The position numbers were made by a program, and so were the translations under genes. Shown piece by piece: positions 1 through 64,000 of a stretch of 64,000 nucleotides of DNA; positions within the stretch are counted from its first letter, which is position 1; every line of letters starts with the position of its first letter. This DNA is from Ylistrum balloti. Taxonomy: Eukaryota. The stretch is from positions 1,860,001 through 1,924,000 of the forward strand of contig NW_026781978.1 in NCBI RefSeq assembly GCF_031769215.1. Direction: 5' to 3'. The notes beneath the pieces are model-generated. The model had not been told where the DNA came from, did no database searches, and saw only the letters and a list, made by a program, of their open reading frames with translations.

Positions 1-1646
1 TTGTCTCGTTTGGCACCGAGCTGTAAGGGTTGTCGGTGCCGTGTCGTCACATGTGTGCGTTTTATTCGGCTATGTCGGGTTATCATCTCTAAATTCAGGT
101 CTTGTTGATCGATTGATGTTTCTCACATTGTTTTTAGACAAATGTTATTTTCAAGTTTTTGTTTAGGCCTGTAGTAAATCCTAGCTTTGTGAAGCACTAA
201 CGGATGGTACACCTCCTGCTCTACTACAGCGCAAAAGTATCAGGTTAGAGCTGAATTTCTTTAAAACCTTGATCACTGACATCTGACAGTTGATTTTCGG
301 AAGCAGCAATTTTCATGAGATGCTACTGTTTATTAATCTCAGTTTTTGTAACATATTCATAACGTCTTCATGACTATATGTAAGTCGAGCATATTGTTCA
401 ATATGCTATCAAGAATAGATAAAGCCAATTATTATTGTTATTATTATCATTATTATTTATGAAGATTTTAAAGTATTTAATGATATCACCTTCGTCGCTA
501 AGCCAAGCTATGTGATACTATGGTGATTTTTTCCCATTTATAGATTGGTACATGTATGTATTCCCAACCTATACGTGTAAAAGACATCGTGGCATCGATC
601 TGATATTCTAGGGCTTGTTCTAAATATCACAATTTTCGATCAAGATGTCGTCAATGGACACTGACAACATAGGTTTCGAGTGACGCAGGTTGAAGATGAT
701 TATTATGGGAAAGTTTTGTTGTCGTCATAATTATCTCATTTAAAAATATTCTATGTCTTTGTACGTCATGATGCAGGAATTGTTTGAAGATCGTTGGTTT
801 GTCTGTTGATTCCGTTGTTGTTTAACGTGTTTTCATTTGGAAGTATGACATTACTTTCATGGATTGACCAAGATTTACATGTCGGGCTTCGTCGAAGAAG
901 CAGAAGATGCTAACTCTTCCGGAACACTCTTATCTTTGTATTTTTTTGAAGAGTCTTCATGTTAATATTTCTTTTGATTTATGCTGTGTTTGAATGATTA
1001 TTCTGTTAACAAGTTGTTATTTCTTTGTTATTTTTGTTGGCACCATGTTCCTGAATATACCTAATGTGTACATTAAATAGAATCGTTGTAAGAGGTATCT
1101 GACTCTATGTTGAAATTACTTGTTTTGAAGTTGATCTTAATCATATATTCCGATATCAATGCTATGAAACAATGCAATATTAATCCACATGCTAGCTACA
1201 TATATAAACATACACTTGATATTGAGATAGAAACATAGCTTTAACAATAATATAAGAAGTCTTTTACAAACACAATTAACTTAATGCATAGTTACTGTTA
1301 CAATGACAGGTTGTTATATACCACAGTCCGTTAGGGAATAACACGTGTTCATCTTTGTCAAACATATGCAGATTAGTAGATAACATAGATTGATATTGAC
1401 AAACTTAACAGGAACCTAGAATCAATGACATGGCCGCGCGGTGACAACGGTTTGATATGAAAAAAATGTTAAGTGTGTGAAAGGAAAGGTAAATGAATAT
1501 TCATAACTTGAGCAGAGAGTTAACGAGCAGTTACGAAAGTGCTACCGATTATCCGTCAAACCAGCACAGACATGCTATAGGATAGACTGAAATGTATGAT
1601 GGACTCGATCACGAAATGGCGGTATAAATGAGTAACCGTTTATATC

Positions 1647-4560
1647 ATGTCACCAAACGTATGTAACAATCCGAGTTACAGTGTCACCAAACGTATGTAA
1701 CAATCCGAGTTACAGTGTCACCAAACGCATGTAACAATCCGAGTTACAGTGTCACCAAACGTATGTAACAATCCGAGTTACAGTGTCACCAAACGCATGT
1801 AACAATCGGAGCTACATTGCCACAACACGTACCTAACAATCGGAGTTACAGTGTCACCAAACGTATGTAACAATCCGAGTTACAGTGTCACCAAACGCAT
1901 GTAACAATCCGAGTTACATTGTCACAACACGTACCTAACAATCGGAGTTACAGTGTCACCAAACGTATGTAACAATCCGAGTTACAGTGTCACCAAACGC
2001 ATGTAACAATCCGAGTTACAGTGTCAACAAACGTATGTAACAATCGGAGTTACAGTGTCACCAAACGTATGTACCAATCGGAGTTACATTGCCACAACAC
2101 GTATGCAACAATCAGAGTTGCATTGTCACAACACGTATGTAACAATCCGAGTTACAGTGTCACCAAACGTATGTAACAATCGGAGTTACATTGTAACTAA
2201 ACGCATGTAACAAACCGAGTAACAGTGTCACAACACGTATGCAACAATCTGAGTTACAGTGTCACCAAACGTATGTAACAATCGGAGTTACAGTGTCACC
2301 AAACGTATGTAACAATCAGAGTTACATTGCCACAACACGTATGTTACAATCTGAGTTACATTGTCACAACACGTATGCAACAATCGGAGTTACAGTGTCA
2401 CCAAACGTATGTAACAATCAGAGTTACAGTGTCACAACTCGTATGTAACAATCCGAGTTACAGTTTCACCAAACGTATGTACCAATCGGAGTTACATTGT
2501 AACTAAACGCATGTAACAATCCGAGTTACAGTGTCACAACACGTATGCAACAATCCGAGTTACAGTGTCACCAAACATATATAACAATCAGAGTTACAGT
2601 GTCACCAAACGCATGTAACAATCCGAGTTACAGTGTCACAACACGTATGCAACAATCCGAGTTACAGTGTCACCAAACATATATAACAATCAGAGTTACA
2701 GTGTCACAACACGTATGTAACAATCCGAGTTACAGTTTCACCAAACGTATGTAACAATCGGAGTTACATTGTAACAAAACGCATGTAACAATCCACGTTA
2801 CAGTGTCACCAAACATATGTAATAATCGGAGTTACATTGCCACAACACGTATGTTACAATCGGAGTTACATCGTCACCTAACGTATGTAACAATCCGAGT
2901 TACACAGTGTCACCAGACGTATGTAACAATCCGAGTTACATTATCACAACACGTATGTAACAATCCGAGTTACATTATCACAACACGTATGTAACAATCC
3001 GAGTTACATTGTCACAACACGTATGTTACAATCCGAGTTACATTGTCACAACACGTACCTAACAATCCGAGTTACAGTGTCACCAAACGTATGTAACAAT
3101 CCGAGGTACGGCGTCACCAAACGTATGTAACAATCCGAGTTACATTGTCACCAAACGTATGTAACAATCCGAGTTAGAGTGTCACCAAACGTATGAAACA
3201 ATCCGAGTTACATTGCCACAACACGTATGTTACAATCCGAGTTACAGTGTCACCAAACGTATGTAACAATCAGAGTTACAGTGTCACAACACGTATGTAA
3301 CAATCCGAGTTACAGTTTCACCAAACGTATGTACCAATCGGAGTTACAGTGTCACCAAACGTATGTAGCAATCGGAGTTACATTGTAACTTAACGCATGT
3401 AACAAACCGAGTTACAGTGTCACAACACGTATGCAACAAACTGAGTTACAGTGTCACCAAACGTATGTAACAATCGGAGTTACAGTGTCACCAAACGTAT
3501 GTAACAATCAGAGTTGCCACAACAACCGAGTTACTCGTATGTAACAATCCGAGTTACAGTGTCACCAAACGTATGTAACAATCGGAGTTACAGTGTCACC
3601 AAACGTATGTAACAATCGGAGTTACATTGTAACTTAACGCATGTAACAAACCGAGTTACAGTGTCACAACACGTATGCAACAAACTGAGTTACAGTGTCA
3701 CCAAACGTATGTAACAATCCACGTTACAGTGTCACCAAACGTATGTAACAATCAGAGTTACATTGCCACAGCACGTATGTTACAATCCGAGTTACATTGT
3801 CACAACACGTATGTAACAATCGGAGTTACAGTGTCACCAAACGTATGTAACAATCAGAGTTACAGTGTCACAACTCGTATGTAACAATCCGAGTTACAGT
3901 TTCACCAAACCTATGTAACAATCGGAGTTACATTGTAACAAAACGCATGTAACAATCCACGTTACAGTGTCACCAAACGTATGTAATAATCGGAGTTACA
4001 TTGCCACAACAAGTATGTAACAATCCGAGTTACATTATCACAACACGTATGTAACAATCCAAGTTACATTGTCACCACACGTATGTAACAATCCAAGTTA
4101 CAGTGTCACCAAACGTATGTAACAATCCAAGTTACGGCGTCACCAAACGTATGTAACAATCCGAGTTAGAGTGTCACCAAACGTATGTAACAATCCGAGT
4201 TACAGTGTCACAACACGTACCTAACAATCCGAGTTACAGTGTCACCAAACGTATGTAACAATCGGTGTTACAGTGTCACAACATGTATGCAACAATCCGA
4301 GTTACAGTGTCACCAAACGTATGTAACAATCCGAGTTACATTTTCACAACACGCATGTAACAATCCGAGTTACAGTGTCACAACACGTACCTAACAATCC
4401 GAGTTACAGTGTCACCAAACGTATGTAACAATCGGTGTTACATTGCCACAACACGTATGTAACAATCCGAGTGACATTGCCACAACACGTATGTAACAAT
4501 CCGAGTGACAGTGTCAGCAAAGTATGTAACAATCGGAGTTACATTGTCACCAAAGCATGT
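1647..4560. repeat. 34-bp minisatellite array, about 85 copies
   Basis: Unit GTGTCACCAAACGTATGTAACAATCCGAGTTACA recurs with period 34 (1681, 1715); variant units are interspersed. It explains the ORFs at 2239-3884. Confidence 0.97.
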
Positions 4561-5645
4561 TTGGAATGATGTTAATTACATATATAGACTGATCATTGCC
4601 TTAGTTTTTAAATAAACTATAGATATACGACTGGAAAATACGCTATTAAAATTGCTGACATTAAAGTGATTCTCCGGGATGAAAAAAAGAGTAAATAGAA
4701 GTATGAAATGACATGACAAAATACCGTTGACGGAATTATTTACACCTGACTTCGATATTAGTTCGAGTCGGGAGCATAAACTCAATTAAAAAAATCTCTA
4801 TGTTCGAATCTCCATTGTTCGTGTCACTAACCGTGAAACTGAAGGTAAACACATAATTTGTCACTTTCATTGAAGATAACGAATATTTGATTGACGATTC
4901 ACAATATAAGCTGACTCTGAAAAACGTTAATATGATAATTGATTCCCAACAATAGCCCTGGCAAAGTACACACTATCGATTGGCGGTAGGACGCATTTCA
5001 TGTGTTTATACTTTTAACATACAACTGAAACATTAAATTGAACTGGTTATCTAAAATATGGCGATTTCATTGAAAACACTCATCAAATGGTAATGATCTC
5101 TCATCTTAATGAATTTCATTTCTATTACTATTCATTGATATGTATACCTAATAGACCGATGCATGTATACGGTGATAAGTGGTATCACGTGGTATTCAAT
5201 ATCGATTGGTGAGGCCATTACATATTCCGTTTCTGATTTTACGCTCAGATATATATATATATAATTGATTGCTTATTCTCCATAATCTCCATATCTAAAT
5301 ATGTATATATTGTATTGCGAATTAAAATAAGTTGATGGTGGTCGTTCTCATAGGAAATTTAGGATAATGACCCATTTTTTTTTTCTGAAAAAGACCACAA
5401 CATTTTCTTAAATATCGAAATTTAAATATAAGATTAAAATAATCGTAATCCTCTGAAAATAGGTTGTTTTGAACGCAATGATTTGAACTTGTGTTATTGG
5501 AGACTCAAAACTTGTTTGGGAAAGCTAATGTGTTGTTAAGATAACTTATAGTCAGAATATGAAGTATAAATTAAATTACATTAACGTGAAGAATCCAAAT
5601 CCATTTCATTAGAAAATGACAAGTACAAAAATAACATAAATTTAC

Positions 5646-5786
5646 CAAACAGCACAACCGTATGGTCAAAATATAGCTCCTCGCCCGTGTAGTGTTTGGT
5701 CACTGTCCGCTTACTCTTGCCTTGACCACTTGAGTGATGTTCTGTCCAGTGAACTAAGGCGTAGCCACGGAAACGTAATCGGAGTG
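5646..5786 (-). CDS. Internal exon of an arrestin domain-containing protein (ARRDC/alpha-arrestin, N-domain)
   Basis: Acceptor ttcattccAG, donor GTAAAT, phase 1 at both ends. Translation LRLRFRGYALVHWTEHHSSGQGKSKRTVTKHYTGEELYFDHTVVLF matches the alpha-arrestin pattern (G-x-A-x-V-x-W-T-E ... Y-x-x-x-E-x-Y-F). Absent from the ORF track; neighbouring exons not found. Confidence 0.8.
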
Positions 5787-7219
5787 CTGGAATGAAACGC
5801 CTTAAATCTCAGTCACATTTAAATGCAAATTGAAATGCGGTAACATCGATTATTTCGGTGTAATAAATTGCATCACCATTGCAGTAATGGGGTGACACTG
5901 TTTGTTGTACTAATAAACATCATATACACATTGTGTTGTCATATTCGATTTGTTTTATCATTGCAGTCCAAAATCTTTTATCAGACTCATTGGAACGTTG
6001 CTGATAATTTCGAGGTATATGTAACCCCCAAAGTGATTACCCTTACCTGCAGTTGAACGCTAAGTTGTGGCTCTGTAACCATCTATATGTTTACATACCA
6101 TACTACAAAAAAGTCTTTAAAAATGCAATAAAAATTACAGTTATAAGAGGAACATCAATTGTGACAAAAGAGCAAATTCATCTTGAATAAGTTTAAATTG
6201 AAAGGGGACATAATAACTGCAATATATTTGTCATGGAAAATGGTTTATTGATTCCAACGCGTGCGTGATATTACAAGTGATTTAATTCTCTACCGCCCCT
6301 TTGATGTTGTATGCACCGTGGATACAAGGTAACATTGATGTATCATAAGCACAGATAAGACACTTGTTGATGTCTTCATGGTGTTTCAAAGCATCGTGGA
6401 TGTAAGGATAACAGTATCACGATTCCAAAAGTCAATCAACGCAGACAAATTTATGGATGTTGTGTTGATAATGCTCTTTGAAGAGTTTGCCAGGCAAATG
6501 TGAAAAAAAAAATTATCTTAAAAAATTATTCATAGCTATCTTTTTTTAAAGTTATACTTCTAAAGGAACTGTTACTTAATTGCATTCCTTATAACCACAC
6601 TTTGCAATAACACAAAACACGTCTCATGACTTTTCATTTTGTTCAGTTTAAAATAATATTTGGTAAGAATCTGCAAGATATATAGATAGTTACATGTTGT
6701 TTATGAAATAATTTTATTGTTGATACAAATTAAAACCAAATGGTACAAAAATAGATAACAAAGTAAAATTCAAAAGCATTAAGATCTTCAAACAAATACA
6801 TGTAAACCAGTCATCTTCATAACGTGAAATGGACGCTATCATGTTTACTGTTAATTCACTGTAAATTATATTGAAGATGTACCTATATTGACCTAGTACT
6901 GCTGTCTTCTTCGACGGTTGTATGGCTCTGCATTCTATGTTATATTTTTTGTGTTGTACTAATCTTGTAAATGTTTATATGTACTCATATGCATGCATTT
7001 TTATCTTGTACTTCTCATGTTGTAATGTAGTTAAAACTTTTTTCTTTCATCAATGAATTTTGAATTAATTCCGTTTGTAATAAAAAAAATCATCTTTACA
7101 CGACTCGCGCTGGCACATATTATGTAACAAAGACTTTTCGTCCAATTTGAATCTACATAACGTAATATAACGCTCGACTAGAGAGAACCTCTCTTTATCT
7201 CGATCGGTTCAGTGTAGGC

Positions 7220-7372
7220 TTTACATAACAGACAACGCTAAACTTATCATCCGGATGGGCCCGGATGTAAGCACGGTAGAGATCTAACCGGCATACCCAG
7301 GGGAACCCCACGCGGTCGGTCAGGTAACCCTCACACCTGTTACCACTGCACCATCGAACCACCCATCCCGGG
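7220..7372 (-). mobile_element. Degenerate tRNA-derived SINE fragment (V-SINE-like)
   Basis: The minus strand has an A-box-like TGGTGCAGTGG followed by GTGGGGTTCCCCTGGGTATGCCGGTT, resembling the V-domain core GTGGGTTTCCTCCGGGT.CTCCGGTT. No clear B box. Confidence 0.35.
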
Positions 7373-9677
7373 ATTTATAGTCCATTGGCGGGAAACAATT
7401 ATGATATAATTGCGAAGAATACAAATAATCTAGGTTTTGAATAAATAACCTTTTCAATCAATACTTGTATGGTGAATGGTTCGATATGTTGATCATTGTG
7501 AACGTGTGGTTTCATTTCTTTTAACGTTACCATTTTTCATTTGACCTAGAATTACATTGCAGGTGTTGCCATTAGCCATAATTATGTATTAAACCTGAAG
7601 AATGGAATTTTTTTTTACTTTATCATAGTTGTTTTTACAAGGGTGTTCGTTGTACCTCTACCTTCCATAAGCAATATTCCACTGATATCAACTGAAAATT
7701 GTCAAATAAATCATATTCAGATGTATGTCTGTAGATGTGAAAGTACCACTTTACACTGAAATGATAGCAGTTTATTTTATCATAAAGATATACGGATTTA
7801 GCTAAGGAAAAGCATTAGATATCTTTCCTGTCCTTAAGACGATATTTAGAGTGTAGGATATTTGACCATGAATTGTTTGGATTGTGATAGTTTGACAACA
7901 CAGTCAATCACTGAGCAGCAATCAGGTTCAACGATATCAACTATCTAAATATCTGAGTCTTTGTCAACATTGACACTGAACATTAAGTGAATGGGCTCCT
8001 GTATATGTGTTTTGCATATAGGTTCGTTTGCATTAGTAAGTAGTGACTAAGCCATGTACTTTACATTTGTTTAAAAAAAAAATTAAATTGCTTCCAAGCA
8101 ACAGTCAAAACCTGATTAATTATAACAATTCTAAGAGAATTGTCAATCAAAAATGCCATTTGCTAATGACATCATAAAAACATAAAGAGACCAATGTGTT
8201 TGGAAGGATATATTATTTAACCACCCATGGTCCGATTGGAAACATTACACGCTGTGATCACAATTACAATACGGTAATGTCGATAATTTCGTTATTTTGA
8301 AAAGAGGCAACTACATGAATATGTAAATGAAAATGTTCATCAGGTAGGGTGTTGTGTAATAATAGATGCTTACATGCAAAGTTTATGTATAGAAGCTGAC
8401 ATCACATCCTGGTCTGTAGCTCGGTTAGAGTTAGCGAGTTGATTGTAAATGTCTAAAAGACAACAATGATATATTCCTTTATGTTTATAAAAATGTCAAT
8501 ACAGAGCAGATTAGGTTGTCTTCCTTTTGAGAACCTGCCATTTCTTTGATCGACATACAATTACTTTGGGTGTTTGCTATGAAGCAGACCATGTTTACCT
8601 TTAGGTATAATCTGGTTTAATTAGTTCTTATTGTATCTTTTCTCTGATCTCCTTGTAGTTCTTTCCGTTAGTACATTCTTTGTCGTCATTTTATCAGATT
8701 CCAGTTTGGTTTACAACTTTATTGACACCTCTTTTATACACATTAATGGTTAAACATTAGAATGTTTAAAAACCCAGAAAAAGAACAGCTACATCGGGGC
8801 AATATACGGAAATGCATTAGATAGAAAGCAGCGTACCTCTCACATCATGGTCAATGTGGAAGTCAGCAGATACAAGGCGTTCCCACCTCAAATTCTCAAT
8901 ATTATGATTTCCGAAATAAAAATGTACTGCTGACAGATAAGGAGACAGAACTCAATGGATACATACTGACGAAGAACATAATACACATTTTGGTTATAAT
9001 TATAAACTATTATTTATTTTGTCTTTTGTGACATATTTTAATTTTGTTCCTACTAACATCGCTCATAAGGTTGTGAGACATTACTAAGACTTGATCTAGA
9101 TTTAATTGACATTGTAGCTATACAGTTGAACACTTGCACTCTGTCTGAAATAAAAGTCTTTGTTATCAGGATAGCTACTTAAAACTCTCTTTTTCATAAT
9201 TTGTTTTCTTTAGTTTAAATAACTGTCTTAAATATCTGTTATTTTCAAAATATGAACTTTGCCTAAAAAACTAATAGAGGAATTGTCAACTCTCCAATTG
9301 GAAAGAAAACGGTCGGTTTGTAATGTACATGTAAAATAATAAATAGAAAAATTAAAAATTTATATCAAATTGACATGGCATAAATTTCATTATCGTATCG
9401 ACATCATATCGTAGTATTGTACACCGAAAGAATGGAAGCCCATGACTTTTGCTGTAACAAAATACATTTTACAATAGAAATTCAATAAAAGTGGAACGAT
9501 AATATGAATTTGCCCAGATACGTTTTCAGAGACTAATTGCTTCTAGTCAATATTTAATTTTTTATTAACTTTTCCCCAGTCAACCTTGTCAAAATATGCT
9601 CGAGCTACAAGGTCATGATCTCCCTTTGGAATAGCCTCACAGCCTCCAGTAACAGATTCTATCAACTTATGATATCA

Positions 9678-9679
<2 letters not shown>

Positions 9680-9753
<74 letters not shown>
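9680..9753. repeat. (AG)n microsatellite, about 37 units
   Basis: Perfect AG dinucleotide run. Confidence 0.99.
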
Positions 9754-9756
<3 letters not shown>

Positions 9757-10496
9757 AATGTATTTGTAGAAAGACCAGTTAAAACGATGCTAACTAATAT
9801 TGGCACCATGATCACAAGCAACCATTTTGCAAATTAGATGGTGATACCGTTCTGATATTGACAAAAGCTATATTTCACAAGTAAGCATCTAGAATGATGT
9901 TCATTAAGTCTGTTTGTGATTACCATGTCAATTAAGGACTTGTTGTAAAGCAATTGCATTAATACCAAGCACATGCATGTTAACTTCATCTTAGAAACAA
10001 AATACCTTATTCTCTTAATTATCAAATTACACCTTTCTCCTTAATGGAGATGTGTAAGGCGTTGATTGGAACTATAATTAATTCATTGATCACTTGTTTT
10101 CACTTTTTGACAGATAAGTCGTACCTTGTCCCAGTATATTTTAGTTTGCATAGTAATTTGTCACAGACGACGGTTTTATATTTGTGCACGCTGTCACTCT
10201 CACATATACAATAAACATTGACATTGAGACATCAATGATATTTGAAGTAAGTAGCCCAAAGCCTTCTAACTGTGGCGTTGTGTCACGAAAGAGAAGACGT
10301 ATAATGCAATAGATAAAACTAATTGAAATTACTCAATCTACGGTTTCATCTCAAATACAATAGTAAGAAAGACTTCTGTCGATACCTGATTACTAGGCCC
10401 CTATACACAGGAAAACATTCACCCGGCATATTGGAATATTGTGCTGAAGTATTGATTTAGCATGTATCTGCTGAATTAAAATAATCACATAGTAGT

Positions 10497-12104
10497 TGAT
10501 ACAGTAGACAACATCAGCCCCATTACTTATGTTTGAAATAATACTAGGTGATACAGTAGACAACATCACCCCCATTACTTATGTTTGAGATAATACTAGG
10601 TGATACAGAACACAACATCACCCCCATTACTTATGTTGGAGATAATACTAAGTGACACAGTAGACAACATCACCCCCATTACTTATGTTTGAGATAATAC
10701 TAGGTGATACAGTAGACAACATCACCCCCATTACTTATGTTTGAGATAATACTAGGTGATACAGAACACAACATCACCCCCATTACTTATGTTTGAGATA
10801 ATACTAGGTGATACAGAACACAACATCACCCCCATTACTTATGTTGGAGATAATACTAAGCGACACAGTAGACAACATCACCCCCATTACTTATGTTGGA
10901 GATAATACTAGGTGATACAGTAGACAACATAAGCCCCATTACTTATGTTGGAGATACTACTAGGTGTTACAATAGACAACATCAGCCCCATTACTTATGT
11001 TGGAGATAATACTAAGTGACACAATAGACAACATCAGCCCCATTACTTATGTTGGAGATAATACTAGGTGATACAGTAGACAACATCACCCCCATTACTT
11101 ATGTTGGAGATAATACTAGGTGATACAATAGACAACATAAGCCCCATTACTTATGTTGGAGATAATACTAGGTGACACAATAGACAACATCAGCCCCATT
11201 ACTTATGTTGGAGATAATACTAGGTGATACAGTACACAACATCACCACCATTACTTATGTTGGAGATAATACTAGGTGATACAGAACACAACATCAGCCC
11301 CATTACTTATGTTGGAGATAATACTAGGTGATACAGTACACAACATCACCCCCATTACTTATGTTGGAGATAATACTAAGTGACACAGTAGACAACATAA
11401 GCCCCATTACTTATGTTGGAGATAATACTAGGTGATACAGTAGACAACATAAGCCCCATTACTTATGTTGGAGGTAATACTAGGTGATACAGTACACAAC
11501 ATCAACCCCATTACTTATGTTTGAGATAATACTAGGTGATACAGAACACAACATCAGCCCCATTACTTATGTTGGAGATAATACTAGGTGATACAGTACA
11601 CAACATCAACCCCATTACTTATGTTTGAGATAATACTAGGTGATACAGAACACAACATCACCCCCATTACTTATGTTGGAGATAATACTAGGTGATACAG
11701 TAGACAACATCACCCCCATTACTTATGTTGGAGATAATACTAGGTGATACAGTAGACAACATCACCCCCATTACTTATGTTGGAGATAATACTAGGTGAT
11801 ACAGTAGACAACATCAGCCCCATTACTTATGTTTGAGATAATATTAGGTGATACAGAACACAACATCAGCCCCATTACTTATGTTTGAGATAATACTAGG
11901 TGATACAGAACACAACATCAGCCCCATTACTTATGTTGGAGATAATACTAAGTGACACAGTAGACAACATCACCCCCATTACTTATGTTGGAGATAATAC
12001 TAGGTGATATAGTAGACAAGATCACCACCATTACTTATGTTGAAGATAATACTAGGTGATACAGTAGACAACATCAGCCCCGTTACATATATTGGAGATA
12101 ATAC
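10497..12104. repeat. 52-bp minisatellite array, about 31 copies
   Basis: Unit GATACAGTAGACAACATCACCCCCATTACTTATGTTGGAGATAATACTAGGT; period 52 (10501, 10553). Confidence 0.97.
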
Positions 12105-15100
12105 TTATTAACCATCTGTCGGCGATATGAACTATATGTTGACATGTTGAATAAATTCTTTCAATCGATAGTGACACCCGAAAGCAATTGTGTCAATAGG
12201 ATACTTGTACGTAGTGAAAATAGCAACATGGAAAGTAGATAATAACACTATTATATTATTTATGGGTGATTTCATGTTACATGTTTGTCACTTCCTCATT
12301 TCCAGAAAAATGAACCGACTTTTATCGATATGTTTATGATCGGTAAAATGCATACAGAGAGTTCTTGAACAATGCACCTTTAAGTTATCGCAAATTGAAC
12401 AAGAAGTCACAATATTTATACCAGAATCACAATTTAAGGACATATATAAGGTACATATGTATATGCAAAGTTGAAGCAACTAAATAAAGAAAGTATCTAT
12501 CAGCACTACACATAATGGTTGAAGATTCTAAGGTATTATATTGTTTGTGCCAATGGACAAGATAACCTATCCCGGTTGCTCTCGATGACAAGCGATGGTT
12601 CTCTGTATGTTGTTCAGTGAGACAACTACCAAATAGCAATTACAAGGATAGACCGCCTCAATTATGGCTTTGGCTGTTTACGGAGAATGAGGTAAAAACC
12701 AAGCAAAAAAGCGATTGCATTTGCATCATATTTACTTGAAAAGAAACTTAAATGTACAATTGTAGTTCACCTTCACACTTTAATGTTTTCATCTAGATGC
12801 ATTAGAATGAAATGAACAGCTGGTTAATATAGTCAGATACGTTGATGGCGATCTTCTGAAATATGTATTTACATACGAGTTGTTAGCTGAACGAGTACCA
12901 TGATACAAATCTAGGCTCTGAAAGCTAGAAGAATATTGGCCGTGTGATAATTATCAATATCACTAATAAAATGAATCATCTAGTGTTTGGTCGTGTCATA
13001 GATAATCCATGGCTTAAAAATCACTAAACACTAAAGTGGTAGTTACTTATTGTTCGCGTATAAGATGAGCTGCGAGGAACGTCAACACTTATTTCAAAGA
13101 AAATCACCATCCAATTAAAGAGATAACCTCTTCAAGAAAACCTTGTGGTATCCTTCTCGTGCATGTTTGCAAAGATCTCCTTGTAAATCTTTCTTTTTGT
13201 TTTCAAAGACTTCTATGTGAATCTTTCTTTTCTTCATATTTCGATCCAAAAATTTCATATCATAATCAGAATTTGATAACATGTCAGTATTTTCTGATTG
13301 TTTTCAATACAATCGTTTTTTTTATGAATTGAAATTAATATATGTCAATGAAATGTTTTGTGTTATTTGCCCCAGTAGTTCTACTTGCTGCCCTTACACA
13401 CACCTAGGATGATTTCGTAATATTCCTGTTATTATGACGCTGTTTTGTGTTTTGTAGTATTTTCCTTGATTCACAGACATGGAAATATCGGTGAGGCATT
13501 GATAATAGTATGTTGGCAATCGATGGTATCGATAGTCATTGGCCGTTTCTTAATGCAGTGTTAAGGAGTTTCCGGAAGTTAATTCAACATATTGTACACA
13601 TCATCATTGATGAACAAACAATCATTGCTACTCCAGCGATTTCATAGGAATTAATTACACGTAATTGGACAAAAGAGTTCTTTTAAGGTCTCTTAGAGAC
13701 CACAACGTATCTAGCGAACACGTATTCTACATGACATAATTAAACATTAAGAACTAGTGAGCGTTAAGTGGAATGGATTCTAAGTGTGTAGCAATTAACT
13801 TCATCAATTTGAAATGAAGTTGTAATGTTATTAAGTCCATGACAATTGACAACGGTTGTGAATCGGGTAAATGAAGAAGATTCATGAAAAGCGCAAACGG
13901 GGAAAATAATATAAAGATTCCATTTGCCAAGAAGTGCATATCAAGCGGTGAAAGGTCTTACCCCGTAAACCATATTTATATTGATGCAGACAACGTATTT
14001 TTTTTCGTATGAAGGTATTGGATATTGTAAAGCACATTTATTGAAGAGATCGATATATCTCGGTATTATTTGAAAACGGTGTTTCGGAGTGTCAAATCCA
14101 AATGACCACGTCATTGTATCTATGCAGAACGTAAGATTTAAAAGTTTCGGTGAAAAGTATCTCCAGCTGATAGATTAAAAAGGAGTATGAACAAGAACAT
14201 TATTGGGAAACCCATGATCTTCTTAATGAATGTTATATCTCCTTGTTCGATATGACTTTGGTTATGTTCAATGTTCGTGGCATGCCTTGAGATTTCATTG
14301 ACGTGAAGCTCGTTGTCATTCGAGAACTTACTGATGTCGTCTGGAAGGCAAAGTCTTCCTATCTTTACCCCTTTTTAAGGGCTTCCTGGTAATTTTTTCT
14401 TTCTTAAAGCGTTGGCCTCTTTGTATCAATTTTGAGTTTGAACTACAATTTTGTTAAGATGTTGGTATTTACTTGATAATTATCAAACAGAATATCATGC
14501 ATCTTTTATCTCCAGTAAAAGGTAATAAGCTGTCTCTAAAGATATCAAACAACCAAATGTTTGTCTCAGGTCGAAAACTATTGTCAAAGTCTGGTATTTC
14601 AAGCTGCAGAACGAGTTTTCTGTTGTATATAACATAATAATTTAGGATATTATGCAAGATCGTTCTTGTATCTTATCTTCAAGCTGAATTGCTAAAACAA
14701 GTTTCAATAAAAAATTCGATTATAAAATTCGTTACGGACAATAAAAAATCTAGACTGAACTAAAAAAAAAGAATGTTAATATGATATTGTATAAAACCAA
14801 TCTAAACCAATCCTGACCCCAGTTTCATGGATCTTCATTAAATTCAGGAATTGTCCTTACTTTGAAATAACCCCGAGGTTATTGCAAAAGGTAAGGAAAT
14901 TCCTTTCAATTCAAGTTTTTCCCCTTATTTTTGGTAATGATTTTCTATGGTAGTTAGTTATCCGTTAAACAAGGGCCATGACCGGTCATTGCGTTAATTA
15001 GTTGTTTAATGACTCTATCCCTAAGTTATCATTACTATCCGGTTCAATGATTTCTTTTCGTATTACAATACACGTAGTTAGATATGAGAAGTGTTAGTAA

Positions 15101-18100
15101 AGTACGCTTGTGGGATTCTTTGTTATATACTAAGCGGTTAATTTTCTAAAATGGCATTACTATGTTTAGCTCAACTTACAGGGCTGGTATCACCGACTTC
15201 GTTTGATCGATCTAGAATTTGAAATATGAATTTTGCTTCAGACTTTTGTTTCAAGCAAAAAACTTGAGACTCCATTCGACGAAATAACATTCAACAGAAA
15301 AATGATAAAAGAAAATTATGTTCACGAAATGTTAGCTCATACAATGATTCGTGTTGTTAACGTCTTGCACAGTAGACATGTCAGTACTCGGCTTGAACGA
15401 TGTCATAATTTTAACAGAACATACAAACAAAACAGTAATTATTTCAGAATGATGCTTCTGGAGTTAAAAATATATTTTTGAGAACACTGTGACATTGTGG
15501 TAGAATAAAGTCAGTATCTGCATGACAAAATGAATGTGATTATAAACTGTGAACCTGGATGATTAATATTGATTGGGATTATGAACTGTTTGTGCGTATA
15601 CAAATACTCTGTCAGTTAAACCAACAATCGCTACTTTCTGTCTAGCAACATTTGTTGACCGAATATAATAAACATAACTAAAATTATTAATCCCTTACTA
15701 CAGCTTAAAGTGATTACAATATTTTCATTGCTAACTCAACACATGCACGCACCTACACATACAATGAAACACATTATGTGTAAACATATAGTGTTGGGAA
15801 TCATAGACACGAAATTACATGCGGTTGAACATTAAGACTGCGAATACTAAAGCACACGTTTTAAACTACATCATACAGCTTTTTCTTCCATCCAAGACTC
15901 GTCATTGTTGTTAAGCGAATTTTGAAGCTGAACAGGAGAGTGATGAAAATCCAAAGTTATCGAAAGAAAAGTCAACATCTAGCTAAACAGATCCATTAAC
16001 CCCATAATTCAATATATTGCGTAATTTTAATAAATCAGATAATTTCAGAACAACAACGAATATATGTGTATACTCTGAATCATGCCATTATGCGAACGTA
16101 GCATACATGTTACTAGCATTTTATGAAGTGTATCGTCAATAAATAAGTTAAAATGATAAATGACACATTTATCTTTTCTTTCTAACTTATCGTCAGATGT
16201 TAAAATCACTAACCTTTCATCTTGTATCTGCTTGCCAAGTCCAATACTACGGCTCCTCCGAGCTCTCTTCCAGCAAAACAAACTCCATTGGTGTTAGTAA
16301 AAGTTATATAGAAGCTCTTCAATTTAGGCATGTTGAAACACTTTTCACATTTTATGTCGTCTATAAAAGTTGATGAGGTTGAAGTCAGTTCTCACAATTA
16401 TCAATTTGTCATGATGATAGAAACTTCAATCCTAACAGTTCCATTGATTTCTTTCCAAATAGAAAACCTGTAAGACAATAGTGGCCAACTTTAATCTGTC
16501 GCAATTGTCGCTTGAATGAGCTCACTCCTCTATGCTGTATGTATTATCATACGAATCAAGAGACATGTCTCCCGGAGGTAATATAACCCATACGTTTCGT
16601 TACACTTTAATTTTTCATGAAATGTGATCACCTGAGTTGATGAAAAACGTTATATGGCATTCAAATGTGTCTTGCTGGTGCCTTTCTGTTGGTATTTAAT
16701 TCCAAAGATGAAGTCCACGTTCTGACTCAGAGTTTTAGAAAACAAAATCTATGTAAACCTCCACTCTAATGGTGACTATTAATTAACAGTCGAATTACAC
16801 ACTAAAATTCATTAAGGTATCACAATTCACAAGGTATCTTACCGAACACATGTTACATAGTTTGATAGCTACAGATAGACGAGCCCAGTAGCCATACACA
16901 AGAGGCAGCGACCGTAGCGTGTTTTACACTGGTGACAATCGATAGAGGATGGACCACCGTATGACATGTATATTCTTCATTCTCATGTTTACACGTAGGA
17001 TTATTGGAAATTATTCAGAACTAAATCGGTGAAGGCAGAATAATTTGTTAGCATATCATTAGTAGAATAGCTTCGTTTGGTAAATAGTCTCCTGTGTTTA
17101 TTCAAAAGTATATTTCCGCGTCTAAATTAGTAACAAATTAGAAATTTAAATCTATATAAACTGTACACAAAATACCTGAAGAGATAAAAAAATCTATAAA
17201 AAGGGAAGAAAATTTTCAAATGGGCTTAAAATTGACAATTAAAGTTCGCGCTTTAATAATTCTGATTTACTTCAGAGAAAAGCGACAACAATATGATACG
17301 TATGAAATCGATACTACCTGAAAAAATGTTGATAGCCATTAAAAAGTAAAACTTATTTTCATAGCTATTGTCATCTCATTCAGCATAATTCTATCTTGTT
17401 TATGCTCAGGTTTCTTCACTAGTCTTATTGCCTTCTCATATCTCTCCATAACGCAAGACCAGAATACTTTGTATATCACCAGAGTTAGAATGTACTAGTC
17501 ACCTAACGTACTTTCATGAAAATGATCAGATTGCCAAAGTTGTATCAGAAAGGATCTCTTTAAAAAGTTAATCGGGAAGGGTAAATGCTCATCGAAAACA
17601 CTCGCCATGTGTATCAATTCAAATAGGCAATGTCACATTCCGAAATGAGAACAAGGATGACACTAACTGAAACACCAGACATATTTATATGCATAATACA
17701 CATCAAACTTTATTCCACTCATAGAAACCGTTTCTTAAAGTGACAATTACTTTGCCACCTTAGATTGAATTTGGCATGACTGCTTTCCGCGTCATTGACG
17801 TGACTGCAGATTTTTGACGCACAGGTCGATATCAAGAAGTATATATTTCTGAAAACATGCAAGGGTGACCGCAATCGTAAACATTTCTATACAGCCGTTC
17901 CACGATCAAAGACGCCCCCGTGGGAATTTGTCATAGCGACCTCAGTCTCCAAGGATTCTGGAATATGTGCTTTCTCTTAGATGTAACGACCGTATATTGT
18001 GTCATAAATGACACAAGTATGACAATGTGTTCTAACTAGATTAATAACAATCATGTTTTATCAAGAACACCTCAGTCTAGACCAGCTACTCTGGTATATA

Positions 18101-18699
18101 TAATTTACTCTGAACAGAGACGGATTTTGTCAATGTTCGGTATTCCATCTTACAGAAGTAATGCTTTGACATAGTAATCATTACTTTGTAGTTTTGTTAA
18201 AACTGGATAGCTGCATTACTTCTATCGTTTGTTTAAGTTTTTGTCAATGAAACAATCATCTTTCATAGGCCTGAACGTTATGTTATTAAATTGAATTATA
18301 CAGTGTGCGGTACAAGATCGTTGAAAATGTTCATTCATTATGATGTTTGTTCCAAGGTAGTTGTGAGTATGCTAAATCTACACAAATGGTGACGACTTAA
18401 AAGTAAGATACATAAATACATACAGTATGATAATTGATTATCTTTTATCGTTAAAATCAGATGAGGAAACAAGAGAATTACACAGCGTCGCATAATACAA
18501 TTTTCGTCTTGGTTACAGATAAATCTTAATGAGGATGTAGATATGAAGTCGCATGTTTTTAGGATGTTCGTGTGTGATTTCCCTTTTCTCACCTTTTTTA
18601 AAAATCAAATTCTAATCCTTTCTAAATGTTCCGTACGTCTTCGTTTGCAATAAATGTTAATAAGGATGTAGATCTGAAATAGCATGTTTTAGGGTGTTC

Positions 18700-18959
18700 A
18701 TGTGTGATGGTGTGTGTGTGGGTATGTGTCTGAGGGTGTGTGTAAGGGTGTGAGGATGTGTGTGTGCGAGGATGTGTGATTGTGTGTGTTTGAGGGTGTG
18801 TGTGTGAGGGTGTGTGTTAGAGTGTGTGTGAGGGTGTGTGTGTGTGCGAGGGTGTGTGTGTGAGGGTGTGTGTGTGGGTGTGAGGGTGTGTGTGTAAGAG
18901 AGAGAGTGTGTGTTAGGATGTGAAGGTGTGTGAGGGCGTGTGTGTTAGGGTGAGAGGTG
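18700..18959. repeat. Degenerate (GT)n/(GTGTGAGG)n low-complexity tract
   Basis: GT-rich interrupted microsatellite. Confidence 0.9.
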
Positions 18960-20659
18960 ATAAGTAAAACTATGCAAACATCAATGTTTGTAGATACTGT
19001 GGTTAGTTAGTTTTGTATGTCGTTCCTCTTAGGATAATTAAGCCCAGAATATAAATATGTTATTGAAACACAAATACTATAACCAAGAATCTTAAGAAAT
19101 ATTTCATAGTCATGTCAAAAAGCTGTCCAATTGTTCATTACAATTTACACAAGTTAAATTTGTAATGTACATTGGCCATATGTAACTTGCCATACCAATC
19201 AACACGGTATATTCAGTCAGTGTGTTTTCGATTGGCACACAGATATTTTTTACGTTTGCTTTTATATTTGTTCCTAAAAACCGACGGATTATTGTATCAT
19301 TTTACTTCCAATATCAAGGAATATGTTCTTGATAAAATCTATTTGTATAGTATACGGATGTACTGTACAATAATGAATGTAATGGACTGGTTGCATGGTC
19401 AATCAATAATGCATATCAGATAGATCAATTTGCAGTAGTATCCTATTTAGCGGTCCTCCTATATTTACATACGAAATGACACACAGGGAGGTATTCATGC
19501 GTGCCCCAGACGGCTGATAATAGGGATAATAAACAGGATGTCTCAAATGTCACTGTGAAAATGGATACAAATGTTGATCATATCTGTAAGTAAATGTCAG
19601 CGAATGGTATAACTTGAAAATATATATTAGCCGCATTATTCTTTGAACAATTCATGCCCAAGCTTAAAAACAGATTTACTATTTGTCATAAATGTAACGT
19701 AATTTGGTTAAATGTTGGATCGAAATTGCTCCATAAATACATGGTCTGACTCGAAAAACGTCAGAAAACTTTAACCTAACTCATAATATATAAGTCAAAA
19801 TAATAAAAAAAAGTCAAAATTCGTTAACTCTACCCAAAACTATAAACTAAGTAAAAAAAAACTTCTCCAAAGTCAAAAACAATAACACGAGTAAAATATC
19901 GTTAAACCAACTTAAAAATGCAAAACAAACCAAAAACATTCATAAGAAAAATAGAAATGAATGAATAATAAAAAAAAACCGTAATTCACGCCCAAAATGT
20001 ATCAATTGCACCAAAAAACGTAATCCATGCTCGAAAGATATAAAATAGGCAATAAACGTAACCAAGACTCAAAGCCTATTAAACGAGCCAGAAACGTAAT
20101 CCGAAGTCAAAAACTTTGAAAGGAGTTAAGAGCCGAAATCCGTAATATAAAAAGCAAGACAAAAACAAATCACTCTAAATAAAAGCCTATTAAACGAGCC
20201 ACCAACGCAGTCCAAAATGATGTAGAAAACAAATAAAAAAAAAAACGTAATCCAAAATCAAAATATATCAACTGATTACGATAAGAATCAAATCAAGTGA
20301 CCGCGCAATATCAGTGCTCTCTCACGGCGTCTTTCATCCAGGAAAATCTGAATAATGCAACGTTATCAAAAAGTGACCATGGTTAATAATAGCGAAATCA
20401 CCAAGTACACTAATTTGCATCAAAACACCTTACTTCATTTAGCAAATGGAAATACAATGTTTCCGAACTATGGTCAAAGTCACTGTAAATGAACAGAGAT
20501 GAACACCAACGCATTAAACGGTAAATTGGTATAACTTTCAAAGCATACTCTAGAAACGATAGCACACCTATACTTGATGTACTTTCAAATATATGTATCT
20601 GAAACCGAAACTGATGAGCAGTAAAGTTTCGACTGGGATGATTCACAGCCTGTTGCAAA

Positions 20660-21066
20660 TTAAAACAAAAGCCATCCAGAAAATGTAGAGAGGTCTCCAC
20701 CCAAAATGCCGGAAGAATGCTGTGCACCTGTTCGTACCCAGACAGTTTCCCCAGGAAGCGCTGACGTCACAACTACATTGGATGCGGACGAGAACTCAGA
20801 GTGACTTCCAGAATCCGACAACGCCATACCATACAGATTACCATTAACAGTTAACTCTGTGTGTACACTAGTGTTGTTGAAGCTGACCGTTGTCCAGAAG
20901 AAAACATACGTGCCTGGTGTAGGAATTGTAAAGATCCCGGTAAAATAATTGTAGCCATTTCCGATGTTGGTTCGGACATGATCGAATTTGATCGTTTGGT
21001 GGTTTCCAATGTTTTCTATGTTGGACTTCAGTTGTACGTAGAATGCTACTTGTGCTGCTTGTATCC
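20660..21066 (-). CDS. C1q domain-containing protein, last coding exon (globular C1q domain)
   Basis: Acceptor ttattacAG|GG (phase 1). VAFYVQL...IKFDHVRTNIGNGYNYFTGIFTIPTPGTYVF...VWVR...FSGWLLF* contains the canonical gC1q motifs. Confidence 0.95.
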
Positions 21067-21691
21067 CTGTAATAAGTAGATGACAGCTCATTCAAGAAGC
21101 AATGTCTCAAAGAGTATACAGTGTTACCGTTTAATAGATGATATTTTAAGTTTGACTTTATTTTCAAGGCGTGAGATTCAGATCCAATGTGTGATGCATG
21201 ATCTTTCGCGGAAGTTATTTGTTCATTTACTTCGTGCACAAGTGAGAATAACATTATTGATGTTTAATGATAATGTGCATTACAAATCTTATAGAGTCAA
21301 TAACAAAAGTAACATTAGATATATTATATGTATACTGAAGTCCTTACGAGAAGAGTTTTTTTTTGTAAAATTGTTTGCCTGGTGTGGACTATGCCTGCAA
21401 TATATATATAAAAAAAATCCGACATATTAAGCAATTCCTGAAGTTTGGGGCGATGCAAAAAATAGTCGGTTTACCATTAATAACTTTTGTGGTTGATTAG
21501 GGTCAAACTGAACTTTTCGATAGAATATATGAAAAACGCAATTCGATTTCTTTAAATGTACTGTGTCGGCTGGTAACGGCTGTTTTTTTTTCAATTTACC
21601 TTTTCCCCAAATAGGAAATCGTTTTCTCGGTAAGGATAAAGCCAAAATAAAAATAGACGACTAATGGGGTTGAATCGCTCATTTGTTTTGC

Positions 21692-22022
21692 AAACTAGAA
21701 ATAAAATTCTCCAAACATGCTACTACTATGTTAATTGGACAGACATGACGGCCCTTCAGCCTAGCACGCTACGGGCCCAATATATACATAATTACCCTAA
21801 GACTATTGCTTACTGAGAAGTTGTTTGAAGACTTCAACATATCTGACCCCTGTGACCTGTGGCCCAAGGTCATTCATTAGAACAAACTTAGTAGCTTTCC
21901 GTCCAAACATGTTACGTGCTCCCGGTTACTAAAATTAAGTCGTTTAAAGTGAAACGTTGACGCCAGACGACATATGCCGCGCTACGAGAGGCCTCGTCAC
22001 TTAAAGGGCACGTGAGCTAAAA
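21692..22022. mobile_element. Degraded non-autonomous Helentron-like fragment in the C1qDC intron
   Basis: Ends GACGCCAGACGAC...GCACGTGAGCTAAAA and contains TGACCCCTGTGACCT, resembling molluscan HINE ends; heavily diverged. Confidence 0.4.
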
Positions 22023-22523
22023 TGACCCATATCAGCCGACATACTTAACACCTACAAAACGAATCAATTTTAGTGTATATATGACATATGTATCCACATA
22101 TCTGCGGTAGAATCCACCATGAATTTTGCCTTTACTCTGCTTTTATTCAGCAGAAAATCGTTGAGGTATTAACGGGCTGATACGCCAGTTATCAGGGAAT
22201 GTGACCCCGTGGAGTGCACGAGTCCGTGCGAACGCATGCAGGTTTCGGTATATCATAAGGCTGCATTTAGAAATAGCCTTGTCATAAGTGGATATCGACT
22301 TATTTTAAAAACCAAAATTACCTGTTCATAACCAGCATGCTACATGTCTTATACTGCAAAAGCTTTATGTTTGCTAAAATATTGAATCGGAAACATTTTC
22401 ATGGAAATTACGAGAAGAATTATAGTGTACCCTCAAAACTTATGAACAATGGAACGTCTCAAAAATAGCCTTTATAGTACTTACTGTAAATATAGATTTA
22501 TATAGTGTGCTGTCAAAACGTAC

Positions 22524-22950
22524 GTGTGCTTGACCTGGAGAAAACAGGTAAGTCTTGTCCCTGATCCAAATATTCTTTTCGCTGAAATATATCGATATCA
22601 GAAATACCAATATTCATTTTCATCCTGTCAATCTCTTTACTTTGTCTGTCGATAGTATTTCGTAGTCGTGCCATCTCAATTTCACAGGATCTGGCGATGT
22701 TTTGGTATTCGTTAAGTTGTTCCATGGCCTCTGAAAATCGAGAGTTTGTTTGCTCTTGGGTCATCATAAACTCCTGTACTTTCATCGCCGACAGCTCATG
22801 CATCGAGCTTTTTGTCGTGGTCGTCAAGTTTACAGCATCATCATTCGTGTTTACAGATTCATCTATACACCACGCAAAACAAACACAAGAAAAAACTACA
22901 TGAAGTGCTAGAAAATTCGACAGTCGATTATAATACAGGAACATTTTCAT
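22524..22950 (-). CDS. C1q domain-containing protein, first coding exon (signal peptide plus coiled coil)
   Basis: Hydrophobic N-terminus (FLALHVVFSCVCFAWC) and a heptad-like segment (MEQLNEYQNIARSCEIEMARLRNTIDRQSKEIDRMK). Donor C|GTACGT is phase 1 and matches the gC1q exon, giving about 277 aa. Confidence 0.85.
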
Positions 22951-25066
22951 AATACTCTGATCATAGATCTAGCGACAATAGAAAATTAGACGTAAAGATA
23001 ACCTATAGGTCAATGGTACAATGTATTTAGATAACACTGCCGGTTCTTATTGTAAAGGGCACCTGTTAGTCCCATCGATTCAGCCACGTACTGGTGACAA
23101 AAACAAAACAGTAGTAACTGTCGCATAGGAAAAACAAAAATACTACTGTGTGCATGCAGTTGAAAGAGAGTGTTATTGCTAACACACCACTTTCTCTAGA
23201 CACACATTATACAACTGGAATATGTCTATGAGACAAGAATTTCTTCCATCATTTTTTCCTGTTTTACCTGTTCAAGATCAATAGAATCTTACATTAGTCT
23301 GTTGTGGAGGGAGTCAGCAATACCTCATATTTAAGATATCCGACATATTAAGTTATCCCTAAAGTTTGGGTTGATAACAAAAATAATTCTGTTTAACCGG
23401 TGCTGACCAACCAAACCCTAACGTGAAAGTTGGGATATGACTGCCCAAGAAACAGATCCATGTTTGATTATTTTTGTCGTCCATACTAAGAACGACAGTA
23501 ACAGTTTTCAGGTTGTTTGTGCAACGCCCCATCATCAATACTCCGTGAAATGTGCGTTTGAACTGGTAACGTAATCAACTGGCGACATGGTTATACAGGA
23601 CAAACCTGAAATACAATGCAATCGGCCTATAGAATTAATCTACGCTAAATTAAGCAGGAATAACATTCTAGTTTGACTATATCATTGTATCGACAAATAC
23701 TTCAGTTCATTCGTAATAAACTACCGGATAGTTGAATGAGTGATTTTTTTCCATACGCTAAAGTTAATTCAGTTACTCCAATGTTATAAAATTACCGAAG
23801 CATGCATGACTGCCATTAGCATGTCATAACTTCCTTCTTCTATTATTATACATGATATATATACATGTACACACTACAGTTGCTAGCATAGATCATCTAG
23901 ACGGATCTCACGACCCCAGTTTTCATATTACCGTATCCATCCCGTTATAAGCCACGGGACCGTCACTTACATTATGTACCATATTACGTGGATTCAACAG
24001 AGCATTTATTGACATTGCCACTGAACTTACAGTAGCTGTTCCGAGTCGGAATCAAAATACTGCAAATGCAAATAATTTTCTAAAGACTGAAATGAGTAGA
24101 TTTTATCGTGTTGTTGGTTCGCTGTCTACAGTGAAAGATAAAGTAATGACGGAGTATTACATAATGTTGCCATGTTTTCCTGTGATTTCAAGTCATCAAT
24201 TAGAAAGTGTTTCACGTCAGATATTCCTAATTTACAATAAACAAATAACACACAGCTACTTGTGGTACATATCTGTTGTGCACGTTGTCATCATGACCCG
24301 TAGAAATAAATCATAAACAACAAAACTACTCAAATATTTGTTTAATGATGTCCAGAAAATAAATAATAATAATTTCTTAATTGATCTTTGATAGTTGTAA
24401 TGATATTGTCAAGTCATGACAGCATATCTATGGTTACCATCTATCAATGACTGAAAATAAATGTAGACGAATATTACTCTTTAATATACAGGTGTACATT
24501 GAAGAAACGTATTACGATGGAATACATGTATGCCTTTTCTCAAATTCTGTATTTCAACTATCTGAGTCAAAAATACTTTGAAGTCATATATAAACATATT
24601 TTTCAAGTTAACTGATCAGTCTGGACGATCGGACCATTGACATTTGTTATTGTCACCAATGAAATAAAAAAACTCTTTTTGCTGCAGTTGCAACACTGAA
24701 CGGTGGAACTCTCTACCATAAAAGGTTTTGACCACCATTAAGAAAAAGTAGACCTATCCTGGACTACTGAATTAGTTGACACCTCTACTATGTATAAACT
24801 AGTAATCTCATGTGAATGGGAGGAAAGCTAGCATTTCAAAACAATAAACAGCTTAGAGATCATATCATCATGCATTATCCCCAAAATATAAATGTTAATA
24901 CATGTATATAAGTGGTTACCTATTTAGTAATTGCTAAATATAACGTTTTCCTTACATGAAATGGATTTCATATTTTGAAACAGATTTATACGATCCGACT
25001 TTATAAAATTACAGTTGTGTATCAGTTATAAGGATAACTCTTTGGTGACATGAAATTACATTCAGC

Positions 25067-25298
25067 CTGGTACCGGTTGTTCAAAGACTTAAGATATAAA
25101 CACTGGTGAGTGAAAATGTTAAAAAAAACCTCCCAACACTATTTATTATTTCATGAATGTAGACTTGTTGATACAGGTCAAATCGATATATCATCAATGT
25201 TTCTTTTGCTTTTAAAACTCTTGTTTGATCAGTGAAAGCAATTCTGTTTTTATTACCTACTGGATAACTTTGACTAAACTTTGAGCAACCGGGGCCAG
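25067..25298. mobile_element. MITE with 20-bp terminal inverted repeats
   Basis: Left CTGGTACCGGTTGTTCAAAG versus reverse complement of the right end CTGGCCCCGGTTGCTCAAAG (17/20 match); 232 bp, non-coding. Confidence 0.65.
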
Positions 25299-25404
25299 GT
25301 TTCTGATGAAAAATAGAATAGTGGAATTATGAAATGGCCATGAACAGTGACCTTATCATGTGTTCTAAAAAGCAAAGCACTGACATGTTGTTACCTGTAA
25401 TATA

Positions 25405-26033
25405 AACAAAGATACGAGACGTATCCCAAAAAGTTTGCCTCTGTAGGTAGTATAGACAGAAATGTTTTCTACTGTAAATTACATACATTGTCTCTGGTTT
25501 TGAAACAAGGCTCTCTCAAAGCACTAATAAATTATTAATATGCACCTCTGTGTAAAATTGTACTCTTGTTTTCAAAACAAAAACATTAATCCAGTTTATA
25601 AAAGATAAATCATCATCAGTTGTAATGAAAACACATTCAATAAAATGGGACAAAGCCACAATTGGCCAGGTTGCAGGATGAGTGCAGTTTCTATATGGTG
25701 CTAAAAACAACGTTTCGGCCAATGAGAGGCTATCAAGCACAAAACAACATCTCAACCAATGAGGGGCAAAGGCTGCAATCTTGGCTTTTCCCTGCCAAAC
25801 TGCGGAAAGTGCCTAAGTTCCAATGCCCGGAAAATAAAAAAAATGCCCGTAATGAATCCATAATAGGAGGTGCACATCATCAACATATATATAAACATCC
25901 TACAAAGTTTCAAGCTTCGACGTCAAAAACTCTAGGAGTACTTGATTCTACAACACTGGTAACCCTTTTCCCCACCCGCCCAACATTCACAATACTATAA
26001 CCCTGATTTGCACTGTTTGCAACCTGGCCAAAA
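25405..26033. mobile_element. Possible degraded non-autonomous Helentron-like element
   Basis: Contains AAAGTTTCAAG, CCCACCCGCCC and a terminal ACTATAACCCTG...CCTGGCCAAAAA, similar in layout to HINE elements; boundaries uncertain. Confidence 0.3.
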
Positions 26034-27498
26034 ATGTGAAAAACAAGAAGTTATTTATCTATTTATTTTCTAGTTTCTGATCTCCTGATAAGAATACTAC
26101 CATACTACGAAACAATGCTATTATATCAACCCTTGGCACCAAGAATTGTTACTTTTTTTTAGCTTTGGAAAGGCTGTTTTGTCATACTCCAAGTATCATT
26201 GGCAACACAAATGATGTGACATCATATTAAAATTTTGACTTTAACATAAATTGATATATGCGTTTACCATCAAAAACATGAAGAATCTCGAATAAACATA
26301 GTAATTAAAATAGCAAACTGTAAAAAATGAGTTGGTATTAACATCTATTATCTATGACGAAAAGCTTTATTAACTGGTCATGATGTCAATAACTATAAAG
26401 AAGATCAAATATATAATAAAACAGTCATATTTCATAAGACATGCACAATAGGGTACCGAATTTTTGAGAGAAAAAAAATTGTGTCAAAACATTAAATGAT
26501 AGCCATCCTTTCACTAATACTGAAATTTTTGCATAGTAAATATCAAACATTTAAAATCAACATAAATCAATATTGCATAGAAGTTTGGTACAAAAGGTAC
26601 TGAGGTATTTTTCACTCTCTTCCAACAAATAGTACCAGATGAATTCCACTTTACAGATATTAATGAATACATATGACAAAACATTTTCAACAAACTACCA
26701 TGAAGGCAAATATCAATTTTATAAGTTGATCCATTTTTCAGTTGAAAAGTTCAGTAAGATTTGAGAAGAGCAAAACTGGATATAACACAAAGCTAATCAA
26801 GATCAGTGGATTTCTTTTGTAGATAATAAAAACAGATACAACGTATATCAACACAAGACCTGATTTCTTAAAGAAAAAATAGGTACATATATGCAATACA
26901 TATAAAATATACAGACAGCAACCAAATATGGTACGGCGATAATGACATATGGCCGTAACTTTAACTCTCAATCTGATAAGTATATTAGATGTTACAGAAG
27001 ACAGGATGTGAAAATAGAACACAATATTGTTATCTATATCGCGGAGATGATGTTATTAAGCAATCTATTATATCACTTATTGTAATGTAAATCAAAATAG
27101 GTAGGAAAAGTTAGATGATATGCTGAAAGACAATGTTGAATATATACATACACTGTCTTGTTTTGACACTGAGATAAGATCGTTTTGTTAGAGATCAGAC
27201 AATACTTTGGATTATCAAGTCCGAATATGATTCAACATATTATGATTAGAGTATTGATTGGCTTTAAGTTCAACTGTGCTTTCCTACACTAAAGGTCAAG
27301 AATTGACATTAGTTACAAAATGTTATTTAATGTGAGCATGATAAGTGTGCTTTTTCTTACACTAAAGTATAAAATTGATGGAAGGAAAGACATGTTACTT
27401 AAACTGAGCTTGATAGTGTGAGTTGAATCAACATATAACATGATTTATCTAACAGTTACCTTGAATTTAAATATATCTTTCTGGCCAATTTCAAAAAT

Positions 27499-29988
27499 AC
27501 AAGAGATCCCAGAGGGATCTTGGCGCCCACCATTTGAGGATCTGTTTTCAGTTCTTGAAGATTTGCTTATTTTTTTTTGTTTGTTACAGGTGTTGTAAAT
27601 GTTCATGAACTGGTCTTCATTGAATGTACTCAATGATGGCACAAGATATTTTTATTAAGCACCTATTAGCAAATATCATTTGAAAAAGATCCCAAAGTAT
27701 TATTAGATAGCAGTCAGTTACAGGTGGATAATGGACAATATGCTTGTGCTGTATTACTGTCAACATCCAAGATGGCTGCCTGTGGGCCACCTTGATTTCA
27801 AATCAGTCCAAAAAAGGTACAATGCACAACTAAGGAACAAGGGAAACCAATATCTATGAAATATCAAAAGGATCCATCCAGTACTTCCTCAGATATAGCA
27901 GTAACAAGATTTTACTCTCAAAATCCAAGATGGCTGCCTGTCAGCCATCTTGATTTCGGATCAGTCCAAAAAGGTATAATGCACAACTTGGAACCAAAGG
28001 GAACCTGCATATGAAATTTGAGAAAGATCCATCCAGTACTTTCCAAGAAATAGCAGTAACAAACTTTTACTTCCAAAATCCAAGATGGCTGTCTGTCGGC
28101 CATCTTGAATTCGAATCAGTCCAAAAAAGGTACAATGCACAACTAGGGACCAAGGGGAAACTGTACATGAAATTTGAGAAAGATCCATCCAGTACTTTCC
28201 AAGAAATAGCAGTAACAAACTTTTACTTCGAAAATCCAAGATGGCTGTCTGTCGGCCATCTTGAATTCGAATCAGTCCAAAAAAGGTACAATGCACAACT
28301 AGGGACCAAGGGGAAACTGCATACGGAATTTGAGAAAGATCCATCCAGTACTTTCCAAGAAATGTAACAAACTTTTACATCCAAAATCCAAGATGAAATT
28401 TCAGTTCAAAAAAGGTTCAATGCACAACTAGGGACCAAAGGGAAACTGCATATGAAATTTGAGAAAGATCCATCCGGTACTTTCTCAGAAATAGCGGTAA
28501 CAAACTTTTACATCCAAAATCCAAGATGGCTGTCTGTCAGCCATCTTGAATTCGAATCAGTCCAAGAAAGGTACAATGCACAACTAGGGACCAAGGGGAA
28601 ACTGCATATGGAATTTGAGAAAGATCCATCCAGTACTTTCCAAGAAATAGCGGTAACAAACTTTTACATCCAAAATCCAAGATGGCTGTCTGTCGGCCAT
28701 CTTGAATTTGAATCAGTCCAAAAAAGGTACAATGCACAACTAGGGACCAAAGGGAAACTGCATATGAAATTTATTAACAAACTTTTTAAGACAAAAAGGT
28801 ATAATGCACAACTTGGAAAAAGGGTGCATATGAAATTTGAGAAAGATCCATCCAGTACTTTCCAAGAAATAGCTGTAACAAACTTTTACATCCAAAATCC
28901 AAGATGGCTGTCTGTCGGCCAGAAATAGCAGTCCAAAAAAGGTACAATGCACAACTAGGGACCAAACTCAGAAATAGCGGTAACAAAATCCAAAATCCAA
29001 GATGGCTGCCTGTCAGCCATCTTGATTTTCAGTCCAAAAAGGTATAATGCACAACTTGGAACCATGCATATGAAATTTGAGAAAGATCCATCCAGTACTT
29101 TCCAAGAAATAGCAGTAACAAACTTTTACTTCCAAAATCCAAGATGGCTGTCTGTCGGCCATCTTGAATTCGAATCAGTCCAAAAAAGGTACAATGCACA
29201 ACTAGGGACCAAGGGGAAACTGTATATGAAATTTGAGAAAGATCCATCCAGTACTTGTCAAGAAATAGCGGTAACAAACTTTTACTTCCAAAATCCAAGA
29301 TGGCTGTCTGTCGGCCATCTTGAATTCGAATCAGTCCAAAAAAGGTACAATGCACGACTAGGGACCAAGGGGAAACAGGATATTAAATTTAAGACAGGTC
29401 CATCCAGTACTTTCCAAGAAATAGCAGTAACAAACTTTTACATCCAAAATCCAAGATGGCTGTCTGTCAGCCATCTTGAATTCGAATCAGTCCAAAAAAG
29501 GTACAATGCACAACTAGGGACCAAAGGGAAACTGCATATGAAATTTGAGAAAGATCCATCCGGTACTTTCTCAGAAATAGCGGTAACAAACTTTTACATC
29601 CAAAATCCAAGATGGCTGTCTGTCGGCCATCTTGAATTTGAATCAGTCCATAAAAGGTACAATGCACAACTAGGGACCAAGGGGAACCTGCATATGAAAT
29701 TTGAGAAAGATCCATCCAGTACTTTCCAATAAATAGCGGTAACAAACTTTTACTTCCAAAATCCAAGATGGCCACCTGTCGGCCATCTTGAATTCGAATC
29801 AGTGCAAAAAAGGTACAATGCACAACTAGGGACCAAGGGGAACCTGCATATGAAATTTGAGAAAGATCCATCCGGTACTTTTCCAGAAATAGCGGTAACA
29901 AGAATTGTTTACGGACTGACGGACGACGGACCACGGACGGCAAGACGATTTGAATACCCCACCATCTGATGATGGTGGGCTAAAAAAA
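27499..29988 (-). mobile_element. Non-autonomous Helentron (HINE/DINE-1-like) with an internal 156-bp tandem array
   Basis: Right end: hairpin CCCACCATC-TGAT-GATGGTGGG (29958-29979), A-tract and a GACG-type microsatellite (29911-29940). Left end: subterminal inverted repeat GCCCACCAT (27525-27533) and stem-loop AGATCCC-AGA-GGGATCT (27504-27520). 156-bp period (28011, 28167). Confidence 0.85.
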
Positions 29989-30351
29989 ACAATCATGAAA
30001 TGAATGAATCAGTAAATTTTAATTAACTTTCAAAACACAAAAAAAAAAAAAAAGAAACAAAATAAATCTGTCAACAGATTGGATCAACACAATTGAATTT
30101 ATAAACATTTTATAAACAACAGGATATAATTTATTACACCGGTGTATAGTTACAGAAATGTTAATATTTTTGTGTATATCTTGTACTTTTATCAACCATA
30201 TATATTAAATAAATGTAAATATAACTTGATAAGCAATCAACAAAACATTTTATGAACCCAAATGTTTCCTAAGCAACAAACTCAGTGGTATGATAAACAT
30301 TAAAAAGAATCAAACCTTTAGTCTGCCGATCAATGTGCTATATAGATTGGA

Positions 30352-30505
30352 CTACCTGTATTTCCAGAATTTTTTTAGATGATACTGGAACGTCCTGGAG
30401 TTGTACAGAGCCACAAGGGCTAACAACAACATGTACAACACAATCATCAAAACAAACCGATGTTGGTATAACCAGCTATTGTGCCATCTTTGTGATGTAC
30501 TTGTC
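30352..30505 (-). CDS. PARP16: PARP16 exon 6 (C-terminal transmembrane anchor, stop)
   Basis: ttattacAG|G phase 2; TSTSQRWHNSWLYQHRFVLMIVLYMLLLALVALYNSRTFQYHLKKFWKYR*, comparable to the tail anchor of human PARP16. Confidence 0.9.
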
Positions 30506-30759
30506 CTGTAATAAAAAGATACAGTCAACTGAAGGAAGCAAAATTGAATGTTTTGGAGTAACAAAATTACACCTGCTAGTGACCAAGGAAGAGTTTTTAA
30601 CTTTTCAGTCTTACTGATGTGTTAAAAGGTATACTTCTGACTCATGAAATTAAATTCAAAGTCCTTCCTTCAGACTTTTCTTTTTAATTCCCAGTGGAGT
30701 TTGGCAAGGTTTTTAGTCTCATTGTTTAGATAGATTTTTCTAATCAAAATTCTAAATTT

Positions 30760-30961
30760 AAAAGGCCATAACTATATAAAAATAAATTGACCATAACTTG
30801 ACTTGAATATCATCATCATACAACTACATAGGTGAAATGAAATAACAGTTCTATATCTGTATCTGATGAAGCATGAATGAACAGTATTGATGGAATGACA
30901 GAATGCTGGCCGAGGGATAACAATCTAAGCCCTTGATCATGTGATGGCAGAAGCATAAAAA
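30760..30961. mobile_element. Short Helentron-like fragment in PARP16 intron 5
   Basis: AAAAGGCCATAACT...GAATGACAGAATG...AGCATAAAAA layout resembles HINE remnants; degenerate. Confidence 0.3.
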
Positions 30962-31621
30962 GCTGGAAATGGGCAAGAGGCCCCTGACCTTTTCATAACC
31001 AAACGGATCTGAACACAGGTTAGAAAATGTGAAAGGTAATGTATATTATTGCTAAATCAAATATACCTTATTTTGTTGCTGTGTTAAAAAGAGTGTTTGT
31101 TGCTTTTCACCCTTCATTCATCATATGAAAAAATTGTATTTTGATAAATTGTTTAATTATTATTGTCTAGTGCTTAGAAGATATGAAAAAACATTAGCCA
31201 AATGGGTTTGTGTCTACTAAGTAAGATGTTTGTATTAAAACATTTCACCAATGGTCAACAATATCTCATGGATTGTTAAGTCTAATGTTGTTGTGCTATA
31301 CATGCACATGCAGGATGTAAATTTACATACCCTATAGATCAAAACTATTGAAATATTTGTGAAATATCTTAGCATGCACACAACATTTTTACAATGAACT
31401 GATAGGTTCACACAGTTCATATCTAATCTTTTTAATTCACCTCTATAAACTTGCAAGTAATGTCTGATAATAAGTTTAGAAGGTGAATAATTTTTTACCT
31501 AACAGTATATTTCTGCCATAATAATGTGACAATTTAACTAATCCAAAACAATAAAATAGATAAACATTTTTTTCTTTTAATTCTTCAACCTTTTCTGAAA
31601 ATATTCATTACTAGACTGTAC

Positions 31622-31775
31622 CTTGTCAGTTGTGATGTTTTTTCCACATAGACAAGCAGATACTTGATACGAAGCATGTCATTGTTTTGTACAACATAGT
31701 ACTTTTCTGGAACATCTCCTCCTTCACTGTTGGCTGCATGTGCTCGTTTCTTGTTTGTTTTTCCATCGATACCAT
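31622..31775 (-). CDS. PARP16: PARP16 exon 5
   Basis: tttAG|AT phase 1 to AG|GTACAG phase 2; [28 protein letters not shown] matches PARP16 [28 protein letters not shown]. Confidence 0.95.
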
Positions 31776-32357
31776 CTAAATCAAGTTGATGAAGGGAGAC
31801 AATCATAGTTTAAACATCAAACATAGTCACCATCCATTATAAGGTGTACAAATATTTCTTTCTTCCCAATTTTGTCCACTTATAAATTCAACAGACTTGA
31901 TGTATGCCACAGGGAGCATGATTCCAAGCATTCACTACTATAACTTCAAGCCATTAAAATGTAAAAATATCACCTAAAATATATCAAAGTAATTAAAATC
32001 ATTTTAAATAACCAGTAATAATTTCATAGATGACGTTAATGGGTAACATTTGAATACACTGCCATCAATTACAATGCTATGTTGAGTCTGATCATGATTC
32101 TATGACCAATGAAAAAATTACTAACCATGAAAATTTGCTGATTCTTTATCAAGATGTTGATTCAAAGAAAAAATCAAGATGTCACCCAAGAGTATCAAAC
32201 ATGAAGTTTGAAGTTAAAAAGATGCAGAAATTATTCTAAAGGCAAAATTTTTTTCTTTGAATTTCATGTACCTGGTATCTGTTTATCACAATTCTATTCA
32301 ATTCTATAGTGACACAGTGATATCACAACTTTATGTATAAAACCAACATTTCCTCTT

Positions 32358-32439
32358 CACACACACACACACACATGCAGGCACGCGCACGTGCACGCAC
32401 GCGCACACACGCACGCACGCACACACACACACACACACA
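32358..32439. repeat. (CA)n/(GCAC)n compound microsatellite
   Basis: Mostly alternating purine-pyrimidine tract in PARP16 intron 4. Confidence 0.95.
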
Positions 32440-32500
32440 ATTCTTGTATATTGTTTAAATCAGACCTTTGAAAGAAATCCAATGATTTCACTAATCTTAC

Positions 32501-32669
32501 CCTCTTTAACTTGACACTTCACAGACTCATCATCAATGACCTCACAAACAGCCACACAGCTAAGCTTATGGCCTAAACAACTCTTGTCCCAACCAAGGCC
32601 AGTCGGGCTGTAGAGAAGGGAAACTGACAGCTCGCTTGACAGGTATGTACCTTCGCCAAATACAGAAAT
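32501..32669 (-). CDS. PARP16: PARP16 exon 4
   Basis: tttcAG|ATT to G|GTAAGA; [56 protein letters not shown]. Confidence 0.96.
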
Positions 32670-32890
32670 CTGAAATATATCAATGCACCTTGCCATGATT
32701 GAGAGGCTATTTCTTTTAATGTTGAAAATCAAAAGTTGTCTCCATCATTTATGTATTGGGGAAAGCTATGCATCTCAAAATGTGGGGGAGGAGAGATAAT
32801 TCTAAAATCTAGGTAAATATTCTGATGTGTTTTAAATAAATATGTGATGTTTTTATTGTATATAGTCATTTGATTGTTTTAGTCACTTAC

Positions 32891-33094
32891 TTTGTTCATA
32901 TGTGATGCCAAACCATTATGTAAGATAGAATGGAAGTTTTCCAGTCGACTGCCATGGTAAGCAAACATTGTTTTTCTCTGTCGACGATTTTCCTCAAATT
33001 TGGCTTCATCAGCTTCACTAGGTATAACTTCAAACACAAAATCAGGGTCGGTGGTTTGCACAGTGTCTCCTGTCTGCTTCTTTATCTCTTCAAA
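32891..33094 (-). CDS. PARP16: PARP16 exon 3 (catalytic His)
   Basis: aacAG|TTT to AAA|GTAAGT; contains AYHGSRLENFHSILHNGL. Confidence 0.97.
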
Positions 33095-33668
33095 CTGTTT
33101 GAGATTATAGATAGTTTTAAGTCTTAATAATACATTTCGCAAAATCCTTAATATATTGTAGATGCTATGATATGTACAAATAATTACACCTGTTACAATT
33201 TCGTCAAATCTTTCCTTGGTTTCAGTAAGAATATGAACTTCTTCCAAAAAATCTGCAAGATCTTATCTAAATTTTCGAGAAACTAATTGGGTACCTGTAG
33301 TCTTAACAAGTACTCAAAAGAGTACATTGTTTGTGCAGTTCCAATAAAAATTCATTATCTTATACTGGAAACAAGTATTGGCAATGTACCTTATTTCCTC
33401 TAATATCAAACCATTGGAATAAAATGACACATTATATCATAAATTCTCTGACAAAAGGGGTAAGGTTATTATAGGACAAAAAAAGAATCAATGACAGATA
33501 AATATGTTATACATAATGTGTTAGATTATTGCCTATATTTTTTATTATTATTTATATGACTACCCATGTACAGTGCTATGTTATGTACAGAATTACATAT
33601 ATTTGATATAGATATGAATTATTATAGTGATTTGACAAAATCATCAATATTCCCTAAATTACCAATAC

Positions 33669-33806
33669 CTGGGACGACTTCATTGTCTTCATGGAAAATG
33701 AACCTCTGTCGAGAACCCACTGCATTAGATCTAGAGCACTTTCTTTGGTACAAATTCCATTGGAAGCTAGATGTCTCAACATAGGCATTTCTTCAACTGT
33801 CTTTTC
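33669..33806 (-). CDS. PARP16: PARP16 exon 2
   Basis: ttttAG|GAA to CAG|GTATTG, phase 0/0, 46 codons EKTVEEMPMLRHLASNGICTKESALDLMQWVLDRGSFSMKTMKSSQ; same position and similar content as the PARP16 helical-domain exon. Not in the ORF track. Confidence 0.85.
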
Positions 33807-35106
33807 CTAAAATAAAAGAAGTTGCATTTTAAATTAGGAAATTTGGATCTGAATATGTACTGTGTATACATGGCATAATCTCTTAATGAATATACACTGT
33901 AAATGAAGGGACAATGTTGGGAGCTGAGAGCAATGGGCCATTTTCAGCTATTTTAGTTAAAGTAAATAGCAAATAAGGCAGGCTATATGTAATATATTTA
34001 AGCAAGTACAGTATAAGGCTGAATATCCTTTGCTTAAGAAGAATGAGGAATATTATATTTATAATGTATATGTTCATGCAAGGATGGATTAACAATGACA
34101 GCATAACCTTGGAATGTATTTAAGTCCTGGATTTCTAAGTAAAATTTACCATATATTTCAGGGCACAATCAGATGTGTTATGTACAAGATTGTCCATTCT
34201 AGGTTATTGTTTGATTCGCTTTAATTGAAAGTTACCCAAGTCAGATTCTGTAAATTAACTGTTGCAGATATACTCTAGATCAAGTAACAGGCTTCTAAAT
34301 CAAACTTGGATTTATACAACCATATACAATGTAGTATACACATATTTTGCTATTGAAATTGTAAACTCAAGATTGTTTAGCATTTTTTTTTATCTATCAT
34401 ACTTCAATTTTACAGGTGGGAGTGATACATAATCTTAAAAATATGACAACAGGGCAAACAGCCTCAAGTGGAAGTGATTGACTTAACTGGCGGTGGAAAA
34501 TATATCCCTAAGCTTACCATTCATCTGAGCAACTGAGCAATGCGTTCTCATTTGACACATGTATAAATGTAACAAATGAAGCCTGGATGACATTAGATAA
34601 ATGTATTTTTGTAGAAATTTCAATACCTTCAATGTTGACATACAAAATATTGTATGTCCCTGACTTTTGGAAAAGTTTTCTTTGCTAGTAAACAAACTGT
34701 TGTTGTTGAAAGGGTTATAACTTTCTACAGATAAGGTATAAATAGTGAAAATCCTTAGACAATAGCTACAAAGATGAGGATTCTTACTGTCTATTAGTTA
34801 CATGTAATTTTCTGTCTTGGCCACAGTATTGACAGCTACCAAGATTGAAGAAGTGTTTGAAATGACTATGATGTCCATAGGTCTTTGACAGATATCCTGT
34901 TACTTGAAACTTACCAATACTCCTCTAAACAATGCAAACCATTCCCAATTGTTGATAACTACTCTTGACATCCAGTAAGCATTTGTCTTTATTTTTGGAA
35001 ACAACCTATTGCTGAAAGTTTTATCAATCTATTCTAGTATATTGGTTCATGTGTCATACATAAACAATCATAATCAACATACTAATTGACATAATGAAAA
35101 AATTAC

Positions 35107-35277
35107 CAGTGATTTCATATCCTTCTCTCCATCTTCTTTACAGAAGTGAGGAGGAAATGGTTTCACCAAAGAATCAAATTTGTAACTTTTTAAAGCTGCA
35201 ACGAAGAAGCTCAAAACAAGATCAGTTGCAAATCGATCGTCTGCTATCCTCTGTCTGAGAATCGTCCCTGACGTCAT
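35107..35277 (-). CDS. PARP16: PARP16 exon 1 (mono-ADP-ribosyltransferase, about 329 aa in total)
   Basis: MTSGTILRQRIADDRFATDLVLSFFVAALKSYKFDSLVKPFPP..., donor CTG|GTAATT. Six exons join in frame and carry the H-Y-Y catalytic triad. Confidence 0.93.
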
Positions 35278-35456
35278 GGTTACACTTCTTAAGCTTGTTA
35301 TGTTGTCCTCCTTATGTCATATTACCAGATATTGTGACGTTGATTTAAGTAACGTATACGTACACCAAAACCTGGTAATGTGTTTACTTCCGGTTTCGGT
35401 TTGAAACTTCCGGGAAATAATCGTCACTGAGCATGTCCATTTGCCATACAAACAAC
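35278..35456. promoter_or_regulatory. Candidate bidirectional promoter shared by PARP16 and AK6
   Basis: 179 bp between divergent ATGs; two ETS/GABP-type ACTTCCGG sites (35386-35393, 35406-35413); no TATA box. Confidence 0.75.
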
Positions 35457-35496
35457 ATGGCGGCACGAGCACATGGTCCAAACATATTGATAACAG
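35457..35496 (+). CDS. AK6: AK6 exon 1
   Basis: ATG GCG GCA ... MAARAHGPNILIT + G|GTTGTG; PNILIT matches the AK6 N-terminus (PNILLTG), and phase 1 fits exon 2. Confidence 0.88.
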
Positions 35497-35650
35497 GTTG
35501 TGTATCTTTTGTTGTTAATGTTAACGTTATTGTTCAAACAGTTGTTATATTTACTAAGGCAATGAATTAATCGAAAGTATATGTAATTACTAGTTTATAT
35601 TCAGCATAAAGTGTGTACACGTTTACTCGCACTGGTAGATTTGTTCCTCG

Positions 35651-37981
35651 ACCACAGACCTGCTGGTACAATGTTACTGACGGACTCGGATACCACAGAC
35701 CTGCTGTTACAATGATACTGACGGACTCGGGATACCACAGACGTGTTGGTACAATGTTACTGACGACTCGGATACCACAGACCTGCTGGTACAATGATAT
35801 TGACGGACTCGGGATACCACAGACGTGTTGGTACAATGTTACTGACGGACTCGGATACCCCAGACCTGCTGGTACAATGTTACTGACGACTCGGATACCA
35901 CAGACCTGCTGGTACAATGATATTGATGGACTCGGATACCCCAGACCTGCCGGTACAATGTTACTGACGGACTCTGATACCACAGACCTGCTGGTACAAT
36001 GATATTGATGGACTCAGATACCCCAGACCTGCCGGTACAATGATATTGATGGACTCGGATACCACAGACCTGCCGGTACAATGATATTGACGGACTCGGG
36101 ATACCACAGACGTGTTGGTACAATGTTACTGACGGACTCGGATACCCCAAACCTGCCGGTACAATGTTACTGACGGACTCGGATACCCCAGACCTGCTGG
36201 TACAATGTTACTGACGACTCGGATACCACAGACCTGCTGGTACAATGATATTGATGGACTCGGATACCCCAGACCTGCCGGTACAATGTTACTGACGGAC
36301 TCTGATACCACAGACCTGCTGGTACAATGATATTGATGGACTCAGATACCCCAGACCTGCCGGTACAATGATATTGATGGACTCGGATACCACAGACCTG
36401 CTGGTACAATGTTACTGACGACTCGGATACCACAGACCTGCCGGTACAATGTTTCTGACGGACTCGGATACCACAGACCTGCTGGTACAATGATACTGAC
36501 GGACTCGGATACCACAGACCTGCTGGTACAATGTTACTGACGGACTCGGATACCACAGACCTGCTGGTACAATGATATTGATGGACTCGGAAACCCCAGA
36601 CCGGCCGTTACAATGTTACTGACGGACTCGGATACCCCAGACCTGCTGGTACAATGTTACTGGCGGACTCTGATACCACAGACCTGCTGGTACAATGATA
36701 TTGATGGACTCGGATACCACAGACCTGTAATTACAATGTTACTGACGACTCGGATACCACAGACCTGCTGGTACAATGATATTGATGGACTCGGATACCC
36801 CAGACCTGCTGGTACAATGTTACTGACGACTCGGATACCACAGACCTGCTGTTACAATGTTACTGATGGACTTGGGATACCACAGACCTGCTGGTACAAT
36901 GTTACTGACGACTCGGATACCACAGACCTGCTGTTACAATGTTACTGATGGACTCGGGATACCACAGACCTGCTGGTACAATGTTACTTACTACTCGGAT
37001 ACCACAGACCTGCTGTTACAATGTTACTGACGGACTCGGGATACCACAGACGTGTTGGTACAATGTTACTGAAGACTCGGATACCACAGACCTGCTGGTA
37101 CAATGTTACTGACGGACTCGGGATACCACAGACGTGTTGGTACAATGTTACTGAAGACTCGGATACCACAGACCTGCTGGTACAATGATATTGATGGACT
37201 CGGATACCCCAGACTTGATGGTACAATGTTACTGACGACTCGGATACCACAGACCTGCTGTTACAATGTTACTGACGGACTCGGGATACCACAGTCGTGT
37301 TGATACAATGTTACTGACGACTCGGATACCACAGACCTGCTGGTGCAATGATACTGATGGACTCGGATACCCCAGACCTGCTGGTACAATGTTACTGACG
37401 GACTCGGGATACCACAGACCTGCTGGTTCAATGTTACTGACGTCTCGGATACCACAGACCTGCTGGTACAATGTTACTGACGTCTCGGATACCACAGACC
37501 TGCTGGTACAATGTTACTGACGACTCGGATACCACAGACCTGCTGGTAAAATGTTACTGACGACTCGGATACCACAGATCTGCTGGTACAATGTTACTGA
37601 TGGAATCGGATACCACAGACCTGCTGGTACAATGATATTGATGGACTCGGGATACCACAGACCTGCCGGTACAATGTTACTGACGGACTCGGATACCCCA
37701 GACCTGCTGGTACAATGATATTGATGGACTCGGGATACCACAGACCTGCTGGTACAATGTTACTGACGACTCGGATACCACAGACCTGCCGGTACAATGT
37801 TACTGATGGACTCGGGATACCACAGACCTGCTGGTACAATGTTACTGATGGACTCGGGATACCACAGACCTGCTGGTGCAATGATACTGATGGACTAGGA
37901 TACCCCAGACCTGCCGGTACAATGTTACTGACAGACTCGGATACCACAGACCTGCTGGTACAATGTTACTGACGGACTCGG
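35651..37981. repeat. 40-42-bp minisatellite array, about 57 copies, in AK6 intron 1
   Basis: Unit GGATACCACAGACCTGCTGGTACAATGTTACTGACGGACTC with 1-bp length variants; source of all ORFs at 35567-38193. Confidence 0.97.
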
Positions 37982-38229
37982 GTATATCTAAGACCGTAAT
38001 TCAACACAGTAAGGAAAGTTTGACAGGAGCTGTGTCGCAGATTTTTTTTATATGTATAAGAGTAGCATGCATGTCAATGTTATTGTATAATTTTAGACTA
38101 GTTGGATTTGTTCACGTCTGTCCGGGATTTGTTGACCACGGCACTTGTAACATACAAATCTCCTATTACTTTTTTATTATTAGGATTTATTAGGAAAATT
38201 AATGGGTACAGACAGAAAGCCTCCATATC

Positions 38230-38600
38230 CACATCAACAATATATATTTTGAAAATATTTTCTTTTGACACCTTTTTTCGACTTGAGGTGTCCATTTGAA
38301 AAAAAAGTCTTCTACCACTCTGTAATCATAACTATGTTTCACTATTTTAAAAACATTTTTGATATCTCCCGAATTCAGTAATGATGAAGCGTTTGCAGAT
38401 TTAATCTCTTCAGGCATTCCAATCCTTGTATGATAAGTTCTTAAGTCAAGAGATCAGCTTTGTAACCCTCCCCTGTACCTTCTTGATCAATTTGATATCT
38501 GTAACTCTAGACGCTATCTACTGTGAACTATGTCTGAATTTCTTCTATGGCCAGACATTTGTTCTTTGAAATCACAGGTGTTGTGGAACATGAATGTACT
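38230..38600 (-). mobile_element. Decayed CR1/L2-type LINE reverse-transcriptase C-terminal fragment
   Basis: Minus-strand frames give IKKVQGRVTKLIS*LKNLSY and GDIKNVFKIVKHSYDYRV, resembling CR1 (E.VQRRATKL..GLK.LSY...RGDMIEVFKI); stops and frameshifts present. Confidence 0.6.
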
Positions 38601-39238
38601 AATCAACCATACAGATGTTTTCTTCCTTCTAAATTTAATATATAATTCCACATATGCTCTAAAACCAGGGCACTGATAAAGTAAAATCAAAGTAAAGTAT
38701 GGTGTTTGGAAAAGAAAAAACTCATAATGAAGATGTGTTGTGACACCAACAACATATCTGAACTTAGAAATCCTCAGAAAATTATTGGATTAATATCATT
38801 TGCTAAAGAATCCCAATGTGTGTGAATTAATGCAAGTCTCCAAATTCATTACAAGGTTTTTCAAAAAGACAAAGAAAATTTATTATCCAACCTGTTTAGC
38901 TGAAAACCATAACTGCCTTTGTGTTGTGTTCTGCAGACTCTTTTTTTGCATAGAAAAAAATTGGTGATGTAAACTCATGGTTTTTTTATTTATAAGGATA
39001 AAAAAACCTGTGTTTTCTTGAAATATTACAAATTTTGCATTTGGACCATGTTATAGTATTACTTTCAAACTGATTTTCATTTTGAAAATTTTGATCAACA
39101 TGTTACATGCAAACCTCCCTTACTGGAGTCCAAAACTCCTGAAATAATCACAAATCTCTCCCGGTTCTTAGCTATGGTATACTAATATTGCTTTGTGTTT
39201 TGTGTGTATTTTTCAGATGATTTCTCTGTTAATTGCAG

Positions 39239-39390
39239 GTACTCCAGGTACAGGAAAATCAACACTTGCTGCTGAATTATGTCAGAGGGCAGCACTGAAC
39301 TATGTAAATGTTGGAGATGTAGCCAAACAAGGGGACCTGTACGAGGGATGGGACCACATATACAATTGTCAAATGATTGATGAGGACAGA
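39239..39390 (+). CDS. AK6: AK6 exon 2 (Walker A/P-loop)
   Basis: ttgcAG|GT to AGA|GTATGT; GTPGTGKSTLAAELCQRAALNYVNVGDVAKQGDLYEGWD...DEDR. Confidence 0.97.
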
Positions 39391-40086
39391 GTATGTGTGT
39401 TTTGTTATTCACTGTGTAGTATAAATTGGTGAATTATCTGACATTTTCTATAAAGTCCATATTGTTTTATGTGTCTCTTTGTCAAATGAATTGAAGACGC
39501 AAGGCATTTCATAGTGTTGTAGATATTTTGTCACTCCAAATTGTAGTCTAGCAGCTACATGTATATATGTATCAGTACATAAAAGTTCATGTTTAAGATA
39601 CAGTATGCAATGCCAGAAAAAGGACGTAATGTAGGCCAAGCTAACTTTGGCTTTCTTTGTTGACAGAAACATTGTTTCCTGAAGTTTACAAATTTCACTT
39701 ATTTATTTAATTTAAAATTATTTTTAAGGTAACCAGCTGTGTAAATTTAGATGTATCAGTTTTCATGTGTTTGAAAGGTGGCAGTTAATTTAATATCAAC
39801 AGATGTCATATTGTAGCTACTGTAAACGTAAAGCAGTTCGAAATAAGACTTGATTAGCATTGCAAACTTGAAGAAATAAATTTTTAATTAATTCTAATAT
39901 TCGATACATTGCCATTTTATGTCACTTTTTATTGATATGGATATAGAGGCTTATAGCCTGCGTCCATTATATATCTTATTAAATGTGTACTAAAAATGAC
40001 TATTGTGTGATGAAATAATGGACAAGGTGTATATTTAACCATTGAAATATTACTGCCATGACATTATATGTATGTTTGATATCCAG

Positions 40087-40232
40087 GTGATTGATGAATT
40101 AGAGGAGAAAATGGGGCAAGGGGGGAACATTGTTGACTATCACAGCTGCGAGTTCTTCCCTGAAAGATGGTTTGACATAGTCTTTGTACTAAGGACAGAC
40201 AACTCCATCCTCTATGACCGATTGGAAAGCAG
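40087..40232 (+). CDS. AK6: AK6 exon 3
   Basis: ccAG|GTG to AG|GTATGT; [37 protein letters not shown]. Confidence 0.97.
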
Positions 40233-42019
40233 GTATGTATACATCCATTTTTATTTGAATCACTATGAAAAAAATATAAGTAAATTGATCTTCTATGGTC
40301 TACAACCCTAAAATTAAAACATGGTTGTTATGCCATCCATTGTTCTTTTTGTACTATAATCTAGCTTGTTACCTGTAACTGTTCTATATGTTAACTGGCT
40401 GTCTTATTAGACTTATTGGACAGTCACTTATAAGACAGCTAAAAATAACTCAAGCATTTGGTCTCTCTATTCATATCCTTATAGAAAAATGTAAAAAAAA
40501 AAAGGGATATTAGTAGACACACCCGTTTCAAGATAGCAGGTATATTTAAACTTAACATGGTCAAAATGGAAACATTATTTATCAGTAAGTTAAACCCAGT
40601 TTATTCCAAGAACAGCAAAGTATGTAGTGTGGCAGATGATACAAAGAGCATTAAGACAATCATACATGTATATAAAGACTTTCACATTATTTACAAGATG
40701 ACAATTTCCGAAATTCCCAAGAAAATGGACATACTTCCAGTATTCATGTTGTGCTCTCTAGTGTAAAAGATTATTCATCTGTTTTACAAAACACTTTCAC
40801 TGTTCTGAAGATAATGGAGCTACTTCCTAATATTAATTGAAATACACTTGGCTCATTAAACATTTAGTACTATTTTATTAATTCTATGGGTTGGTGGTGA
40901 AAGAGACATATTGCAACCCAAAAGAGTATTAATCCCATATACAACACACACTTATAAGTTCCAATGACAGAAATTCTGGTTTCTTTGAATATAACATCCT
41001 GTTCTATAGGTAAATCCCTTTTTTTTGCCAATCTACATAAATGAGCTTGAAAAAGCAACACATTTCTGGATTTCAATTGATTTAAGAACATCTTCACCAG
41101 AAAAATATATCCAATTAGCCACATTTTGACCACATTCTAATATGTTGTTTCATTAAAAATATGTTGTCGCAATGGTAAAACATTACTTCAAGTGCTTTTT
41201 ATATTATTCAAATTCATTAGTTGAAAAATGTAGCCTTGGGAAGGAATGTCCTGCTTCACTGTTGGAGGACACCGTGAAAATACATTCACAGAAGTAAACA
41301 ATGCAGACCTAAGCACGCTTTATGTGTTTGCTTCACCATATCAGTGTTATGAATTTATTCATCACATATAACAGCAAAGGTAACAACACTTCTAGTCTGC
41401 TGTGACCCTTAGCTGTGTTATATGTGGTGAAAAACAATAACAAGCTGTTTTAAAAGTTTCCAAATGAAAACAATGGTAAATTACACAATGGATTTAAGTC
41501 TGCTGTCTGAGACAAAGTTTGTGGAACTGTTTTTTATTAAAAAATAAAGGTGTTCTATATTAATACAAATGAGTCCATATTTAAGTTTTACACATGTATT
41601 AGCCTGGAATTACTCAATACTATGGATATGTGAGAGGAAAGATCACAGCCCTGAAAAGCCTCTCTCACATATATCTTTTATAAGTTGTCAAAACAGTTGT
41701 TAATTTCAAGATCAACTCTATTGCTGGTAAAATTAGTCAATGGATATTGATGAGGGTTTAAGATATCAGTTTAATTTACTTTACTCGTGATAAGCCTTAG
41801 CTCCCTTTCAAGACTTTAGGTAATCTGTTTAATATATTGTTACAAAAGTGGATATCTGATTTTAATATGTACCTGCAGGAGCACAACTTGAGGTTCAGAG
41901 CACCTTGCTTCTTATTTAGTTTTATAGATATTGATTATGACCAATTTGAAATAATATAGTTGTCTCCTAAATTTCAAAAATTGAATCCTGTTACTGTTTT
42001 ATTCTCTTTCACAATGTAG

Positions 42020-42206
42020 GGGCTATACTGGAAAGAAACTGGAAGACAATGTGCAGTGTGAAATATTCCAAACAATTTTAGAGGAAGCTCGAGACTCCTA
42101 CAAAGAAGAAATTGTACATGAACTCTTTAGCAACACACCAGAAGAGCTGGAAGATAATTTAGAAAAAGTGTTATCATGGATTGAGCATTGGAATGCCACT
42201 CACTAG
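42020..42206 (+). CDS. AK6: AK6 exon 4 (stop; protein about 174 aa)
   Basis: tgtAG|G phase 2; GYTGKKLEDNVQCEIFQTILEEARDSYKEEIVHELFSNTPEELEDNLEKVLSWIEHWNATH*. Not in the ORF track. Confidence 0.96.
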
Positions 42207-43029
42207 TTATTATAATACTGCTAGTGATAATATTGTTGTGTAAATTGTTTTAATTGGCCATACAAATTTGTGTTTCCATTCTTTCCTTATTTACTGGAGA
42301 ACTTCATTAACACGGATTTATCAAATTGCTTCACTGATTCTAATGAGTTAAAGGCACTTGATTGATCATCAAAGTGAGTCAAAGTCAGTCATGTGTTCAG
42401 CTTAGTGTTTGTTCAAGCAAGAACTAATTCTGATATGCTAAAAGCAGGTATTCTAGATATTTAGTTAATCCCTATGCAATTTGTATTAGTTTTAGTTGTT
42501 TACCGTGAGCCTTGCAATAGCAATCAAGTTGACAATACTATAAGGCTTGATGGTTGGGTCATCCTGAGTCAACGATGTTAATAATGCTTTAAGTCACTTG
42601 GCACTTTAGAGAGTTGTGTTGCGATGCATACTTCATCGTTTGTATATTACCAATAGACGTTTTTGTCTTCTGCTGGTTTAAATCTTTGAACCAATTTTGA
42701 TGAAATTTTGCTGAAAACTTCCTATGGTCAAAGGTGAACCAATATTAATGGCGGGGCCCAATAGGTCAGATTGACTTAATGCCAAATATCAAAAATCTTC
42801 TCAGGACTCAACTGCAGTAGGATTATGGGTGTTGTATTCAAATTATGATTTTGGTGACCCCATTGTCTCACTTTATTAACCCCTAGGGAAGGGGTGATTT
42901 ACCTTATATACAGGAAACTTAAACATTTGAGTGTAAATTGTTTGATTTCAGATAGAAATAATTCAAACTTAGTTGGAATTTTTTACACATGGGATGGTAG
43001 TTCATGTTACGCATATTTTATATTTACAT

Positions 43030-43309
43030 TACCTGTATCTTGTAATTCAAGTTATACTTTGTTAACGATACCTGTATCTTGTAATTCAAGTTATACTTTG
43101 TTAACGATACCTGTATCTTGTAATTCAAGTTATACTTTGTTAACGATACCTGTATCTTGTAATTCAAGTTATACTCTGTTAACGATACAATTTCTGTGAC
43201 AAGTTACTACAACAAAACCAATAGATTTCCTGTATCTTGTAATTCAAGTTATACTCTGTTAACGATACAATTTCTGTGACAAGTTACTACAACAAAACCA
43301 ATAGATTTC
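43030..43309. repeat. 39-bp tandem repeat (4 copies) overlapping an 80-bp direct duplication
   Basis: TACCTGTATCTTGTAATTCAAGTTATACTTTGTTAACGA four times; an 80-bp block starts at 43149 and again at 43229. Confidence 0.92.
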
Positions 43310-43382
43310 TTAAAACTTCAGCCTCTTCATTAAACAAAAATGTAGTAATATTAATAAGATTCTCCTGTTTTTCAATACGTAT

Positions 43383-43519
43383 CAGGACTCTCACACCCCA
43401 TTTTGGGACTGGGACCAGGGGCCCTTAGAATTGGGGTCTAAATTGGGAAAAAAAGATACTATTTTGCATTGGGAATGAAGCCGAATATCGACCCCAAATC
43501 TGGCAGATCGAGAGCCCTG
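43383..43519. mobile_element. Possible short MITE
   Basis: Ends CAGGACTCTC ... GAGAGCCCTG (9/10 inverted match); no clean target-site duplication. Confidence 0.4.
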
Positions 43520-44302
43520 CATATATATTCCTTAAAAAGATACAGTCAATAAGACGTACACAGTAGTGTCATGATACAGGATCATTATATGTATACAGGT
43601 GTTGGAAAATATTCATCAATTACTTATGTTAAGTATTCATTCATTTTTTATGGTTTTCATGTTTATCATTTGCATTTAGTATGTAATAATATGATATATG
43701 ATAATAATTGCATCTTGAATGGCATACTGGTAAAGTTATTTTATCAGGATAGAATCTATCAACTCAACTTAAATCTGAAATAGAACTTGATTGAAAATAT
43801 AGCCAATGTATGATTTTATATTATGGACACTAGGATACATTTTCTGTTTTTTTTACGAAAATTATTAATTTGTATGGTTTATATTTCTTAAATTATACAA
43901 GGATAGAATTACTTAAATAGTATCAGAGTTTTACACAGTGGGAGACTTGTCCCCTGTATTGTAAGCACCTGATAACCGCTGACTACTAAAATAGCAATTT
44001 ATCAAAGACTCTCATTTCTAAAGTTGGGATTTGATAACTTCTACATTTGTATGTCCATCTTCTCTCCGCTAATTGAAATATTTGATGAATTAAAATGAAT
44101 ACCTCTTTTTTCAAGTTCATGATAAGATAAAATCAAAATGGGATGAATTGTTATTTTTTTCAAGTAAGAATGGCCGCAATATCATCACCAATACTTGTAA
44201 CAGTCTGGTTAACATCAAAATGGAATACAAATACATTTATGTACAAAATGTATATTTGAAGGATGGAGCATCAACGCCAGGAAATCCGTCAATTTAGATT
44301 TT

Positions 44303-44351
44303 ATTGGTTGACATGTTTCAGTTGGCTAGGCCAACCGTCTTCAGAACAAAT
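44303..44351 (-). ncRNA. Minimal type I hammerhead ribozyme motif (Penelope pLTR/retrozyme type)
   Basis: Minus strand: ATTTGTT CTGAAGA C GGTTGGC-CTA-GCCAACT GAA ACATGT C^AACCAAT. Core CUGANGA and GAAA, 7-bp stem II, palindromic stem III, GUC cleavage triplet, stem I with 6 of 7 pairs. Confidence 0.75.
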
Positions 44352-47172
44352 CTACATCGAAAATTGGAAAGCTTAAGTGTAAATTACGGTTCATGAAGTT
44401 GATTGTTCTTATCACATAATATACAATTGTAAAGAGTTACCCGCTAAAGTAAGATCAAAAAGTTACAAGAATTAAAAGTTGTTGAAAGTATATTCTAAAG
44501 AATTAAACTCACATTGGGTTTGTTATCTTTACATAGTCAAAGATGCCATATATACTATACACAGATATAGTTCTGTCTCTCAGATAATAGGGTAGTATGA
44601 ATTAAGAACAGTCTTATATCAAATTATACTTCCATTCTCCCTGTCATTGCTCAAGCAGTTTCTTTTGTTCAAAACTTGACATTTTACAATTGTGTAAACC
44701 ATGTCAGAAGTCACCACTAAAACCAAGTTAAAATAATTTAGCCTGTTCCCAACTTAATTTGTGTACAACTTCTTTCCAGGAGTGGAGTGAGAGGAGTAAT
44801 GTAATTTTGTGCGATACTGTAAAATTGTGGGGGAATTTATTTTCCCTGATTTTGTTGGTACTTTTGAATTCATATGTCCATTAACTGTTGAAATAGTATA
44901 AGTAGATTTAGTTAGCCATATACATATATATCTCCATGAAATAATTTTTTTGGAAAATACACAAATATACCTTTTTACAATACTATGATGTTTGTGTCTA
45001 TTTCATGATTCTAACTAATTTAATAAAAGCATAGAAAAATTCTGTCCTGATCAAAAACTGTTATTTTACAGCTACTCTTTTCACAACAGATTTTTGCTTG
45101 AAGATTTTTTGTGTGACAGCATTGCAGCTTTATTTGTTAAAAACCGTAATTAATATGGATTACTTCCCTTTGTTTTGATTTTAGGTGTTGCATGTGAACT
45201 TCACTTTGATATTGGCAAGCTTTTATGTATGAACCCCTTTGTTTTAACATAAAATAAATTGTTGCGATATCTGCATTTTATTTTGAATGACACTGCAACT
45301 GACTGCAGATAAAAAAGACTTTGTATCACATGCATCATAAATATATATGTATTTGAAATAGATCTTCCAATTCATATTTGTGTTATGATCATGGATGTTT
45401 AGGATACATGTATTTCAAGTAGAATTAATCAATCGGTTTGGAAATATTTTCCTAGTCCCTTTATACTGAATAATACATTAGTACAACTTCTAACCAAGTC
45501 AGAAGGTACTGTCTTCTGCTTCAATGATTACAGTCAATATTCAAGTAGTTTTGTGATGATCTGTTTTATCATTAACGGGAGATCTTGGCTATTCATGTTT
45601 TATTTACATTGGTACAGATTGTGTTAAAACATTTGATTAAAATCACAATGTTGTGAAATTGTAACAGGGTATGGATAGTTGAATTACATGATCACTATTC
45701 AGAGTTTCGATGAAACCTTGTGTTGATAACTTAGAGAATATATGCTTAACTTCTTAGTGTTAAGTTATAAGTATAATGTATAATACAAATCAGGAACATT
45801 TCCATTTTTGTCTTGTTCTTTTATCAATTTATCATGCAAAAAGCTGTTATATTCTAGTATTCTAGCTGCAAGTTCTTATATATACAAAATTACATTCTGT
45901 GTTTCTGAGATTGATGTAGAACTTTCACAAAACTAAAGGACTAAGTTGATTGGGGTATATGTATAAAATTAAGTTAAGCAAATTGTAAGGGAACAAGGGA
46001 TGTGCAATACCAGTGTTCTATAAATACTTGCATGGGAATATTGAGTGCTGAAGTGCTAATTGAAAGCAGATGTCCCATTTTATTTCTTTCTTCTCTAAAA
46101 CACTAATAAGGTACCAAACTAAGTGAGATATCTTATGTTAATTAGATTGGACAAACTCTGAAGTCGGTGTTTTGAGAGAAAATTCTAGTGGAGGTCAGTT
46201 CATCCTGGAAATGAAAATGTCCAATGTAATATTTTATGTCTAATCAGTCCAACCGTTGTTAACCGAACCAGCTGGGACAAGTCACTAGCAAGCTGTATAC
46301 AATATTGTTCTATATTCTTGGCCGACATAAGCGAATATCAGACAGTGCCGGTGGATGTTAGATTGCCAAGAAAAGATTGTTGGTTGTTGAGATCTTTGAG
46401 GTCGCCTTTCAGAAATCTTTATCCTGCTTTTCTGTTCAAATCTTGAGTACCGTCAAATTATTATACAACTTATCTAATTCTGATACAAGTTTTTGTGTAT
46501 ATAACGGGCTTCAGCGTCACGTGTGAAAGACCGGCAACGATAATCTAATCTATGTGATGATCTTTTGAAGTATAATCATGTTGCATATTTATTTATCGAG
46601 GATAAGAAACCTTGACACGGTTATTTTTCATACGGTTTTCAGGACGCTGACAGCGTCGTCCGATATTTTGCAAATGACCACACACAAATGCATCTTAAGA
46701 ACGATGGCGCCACTGGTCTTGGAATTTCGTCGCGATATCAAATATCGGTTACTTTGACATTTATCACTAATCTGGTACGACTCCTTTCACAAATATAGCT
46801 TTAAATCAATACACTGCGATCCCGTTCTGGAACTCGGGAGTTTGAAAAAAACGCTCCCTCATTGCTTCCAGACTCTGCATCTTCTATCATCGTGTTGCAG
46901 ACAAGGTAGGAACTCATTTGAAAATAGAAACTTGATCCATTTTCGGAAGGCCAAACGACAGTCAATCCGATACGCCGTTTTAGGGATCGGTTGTTTCAGG
47001 AGATACCAGATGTTAACCCAGTTTGATTTGAACTACTTTAATCAATGATACAAGTCAGTAGAAGAAGACCTCACGGAGTTCATCGATTCAGTTAACAATC
47101 ACAGGGGATTGGCACGATATGTATATATTATAATGACAAGTGTTTCCGTGAGGGGAAATCTGAACACACACG

Positions 47173-47175
<3 letters not shown>

Positions 47176-47212
<37 letters not shown>
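47176..47212. repeat. (TA)n microsatellite
   Basis: Perfect TA run. Confidence 0.97.
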
Positions 47213-47217
<5 letters not shown>

Positions 47218-48364
47218 TCTTTTTAATTCTGTGGGCCTCAGATCATATCTTACATTACCTTTAGTGGGATGATTATCTTTTCAATGAGTGTTTGGTGAAC
47301 CAGATTGGCGAAGTTATAACTGAAAAATGGATAGGTAAACATTTCCTTTTTAGGTTGAACCTTCTTCCCGTCTATAATGGGTACCTCGGTAACTAACTGC
47401 CGCAGTGGCGGTGTACAGTATCCGTGATCACTGTTCACACACTTTGTCCTTTGTTCTGGAAATTCCATTTAAGCATCTAGGTGTTCACTTTCTTGTACAA
47501 CAATCACTATCTTTTTATTTACATGTCGATCACTGGCGCATGCCATGCCCAGTGTCGGTCCTAAAACACTGTCCAATATTACTTGTAATAAATGATTTAC
47601 CCCTCAAGAACAAAACATCTAATTCATTTTTAAAATTTTCTTTAAAAATGTTTAAATTTGCATTTTCTTACACGGCAAAATTAATTTCCTCTCATTCGCC
47701 AAGAAAACGTGCTGACTTTTTACATTGTAACGGATTTCCAGTAGACAATGACAACTCTACAGTTTAATCACCATTGTTTTTTGATAATAGTAATGACTTG
47801 TTATGAACATACGTTATGACACGTTTTTGAGAAGGAATGCATGTAGGAACAAACAATATCGTAAACATGATTTCATGGGAATAACATTTATAATCACAGG
47901 TGTGGCAATATGGCTCTTTATACAATATATGAATAGGTTGGTTTAATGTTAACAACACTATCTGACATTCGTAAAGAGACGGTTTATGAATACTTTTATT
48001 TTCTTATAGTTGTAGGAAAGCGTCAAGTGATTTTGTCTCTTGACAGGAAAAATATGATATTACACGTCATTATCAAATGTCCGATGTGAGAGCCATAATG
48101 CGATATATATTAAGGAAGATACTTATTTTTAGCACATTTTTTTTAAATTGGAAGCTCACGCTTTCCTAATCAAGCAAAGAGTATAAATGGCCAAGTATTG
48201 ATTACACTTCACTACTTAGCGACTTAGTGAGTGTTACATTGTCAGGATGCACTTTTGTCCCTATAACACTCTTATACTGCACCCAGTCTGAGGGACGGAT
48301 GAGGTCTTATCCATTCCATCCCTTTTGGCTGTTAAAATGTGGTAATAAAAATCACTTAGTTGAT

Positions 48365-48760
48365 TCCCCCTTCTTCTCTGTTCGTTTTGATATTCCTCAA
48401 GGGATTCTCTCATCCATTTCCTTCAAGTAGTTCCAGTCCCTGATGTGGTTGTAAATCTTAGGTCTCGGAAAGTTGATTTATTGTATCTGATGCCTTTCGG
48501 ATATTTCTAGTGTTTACTGTGTTTTCTATTGTAACGTTGTCTTTCTGATGTTCCTTGAGTGTGTCCCAAATCTTTATCCAGTTTCACCGATGTAACTTAT
48601 TACATCTGTTGAACGGAATTTGGTAAACCACGCCCGCTTTATGCTGATATGATGTTTTTGTACCCCTTTGACGTAAAGTTTGATGACTGCTGTTTTCTCT
48701 CAAACTTCTCAGCAAAAATACAGTTTTCAATGTTGATGCTAAAGATAAATATATTGAATT
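48365..48760 (-). mobile_element. Decayed Penelope-like element, GIY-YIG endonuclease remnant
   Basis: Across frameshifts: TLRQ...KAGVVYQIP.NRCNK/YIGETG*RFGT/LKEHQKD...NKST..D...NHIRDW...KWMRES...NREEGG, the motif order expected in a PLE endonuclease. Confidence 0.75.
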
Positions 48761-51700
48761 CGTCATCGTCAATAATTAAAGGATAGAAATTAACTTTTCA
48801 GTACTAAAAGCCGAATCGATTGTTCTAGTTCTACCAATATACAGGTTTTGATTATTTTTACGTACAATAAAATGATGACTATGTTTTTTGGCTTAAGTTG
48901 TCTGCAAGATCAATGTGGGGAAAGAATTTTGCAAGGAAGCGTTTCTGTTTCACAGGGGATTTAGGATTTACTTATCGCATAATCCGCTTGTTATGCAGAG
49001 AATTCGTCCATGTGGCTTTTTCCTCATTTTAACTCGTTTTGAATACATCGTATGTAGCTCTCATGTTCGGTATGAAATTACTGATTATGTAATATACCTA
49101 TCAGCTGTCACTCATATATATGTGTGTGTGTGGAAGACTACTACGGACTATATAGTCTCTTTTATCATCATGCGTTCACAATTTAAAGCAAATAACGTTA
49201 TTTCATAAATGAGTTAATCTCCAGGAGTATTTACTTTAAGTGACAGTGTGTTAACACAAGCAATTTACACAAGCTGGTAGTTGATATCTTTCTTTGGAGT
49301 GACAGTTTAAATATAGAGTTCCATTTATCTGAAGTGTTCACGTTTAAATCTCATGTATATCTGTACTTGGCATTTCTTTGTTACCCAGCACCAGGTAGCT
49401 CTTAGTTTGTATAAAAACTCGAGACTCCGGGGAGGTAAGTATTTTGTGTCTCAGACTAATTTAGAGTTTAATTGATCACGAGGCGTTCGTTACCCCTCTG
49501 TTGGTCTAGATAGCCGTATATACAGAGCAAGTCGTCCGTTGAAGGTGTTTTATAAATACAAGGCGATAACTTGTTGAACACCACATCGAGACTATTGTTA
49601 AATCTTTCCAAGATGAGATAGGTAGATAAATTACACTGCCAACGTGGTTAGATTGTTGGAGTGAATATGAGAAATAGCGTTATTGTATAATCCCTGGGTA
49701 ATTTGTATCAGGAAATGCTGGATAGTACATAATTGGATTATTGGTAAGTACAATGATGTAATGACGATAATGTCGTAAAGGTATTTTATTGTAAGTACCA
49801 TGATAATTTACTTGTGTAGCAGTGTCTCTATGAAACTTCTGTTGGCTTGTTTATGTAATATACCACATCTGTTTTTGCCGATCGTGATTTATGGTTTGAT
49901 AGCTTGTTACAATGTATAATTAACGTGAAATAAGACTGTGCATAATAAAAAGTAATAGTATGACACTAACATTATTTGATAAATGTATTAAATTTACATG
50001 AACGAATATTCATTTCAATTTATCTATATTCTCAAGTACATGTTATTTGAACAATGTAAATGGAGTATATTGATGTAGTTATAGAAACTGTATAATGGTA
50101 AATAAAGATAATTCTAATTGTAAGAACCAAATAACCTTTTAATGATGCTTCCATTTAATGGCAATGGTAACCGATTCCACACCATCATGTTCTTTCCCTA
50201 ACATTCTCCATTGCTGTAAACGGGTAAACTAACAGTTATATAACTACATTGTCATCAGCTTCAGGGTCGCTTGATCGTATTGGTGACCTGAGTATTTAGT
50301 TCTATGCACACAGGACGTTAGTTATATGTTAACCAGTTTATCGGTTGGAGTCAAAACGTGCTTCATTTCCGATGTCGATCTTTAAAAAATACATGAAGGG
50401 TAAATAGTATGATTTTTAATGGTCTATCCTGTTATTATCTTGAAAATCTCTGCTGCTCATGCGGACGTACTGGGCTGGTCGATAGCTTCAGTAAGCTGGG
50501 TTATAGAATTTAGTCATTGATCTGCACAAACCATTCGTTCTATGATGACGTTTAGATATATACGACTTTCTGAAGGTAATATTATCTATTGTTTTTGGAG
50601 TTGCCTAGAAACTATATAACATAGTGACACAATAGCTACATAGTAAATATCACCATCATTACTGTAGAAAATTCCTCGGTTAAGTATTTTTTATCAGATA
50701 AGATTGTCAGCATTGGATATTATATCATTCAACAACAAAATTGTGATTACTAGGAGATATATTGTTGACTTTTCATGGCTTCTCTATATTTAAACCAGAC
50801 ATGATAAATAAACGGCATGTACACTGAGAGCTAGTATGTTTAGTCGTGAATGTGTAACCTAGTTTCAATGTATTATCTAAATTTCAATTCGGATGGCTGT
50901 CTACCTTTTTGTTAGCCTGACGTTTTGTATTTAGTGTCCCAACGGATATATAACACAGGTAGTCCACATTCTCACGGAGATTTAAATGTACAATATCGAT
51001 GGTGTTCAATAAGGTTTACAAATACTCTCCTTTTCTTACTACAATTTGTTTTGTGGTTGTATATTGAACTGTGAAAAGCCTGTAGGATGACACTTAACGT
51101 CGTGAACCCCTCCAATAAAATACATATATTATTGTAAAAAAGCAGTTCTTAAAGTACATAGAATGATACGACCATGAAATGAAGGCATTCGAGGTAGAGA
51201 CTGATATTGATAATGTTTGGATGGGTATTGCAGTGACATGAACTTATGTAGGTGGATTTTTAAATGCAAGTCGCATGAAAATGATGACTTAATTGACGTT
51301 GTTCTTTCATGACGATTTTTTATGTGATTAGCAACAAATTATTCATATCAATAGTGATGCATGTTAATGACATCAAATACTGTATTGGTATGTAATCTAT
51401 ATAAAAAATCTGCTATTTTGATTAGTGAGGGACCTTTAAACGTGTAAACAATACAGCATTAGCTCGTCTTAGTACACCTGGGTTTTCTTTTTATACTACC
51501 GTTACACTGCAGAATATCCATGTGCAGATATACATACACATGTATATTGATGTGCTTAAGTCAGCCACTAGAATGGACAGTTTATTTTTTAATTAATATG
51601 TAAAGCTTCACATTTTCAATGCTCCATGCTGCATCTCGCGTTTCCTTCCTAGCCTGTTTGTTTTACTTAAGATTTAATTTTTGTTCTCTGTACAAACCCA

Positions 51701-53595
51701 TACACACTAAATGGGTAATCCAGCTTAATACCTTTGATCCTAATCGCTTTTAGTTATTAACCTTTACGACTCGGGCAACTGCCAAAGATTTCATGAATTG
51801 AGGTCTAGATTCAACAGTCGTTATCATCTAAGATTAAGGTCACTAAAGGTAACTAAATTAAAGGTGTAAAGGTAAAAATACCCAAAACGATAAAGATTAG
51901 GACAGTAGCACTAACAAACTTTTTAACTTAATAGCAATATGATATGTATCATGCCTATTTAAATCTTATCTTCGGTTATGAAGTAGTATTGGTATACATC
52001 GGAGAGCGTGTATCGTTGACGGTGATCGATCTATTGATCGGTAATACGTCAGTCTGATCCTACTTTGTCGCTAATCAAAACAAAACACGAAAATCGCATT
52101 ACAGGTATTGGACGTATCCGAGGGACAGGATATAGATCTTTAGTCGTGGTCATCGTCAGCACTGTAATGAACATGTAATGATGTAGACAGAGAAACGCAA
52201 GTGCTGATTAGAGAATTCTCCTGAAGGATATATCAACATTCATTACACGCACAGTACAGGTAAGATATACGGTGTCCACTTAGATTATGTAATATATAAC
52301 TAGACTATCAATCAAATGCATTTACAATATATATACGAATACCTGTATCATAATCATAGACTTTCAATGGGAGAAAATAATGTTGTAGTGAGAGTTCTAG
52401 AAGGTGGGATTCATAAGTTTCAGTAATTAAATAAATTAAAATACAATGATATTTATTTTGTTAATATATAATGTAGATATACGTCCATCCTCGGCCCCAG
52501 GTGAAAATTGCAACATCGTTTAAAGTACGATTTTCACCTGGGACGAGGGTGATATATGTCCAGCACAATGTTGTGAACTGTACATATGAAACATGGTGTT
52601 ATCTGGCCGGAATGAATATGTTTGGACTATCAAACTACAGAAATATATTTTTATATTGGATATGATTGAATATAAACTACTCAGTTCCCTTAAAATGTAT
52701 ACTAGGCCTCAGCCTGTTGAATTTTTCAATCATCGATAGTTTCTCACATTTTTTTGCCTCATTATATAGCTGACAATATTTTCATGTGAATGAATTTGTG
52801 ATATGGTTTTCATTGTATTAGATATTCGTTAAGAATAACGGTCGAGATTGTCTTCACAAATTATTCTACAATACTATTATGTTAGCGCTGGTGATTGTTA
52901 TCTGCTTCAGGTCACCATACTATCTGTGCTGTATCCAAAGTCCCTATACACCTACAGAGTAATGGATACTCATTTTCTTGACTCTAGAATATCTACTATT
53001 TTTTTAATGTTTTAGAATATATATACTCTGTCTTTAACAATAACTATCAAAATTCAATTTTACGAGGCATCGTTTTTTAATTTCTCGTTTCTATTTCAAA
53101 TACGTAAGGATCTTGTATTTTAAAACATAAAATTACAAATACAAAGATAAAATAAATGCCTGGATTGAAGGCACGTGCCTTAATCGCCTGACATACATAA
53201 GTAACAGACGACTAATTGAGGAATTCAGATATGCGTTTGGATACATGCTGATAACAATCACCAGCCTGCTTAAATAGGAAATAGCAGACAATTAATTACA
53301 AACGGATTAGTAACAATCAGCGCTATAGTATAACACCACATGTAATTCAAACCTAACCACGTACTGATCCCGGTAGGTTTACAGACTTGGCACGCGCCTT
53401 TTCAGTTCAAAATAGAACATCGAGACATTCATTACAAAGACAAAATGGGACTCGTTATAACAGCTCCATTAAATCCAGCCTCTTTTGTCTTGGCCAAAAT
53501 ATAAAACATCTTACCGTTGTTACAGATTTTATTTTCTGAATGAAATGATTATTACTGTTGCATTTATCTGCATTCTTTCAGAATAGGAAAGTAAC

Positions 53596-53805
53596 ATGTC
53601 AGTCATACGTTCTTCTGTGCGGACCCCTCGTCCAAAGATGCCATGGGGTACGATAATTAAGCCTGAATTTGAGATGGGACACCAAAAGATGACAGGTTAC
53701 GAAATAGATCAGACGGTAGAGCGGTTGTACAAAGTTCAAGCTGTAAAAGAGAGGGTTTACGAGAGACCAGGTCCTAAACTTCCTCCTGAGGAAGCAGATG
53801 AAATT
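53596..53805 (+). CDS. Unannotated 110-aa protein, coding exon 1
   Basis: Acceptor ctttcAG just upstream of the ATG, 70 codons, donor ATT|GTAAGT; GC content and composition differ from the AT-rich flanks. Confidence 0.8.
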
Positions 53806-54148
53806 GTAAGTGACACTCCTGTCGTTGGTTTGCAATTTTGTTTTTTTTGTTTTTGTTTTTATGATGTAGAGTCTATCATGAATAAAGGGCCTCTTTAAAA
53901 ATCTTTATATATATATATATAATTCATAATTTTGCATATAAGTCTTCACATAGTATGTTTTCCTTTGTAACCACTGCAGGTATTTGAAGGACTGAATAAT
54001 GTGTTCTGAATGAGCTGATATTTTGTTTGGTATATTCTTTATGTTTTTAAATAAAATATTTGAAATTGATGTGTATTACAATAATAATGTAGTCTCTATA
54101 GTATGTATTGACGAGTATTATGGTTACCCACTGTCACACTTTTTTCAG

Positions 54149-54271
54149 TTTGCAAGGCTAAGCACCGTGCCAGCAGGGACCCATGTTCCGGATAGTGACC
54201 GTAGGGTGATGAAATCAATGAACTCTTCTATGGGCGTTGTCAGTTCTTATGCATGGAAGGGCTATAACTGA
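54149..54271 (+). CDS. Unannotated 110-aa protein, coding exon 2 (stop)
   Basis: ttttttcAG|TTT phase 0, in frame; FARLSTVPAGTHVPDSDRRVMKSMNSSMGVVSSYAWKGYN*. Confidence 0.8.
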   Translation, partial: FARLSTVPAGTHVPDSDRRVMKSMNSSMGVVSSYAWKGYN

Positions 54272-55908
54272 TCACCGTCGGTGTACCATTAACTTATCAT
54301 ATCTTCCATGAAAATTAATCCTGACTGTGCCATTCCATCGAAATATCAGGTTTATTTGACTTCCTTAATCAAAGCATGTGCGTGTTCAATTTTCATACTT
54401 AGACATCGTGATTACAATGCATATTATAGACTGCCAGATTTTGTTCAAGATCAGACGTCAACGTTTTATGTATATAGTGCATATTAACTGACTGTATGAA
54501 TGATTGCAACGACTGCCAAAAGGAACTGCATCTTTGCCTTGGTAATGAGTTGCTGCCAAAAATGTCCGAATCAGCATTCATTTCGGTATGTTTGTTTGTA
54601 TCAAATTCCTGATTTTCTCCGATGGTTCAAATCTTGTTGGGCTGACCAAAGGTCTAAGTAAATATTATTTCCAAGATAAATTTTCTCAAAAATAAATCTT
54701 TTGAAGTATTTTGCCTCAGATCACATTTCACTGCTTCAGACAAAATAGTTGTCATGAGGAAACTAGACACTAGAAACCAAAGCTTTACATGAACAAAAGT
54801 ACTACAACTAGATTTGCCTGGATTTTGGATCTTAATAAAAGCGTGTACTGATTTCTTTCAACATGACAGTTGTGTGAAACAAAAGGTCTTTGATACATGT
54901 ACTTGTGCATACTATTTCGTGTGTTATAAATATATATATATTAATATGATAGCTGAATTACAATGCTGAATATGAACAGATATGATGGACATACAGATAA
55001 AATACAATGAAATATTTGATACCTTCGTATCTCTAATGAGGAATTATACATTTAGATATAATGAAAAGTAACTAGTTGTTAATTGAAAAATAGTTTGCCA
55101 AATATTTTGTCGTAATGGAAATTTCATATTATCATGCCTTGGCAAAATTGAATAACTGTACATGTAATTATGTACTTCTAGATATCTCGTTTAGCTCATG
55201 TAAAATATAACCTTTGCATAATTGAATATATTGTTATATATAAAACACATTTATTGCAAATTTTGTGGTTATGCGATATTTTATGTTCGGGTATGAAATG
55301 AAATTTTGATGAATATACCATATTCGTCAATAAATTGTGCGCAAACAATTAGCAAATTACATTCTTGAAATAAAAAATTAAACATTATTGATTATTACAA
55401 ACCATATTTTAATCAATGTAAAAACAATGAATAGCATAATACGGGACACACATAAGTCTTGTTTGAATTTTTAGAATAAAAAAATGTTATAAATTATCAT
55501 TTTGACCAAAAAAATATTCACCAACAGTTGTAATCTATGGAAACGTCTGAGCAAATTAGGCCAAACTTACGACAAGAAAATTAGAAAATTGTATATTTAT
55601 AGAAAAAAACTAAATTGTGGATAATATTTTGGTATTGCCTTATACGGAACTAAAAAAACGTGGAAACAAATGCAAGTGAGAACTAGAGTGAACCAGACAT
55701 TTTTATATATCCTTGCATACATTCATCACTAGACTTTATGAGGAAAAAAGGTAATAGAAAAAACTACTATATATACTGCATATGTATGTTCAATCAAGCA
55801 CAAGGTATCCTACGACGTATTACCCTCGATAACAACACAAACAACTGGTTTCTTCTGGATATGTGATATCAACGCTTACTTGATCCTGTTCGAAAGACAT
55901 AGCGACAT

Positions 55909-56080
55909 TTACACGATCCATGCTCCCTTGGAACACTGACAGAAGCGAGATATCCGCAAGGGTAGAAAGCGGACGGCTGGAAGAGAGCCATTCTTTGGAC
56001 GTTCACCGTCTTCCACCATGATTGGCGTGAAGAACGAATTCTCTTCGCCACAGATTATTACAGGCCCGCAGTTGCTGCAT
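55909..56080 (-). CDS. Spaetzle/neurotrophin-like cystine-knot protein, exon 3 (stop)
   Basis: tttttgacAG|A phase 2; CSNCGPVIICGEENSFFTPIMVEDGERPKNGSLPAVRFLPLRISRFCQCSKGAWIV*, with a terminal CxC. The ORF track shows the wrong frame here. Confidence 0.82.
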
Positions 56081-57546
56081 CTGTCAAAAAGCGTGATAAT
56101 AAAGATAATTCATGCATACACTACTAGCTCCATAAAAAACATGGAAAGATGTTTTGGAAAGAATATTTCATACATATTAGTTGGTCACAAAACATATCTA
56201 TCCCAAAAGCATTTCAATGGTTTATCTGTTTTAAGGATTTCTTAGAATGGCGTTGTTTAGACTTGCATACAAATATCAAAATAGGAGTTTTACAAATATA
56301 TTAACCAAACTCCTACACTAACAGTACTTGATACATGAAATCATTTTGTCCTTTGCCAGTTCACATCAAACGTTTTTATTTCCGACATAATCGACCGAAT
56401 TATCCATTGCCCACTATTTATAGCATTTACAAAATTTACAGTCAAGATCAGTTATATAGTTTGATATACTTGCCCTTATGCCTTTATGCAAAAACAAGTC
56501 TTCCTAAAAAAATTAATGGTTCGACATTGTAGTGAAAATCTAGAGATATTACAAAATTTGTAATTATTTATTTATTTTTGGACCTAGAAAAAGACACAGG
56601 GTTTTATCAGTTTTTTGCCTTACCTAAAGTTTTTTTGGAAGTACTTGGGAGCTTTCATTTGATTCTATAAGATTACCATTTTAGATTTCTAACTGGAGAA
56701 AAATGGCATATAAATTGTACACTTGTATGACGGTTAGCTTTGATTGAACGCCATTATAAATCACATATTTGATCTATAGAATCAACCGGACTGCCATTAA
56801 AATGTTTCAAATGTCGTGCATTGGTATAGTATACCAAATGGAGATAATACTTATTGCACTGTCAATGCAGAGACAATAGTTGGAGTGATGGACACGATTT
56901 AAGTTAACTTGAAATATTCCTCTTTACATGTAAGTTATACCTGTTTTATAATTGTGATTTTGGTGTTTTGCATTGGTTATTTCATAATATATAGGAATCA
57001 GTGAAATCGAACCATTTGTCGGTATCATTTACCCACTGAAATTATAGGTTTTATATGTGGCAATTATGAAATTGGCGATTGATTCCATCCTACGTTACAA
57101 TAGTGACATTATAATAGTCATGCTTGGTTGTCATTCATGGTGCCTAACTACACACCCTTTCTTGTAAATCAATATGATGGCAATGTGCAAAATGAAAAAA
57201 AGAAAAGTTTGCCCGAAAACATTATTTGCAGCAACAAAAATGATTCTTTATGTATATATTTTAGGTTTGGAAGTGTTTGCGACGTGCAGTATACAGTTTC
57301 GATTTTATGAAGATTCGACCGCAAGTAGAAAATTGATATCAAATCAATTCCAAAGCAATATGTTAGACTGTCATGTGATTACATATTTTATTATTTACAT
57401 TTGTAAATGTACTTATAAGCTGATATAAAGTTTTGTGAAAGTAAATGTGAGTAAATTAAATAGTGGTGAATTTTTTTTATAAGCAGAAAAAAGAAACACT
57501 TGTTTTAGAAGCATTTTTGCAAGTAAAACGTTGATTAACCACTTAC

Positions 57547-57651
57547 GAACAGACGCCCTGGAAGATGATCTGGTAATTGTTCCTTGTCTGCACCACGTTG
57601 TAAACTGTGTTGTTGTAATCCACCTTCCACACGCGGTCTGCTACCCATTGT
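57547..57651 (-). CDS. Spaetzle/neurotrophin-like cystine-knot protein, exon 2
   Basis: ttttcatAG|A to TC|GTAAGT, phase 2/2; QWVADRVWKVDYNNTVYNVVQTRNNYQIIFQGVC. Not in the ORF track. Confidence 0.82.
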
Positions 57652-58177
57652 CTATGAAAAAGATAAAGAGAAGAAATTATGATGATGGTCTCATCGAGAA
57701 TGAAACTTGATATGTTTGATACTCATTGATGTACCTGGTGGTCCTGTTGTTGTTTACCTTATTCTCATTTGGGACCATGATACTACTTACATAAACTTCC
57801 ATTGTCCAATATTTGTATTGTGGGTGTCGATAAAGCAGAAGACGCTTACTCTTCCAAACCACGTGGCCTTATTCTCCTTGTCTTTATATATTATTTTCTT
57901 GTATTCTATTTGTCCCTGTCATTGAATTGGTGTTTGAATTATGATTCCGTGAACATGTCGGTGTTATCTTTTCCATCTTCCCAAACTAACTAACCATTAA
58001 AATGAAAAGCAATATCAGGGATGACCAAACATCGAAATTATTTAGTTATTATTAAGTTTTCATCTAGTGACAAATGATACTGCATTATACTGGTATGTGA
58101 CACTGCACGGCGTTATCAAGCACTTTTAAGCACCCTGTCCACAGCTATTTTGTTAACAAAAACTATCATGTACTCAC

Positions 58178-58482
58178 GTTTGACAACAGGAAGGACATGT
58201 TCGCCTTTTCGATCGTTCTGGACATTCTTGTTCTGCTTTCTCCTTCCTGTTCCTGGAAGGTTTCTCCTGTCTGTTTCCGGGATTGAAACGAAAGGTACGA
58301 TCCTTGTCTTTAATTGTTGCCAGCATGAGGGAGCCCATGTCCTCTTTTAACCCCTTTATGTCATCTTTAGATAAGAAAAGTCCCTGATATCCCGTCAGAT
58401 CATACTTATCACCACTGTAATGACCATGGTCTCCTGGGAATACGGCAAAGTAGACGGCAAGGACAAAGAATATTGTATACAT
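58178..58482 (-). CDS. Spaetzle/neurotrophin-like cystine-knot protein, first coding exon (signal peptide, prodomain, RSKR site)
   Basis: MYTIFFVLAVYFAVFPG signal peptide; charged prodomain; RSKRR-TCPSCCQ; donor AC|GTGAGT. Three exons give 193 aa. Confidence 0.82.
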
Positions 58483-59166
58483 AACGGCTTTCTTAATGAA
58501 ATCTGTTGTCTATAGAAGCAAAAATATCTTTTTCTACAAGTTTGTTCTTTTTTTCATTTACGAAGTAAACAGCAGTGTGCCGTCTTAAGAAACGAATTGC
58601 ATATGCCTGTTATGAAAACAAAGTACTAGTTTTATACCCGTCAAGATTAAAACAGGGGTTTTGTCAATCAAGATTTCAGTTCTGCATTTGCTAGAGTTCA
58701 AGTGAGGATTACATCCATCGTGTTAATATGTGTTTAACTCAAGGGCCATCCTCATGCTGTTATAGCAGAATCGATTTCTTAATCTTCTGCCGATGTTGAC
58801 AAGTGAGGAAGACTTGAGCGACACCGTGTGGGAATCCTTTTCTGACGAAATAATCCACTTTACGATTGTGATCTCCTTTGTCAAAAATATCTCAATATAT
58901 TGAACCAATACTAGCCAGACAAAGACTATTCAAGCAGGGAAACTAAGGATGTCATTATTTGGATCCTCTGAGACCTCAATTCGTCTTATTTTGATCGATT
59001 TAGTACTAAATAAACAGAAAGAACATATAAAACTAAGTAAACCCCATGACCCCACCTCTCACTGTTCATTTAATAATTTATATTATATTATATTATATCA
59101 TATCATATTATAATATATTATATTATATAAGGTATGAGACAAGACTTGACGATTGTGAAAACTGAG

Positions 59167-59955
59167 AGGAGTTTTAGGTACTGATAGCCTACAATACAGG
59201 AGTCTTAGGTACTGATAGCCTACAATAGAGGTGTTTTAGGTACTGATAACCTACAATACAGGAGTCTTAGGTACTGATAAACTACAATACAGGAGTCTTA
59301 GGTACCGATAACCCAAAATACAGGAGTCTTAGGTACTGATAACCCACAATACAGGAGTCTTAGGTACCGATAACCTACAATACAGGCGTTTTAGGTCCTG
59401 ATAACCTACAATACAGTAGTTTTAGGTACTGATAACTTACAATACAGTAGTCTTAGGTACTGATAACCTACAATACAGGAGTCTTAGGTACCGATAACCT
59501 ACAATACAGGGGTTTTAAGTACTGATAACCTACAATACAGGAGTCTTAGGTACTGATAACCTACAATACAGTAGTTTTAAGTACTGATAACCTACAATAC
59601 AGGAGTTTTAAGTACTGATAACCTACAATACAGTAGTCTTAGGTACTGATAACCTACAATACAGGAGTCTTAGGTACTGATAACCTACAATACAGGAGTT
59701 TTAAGTACTGATAACCTACAATACAGGAGTCTTAGGTACTGATAACCTACAATACAGGAGTTTTAAGTACTGATAACCTACAATACAGGAGTCTTAGGTA
59801 CTGATAACCTACAATACAGGAGTTTTAAGTACTGATAACCTACAATACAGGAGTCTTAGGTACTGATAACCTACAATACAGGAGTCTTAGGTACTGATAA
59901 CCTACAATGCAGGAGTTTTAAGTACTGATAACCTACAGTACAGGGGTTTTAGGTA
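59167..59955. repeat. 31-bp minisatellite array, about 25 copies
   Basis: Unit TTAGGTACTGATAACCTACAATACAGGAGTC; period 31 (59641, 59672). Confidence 0.97.
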
Positions 59956-62900
59956 TATCTGTTTGATTTTAGTGGTTACATTGCTACAAAAACTTGACCT
60001 TCAGTTACCCTAGATTGATATAGAGGGCATTTCCAATGTCATGATGAAGCAAATGTTTTTCTTCATATCTTTTTAATGATCACCTGTAAATCTCTTTGTT
60101 CATAATTTACTTGTAGTTAATGTAATACTTTTATTTTATGAAAATGTGTAAAAAAAATATGATCAGCTTGAAAATAAAACTGACAATATGATATGTTTTA
60201 GTGACATTTTTTTAGGTAATGGACATCAATAATTGACATTCGCTCATGGGACTTCCACTAACATATGAAATGTCATTTAACAGATATGTATACAGTTTAA
60301 TTGTGACCTGTAATCATGTCAGCAATACATTTCAGGTATCAATGGAAATCACATGAGTGAGTGATAATGACTTCTGGTTAGTTTGGGCTTTGAATGAGCT
60401 GATTCATCAGTATTGAAAAAAATTTGAAAACTTTAATTTAATGTCTTCTTTTACAGTCAGTTTTACAAAAGATCAGTCTCTAAGACACATTTTATATTGT
60501 TATTACTATTTCAAACTGATTATATCTTAACATATAACAGCATCTTACATTTTAATGACTAAATTACTGTATATCATGCCTTGTAGCCTCCTTACTGGTT
60601 GGGACTTGACAGAAGCCATCATGGTAAATTCCAAAATATTGGGCCTTGGAACATTGAGTCATAAGAAACGTTTCTTTGAATCAATATTTTCTTACATTTT
60701 TCCTTAAAAAAGAACAATAAAATTGTAATCATGAAGTACAAAATTATTCTTTATTCATCAATGTAACGAGACAGCTGCATTACATGTATGTGTATGTCAC
60801 ATCTGCATAAGCATCAGTTAGCATAATTGTAAATTGTGATTACATACAAGTATACATATTTTATCATTGTTTCCCCATTACCCTATCAATGATTTGATGG
60901 AATAATTGACAAAATATCTTTTAAAACAATTTGAAAAATGTCTTCTTGCTTGATTGTTCCATCCAGGAATGCTGAAACAAAAGTAATGGTTTGGTAGTCA
61001 ACAAAGATCTTTAGATTAACACTGCAGAAATACTACAATATCTTTAGTGAAGGCTATGCATTTGAAATTAACCGAACGTCAATGAAGAAGCAGTGATATA
61101 CTGTCTCCTATTTTAAAGGGAATGATATCTTCATTATCTAAACACCTAAATTGTTAATTAATTGTATTAACAATATGACAAGCAGGCATTGAATTCTCAC
61201 TTTGGTTTTTATCATTAATAAATCAAATATCATATTGGACTTTTTAATGTCAGAAATTTGTATTAGGATTTTGAGGAAATGTTTACAAAGCACATCTTTT
61301 TTTACATCAGAAATCATCTTATCAAAATAAAATTCTTGAATTATCTCCCTTTATACAGTTGTATCCCAAAACAAAACTAAAGCTGCAAACAAAAGTACAA
61401 GAATGAAATAATTATAAGATGCCAAGAACGCCTGTAATAATAAATGTTCAAATCAGAAATGACATATTGTATGTGTGTACATCATATAATAAAAACTGAT
61501 TCGTTATGATGATTTGCAGGTTTTTCCTGAAAGATGTTTGATATCTAGCTAATTCATTTCTAGGTCAATTATTTGAAGAAATTCTGTAGCATGCCATCCA
61601 AAGCACCTATTGATCAAATATCAGTACCCTGGGTCTTCTGAAACTTGAAAAGAAGATCCTCTATGTGTGTGACTTTAATACCACACATTCTACACCTGTG
61701 ACCTTGAGAACGGATCAAGGTAATTTATGTCAGGAAACTAACATCTTATCATCGATATCTATTGACATATTCGAGAAACATATTCTTAGAGATTTTTTTC
61801 TTTTCTAAATATAACTGATCCTTGTGATCTTGAAAACATGCCATAGTCATTCATATTTGAAACAATCTGTAGAACTCCAACCCAGATATGCCCTTGAAAA
61901 ATATTGGTATTCACCTGCTATAGTTTTCTGTAAGAAGTTAAAAAATTGGAGGATTGACACAAAGATGCATAACAAATCCTTTGCTATACCTTTCGACTGG
62001 AGTCTGTCTTGAAATTTTTACCTGGTACTTAAAAATGAAATTGAGGTTTTTAATTGTTGTAATTTTTGTTCTTTCCATGGTCACCTCTCTGCAGCCACAT
62101 CAAATCAGAATTTTCTTGTAGCATGTAATACAGGCTTGTCTTTCTGTACTCATCACTATTCTGAGGAGTGCTTTTCCAGACCTTAAGTTGCAAACTAGGG
62201 GGAGATAATTCTAAACTAGGTAAAAGAATTGCAATCTATAGATGGTTCACATGCTAAATGAAAGCTACTAAAGAGGGAATGATGGGTTGGGTCTCTTTTA
62301 TGTAATCAACCATATGAGAGCAATTTTCACACACATTTCCATCATTAGTAAAGAGCATATACTTTGTTTAGGTTAAATACTTACTGATACCAGTCATGTC
62401 CTTTATTTCCTCAAAGTTATTCAAGTAGGCTGGCCATACAATCTTATCAAAATAGCCAGGAACATCTGGGGGATCATAATCTCTTTCACTACAGACAAAG
62501 ACAACACACCAATCATTAAATATACATATATAACTTTTTTAGGTAACAAGGGGCATTTGTATTAGAGTCAGAAGTCAAATTCAATATAATACAACAAAGC
62601 CTATCATTTGGAACACATAATGAAACATCTACACAAAGTTTCATCATTGTCTGAAATAGTTTTGATTGTTAATCAAAAAGAAAGAAAGAAAAAAATAAGA
62701 TAAAGGCACCAGAAATCTCAGAATTCAAAAATTAAAGAATTATAATAGAGTCGTTTTGAAAGACCAAGCCAGTTACATGTCAGTGTACTGATACAGAACT
62801 TAAAGACTCTTTGGTAAGCACTCATATTTAAATACATACCATTTGTATGCTAATCTTATCATATTTTTTGCAAAATTCTTCACAGTATTTAAACTTTGAA

Positions 62901-64000
62901 GTACTTCAGTTAACTAAGGATTAAGGAAACTTGACTCTTTGTAATACACAAGTAATGTTTACTGTATTGTGGTGATGTAACTTCTTATTTGTTTACTGGA
63001 CATTTTGCAATAGGGTGTAAATTTCATGCTGAATGAAAGAGAACTCTTCTGTATATATCGAGTATGAAAAGTACATGTACATCACAATGTCAACGACAGT
63101 GAGAAGAGACGAGAGGGAATGCTTAATGCCTTTTGAAAGTGATTGTAACGAAAGCAGTAGCTGTCATGACCATTTGTATTCCAAGCGAACATTAGCTGAT
63201 GTTCAAGATAACACATGCTCAGACTCCAGTAGGGACTGTAGTGATGAGAGTGAGATGGGATTGCTCAACCTACCTCTACTCGATTCTGGGACTGGAAAGA
63301 CAGATATCCATTTGTGGAATTGTCTGTGTTGGCAGAGGCAAAATATGATTTAAAATATGAATTGGAGAAAGAAAAAAAAATGAAGTTATTACAGTTTATA
63401 TTAAGAGAAAGGACAACATCAGTTATTCCTTAGTCTGTTGTTGGTTGTAAGTTTGAAACCAAGTGGGTGGTATTGACATTGCTGTTGAATACAATGACTT
63501 CATTAATAAATATATATGTACATATATCATTATATTTTTATAAAAGTGTCGAAAAGTGTATTTATTAGGGTTGTATATAAACATAGTTTATGTGTTATGT
63601 AATGATACTACCCACTCAAAAAGGTTTCTGATAATTGTAAGGGAGACAACCTACCCCAGAAACCTCAGGAACAATGTAGGGTGTGCTATGTGAGCATTTT
63701 AAGTGTAAATATTGATATCTGTACACTAAATACAAACATAACTCACTTTGTAAATATTGTTTTGCATCTTTTTTTCACTTATGAAATACTTGTAAAGTAG
63801 ATATAGATTTCTTTTTTCAGTTTACTGTTTCTTTATGATGTTCAAGAACCCCATAAGAAACAGAAATGAAGAAAAAATTGAATTTGGAGAAATACCAGTT
63901 TTTTTAGCATTTTTAACAGCTCATTGGAATGCTTAAATTTTCAGAAAATCACTCACATGATAACCTAATCGCTATGTAAAAGTTTCAAGAAAATCTAGTG

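What the first reader, a model, noticed from the sequence alone, without database searches (positions are those of the whole stretch)
55909..58482. Hidden secreted cystine-knot cytokine precursor (Spaetzle/neurotrophin-like) with a furin site
Seen: three exons, two of them missed by the ORF track, join in frame through phase-2 introns into a 193-aa protein. It has a signal peptide, a charged prodomain, RSKR (58204-58215) and a mature domain of about 100 aa with 9 Cys (CxxCC ... CxCxxC ... C ... CxC). Established: Spaetzle and neurotrophins are pro-proteins whose C-terminal cystine knot ends in CxC; neurotrophins are cut by furin-type convertases, insect Spaetzle by clip serine proteases. Inference: this is a divergent ligand of that superfamily, activated by furin rather than a protease cascade, and the odd Cys count suggests a disulfide-linked dimer. 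The CxCxxC spacing and the very short second loop look atypical, so it may be a lineage-specific subfamily.
Basis: partly seen in the sequence, partly recalled or inferred. Interest (0 to 1): 0.75.

Follow-up and report, generated by a model that had tools for sequence, protein, structure and literature searches.

The report
Scallop neurotrophin-like cystine-knot pro-protein gene
This is a real three-exon scallop gene for a secreted pro-protein whose furin-released tail is predicted to fold like nerve growth factor; it belongs to a small, unnamed family seen only in scallops and mussels, and its receptor and role are unknown.

Summary
On the minus strand, exons 58482-58178, 57651-57547 and 56080-55909 join through two GT..AG phase-2 introns into 193 aa. 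This equals the RefSeq model 'uncharacterized protein LOC132544480' of the scallop Ylistrum balloti, so the gene is annotated but uncharacterised.

Four scallop orthologues keep the length, RSKR and every Cys. Pecten maximus has the same introns. DNA conservation is confined to the exons and the 5' flank, and dN/dS is 0.04-0.07.

A profile search of 1.84 billion representatives found only seven proteins at E <= 0.001. Those with a named source are from scallops or mussels. One paralogue has a spliced transcript contig with the same two junctions.

No Pfam family (Spaetzle, NGF, IL-17 included) and no PDB sequence matches. The AlphaFold model of the mature domain (pLDDT 77) has only cystine-knot growth factors as neighbours:
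- neurotrophins first (Z 6.5-7.5 over 82-91 of 100 residues)
- DAN proteins, coagulogen and PTTH next (about 6)
- IL-17 at 5.5
- Spaetzle at 2.8-3.6

Best reading: a new bivalve family of neurotrophin-like ligands cut by a proprotein convertase. The dimer argument from an odd Cys count is weak, because a tenth conserved Cys (C87) lies in the prodomain and complete paralogues mostly have eight. No RNA evidence exists for this gene itself.

The parts
58178..58482 (-). Exon 1 (305 nt). Holds the start codon (58480-58482), the signal peptide (about residues 1-17), the prodomain, RSKR and the first three Cys of the mature domain (CxxCC). It ends in phase 2 before GTGAGT.
   Evidence: Identical to residues 1-101 of P0001. 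Same boundary in Pecten maximus and in the Logan genomic contig L004.
58432..58482 (-). Probable signal peptide (residues 1 to about 17, MYTIFFVLAVYFAVFPG). The cleavage point is not predicted by a dedicated tool.
   Evidence: Hydropathy windows score 2.2-2.8 over residues 1-15 and then fall below 0. The hydrophobic N-terminus is conserved in the orthologues.
58216..58431 (-). Prodomain (about residues 18-89). Residues 20-69 are conserved (GHYSGDKYDL..GLF.SKDEIKGLKEDMGS.MLATIKDKDR.FRF.PG). Residues 70-86 form a variable basic/acidic linker. C87 is invariant (58222-58224).
   Evidence: Alignment A1. dN/dS is 0.04 for residues 20-93. In the full-length model, residues 55-66 form a beta strand with pLDDT about 79, while 1-49 and 68-95 have pLDDT below 50.
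58204..58215 (-). RSKR (residues 90-93), a proprotein-convertase (furin-type) R-X-K-R site followed by R94.
   Evidence: Invariant in four scallop orthologues. Paralogues carry RVKR, RRKR or RHKR at the same place. It lies in a segment with pLDDT below 50.
57652..58177 (-). Intron 1 (526 nt, GT..AG, phase 2). It contains a very high-copy repeat at about 57770-57960.
   Evidence: Not alignable to the Pecten locus. Depth rises to about 11,000 against 7-11 beside it in a DNA run.
57547..57651 (-). Exon 2 (105 nt). Encodes the first beta hairpin of the mature domain up to knot Cys C136 (QWVADRVWKVDYNNTVYNVVQTRNNYQIIFQGVC).
   Evidence: The exon is 105 nt in Pecten maximus and maps at 105-106 nt (overlapping block ends) in the Argopecten paralogue transcript.
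56081..57546 (-). Intron 2 (1466 nt, GT..AG, phase 2).
   Evidence: Not alignable to the Pecten locus.
55909..56080 (-). Exon 3 (172 nt including the TAA stop at 55909-55911). Encodes CSNC, C147, the second long hairpin and the terminal CQC.
   Evidence: Same acceptor position in Pecten maximus.
58483..58735 (-). Conserved non-coding 5' flank (5' UTR and promoter region), with a TATA-like hexamer at 58636. A second conserved block lies at 58862-59006.
   Evidence: blastn against the Pecten maximus locus gives 73% identity running from the exon to 58735, and 70% over 59006-58862. TATA-like site.

Best explanation
The locus is a genuine three-exon protein-coding gene of the scallop Ylistrum balloti (RefSeq LOC132544480).

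Proposed mechanism:
1. The 193-aa product enters the secretory pathway through an N-terminal signal peptide.
2. It is made as a pro-protein. A conserved prodomain is joined by a flexible charged linker to a C-terminal domain of about 100 aa.
3. A furin/PC-type convertase cuts at the invariant RSKR site in that linker.
4. The released domain has the cystine-knot growth-factor fold. The proposed knot pairs are C99 or C100 with C147, C136 with C184, and C141 with C186. It is built of two long beta hairpins and is closest in shape to vertebrate neurotrophins.
5. It most likely acts as a dimeric extracellular signalling ligand for a receptor that is still unknown.

The gene belongs to a small family with the same prodomain motif, basic site, CC doublet and exon structure. 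That family was detected only in pteriomorph bivalves (scallops and mussels) and is too diverged for any curated family model to recognise.

Shown here: the gene structure, purifying selection, the family and its distribution, and the predicted fold class. Inferred: secretion, convertase cleavage, disulfide connectivity, dimerisation and signalling function.
For: Gene model: the exon peptides equal P0001. Introns and phases are identical in Pecten maximus. DNA conservation is confined to the exons and the 5' flank. dN/dS is 0.04 for the prodomain and 0.05 for the mature domain, with dS above 1.

Family: there are four scallop orthologues of 193-196 aa. A profile search of 1.84 billion representatives gave only 7 hits at E <= 0.001. 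Those with a named source are scallop or mussel proteins, and two more members came from the word search. C99, C100, C136, C147, C184 and C186 are invariant, with a seventh Cys shifted by one position. A basic site (RSKR, RVKR, RRKR or RHKR) sits directly before the Cys-rich domain in most members. A paralogue transcript contig splices at the same two positions onto the Argopecten genome.

Fold: the AlphaFold model of residues 94-193 has pLDDT 77.4 and is all-beta with long hairpins. In an unbiased comparison with 48,161 PDB chains, ranks 1-38 are all cystine-knot growth factors, led by NGF at Z 7.3. On re-ranking, the top 25 entries are all neurotrophins, with Z 6.5-7.5 over 82-91 aligned residues. 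The independent full-length model gives the same neighbours.

Processing: the linker 68-95 that holds RSKR has pLDDT below 50. Two N-glycosylation sequons (NNT, NGS) are kept as sequons in all four orthologues.
Against: There is no RNA evidence for this gene or its direct orthologues. The only public run that holds the locus is DNA, and no transcript contig carries P0001-P0004.

No sequence-level link to any known cystine-knot family was found, whether by Pfam hmmscan at E <= 10 or by a PDB profile search at E <= 10.

Foldseek E-values are weak (0.04 or worse) and all Z-scores are below 8. Neurotrophins lead DAN proteins, coagulogen and PTTH by about one Z unit only.

The alignment behind the model is shallow (11 sequences). 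Model coordinates could not be inspected, so the knotted disulfide connectivity is assumed rather than seen. Function and receptor are entirely inferred.
Confidence: 0.7

Rival explanations
1. It is a true Spaetzle-family Toll ligand, a divergent orthologue of arthropod Spz that activates a scallop Toll receptor in immunity or development.
For: It has the same overall architecture: signal peptide, prodomain, then a C-terminal cystine knot ending in CxC. One paralogue (P0010, Mizuhopecten) is named 'Spaetzle domain-containing protein' by UniProt. Bivalves have many Toll receptors (background knowledge; PMC3788107 was listed but not read).
Against: Pfam Spaetzle does not match any family member even at E <= 10, so the UniProt name could not be reproduced. 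Spaetzle chains are among the weakest cystine-knot matches of the model (3e07 Z 3.6 at rmsd 8.6; 7b1c Z 2.8). The activation site is a furin-type R-X-K-R rather than a clip-protease site.
Confidence: 0.1
2. It is a Trunk/PTTH-type ligand that signals through a Torso-like receptor tyrosine kinase. Oyster 'Cragi-PTTH3/4' precursors have the same layout.
For: The PTTH structure 5aoq matches at Z 5.9-6.1 with the highest sequence identity of the non-neurotrophin hits (20%). According to PMC8398477, PTTH/Trunk precursors comprise a signal peptide, an N-terminal domain, a proteolytic site and a C-terminal Cys-rich peptide, and homologues exist in oyster and Yesso scallop. Trunk is widespread in lophotrochozoans (PMC6660194; PMC11087794).
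Against: Neurotrophins align over more residues and with higher Z (82-91 aa, Z 6.5-7.5, against 73-77 aa, Z about 6). The scallop protein cited as PTTH in PMC8398477 (XP_021368706.1) is not one of the family members found here. No sequence comparison with Trunk/PTTH could be run, because no tool supplied those sequences.
Confidence: 0.13
3. It is a divergent invertebrate IL-17-type cytokine of the three-disulfide 'T1A' kind, part of the known IL-17 expansion in marine molluscs.
For: IL-17A, IL-17F and IL-25 match the model at Z 5.2-5.7. Invertebrate IL-17s keep all three knot disulfides and are expanded in molluscs (PMC11087794).
Against: Pfam IL17 gives no hit. Identity in the structural alignments is only about 10%, against 15-20% for neurotrophins. 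IL-17 ranks below neurotrophins, DAN proteins, coagulogen and PTTH.
Confidence: 0.04
4. It has the cystine-knot fold but is not a receptor ligand. It could be a clottable or structural protein like horseshoe-crab coagulogen, an extracellular antagonist like the DAN or noggin proteins, or a defence peptide.
For: Coagulogen (Z 6.1, rmsd 2.9-3.0 over 86 residues; Foldseek TM 0.69) and DAN-family antagonists (Z 6.3-6.4) are within about one Z unit of the neurotrophins. The fold alone does not show function.
Against: A prodomain as constrained as the mature domain, together with a conserved convertase site, is typical of growth-factor and hormone precursors. Pfam DAN, Coagulin and Noggin models do not match. 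It is a single-copy, slowly evolving gene, unlike typical bivalve effector families.
Confidence: 0.12
5. It is not a functional gene, but a chance ORF combination or a pseudogene.
For: No RNA-seq evidence was obtainable for this locus.
Against: The reading frame is intact in five scallop genomes or contigs with identical intron positions. dN/dS is 0.07 at dS above 1, and conservation is restricted to the exons.
Confidence: 0.01

Closest known systems
Vertebrate neurotrophins (NGF, BDNF, NT-3, NT-4; Pfam NGF PF00243)
   Same: Both have a signal peptide, a prodomain, an R-X-K/R-R convertase site and a cystine-knot domain of about 100-120 aa. Neurotrophins are the best structural matches (Z 6.5-7.5, with 82-91 of 100 residues aligned across the whole NGF core). 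From memory only, the N-terminal stretch C..WV.D[KR]....D......V.V resembles the NGF and BDNF strand after the first knot Cys, and human proNGF is cut at RSKR.
   Different: There is no detectable sequence homology. This protein has a CC doublet at knot Cys 1 and much shorter C2-C3-C4 spacing (4-5 residues each). The hairpin between C4 and C5 is longer. It also has extra Cys at C96, C138 and prodomain C87. No Trk or p75 link was tested.
Arthropod Spaetzle (Pfam PF16077) and Drosophila neurotrophins
   Same: Both are pro-proteins activated by cleavage just before a C-terminal cystine knot that ends in CxC. One paralogue carries this name in UniProt.
   Different: The Pfam model does not match. 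The structural match is weak (Z 2.8-3.6). The site here is furin-type rather than a clip-protease site. The Spz-type CCxC with an intermolecular Cys before C5 is absent.
Trunk / PTTH (Torso ligands), including the oyster Cragi-PTTH precursors
   Same: The precursor layout is the same (PMC8398477). The cystine knot has short inter-Cys loops. The PTTH structure matches at Z 5.9-6.1 with 20% identity.
   Different: The match is lower and shorter than to neurotrophins. The published scallop PTTH homologue has a different accession.
Horseshoe-crab coagulogen (C-terminal NGF-like half)
   Same: It gives the best rmsd-to-length ratio of all hits (86 residues at 2.9-3.0 A, Z 6.1; Foldseek TM 0.69). 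It is also activated by proteolysis.
   Different: Coagulogen is a 175-aa clotting protein with a different N-terminal half. There is no sequence match, and nothing suggests clotting here.
IL-17 family (Pfam PF06083)
   Same: It has a cystine-knot-type fold, is secreted and is expanded in molluscs. It matches at Z 5.2-5.7.
   Different: There is no Pfam match and only about 10% identity. It ranks below the other cystine-knot classes.

Membership tests
Cystine-knot growth-factor superfamily | Six framework Cys arranged C1 ... C2-x(n)-C3-x(n)-C4 ... C5-x-C6, conserved among relatives | tested here: met
   C99/C100, C136, C141 (shifted by one position in paralogues), C147, C184 and C186 are conserved across 11 family members.
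Cystine-knot growth-factor superfamily | All-beta fold of two long hairpins whose nearest structural neighbours are cystine-knot growth factors | tested here: met
   The model has pLDDT 77.4. Ranks 1-38 of 48,161 PDB chains are all cystine-knot proteins. Two independent models gave the same picture. All Z-scores are below 8, so the support rests on the uniformity of the list rather than on any single score.
Cystine-knot growth-factor superfamily | Knotted connectivity, with the C1-C4 disulfide threading the ring closed by C2-C5 and C3-C6 | not testable with these tools
   Model coordinates are not exposed. The connectivity is inferred from where the Cys lie relative to the predicted strands.
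Neurotrophin (NGF) family, Pfam PF00243 | Significant match to the family profile or to neurotrophin sequences | tested here: not met
   hmmscan at E <= 10 gave no hit for the exons, the full proteins or the mature domains. A profile of A3 against PDB sequences at E <= 10 gave no hit.
Neurotrophin (NGF) family, Pfam PF00243 | Neurotrophin-type three-dimensional core | tested here: inconclusive
   The top 25 entries are neurotrophins (Z 6.5-7.5, 82-91 aa), but the next classes follow within about one Z unit.
Neurotrophin (NGF) family, Pfam PF00243 | Furin-type cleavage site between the prodomain and the mature domain | tested here: met
   RSKR at residues 90-93 is invariant in the orthologues. 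Paralogues carry RVKR or RRKR. Actual cleavage was not tested.
Neurotrophin (NGF) family, Pfam PF00243 | Non-covalent parallel homodimer that binds Trk and p75 receptors | not testable with these tools
   No multimer prediction or binding assay is available.
Spaetzle, Pfam PF16077 | Significant match to the Spaetzle profile | tested here: not met
   No hit at E <= 10 for any member, including P0010, which UniProt names 'Spaetzle domain-containing'.
Spaetzle, Pfam PF16077 | Structural similarity to the Spaetzle C106 cystine knot | tested here: inconclusive
   3e07 scores Z 3.6 (rmsd 8.6) and 7b1c scores Z 2.8, the lowest of the cystine-knot hits. Spz crystal structures have disordered loops, so a weak score does not exclude kinship.
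Trunk / PTTH | Sequence homology to Trunk or PTTH | not tested
Only the structural match to 5aoq is available (Z 5.9-6.1).
IL-17, Pfam PF06083 | Significant match to the IL17 profile | tested here: not met
   No hit at E <= 10. The structural Z is 5.2-5.7 with about 10% identity.
Proprotein-convertase (furin/PC) substrates | A conserved R-X-[KR]-R motif in an exposed segment of a secretory protein | tested here: met
   The motif is conserved. It lies in a linker with pLDDT below 50. The N-terminus is hydrophobic. Cleavage itself cannot be tested here.

The most novel reading that the evidence does not exclude
The family would be a previously unrecognised, bivalve-restricted branch of the neurotrophin / Spaetzle / Trunk group of cystine-knot ligands, with its own activation logic. 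In the scallop orthogroup, the invariant prodomain Cys (C87, three residues upstream of R90, the first residue of RSKR) would pair with the orthogroup-specific extra Cys of the mature domain (C138). After convertase cleavage the equally conserved prodomain would then stay covalently tethered, giving a two-chain ligand or a latent complex. That differs from the non-covalent pro/mature association of Spaetzle and proNGF.
Probability: 0.15. Interest if true: 0.65.

Novelty: new variant of a known kind. Interest (0 to 1): 0.42.

Why it matters
Cystine-knot ligands such as neurotrophins, Spaetzle, Trunk/PTTH and IL-17 drive neural, developmental and immune signalling. How these branches relate outside vertebrates and insects is debated (PMC11087794). 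A slowly evolving, neurotrophin-shaped pro-protein family that no curated model recognises, and that is limited to scallops and mussels, adds an orphan ligand to the bivalve signalling repertoire. It gives a concrete target for receptor de-orphaning against Trk, p75, Toll and Torso-like receptors. The family alignment could also seed a new family model, so that these genes stop being annotated as 'uncharacterized'. The finding is useful but not surprising, because lineage-specific cystine-knot families are common.

Tried and rejected
- RNA-seq junction test. The single public run that holds the locus consists of DNA contigs that run straight through both introns, so it says nothing about splicing.
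- Exon-by-exon Pfam scans and a PDB sequence search of exon 3 found nothing.
- The joined spliced model was never typed or submitted to any tool. After exon 1 found the identical database protein P0001, that stored protein was used for all later searches.
- The first word search used window:58177-58509:-. This is exon 1 plus 9 upstream in-frame codons and one intron codon, with no stop. It was chosen so that the tool's length window (up to 1.75 times the query) could include a 193-aa protein.
- Full-length and mature-domain Pfam scans of all family members gave only noise: Death, chi-conotoxin, ASTER, DUF7172 and Ams2, all well below their cut-offs.
- A profile of the mature-domain alignment against all PDB sequences found nothing at E <= 10.
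- Literature searches for the locus and accession identifiers found nothing. The scallop neuropeptide survey PMC5996578 does not mention PTTH or a neurotrophin.
- No paralogue lies in the window (tblastn).
- Profile-profile comparison with NGF, Spz, Trunk and IL-17 alignments was not done, because no tool supplied those sequences and typing them from memory is unreliable.
- Rejected readings: chance ORF or pseudogene, on the comparative data; strict Spaetzle, NGF or IL-17 membership, because the profile tests failed.
Full report
**1. What is in the sequence**

I read the minus strand of 55700-58700. It holds an ATG at 58482 followed by an open frame to 58178, which ends ...TGT CAA AC|GTGAGT. 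A second coding block begins after ...TTTTCATAG| at 57651 and ends ...TGT TC|GTAAGT at 57547. A third begins after ...TTTTTGACAG| at 56080 and runs to a TAA stop at 55911-55909.

The in-frame pieces translate to 101, 34 and 56 residues. The two split codons are ACA (Thr) and TCA (Ser). Both introns are GT..AG with pyrimidine tracts and both are phase 2. RSKR is residues 90-93, at 58204-58215. After it the protein has nine Cys in the pattern CxxCC ... CxCxxC ... C ... CxC.

**2. The spliced model is an annotated protein**

I searched exon 1 by reference instead. The reference was extended by nine in-frame upstream codons and one intron codon, so that the tool's length window could reach 193 aa.

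The search returned P0001, 'uncharacterized protein LOC132544480 [Ylistrum balloti]', 193 aa, 100% identical. The three exon peptides sit at residues 1-101, 103-136 and 138-193 of P0001, and the split codons give T102 and S137. The window is therefore scallop DNA, and the gene is 'hidden' only from the ORF track. All later searches used the stored protein P0001.

**3. Is it a real gene?**

- Orthologues of 193-196 aa exist in Pecten maximus, Mizuhopecten yessoensis and Argopecten irradians, at 75-82% identity.
- The Pecten maximus locus (L001) has the same three exons, the same 105-nt middle exon and the same phase-2 boundaries.
- A genomic Logan contig from a further species (L004) ends its exon 1 at the same ...GAA AC|GTAAGT.
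- Nucleotide similarity between the Ylistrum and Pecten loci is confined to the three exons, about 250 nt of 5' flank and one further upstream block. The introns do not align.
- A Nei-Gojobori calculation, done exon by exon, gives dN/dS of 0.04 for the prodomain, 0.05 for the mature domain and 0.07 overall, with dS above 1.

This is strong purifying selection on exactly the proposed frame.

Direct RNA evidence for this gene could not be obtained. The only public run that holds the locus is a DNA run whose contigs cross both introns. No transcript contig carries P0001-P0004.

**4. The family**

A HMMER profile of the four orthologues, searched against 1.84 billion representative proteins, gave only seven proteins at E <= 0.001. 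Those with a named source are from Pecten maximus, Argopecten irradians, Mizuhopecten yessoensis and Mytilus edulis. A profile word search added another Mizuhopecten protein and a Mytilus californianus protein.

All members share:
- a prodomain motif (K-Y-x-L/C-x-x-Y ... G/N-L/M-F-x-x-E/D-x-E-I);
- a basic site directly before the Cys-rich domain (RSKR, RVKR, RRKR or RHKR, weaker in two members);
- an invariant CC[QES]T;
- the segment V-x-Y ... Y-x-V-V/Y-Q/H ... Y/W-Q-x-x-F-x-G-x-C;
- two more Cys 4-6 residues apart;
- F-x-P ... C-x-C near the C-terminus.

A 1653-nt Logan contig (L003) encodes the Argopecten paralogue without interruption. It maps onto the Argopecten genome in three blocks, with junctions at the same two positions and phases, and the middle block maps at 105-106 nt because the block ends overlap. 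That is a spliced transcript of a family member. In Pecten maximus, one paralogue lies about 2.1 Mb from the orthologue on the same chromosome.

**5. Which known family?**

By sequence, none. Pfam hmmscan at E <= 10 finds no Spaetzle, NGF, IL17, PDGF, DAN, Noggin or Coagulin match for the exons, the full proteins or the mature domains of any member. Single-sequence and profile searches of all PDB sequences at E <= 10 are empty. UniProt calls paralogue P0010 a 'Spaetzle domain-containing protein'. I could not reproduce that.

By structure, the answer is clearer. AlphaFold2 on the mature-domain alignment (11 sequences) gives pLDDT 77.4 and an all-beta model with long hairpins at residues 8-28, 37-45, 52-68 and 79-95 of the mature domain. 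Every Foldseek hit in the top 50 is a cystine-knot growth factor, although the E-values are weak, at 0.04 or worse.

A Foldseek-independent comparison with 48,161 PDB representatives puts cystine-knot proteins at ranks 1-38:

| Structure | Z | Aligned residues |
|---|---|---|
| NGF | 7.3 | 86 |
| proNGF entry (3ij2) | 6.9 | 89 |
| Gremlin | 6.4 | 78 |
| SOST | 6.3 | 78 |
| Coagulogen | 6.1 | 86 |
| PTTH | 5.9 | 73 |
| IL-17A | 5.5 | 78 |
| Spaetzle (3e07 / 7b1c) | 3.6 / 2.8 | 79 / 70 |

Re-ranking Foldseek's hits puts neurotrophins in all of the top 25 entries, with Z 6.5-7.5, 82-91 of 100 residues aligned and the whole NGF core (residues 10-116) covered. A second model, made from the full-length alignment, gives the same neighbours.

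I conclude that the domain has the cystine-knot growth-factor fold with high probability, and that it is most like neurotrophins. The margin over DAN proteins, coagulogen and PTTH is only about one Z unit. The knotted disulfide connectivity could not be inspected.

**6. Anatomy and likely mechanism**

- Signal peptide: residues 1-15 are strongly hydrophobic and are followed by FPGD. This is a probable signal peptide (inference).
- Prodomain: residues 20-69 are as conserved as the mature domain. In the full-length model, residues 55-66 form a beta strand at pLDDT about 79, which suggests docking onto the knot domain.
- Linker: residues 68-95, which carry RSKR, are predicted disordered and hence accessible to a protease.
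- Glycosylation: two sequons (NNT, NGS) are kept as sequons in all orthologues.
- Proposed pathway: secretion, convertase cleavage at RSKR, then release or rearrangement of a ligand of about 100 aa.

The spacing between knot Cys 2, 3 and 4 is 4-5 residues each.

**7. The Cys count**

Two observations weaken this. First, an invariant tenth Cys (C87) lies in the prodomain, three residues upstream of R90, so the secreted precursor has an even number. Second, complete paralogues mostly have eight Cys in the mature domain: seven core positions plus one nearby N-terminal Cys.

C138 is specific to the scallop orthogroup and co-occurs there with C87. P0010 likewise has an odd number of Cys in both the pro and the mature parts. 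A disulfide between the prodomain and the mature domain is therefore possible, but it is untested. Dimerisation is expected for this fold, and whether it would be covalent is open.

**8. Comparison with the literature**

PMC11087794 places Trunk, Spaetzle, NGF, PDGF, TGF-beta and IL-17 in one cystine-knot superfamily, and notes IL-17 expansions in some molluscs. PMC8398477 describes oyster PTTH/Trunk-like precursors with the same layout of signal peptide, N-terminal peptide, basic site and Cys-rich peptide. It cites a Yesso-scallop homologue, XP_021368706.1, which is not one of the proteins found here. No paper in the library mentions the locus or accession identifiers of this family.

**9. 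Verdict**

This is a real, annotated but uncharacterised scallop gene for a convertase-processed, neurotrophin-shaped cystine-knot pro-protein. It belongs to a small family that was detected only in scallops and mussels and that no curated model covers.

It works like a neurotrophin, Spaetzle or Trunk-type pro-ligand. It is not demonstrably a member of any of those families. I rate it a new variant of a known kind, of moderate interest. The same scan noted two other 'Spaetzle-like' candidates on other pieces of this genome. I did not examine them.

Noticed in passing
window 57770-57960 (intron 1 of the gene): A very high-copy repeat. In the DNA run, contig depth jumps from 7-11 to about 11,000, with many contigs ending or branching there. 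One weaker copy (71% identity) lies at window 814-920. The Pecten and Argopecten loci fetched here have no copy.
   Followed up: partly
window 59167-59955: A tandem array of a 31-bp unit (25.5 copies, 91% matches) about 700 bp upstream of the gene's start codon. It lies just beyond the conserved upstream block at 58862-59006.
   Followed up: no
window 20660-21091 (-) and 22513-22950 (-): A C1q-domain ORF (Pfam C1q, E 1.7e-21). An upstream ORF with a hydrophobic N-terminus and a coiled-coil-like stretch probably belongs to the same bivalve C1q-domain gene.
   Followed up: partly
window 32879-33247 (-): An ORF that matches the first part of the PARP catalytic domain (Pfam PARP, E 1.4e-11). It is probably one exon of a PARP-family gene.
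   Followed up: no
window 1648-4554, 10489-12105, 27754-29901, 35651-37981: Large satellite-like tandem arrays with units of 34, 52, 156 and 41 bp. The 156-bp and 41-bp arrays produce long spurious ORFs on both strands.
   Followed up: no
window 44260-44400: Another first-stage note proposes a minimal hammerhead ribozyme here. An Rfam scan of the whole window at gathering thresholds found no family.
   Followed up: partly
L001 (Pecten maximus LR736846.1, 23.79-23.81 Mb) and L005 (same chromosome, 25.91 Mb): The orthologue and a paralogue of the family lie about 2.1 Mb apart on one Pecten maximus chromosome. The Mytilus edulis model P0008 (164 aa) lacks the RVKR/CxxCC segment that its M. californianus counterpart P0013 has, so it is probably a mis-predicted model.
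   Followed up: partly
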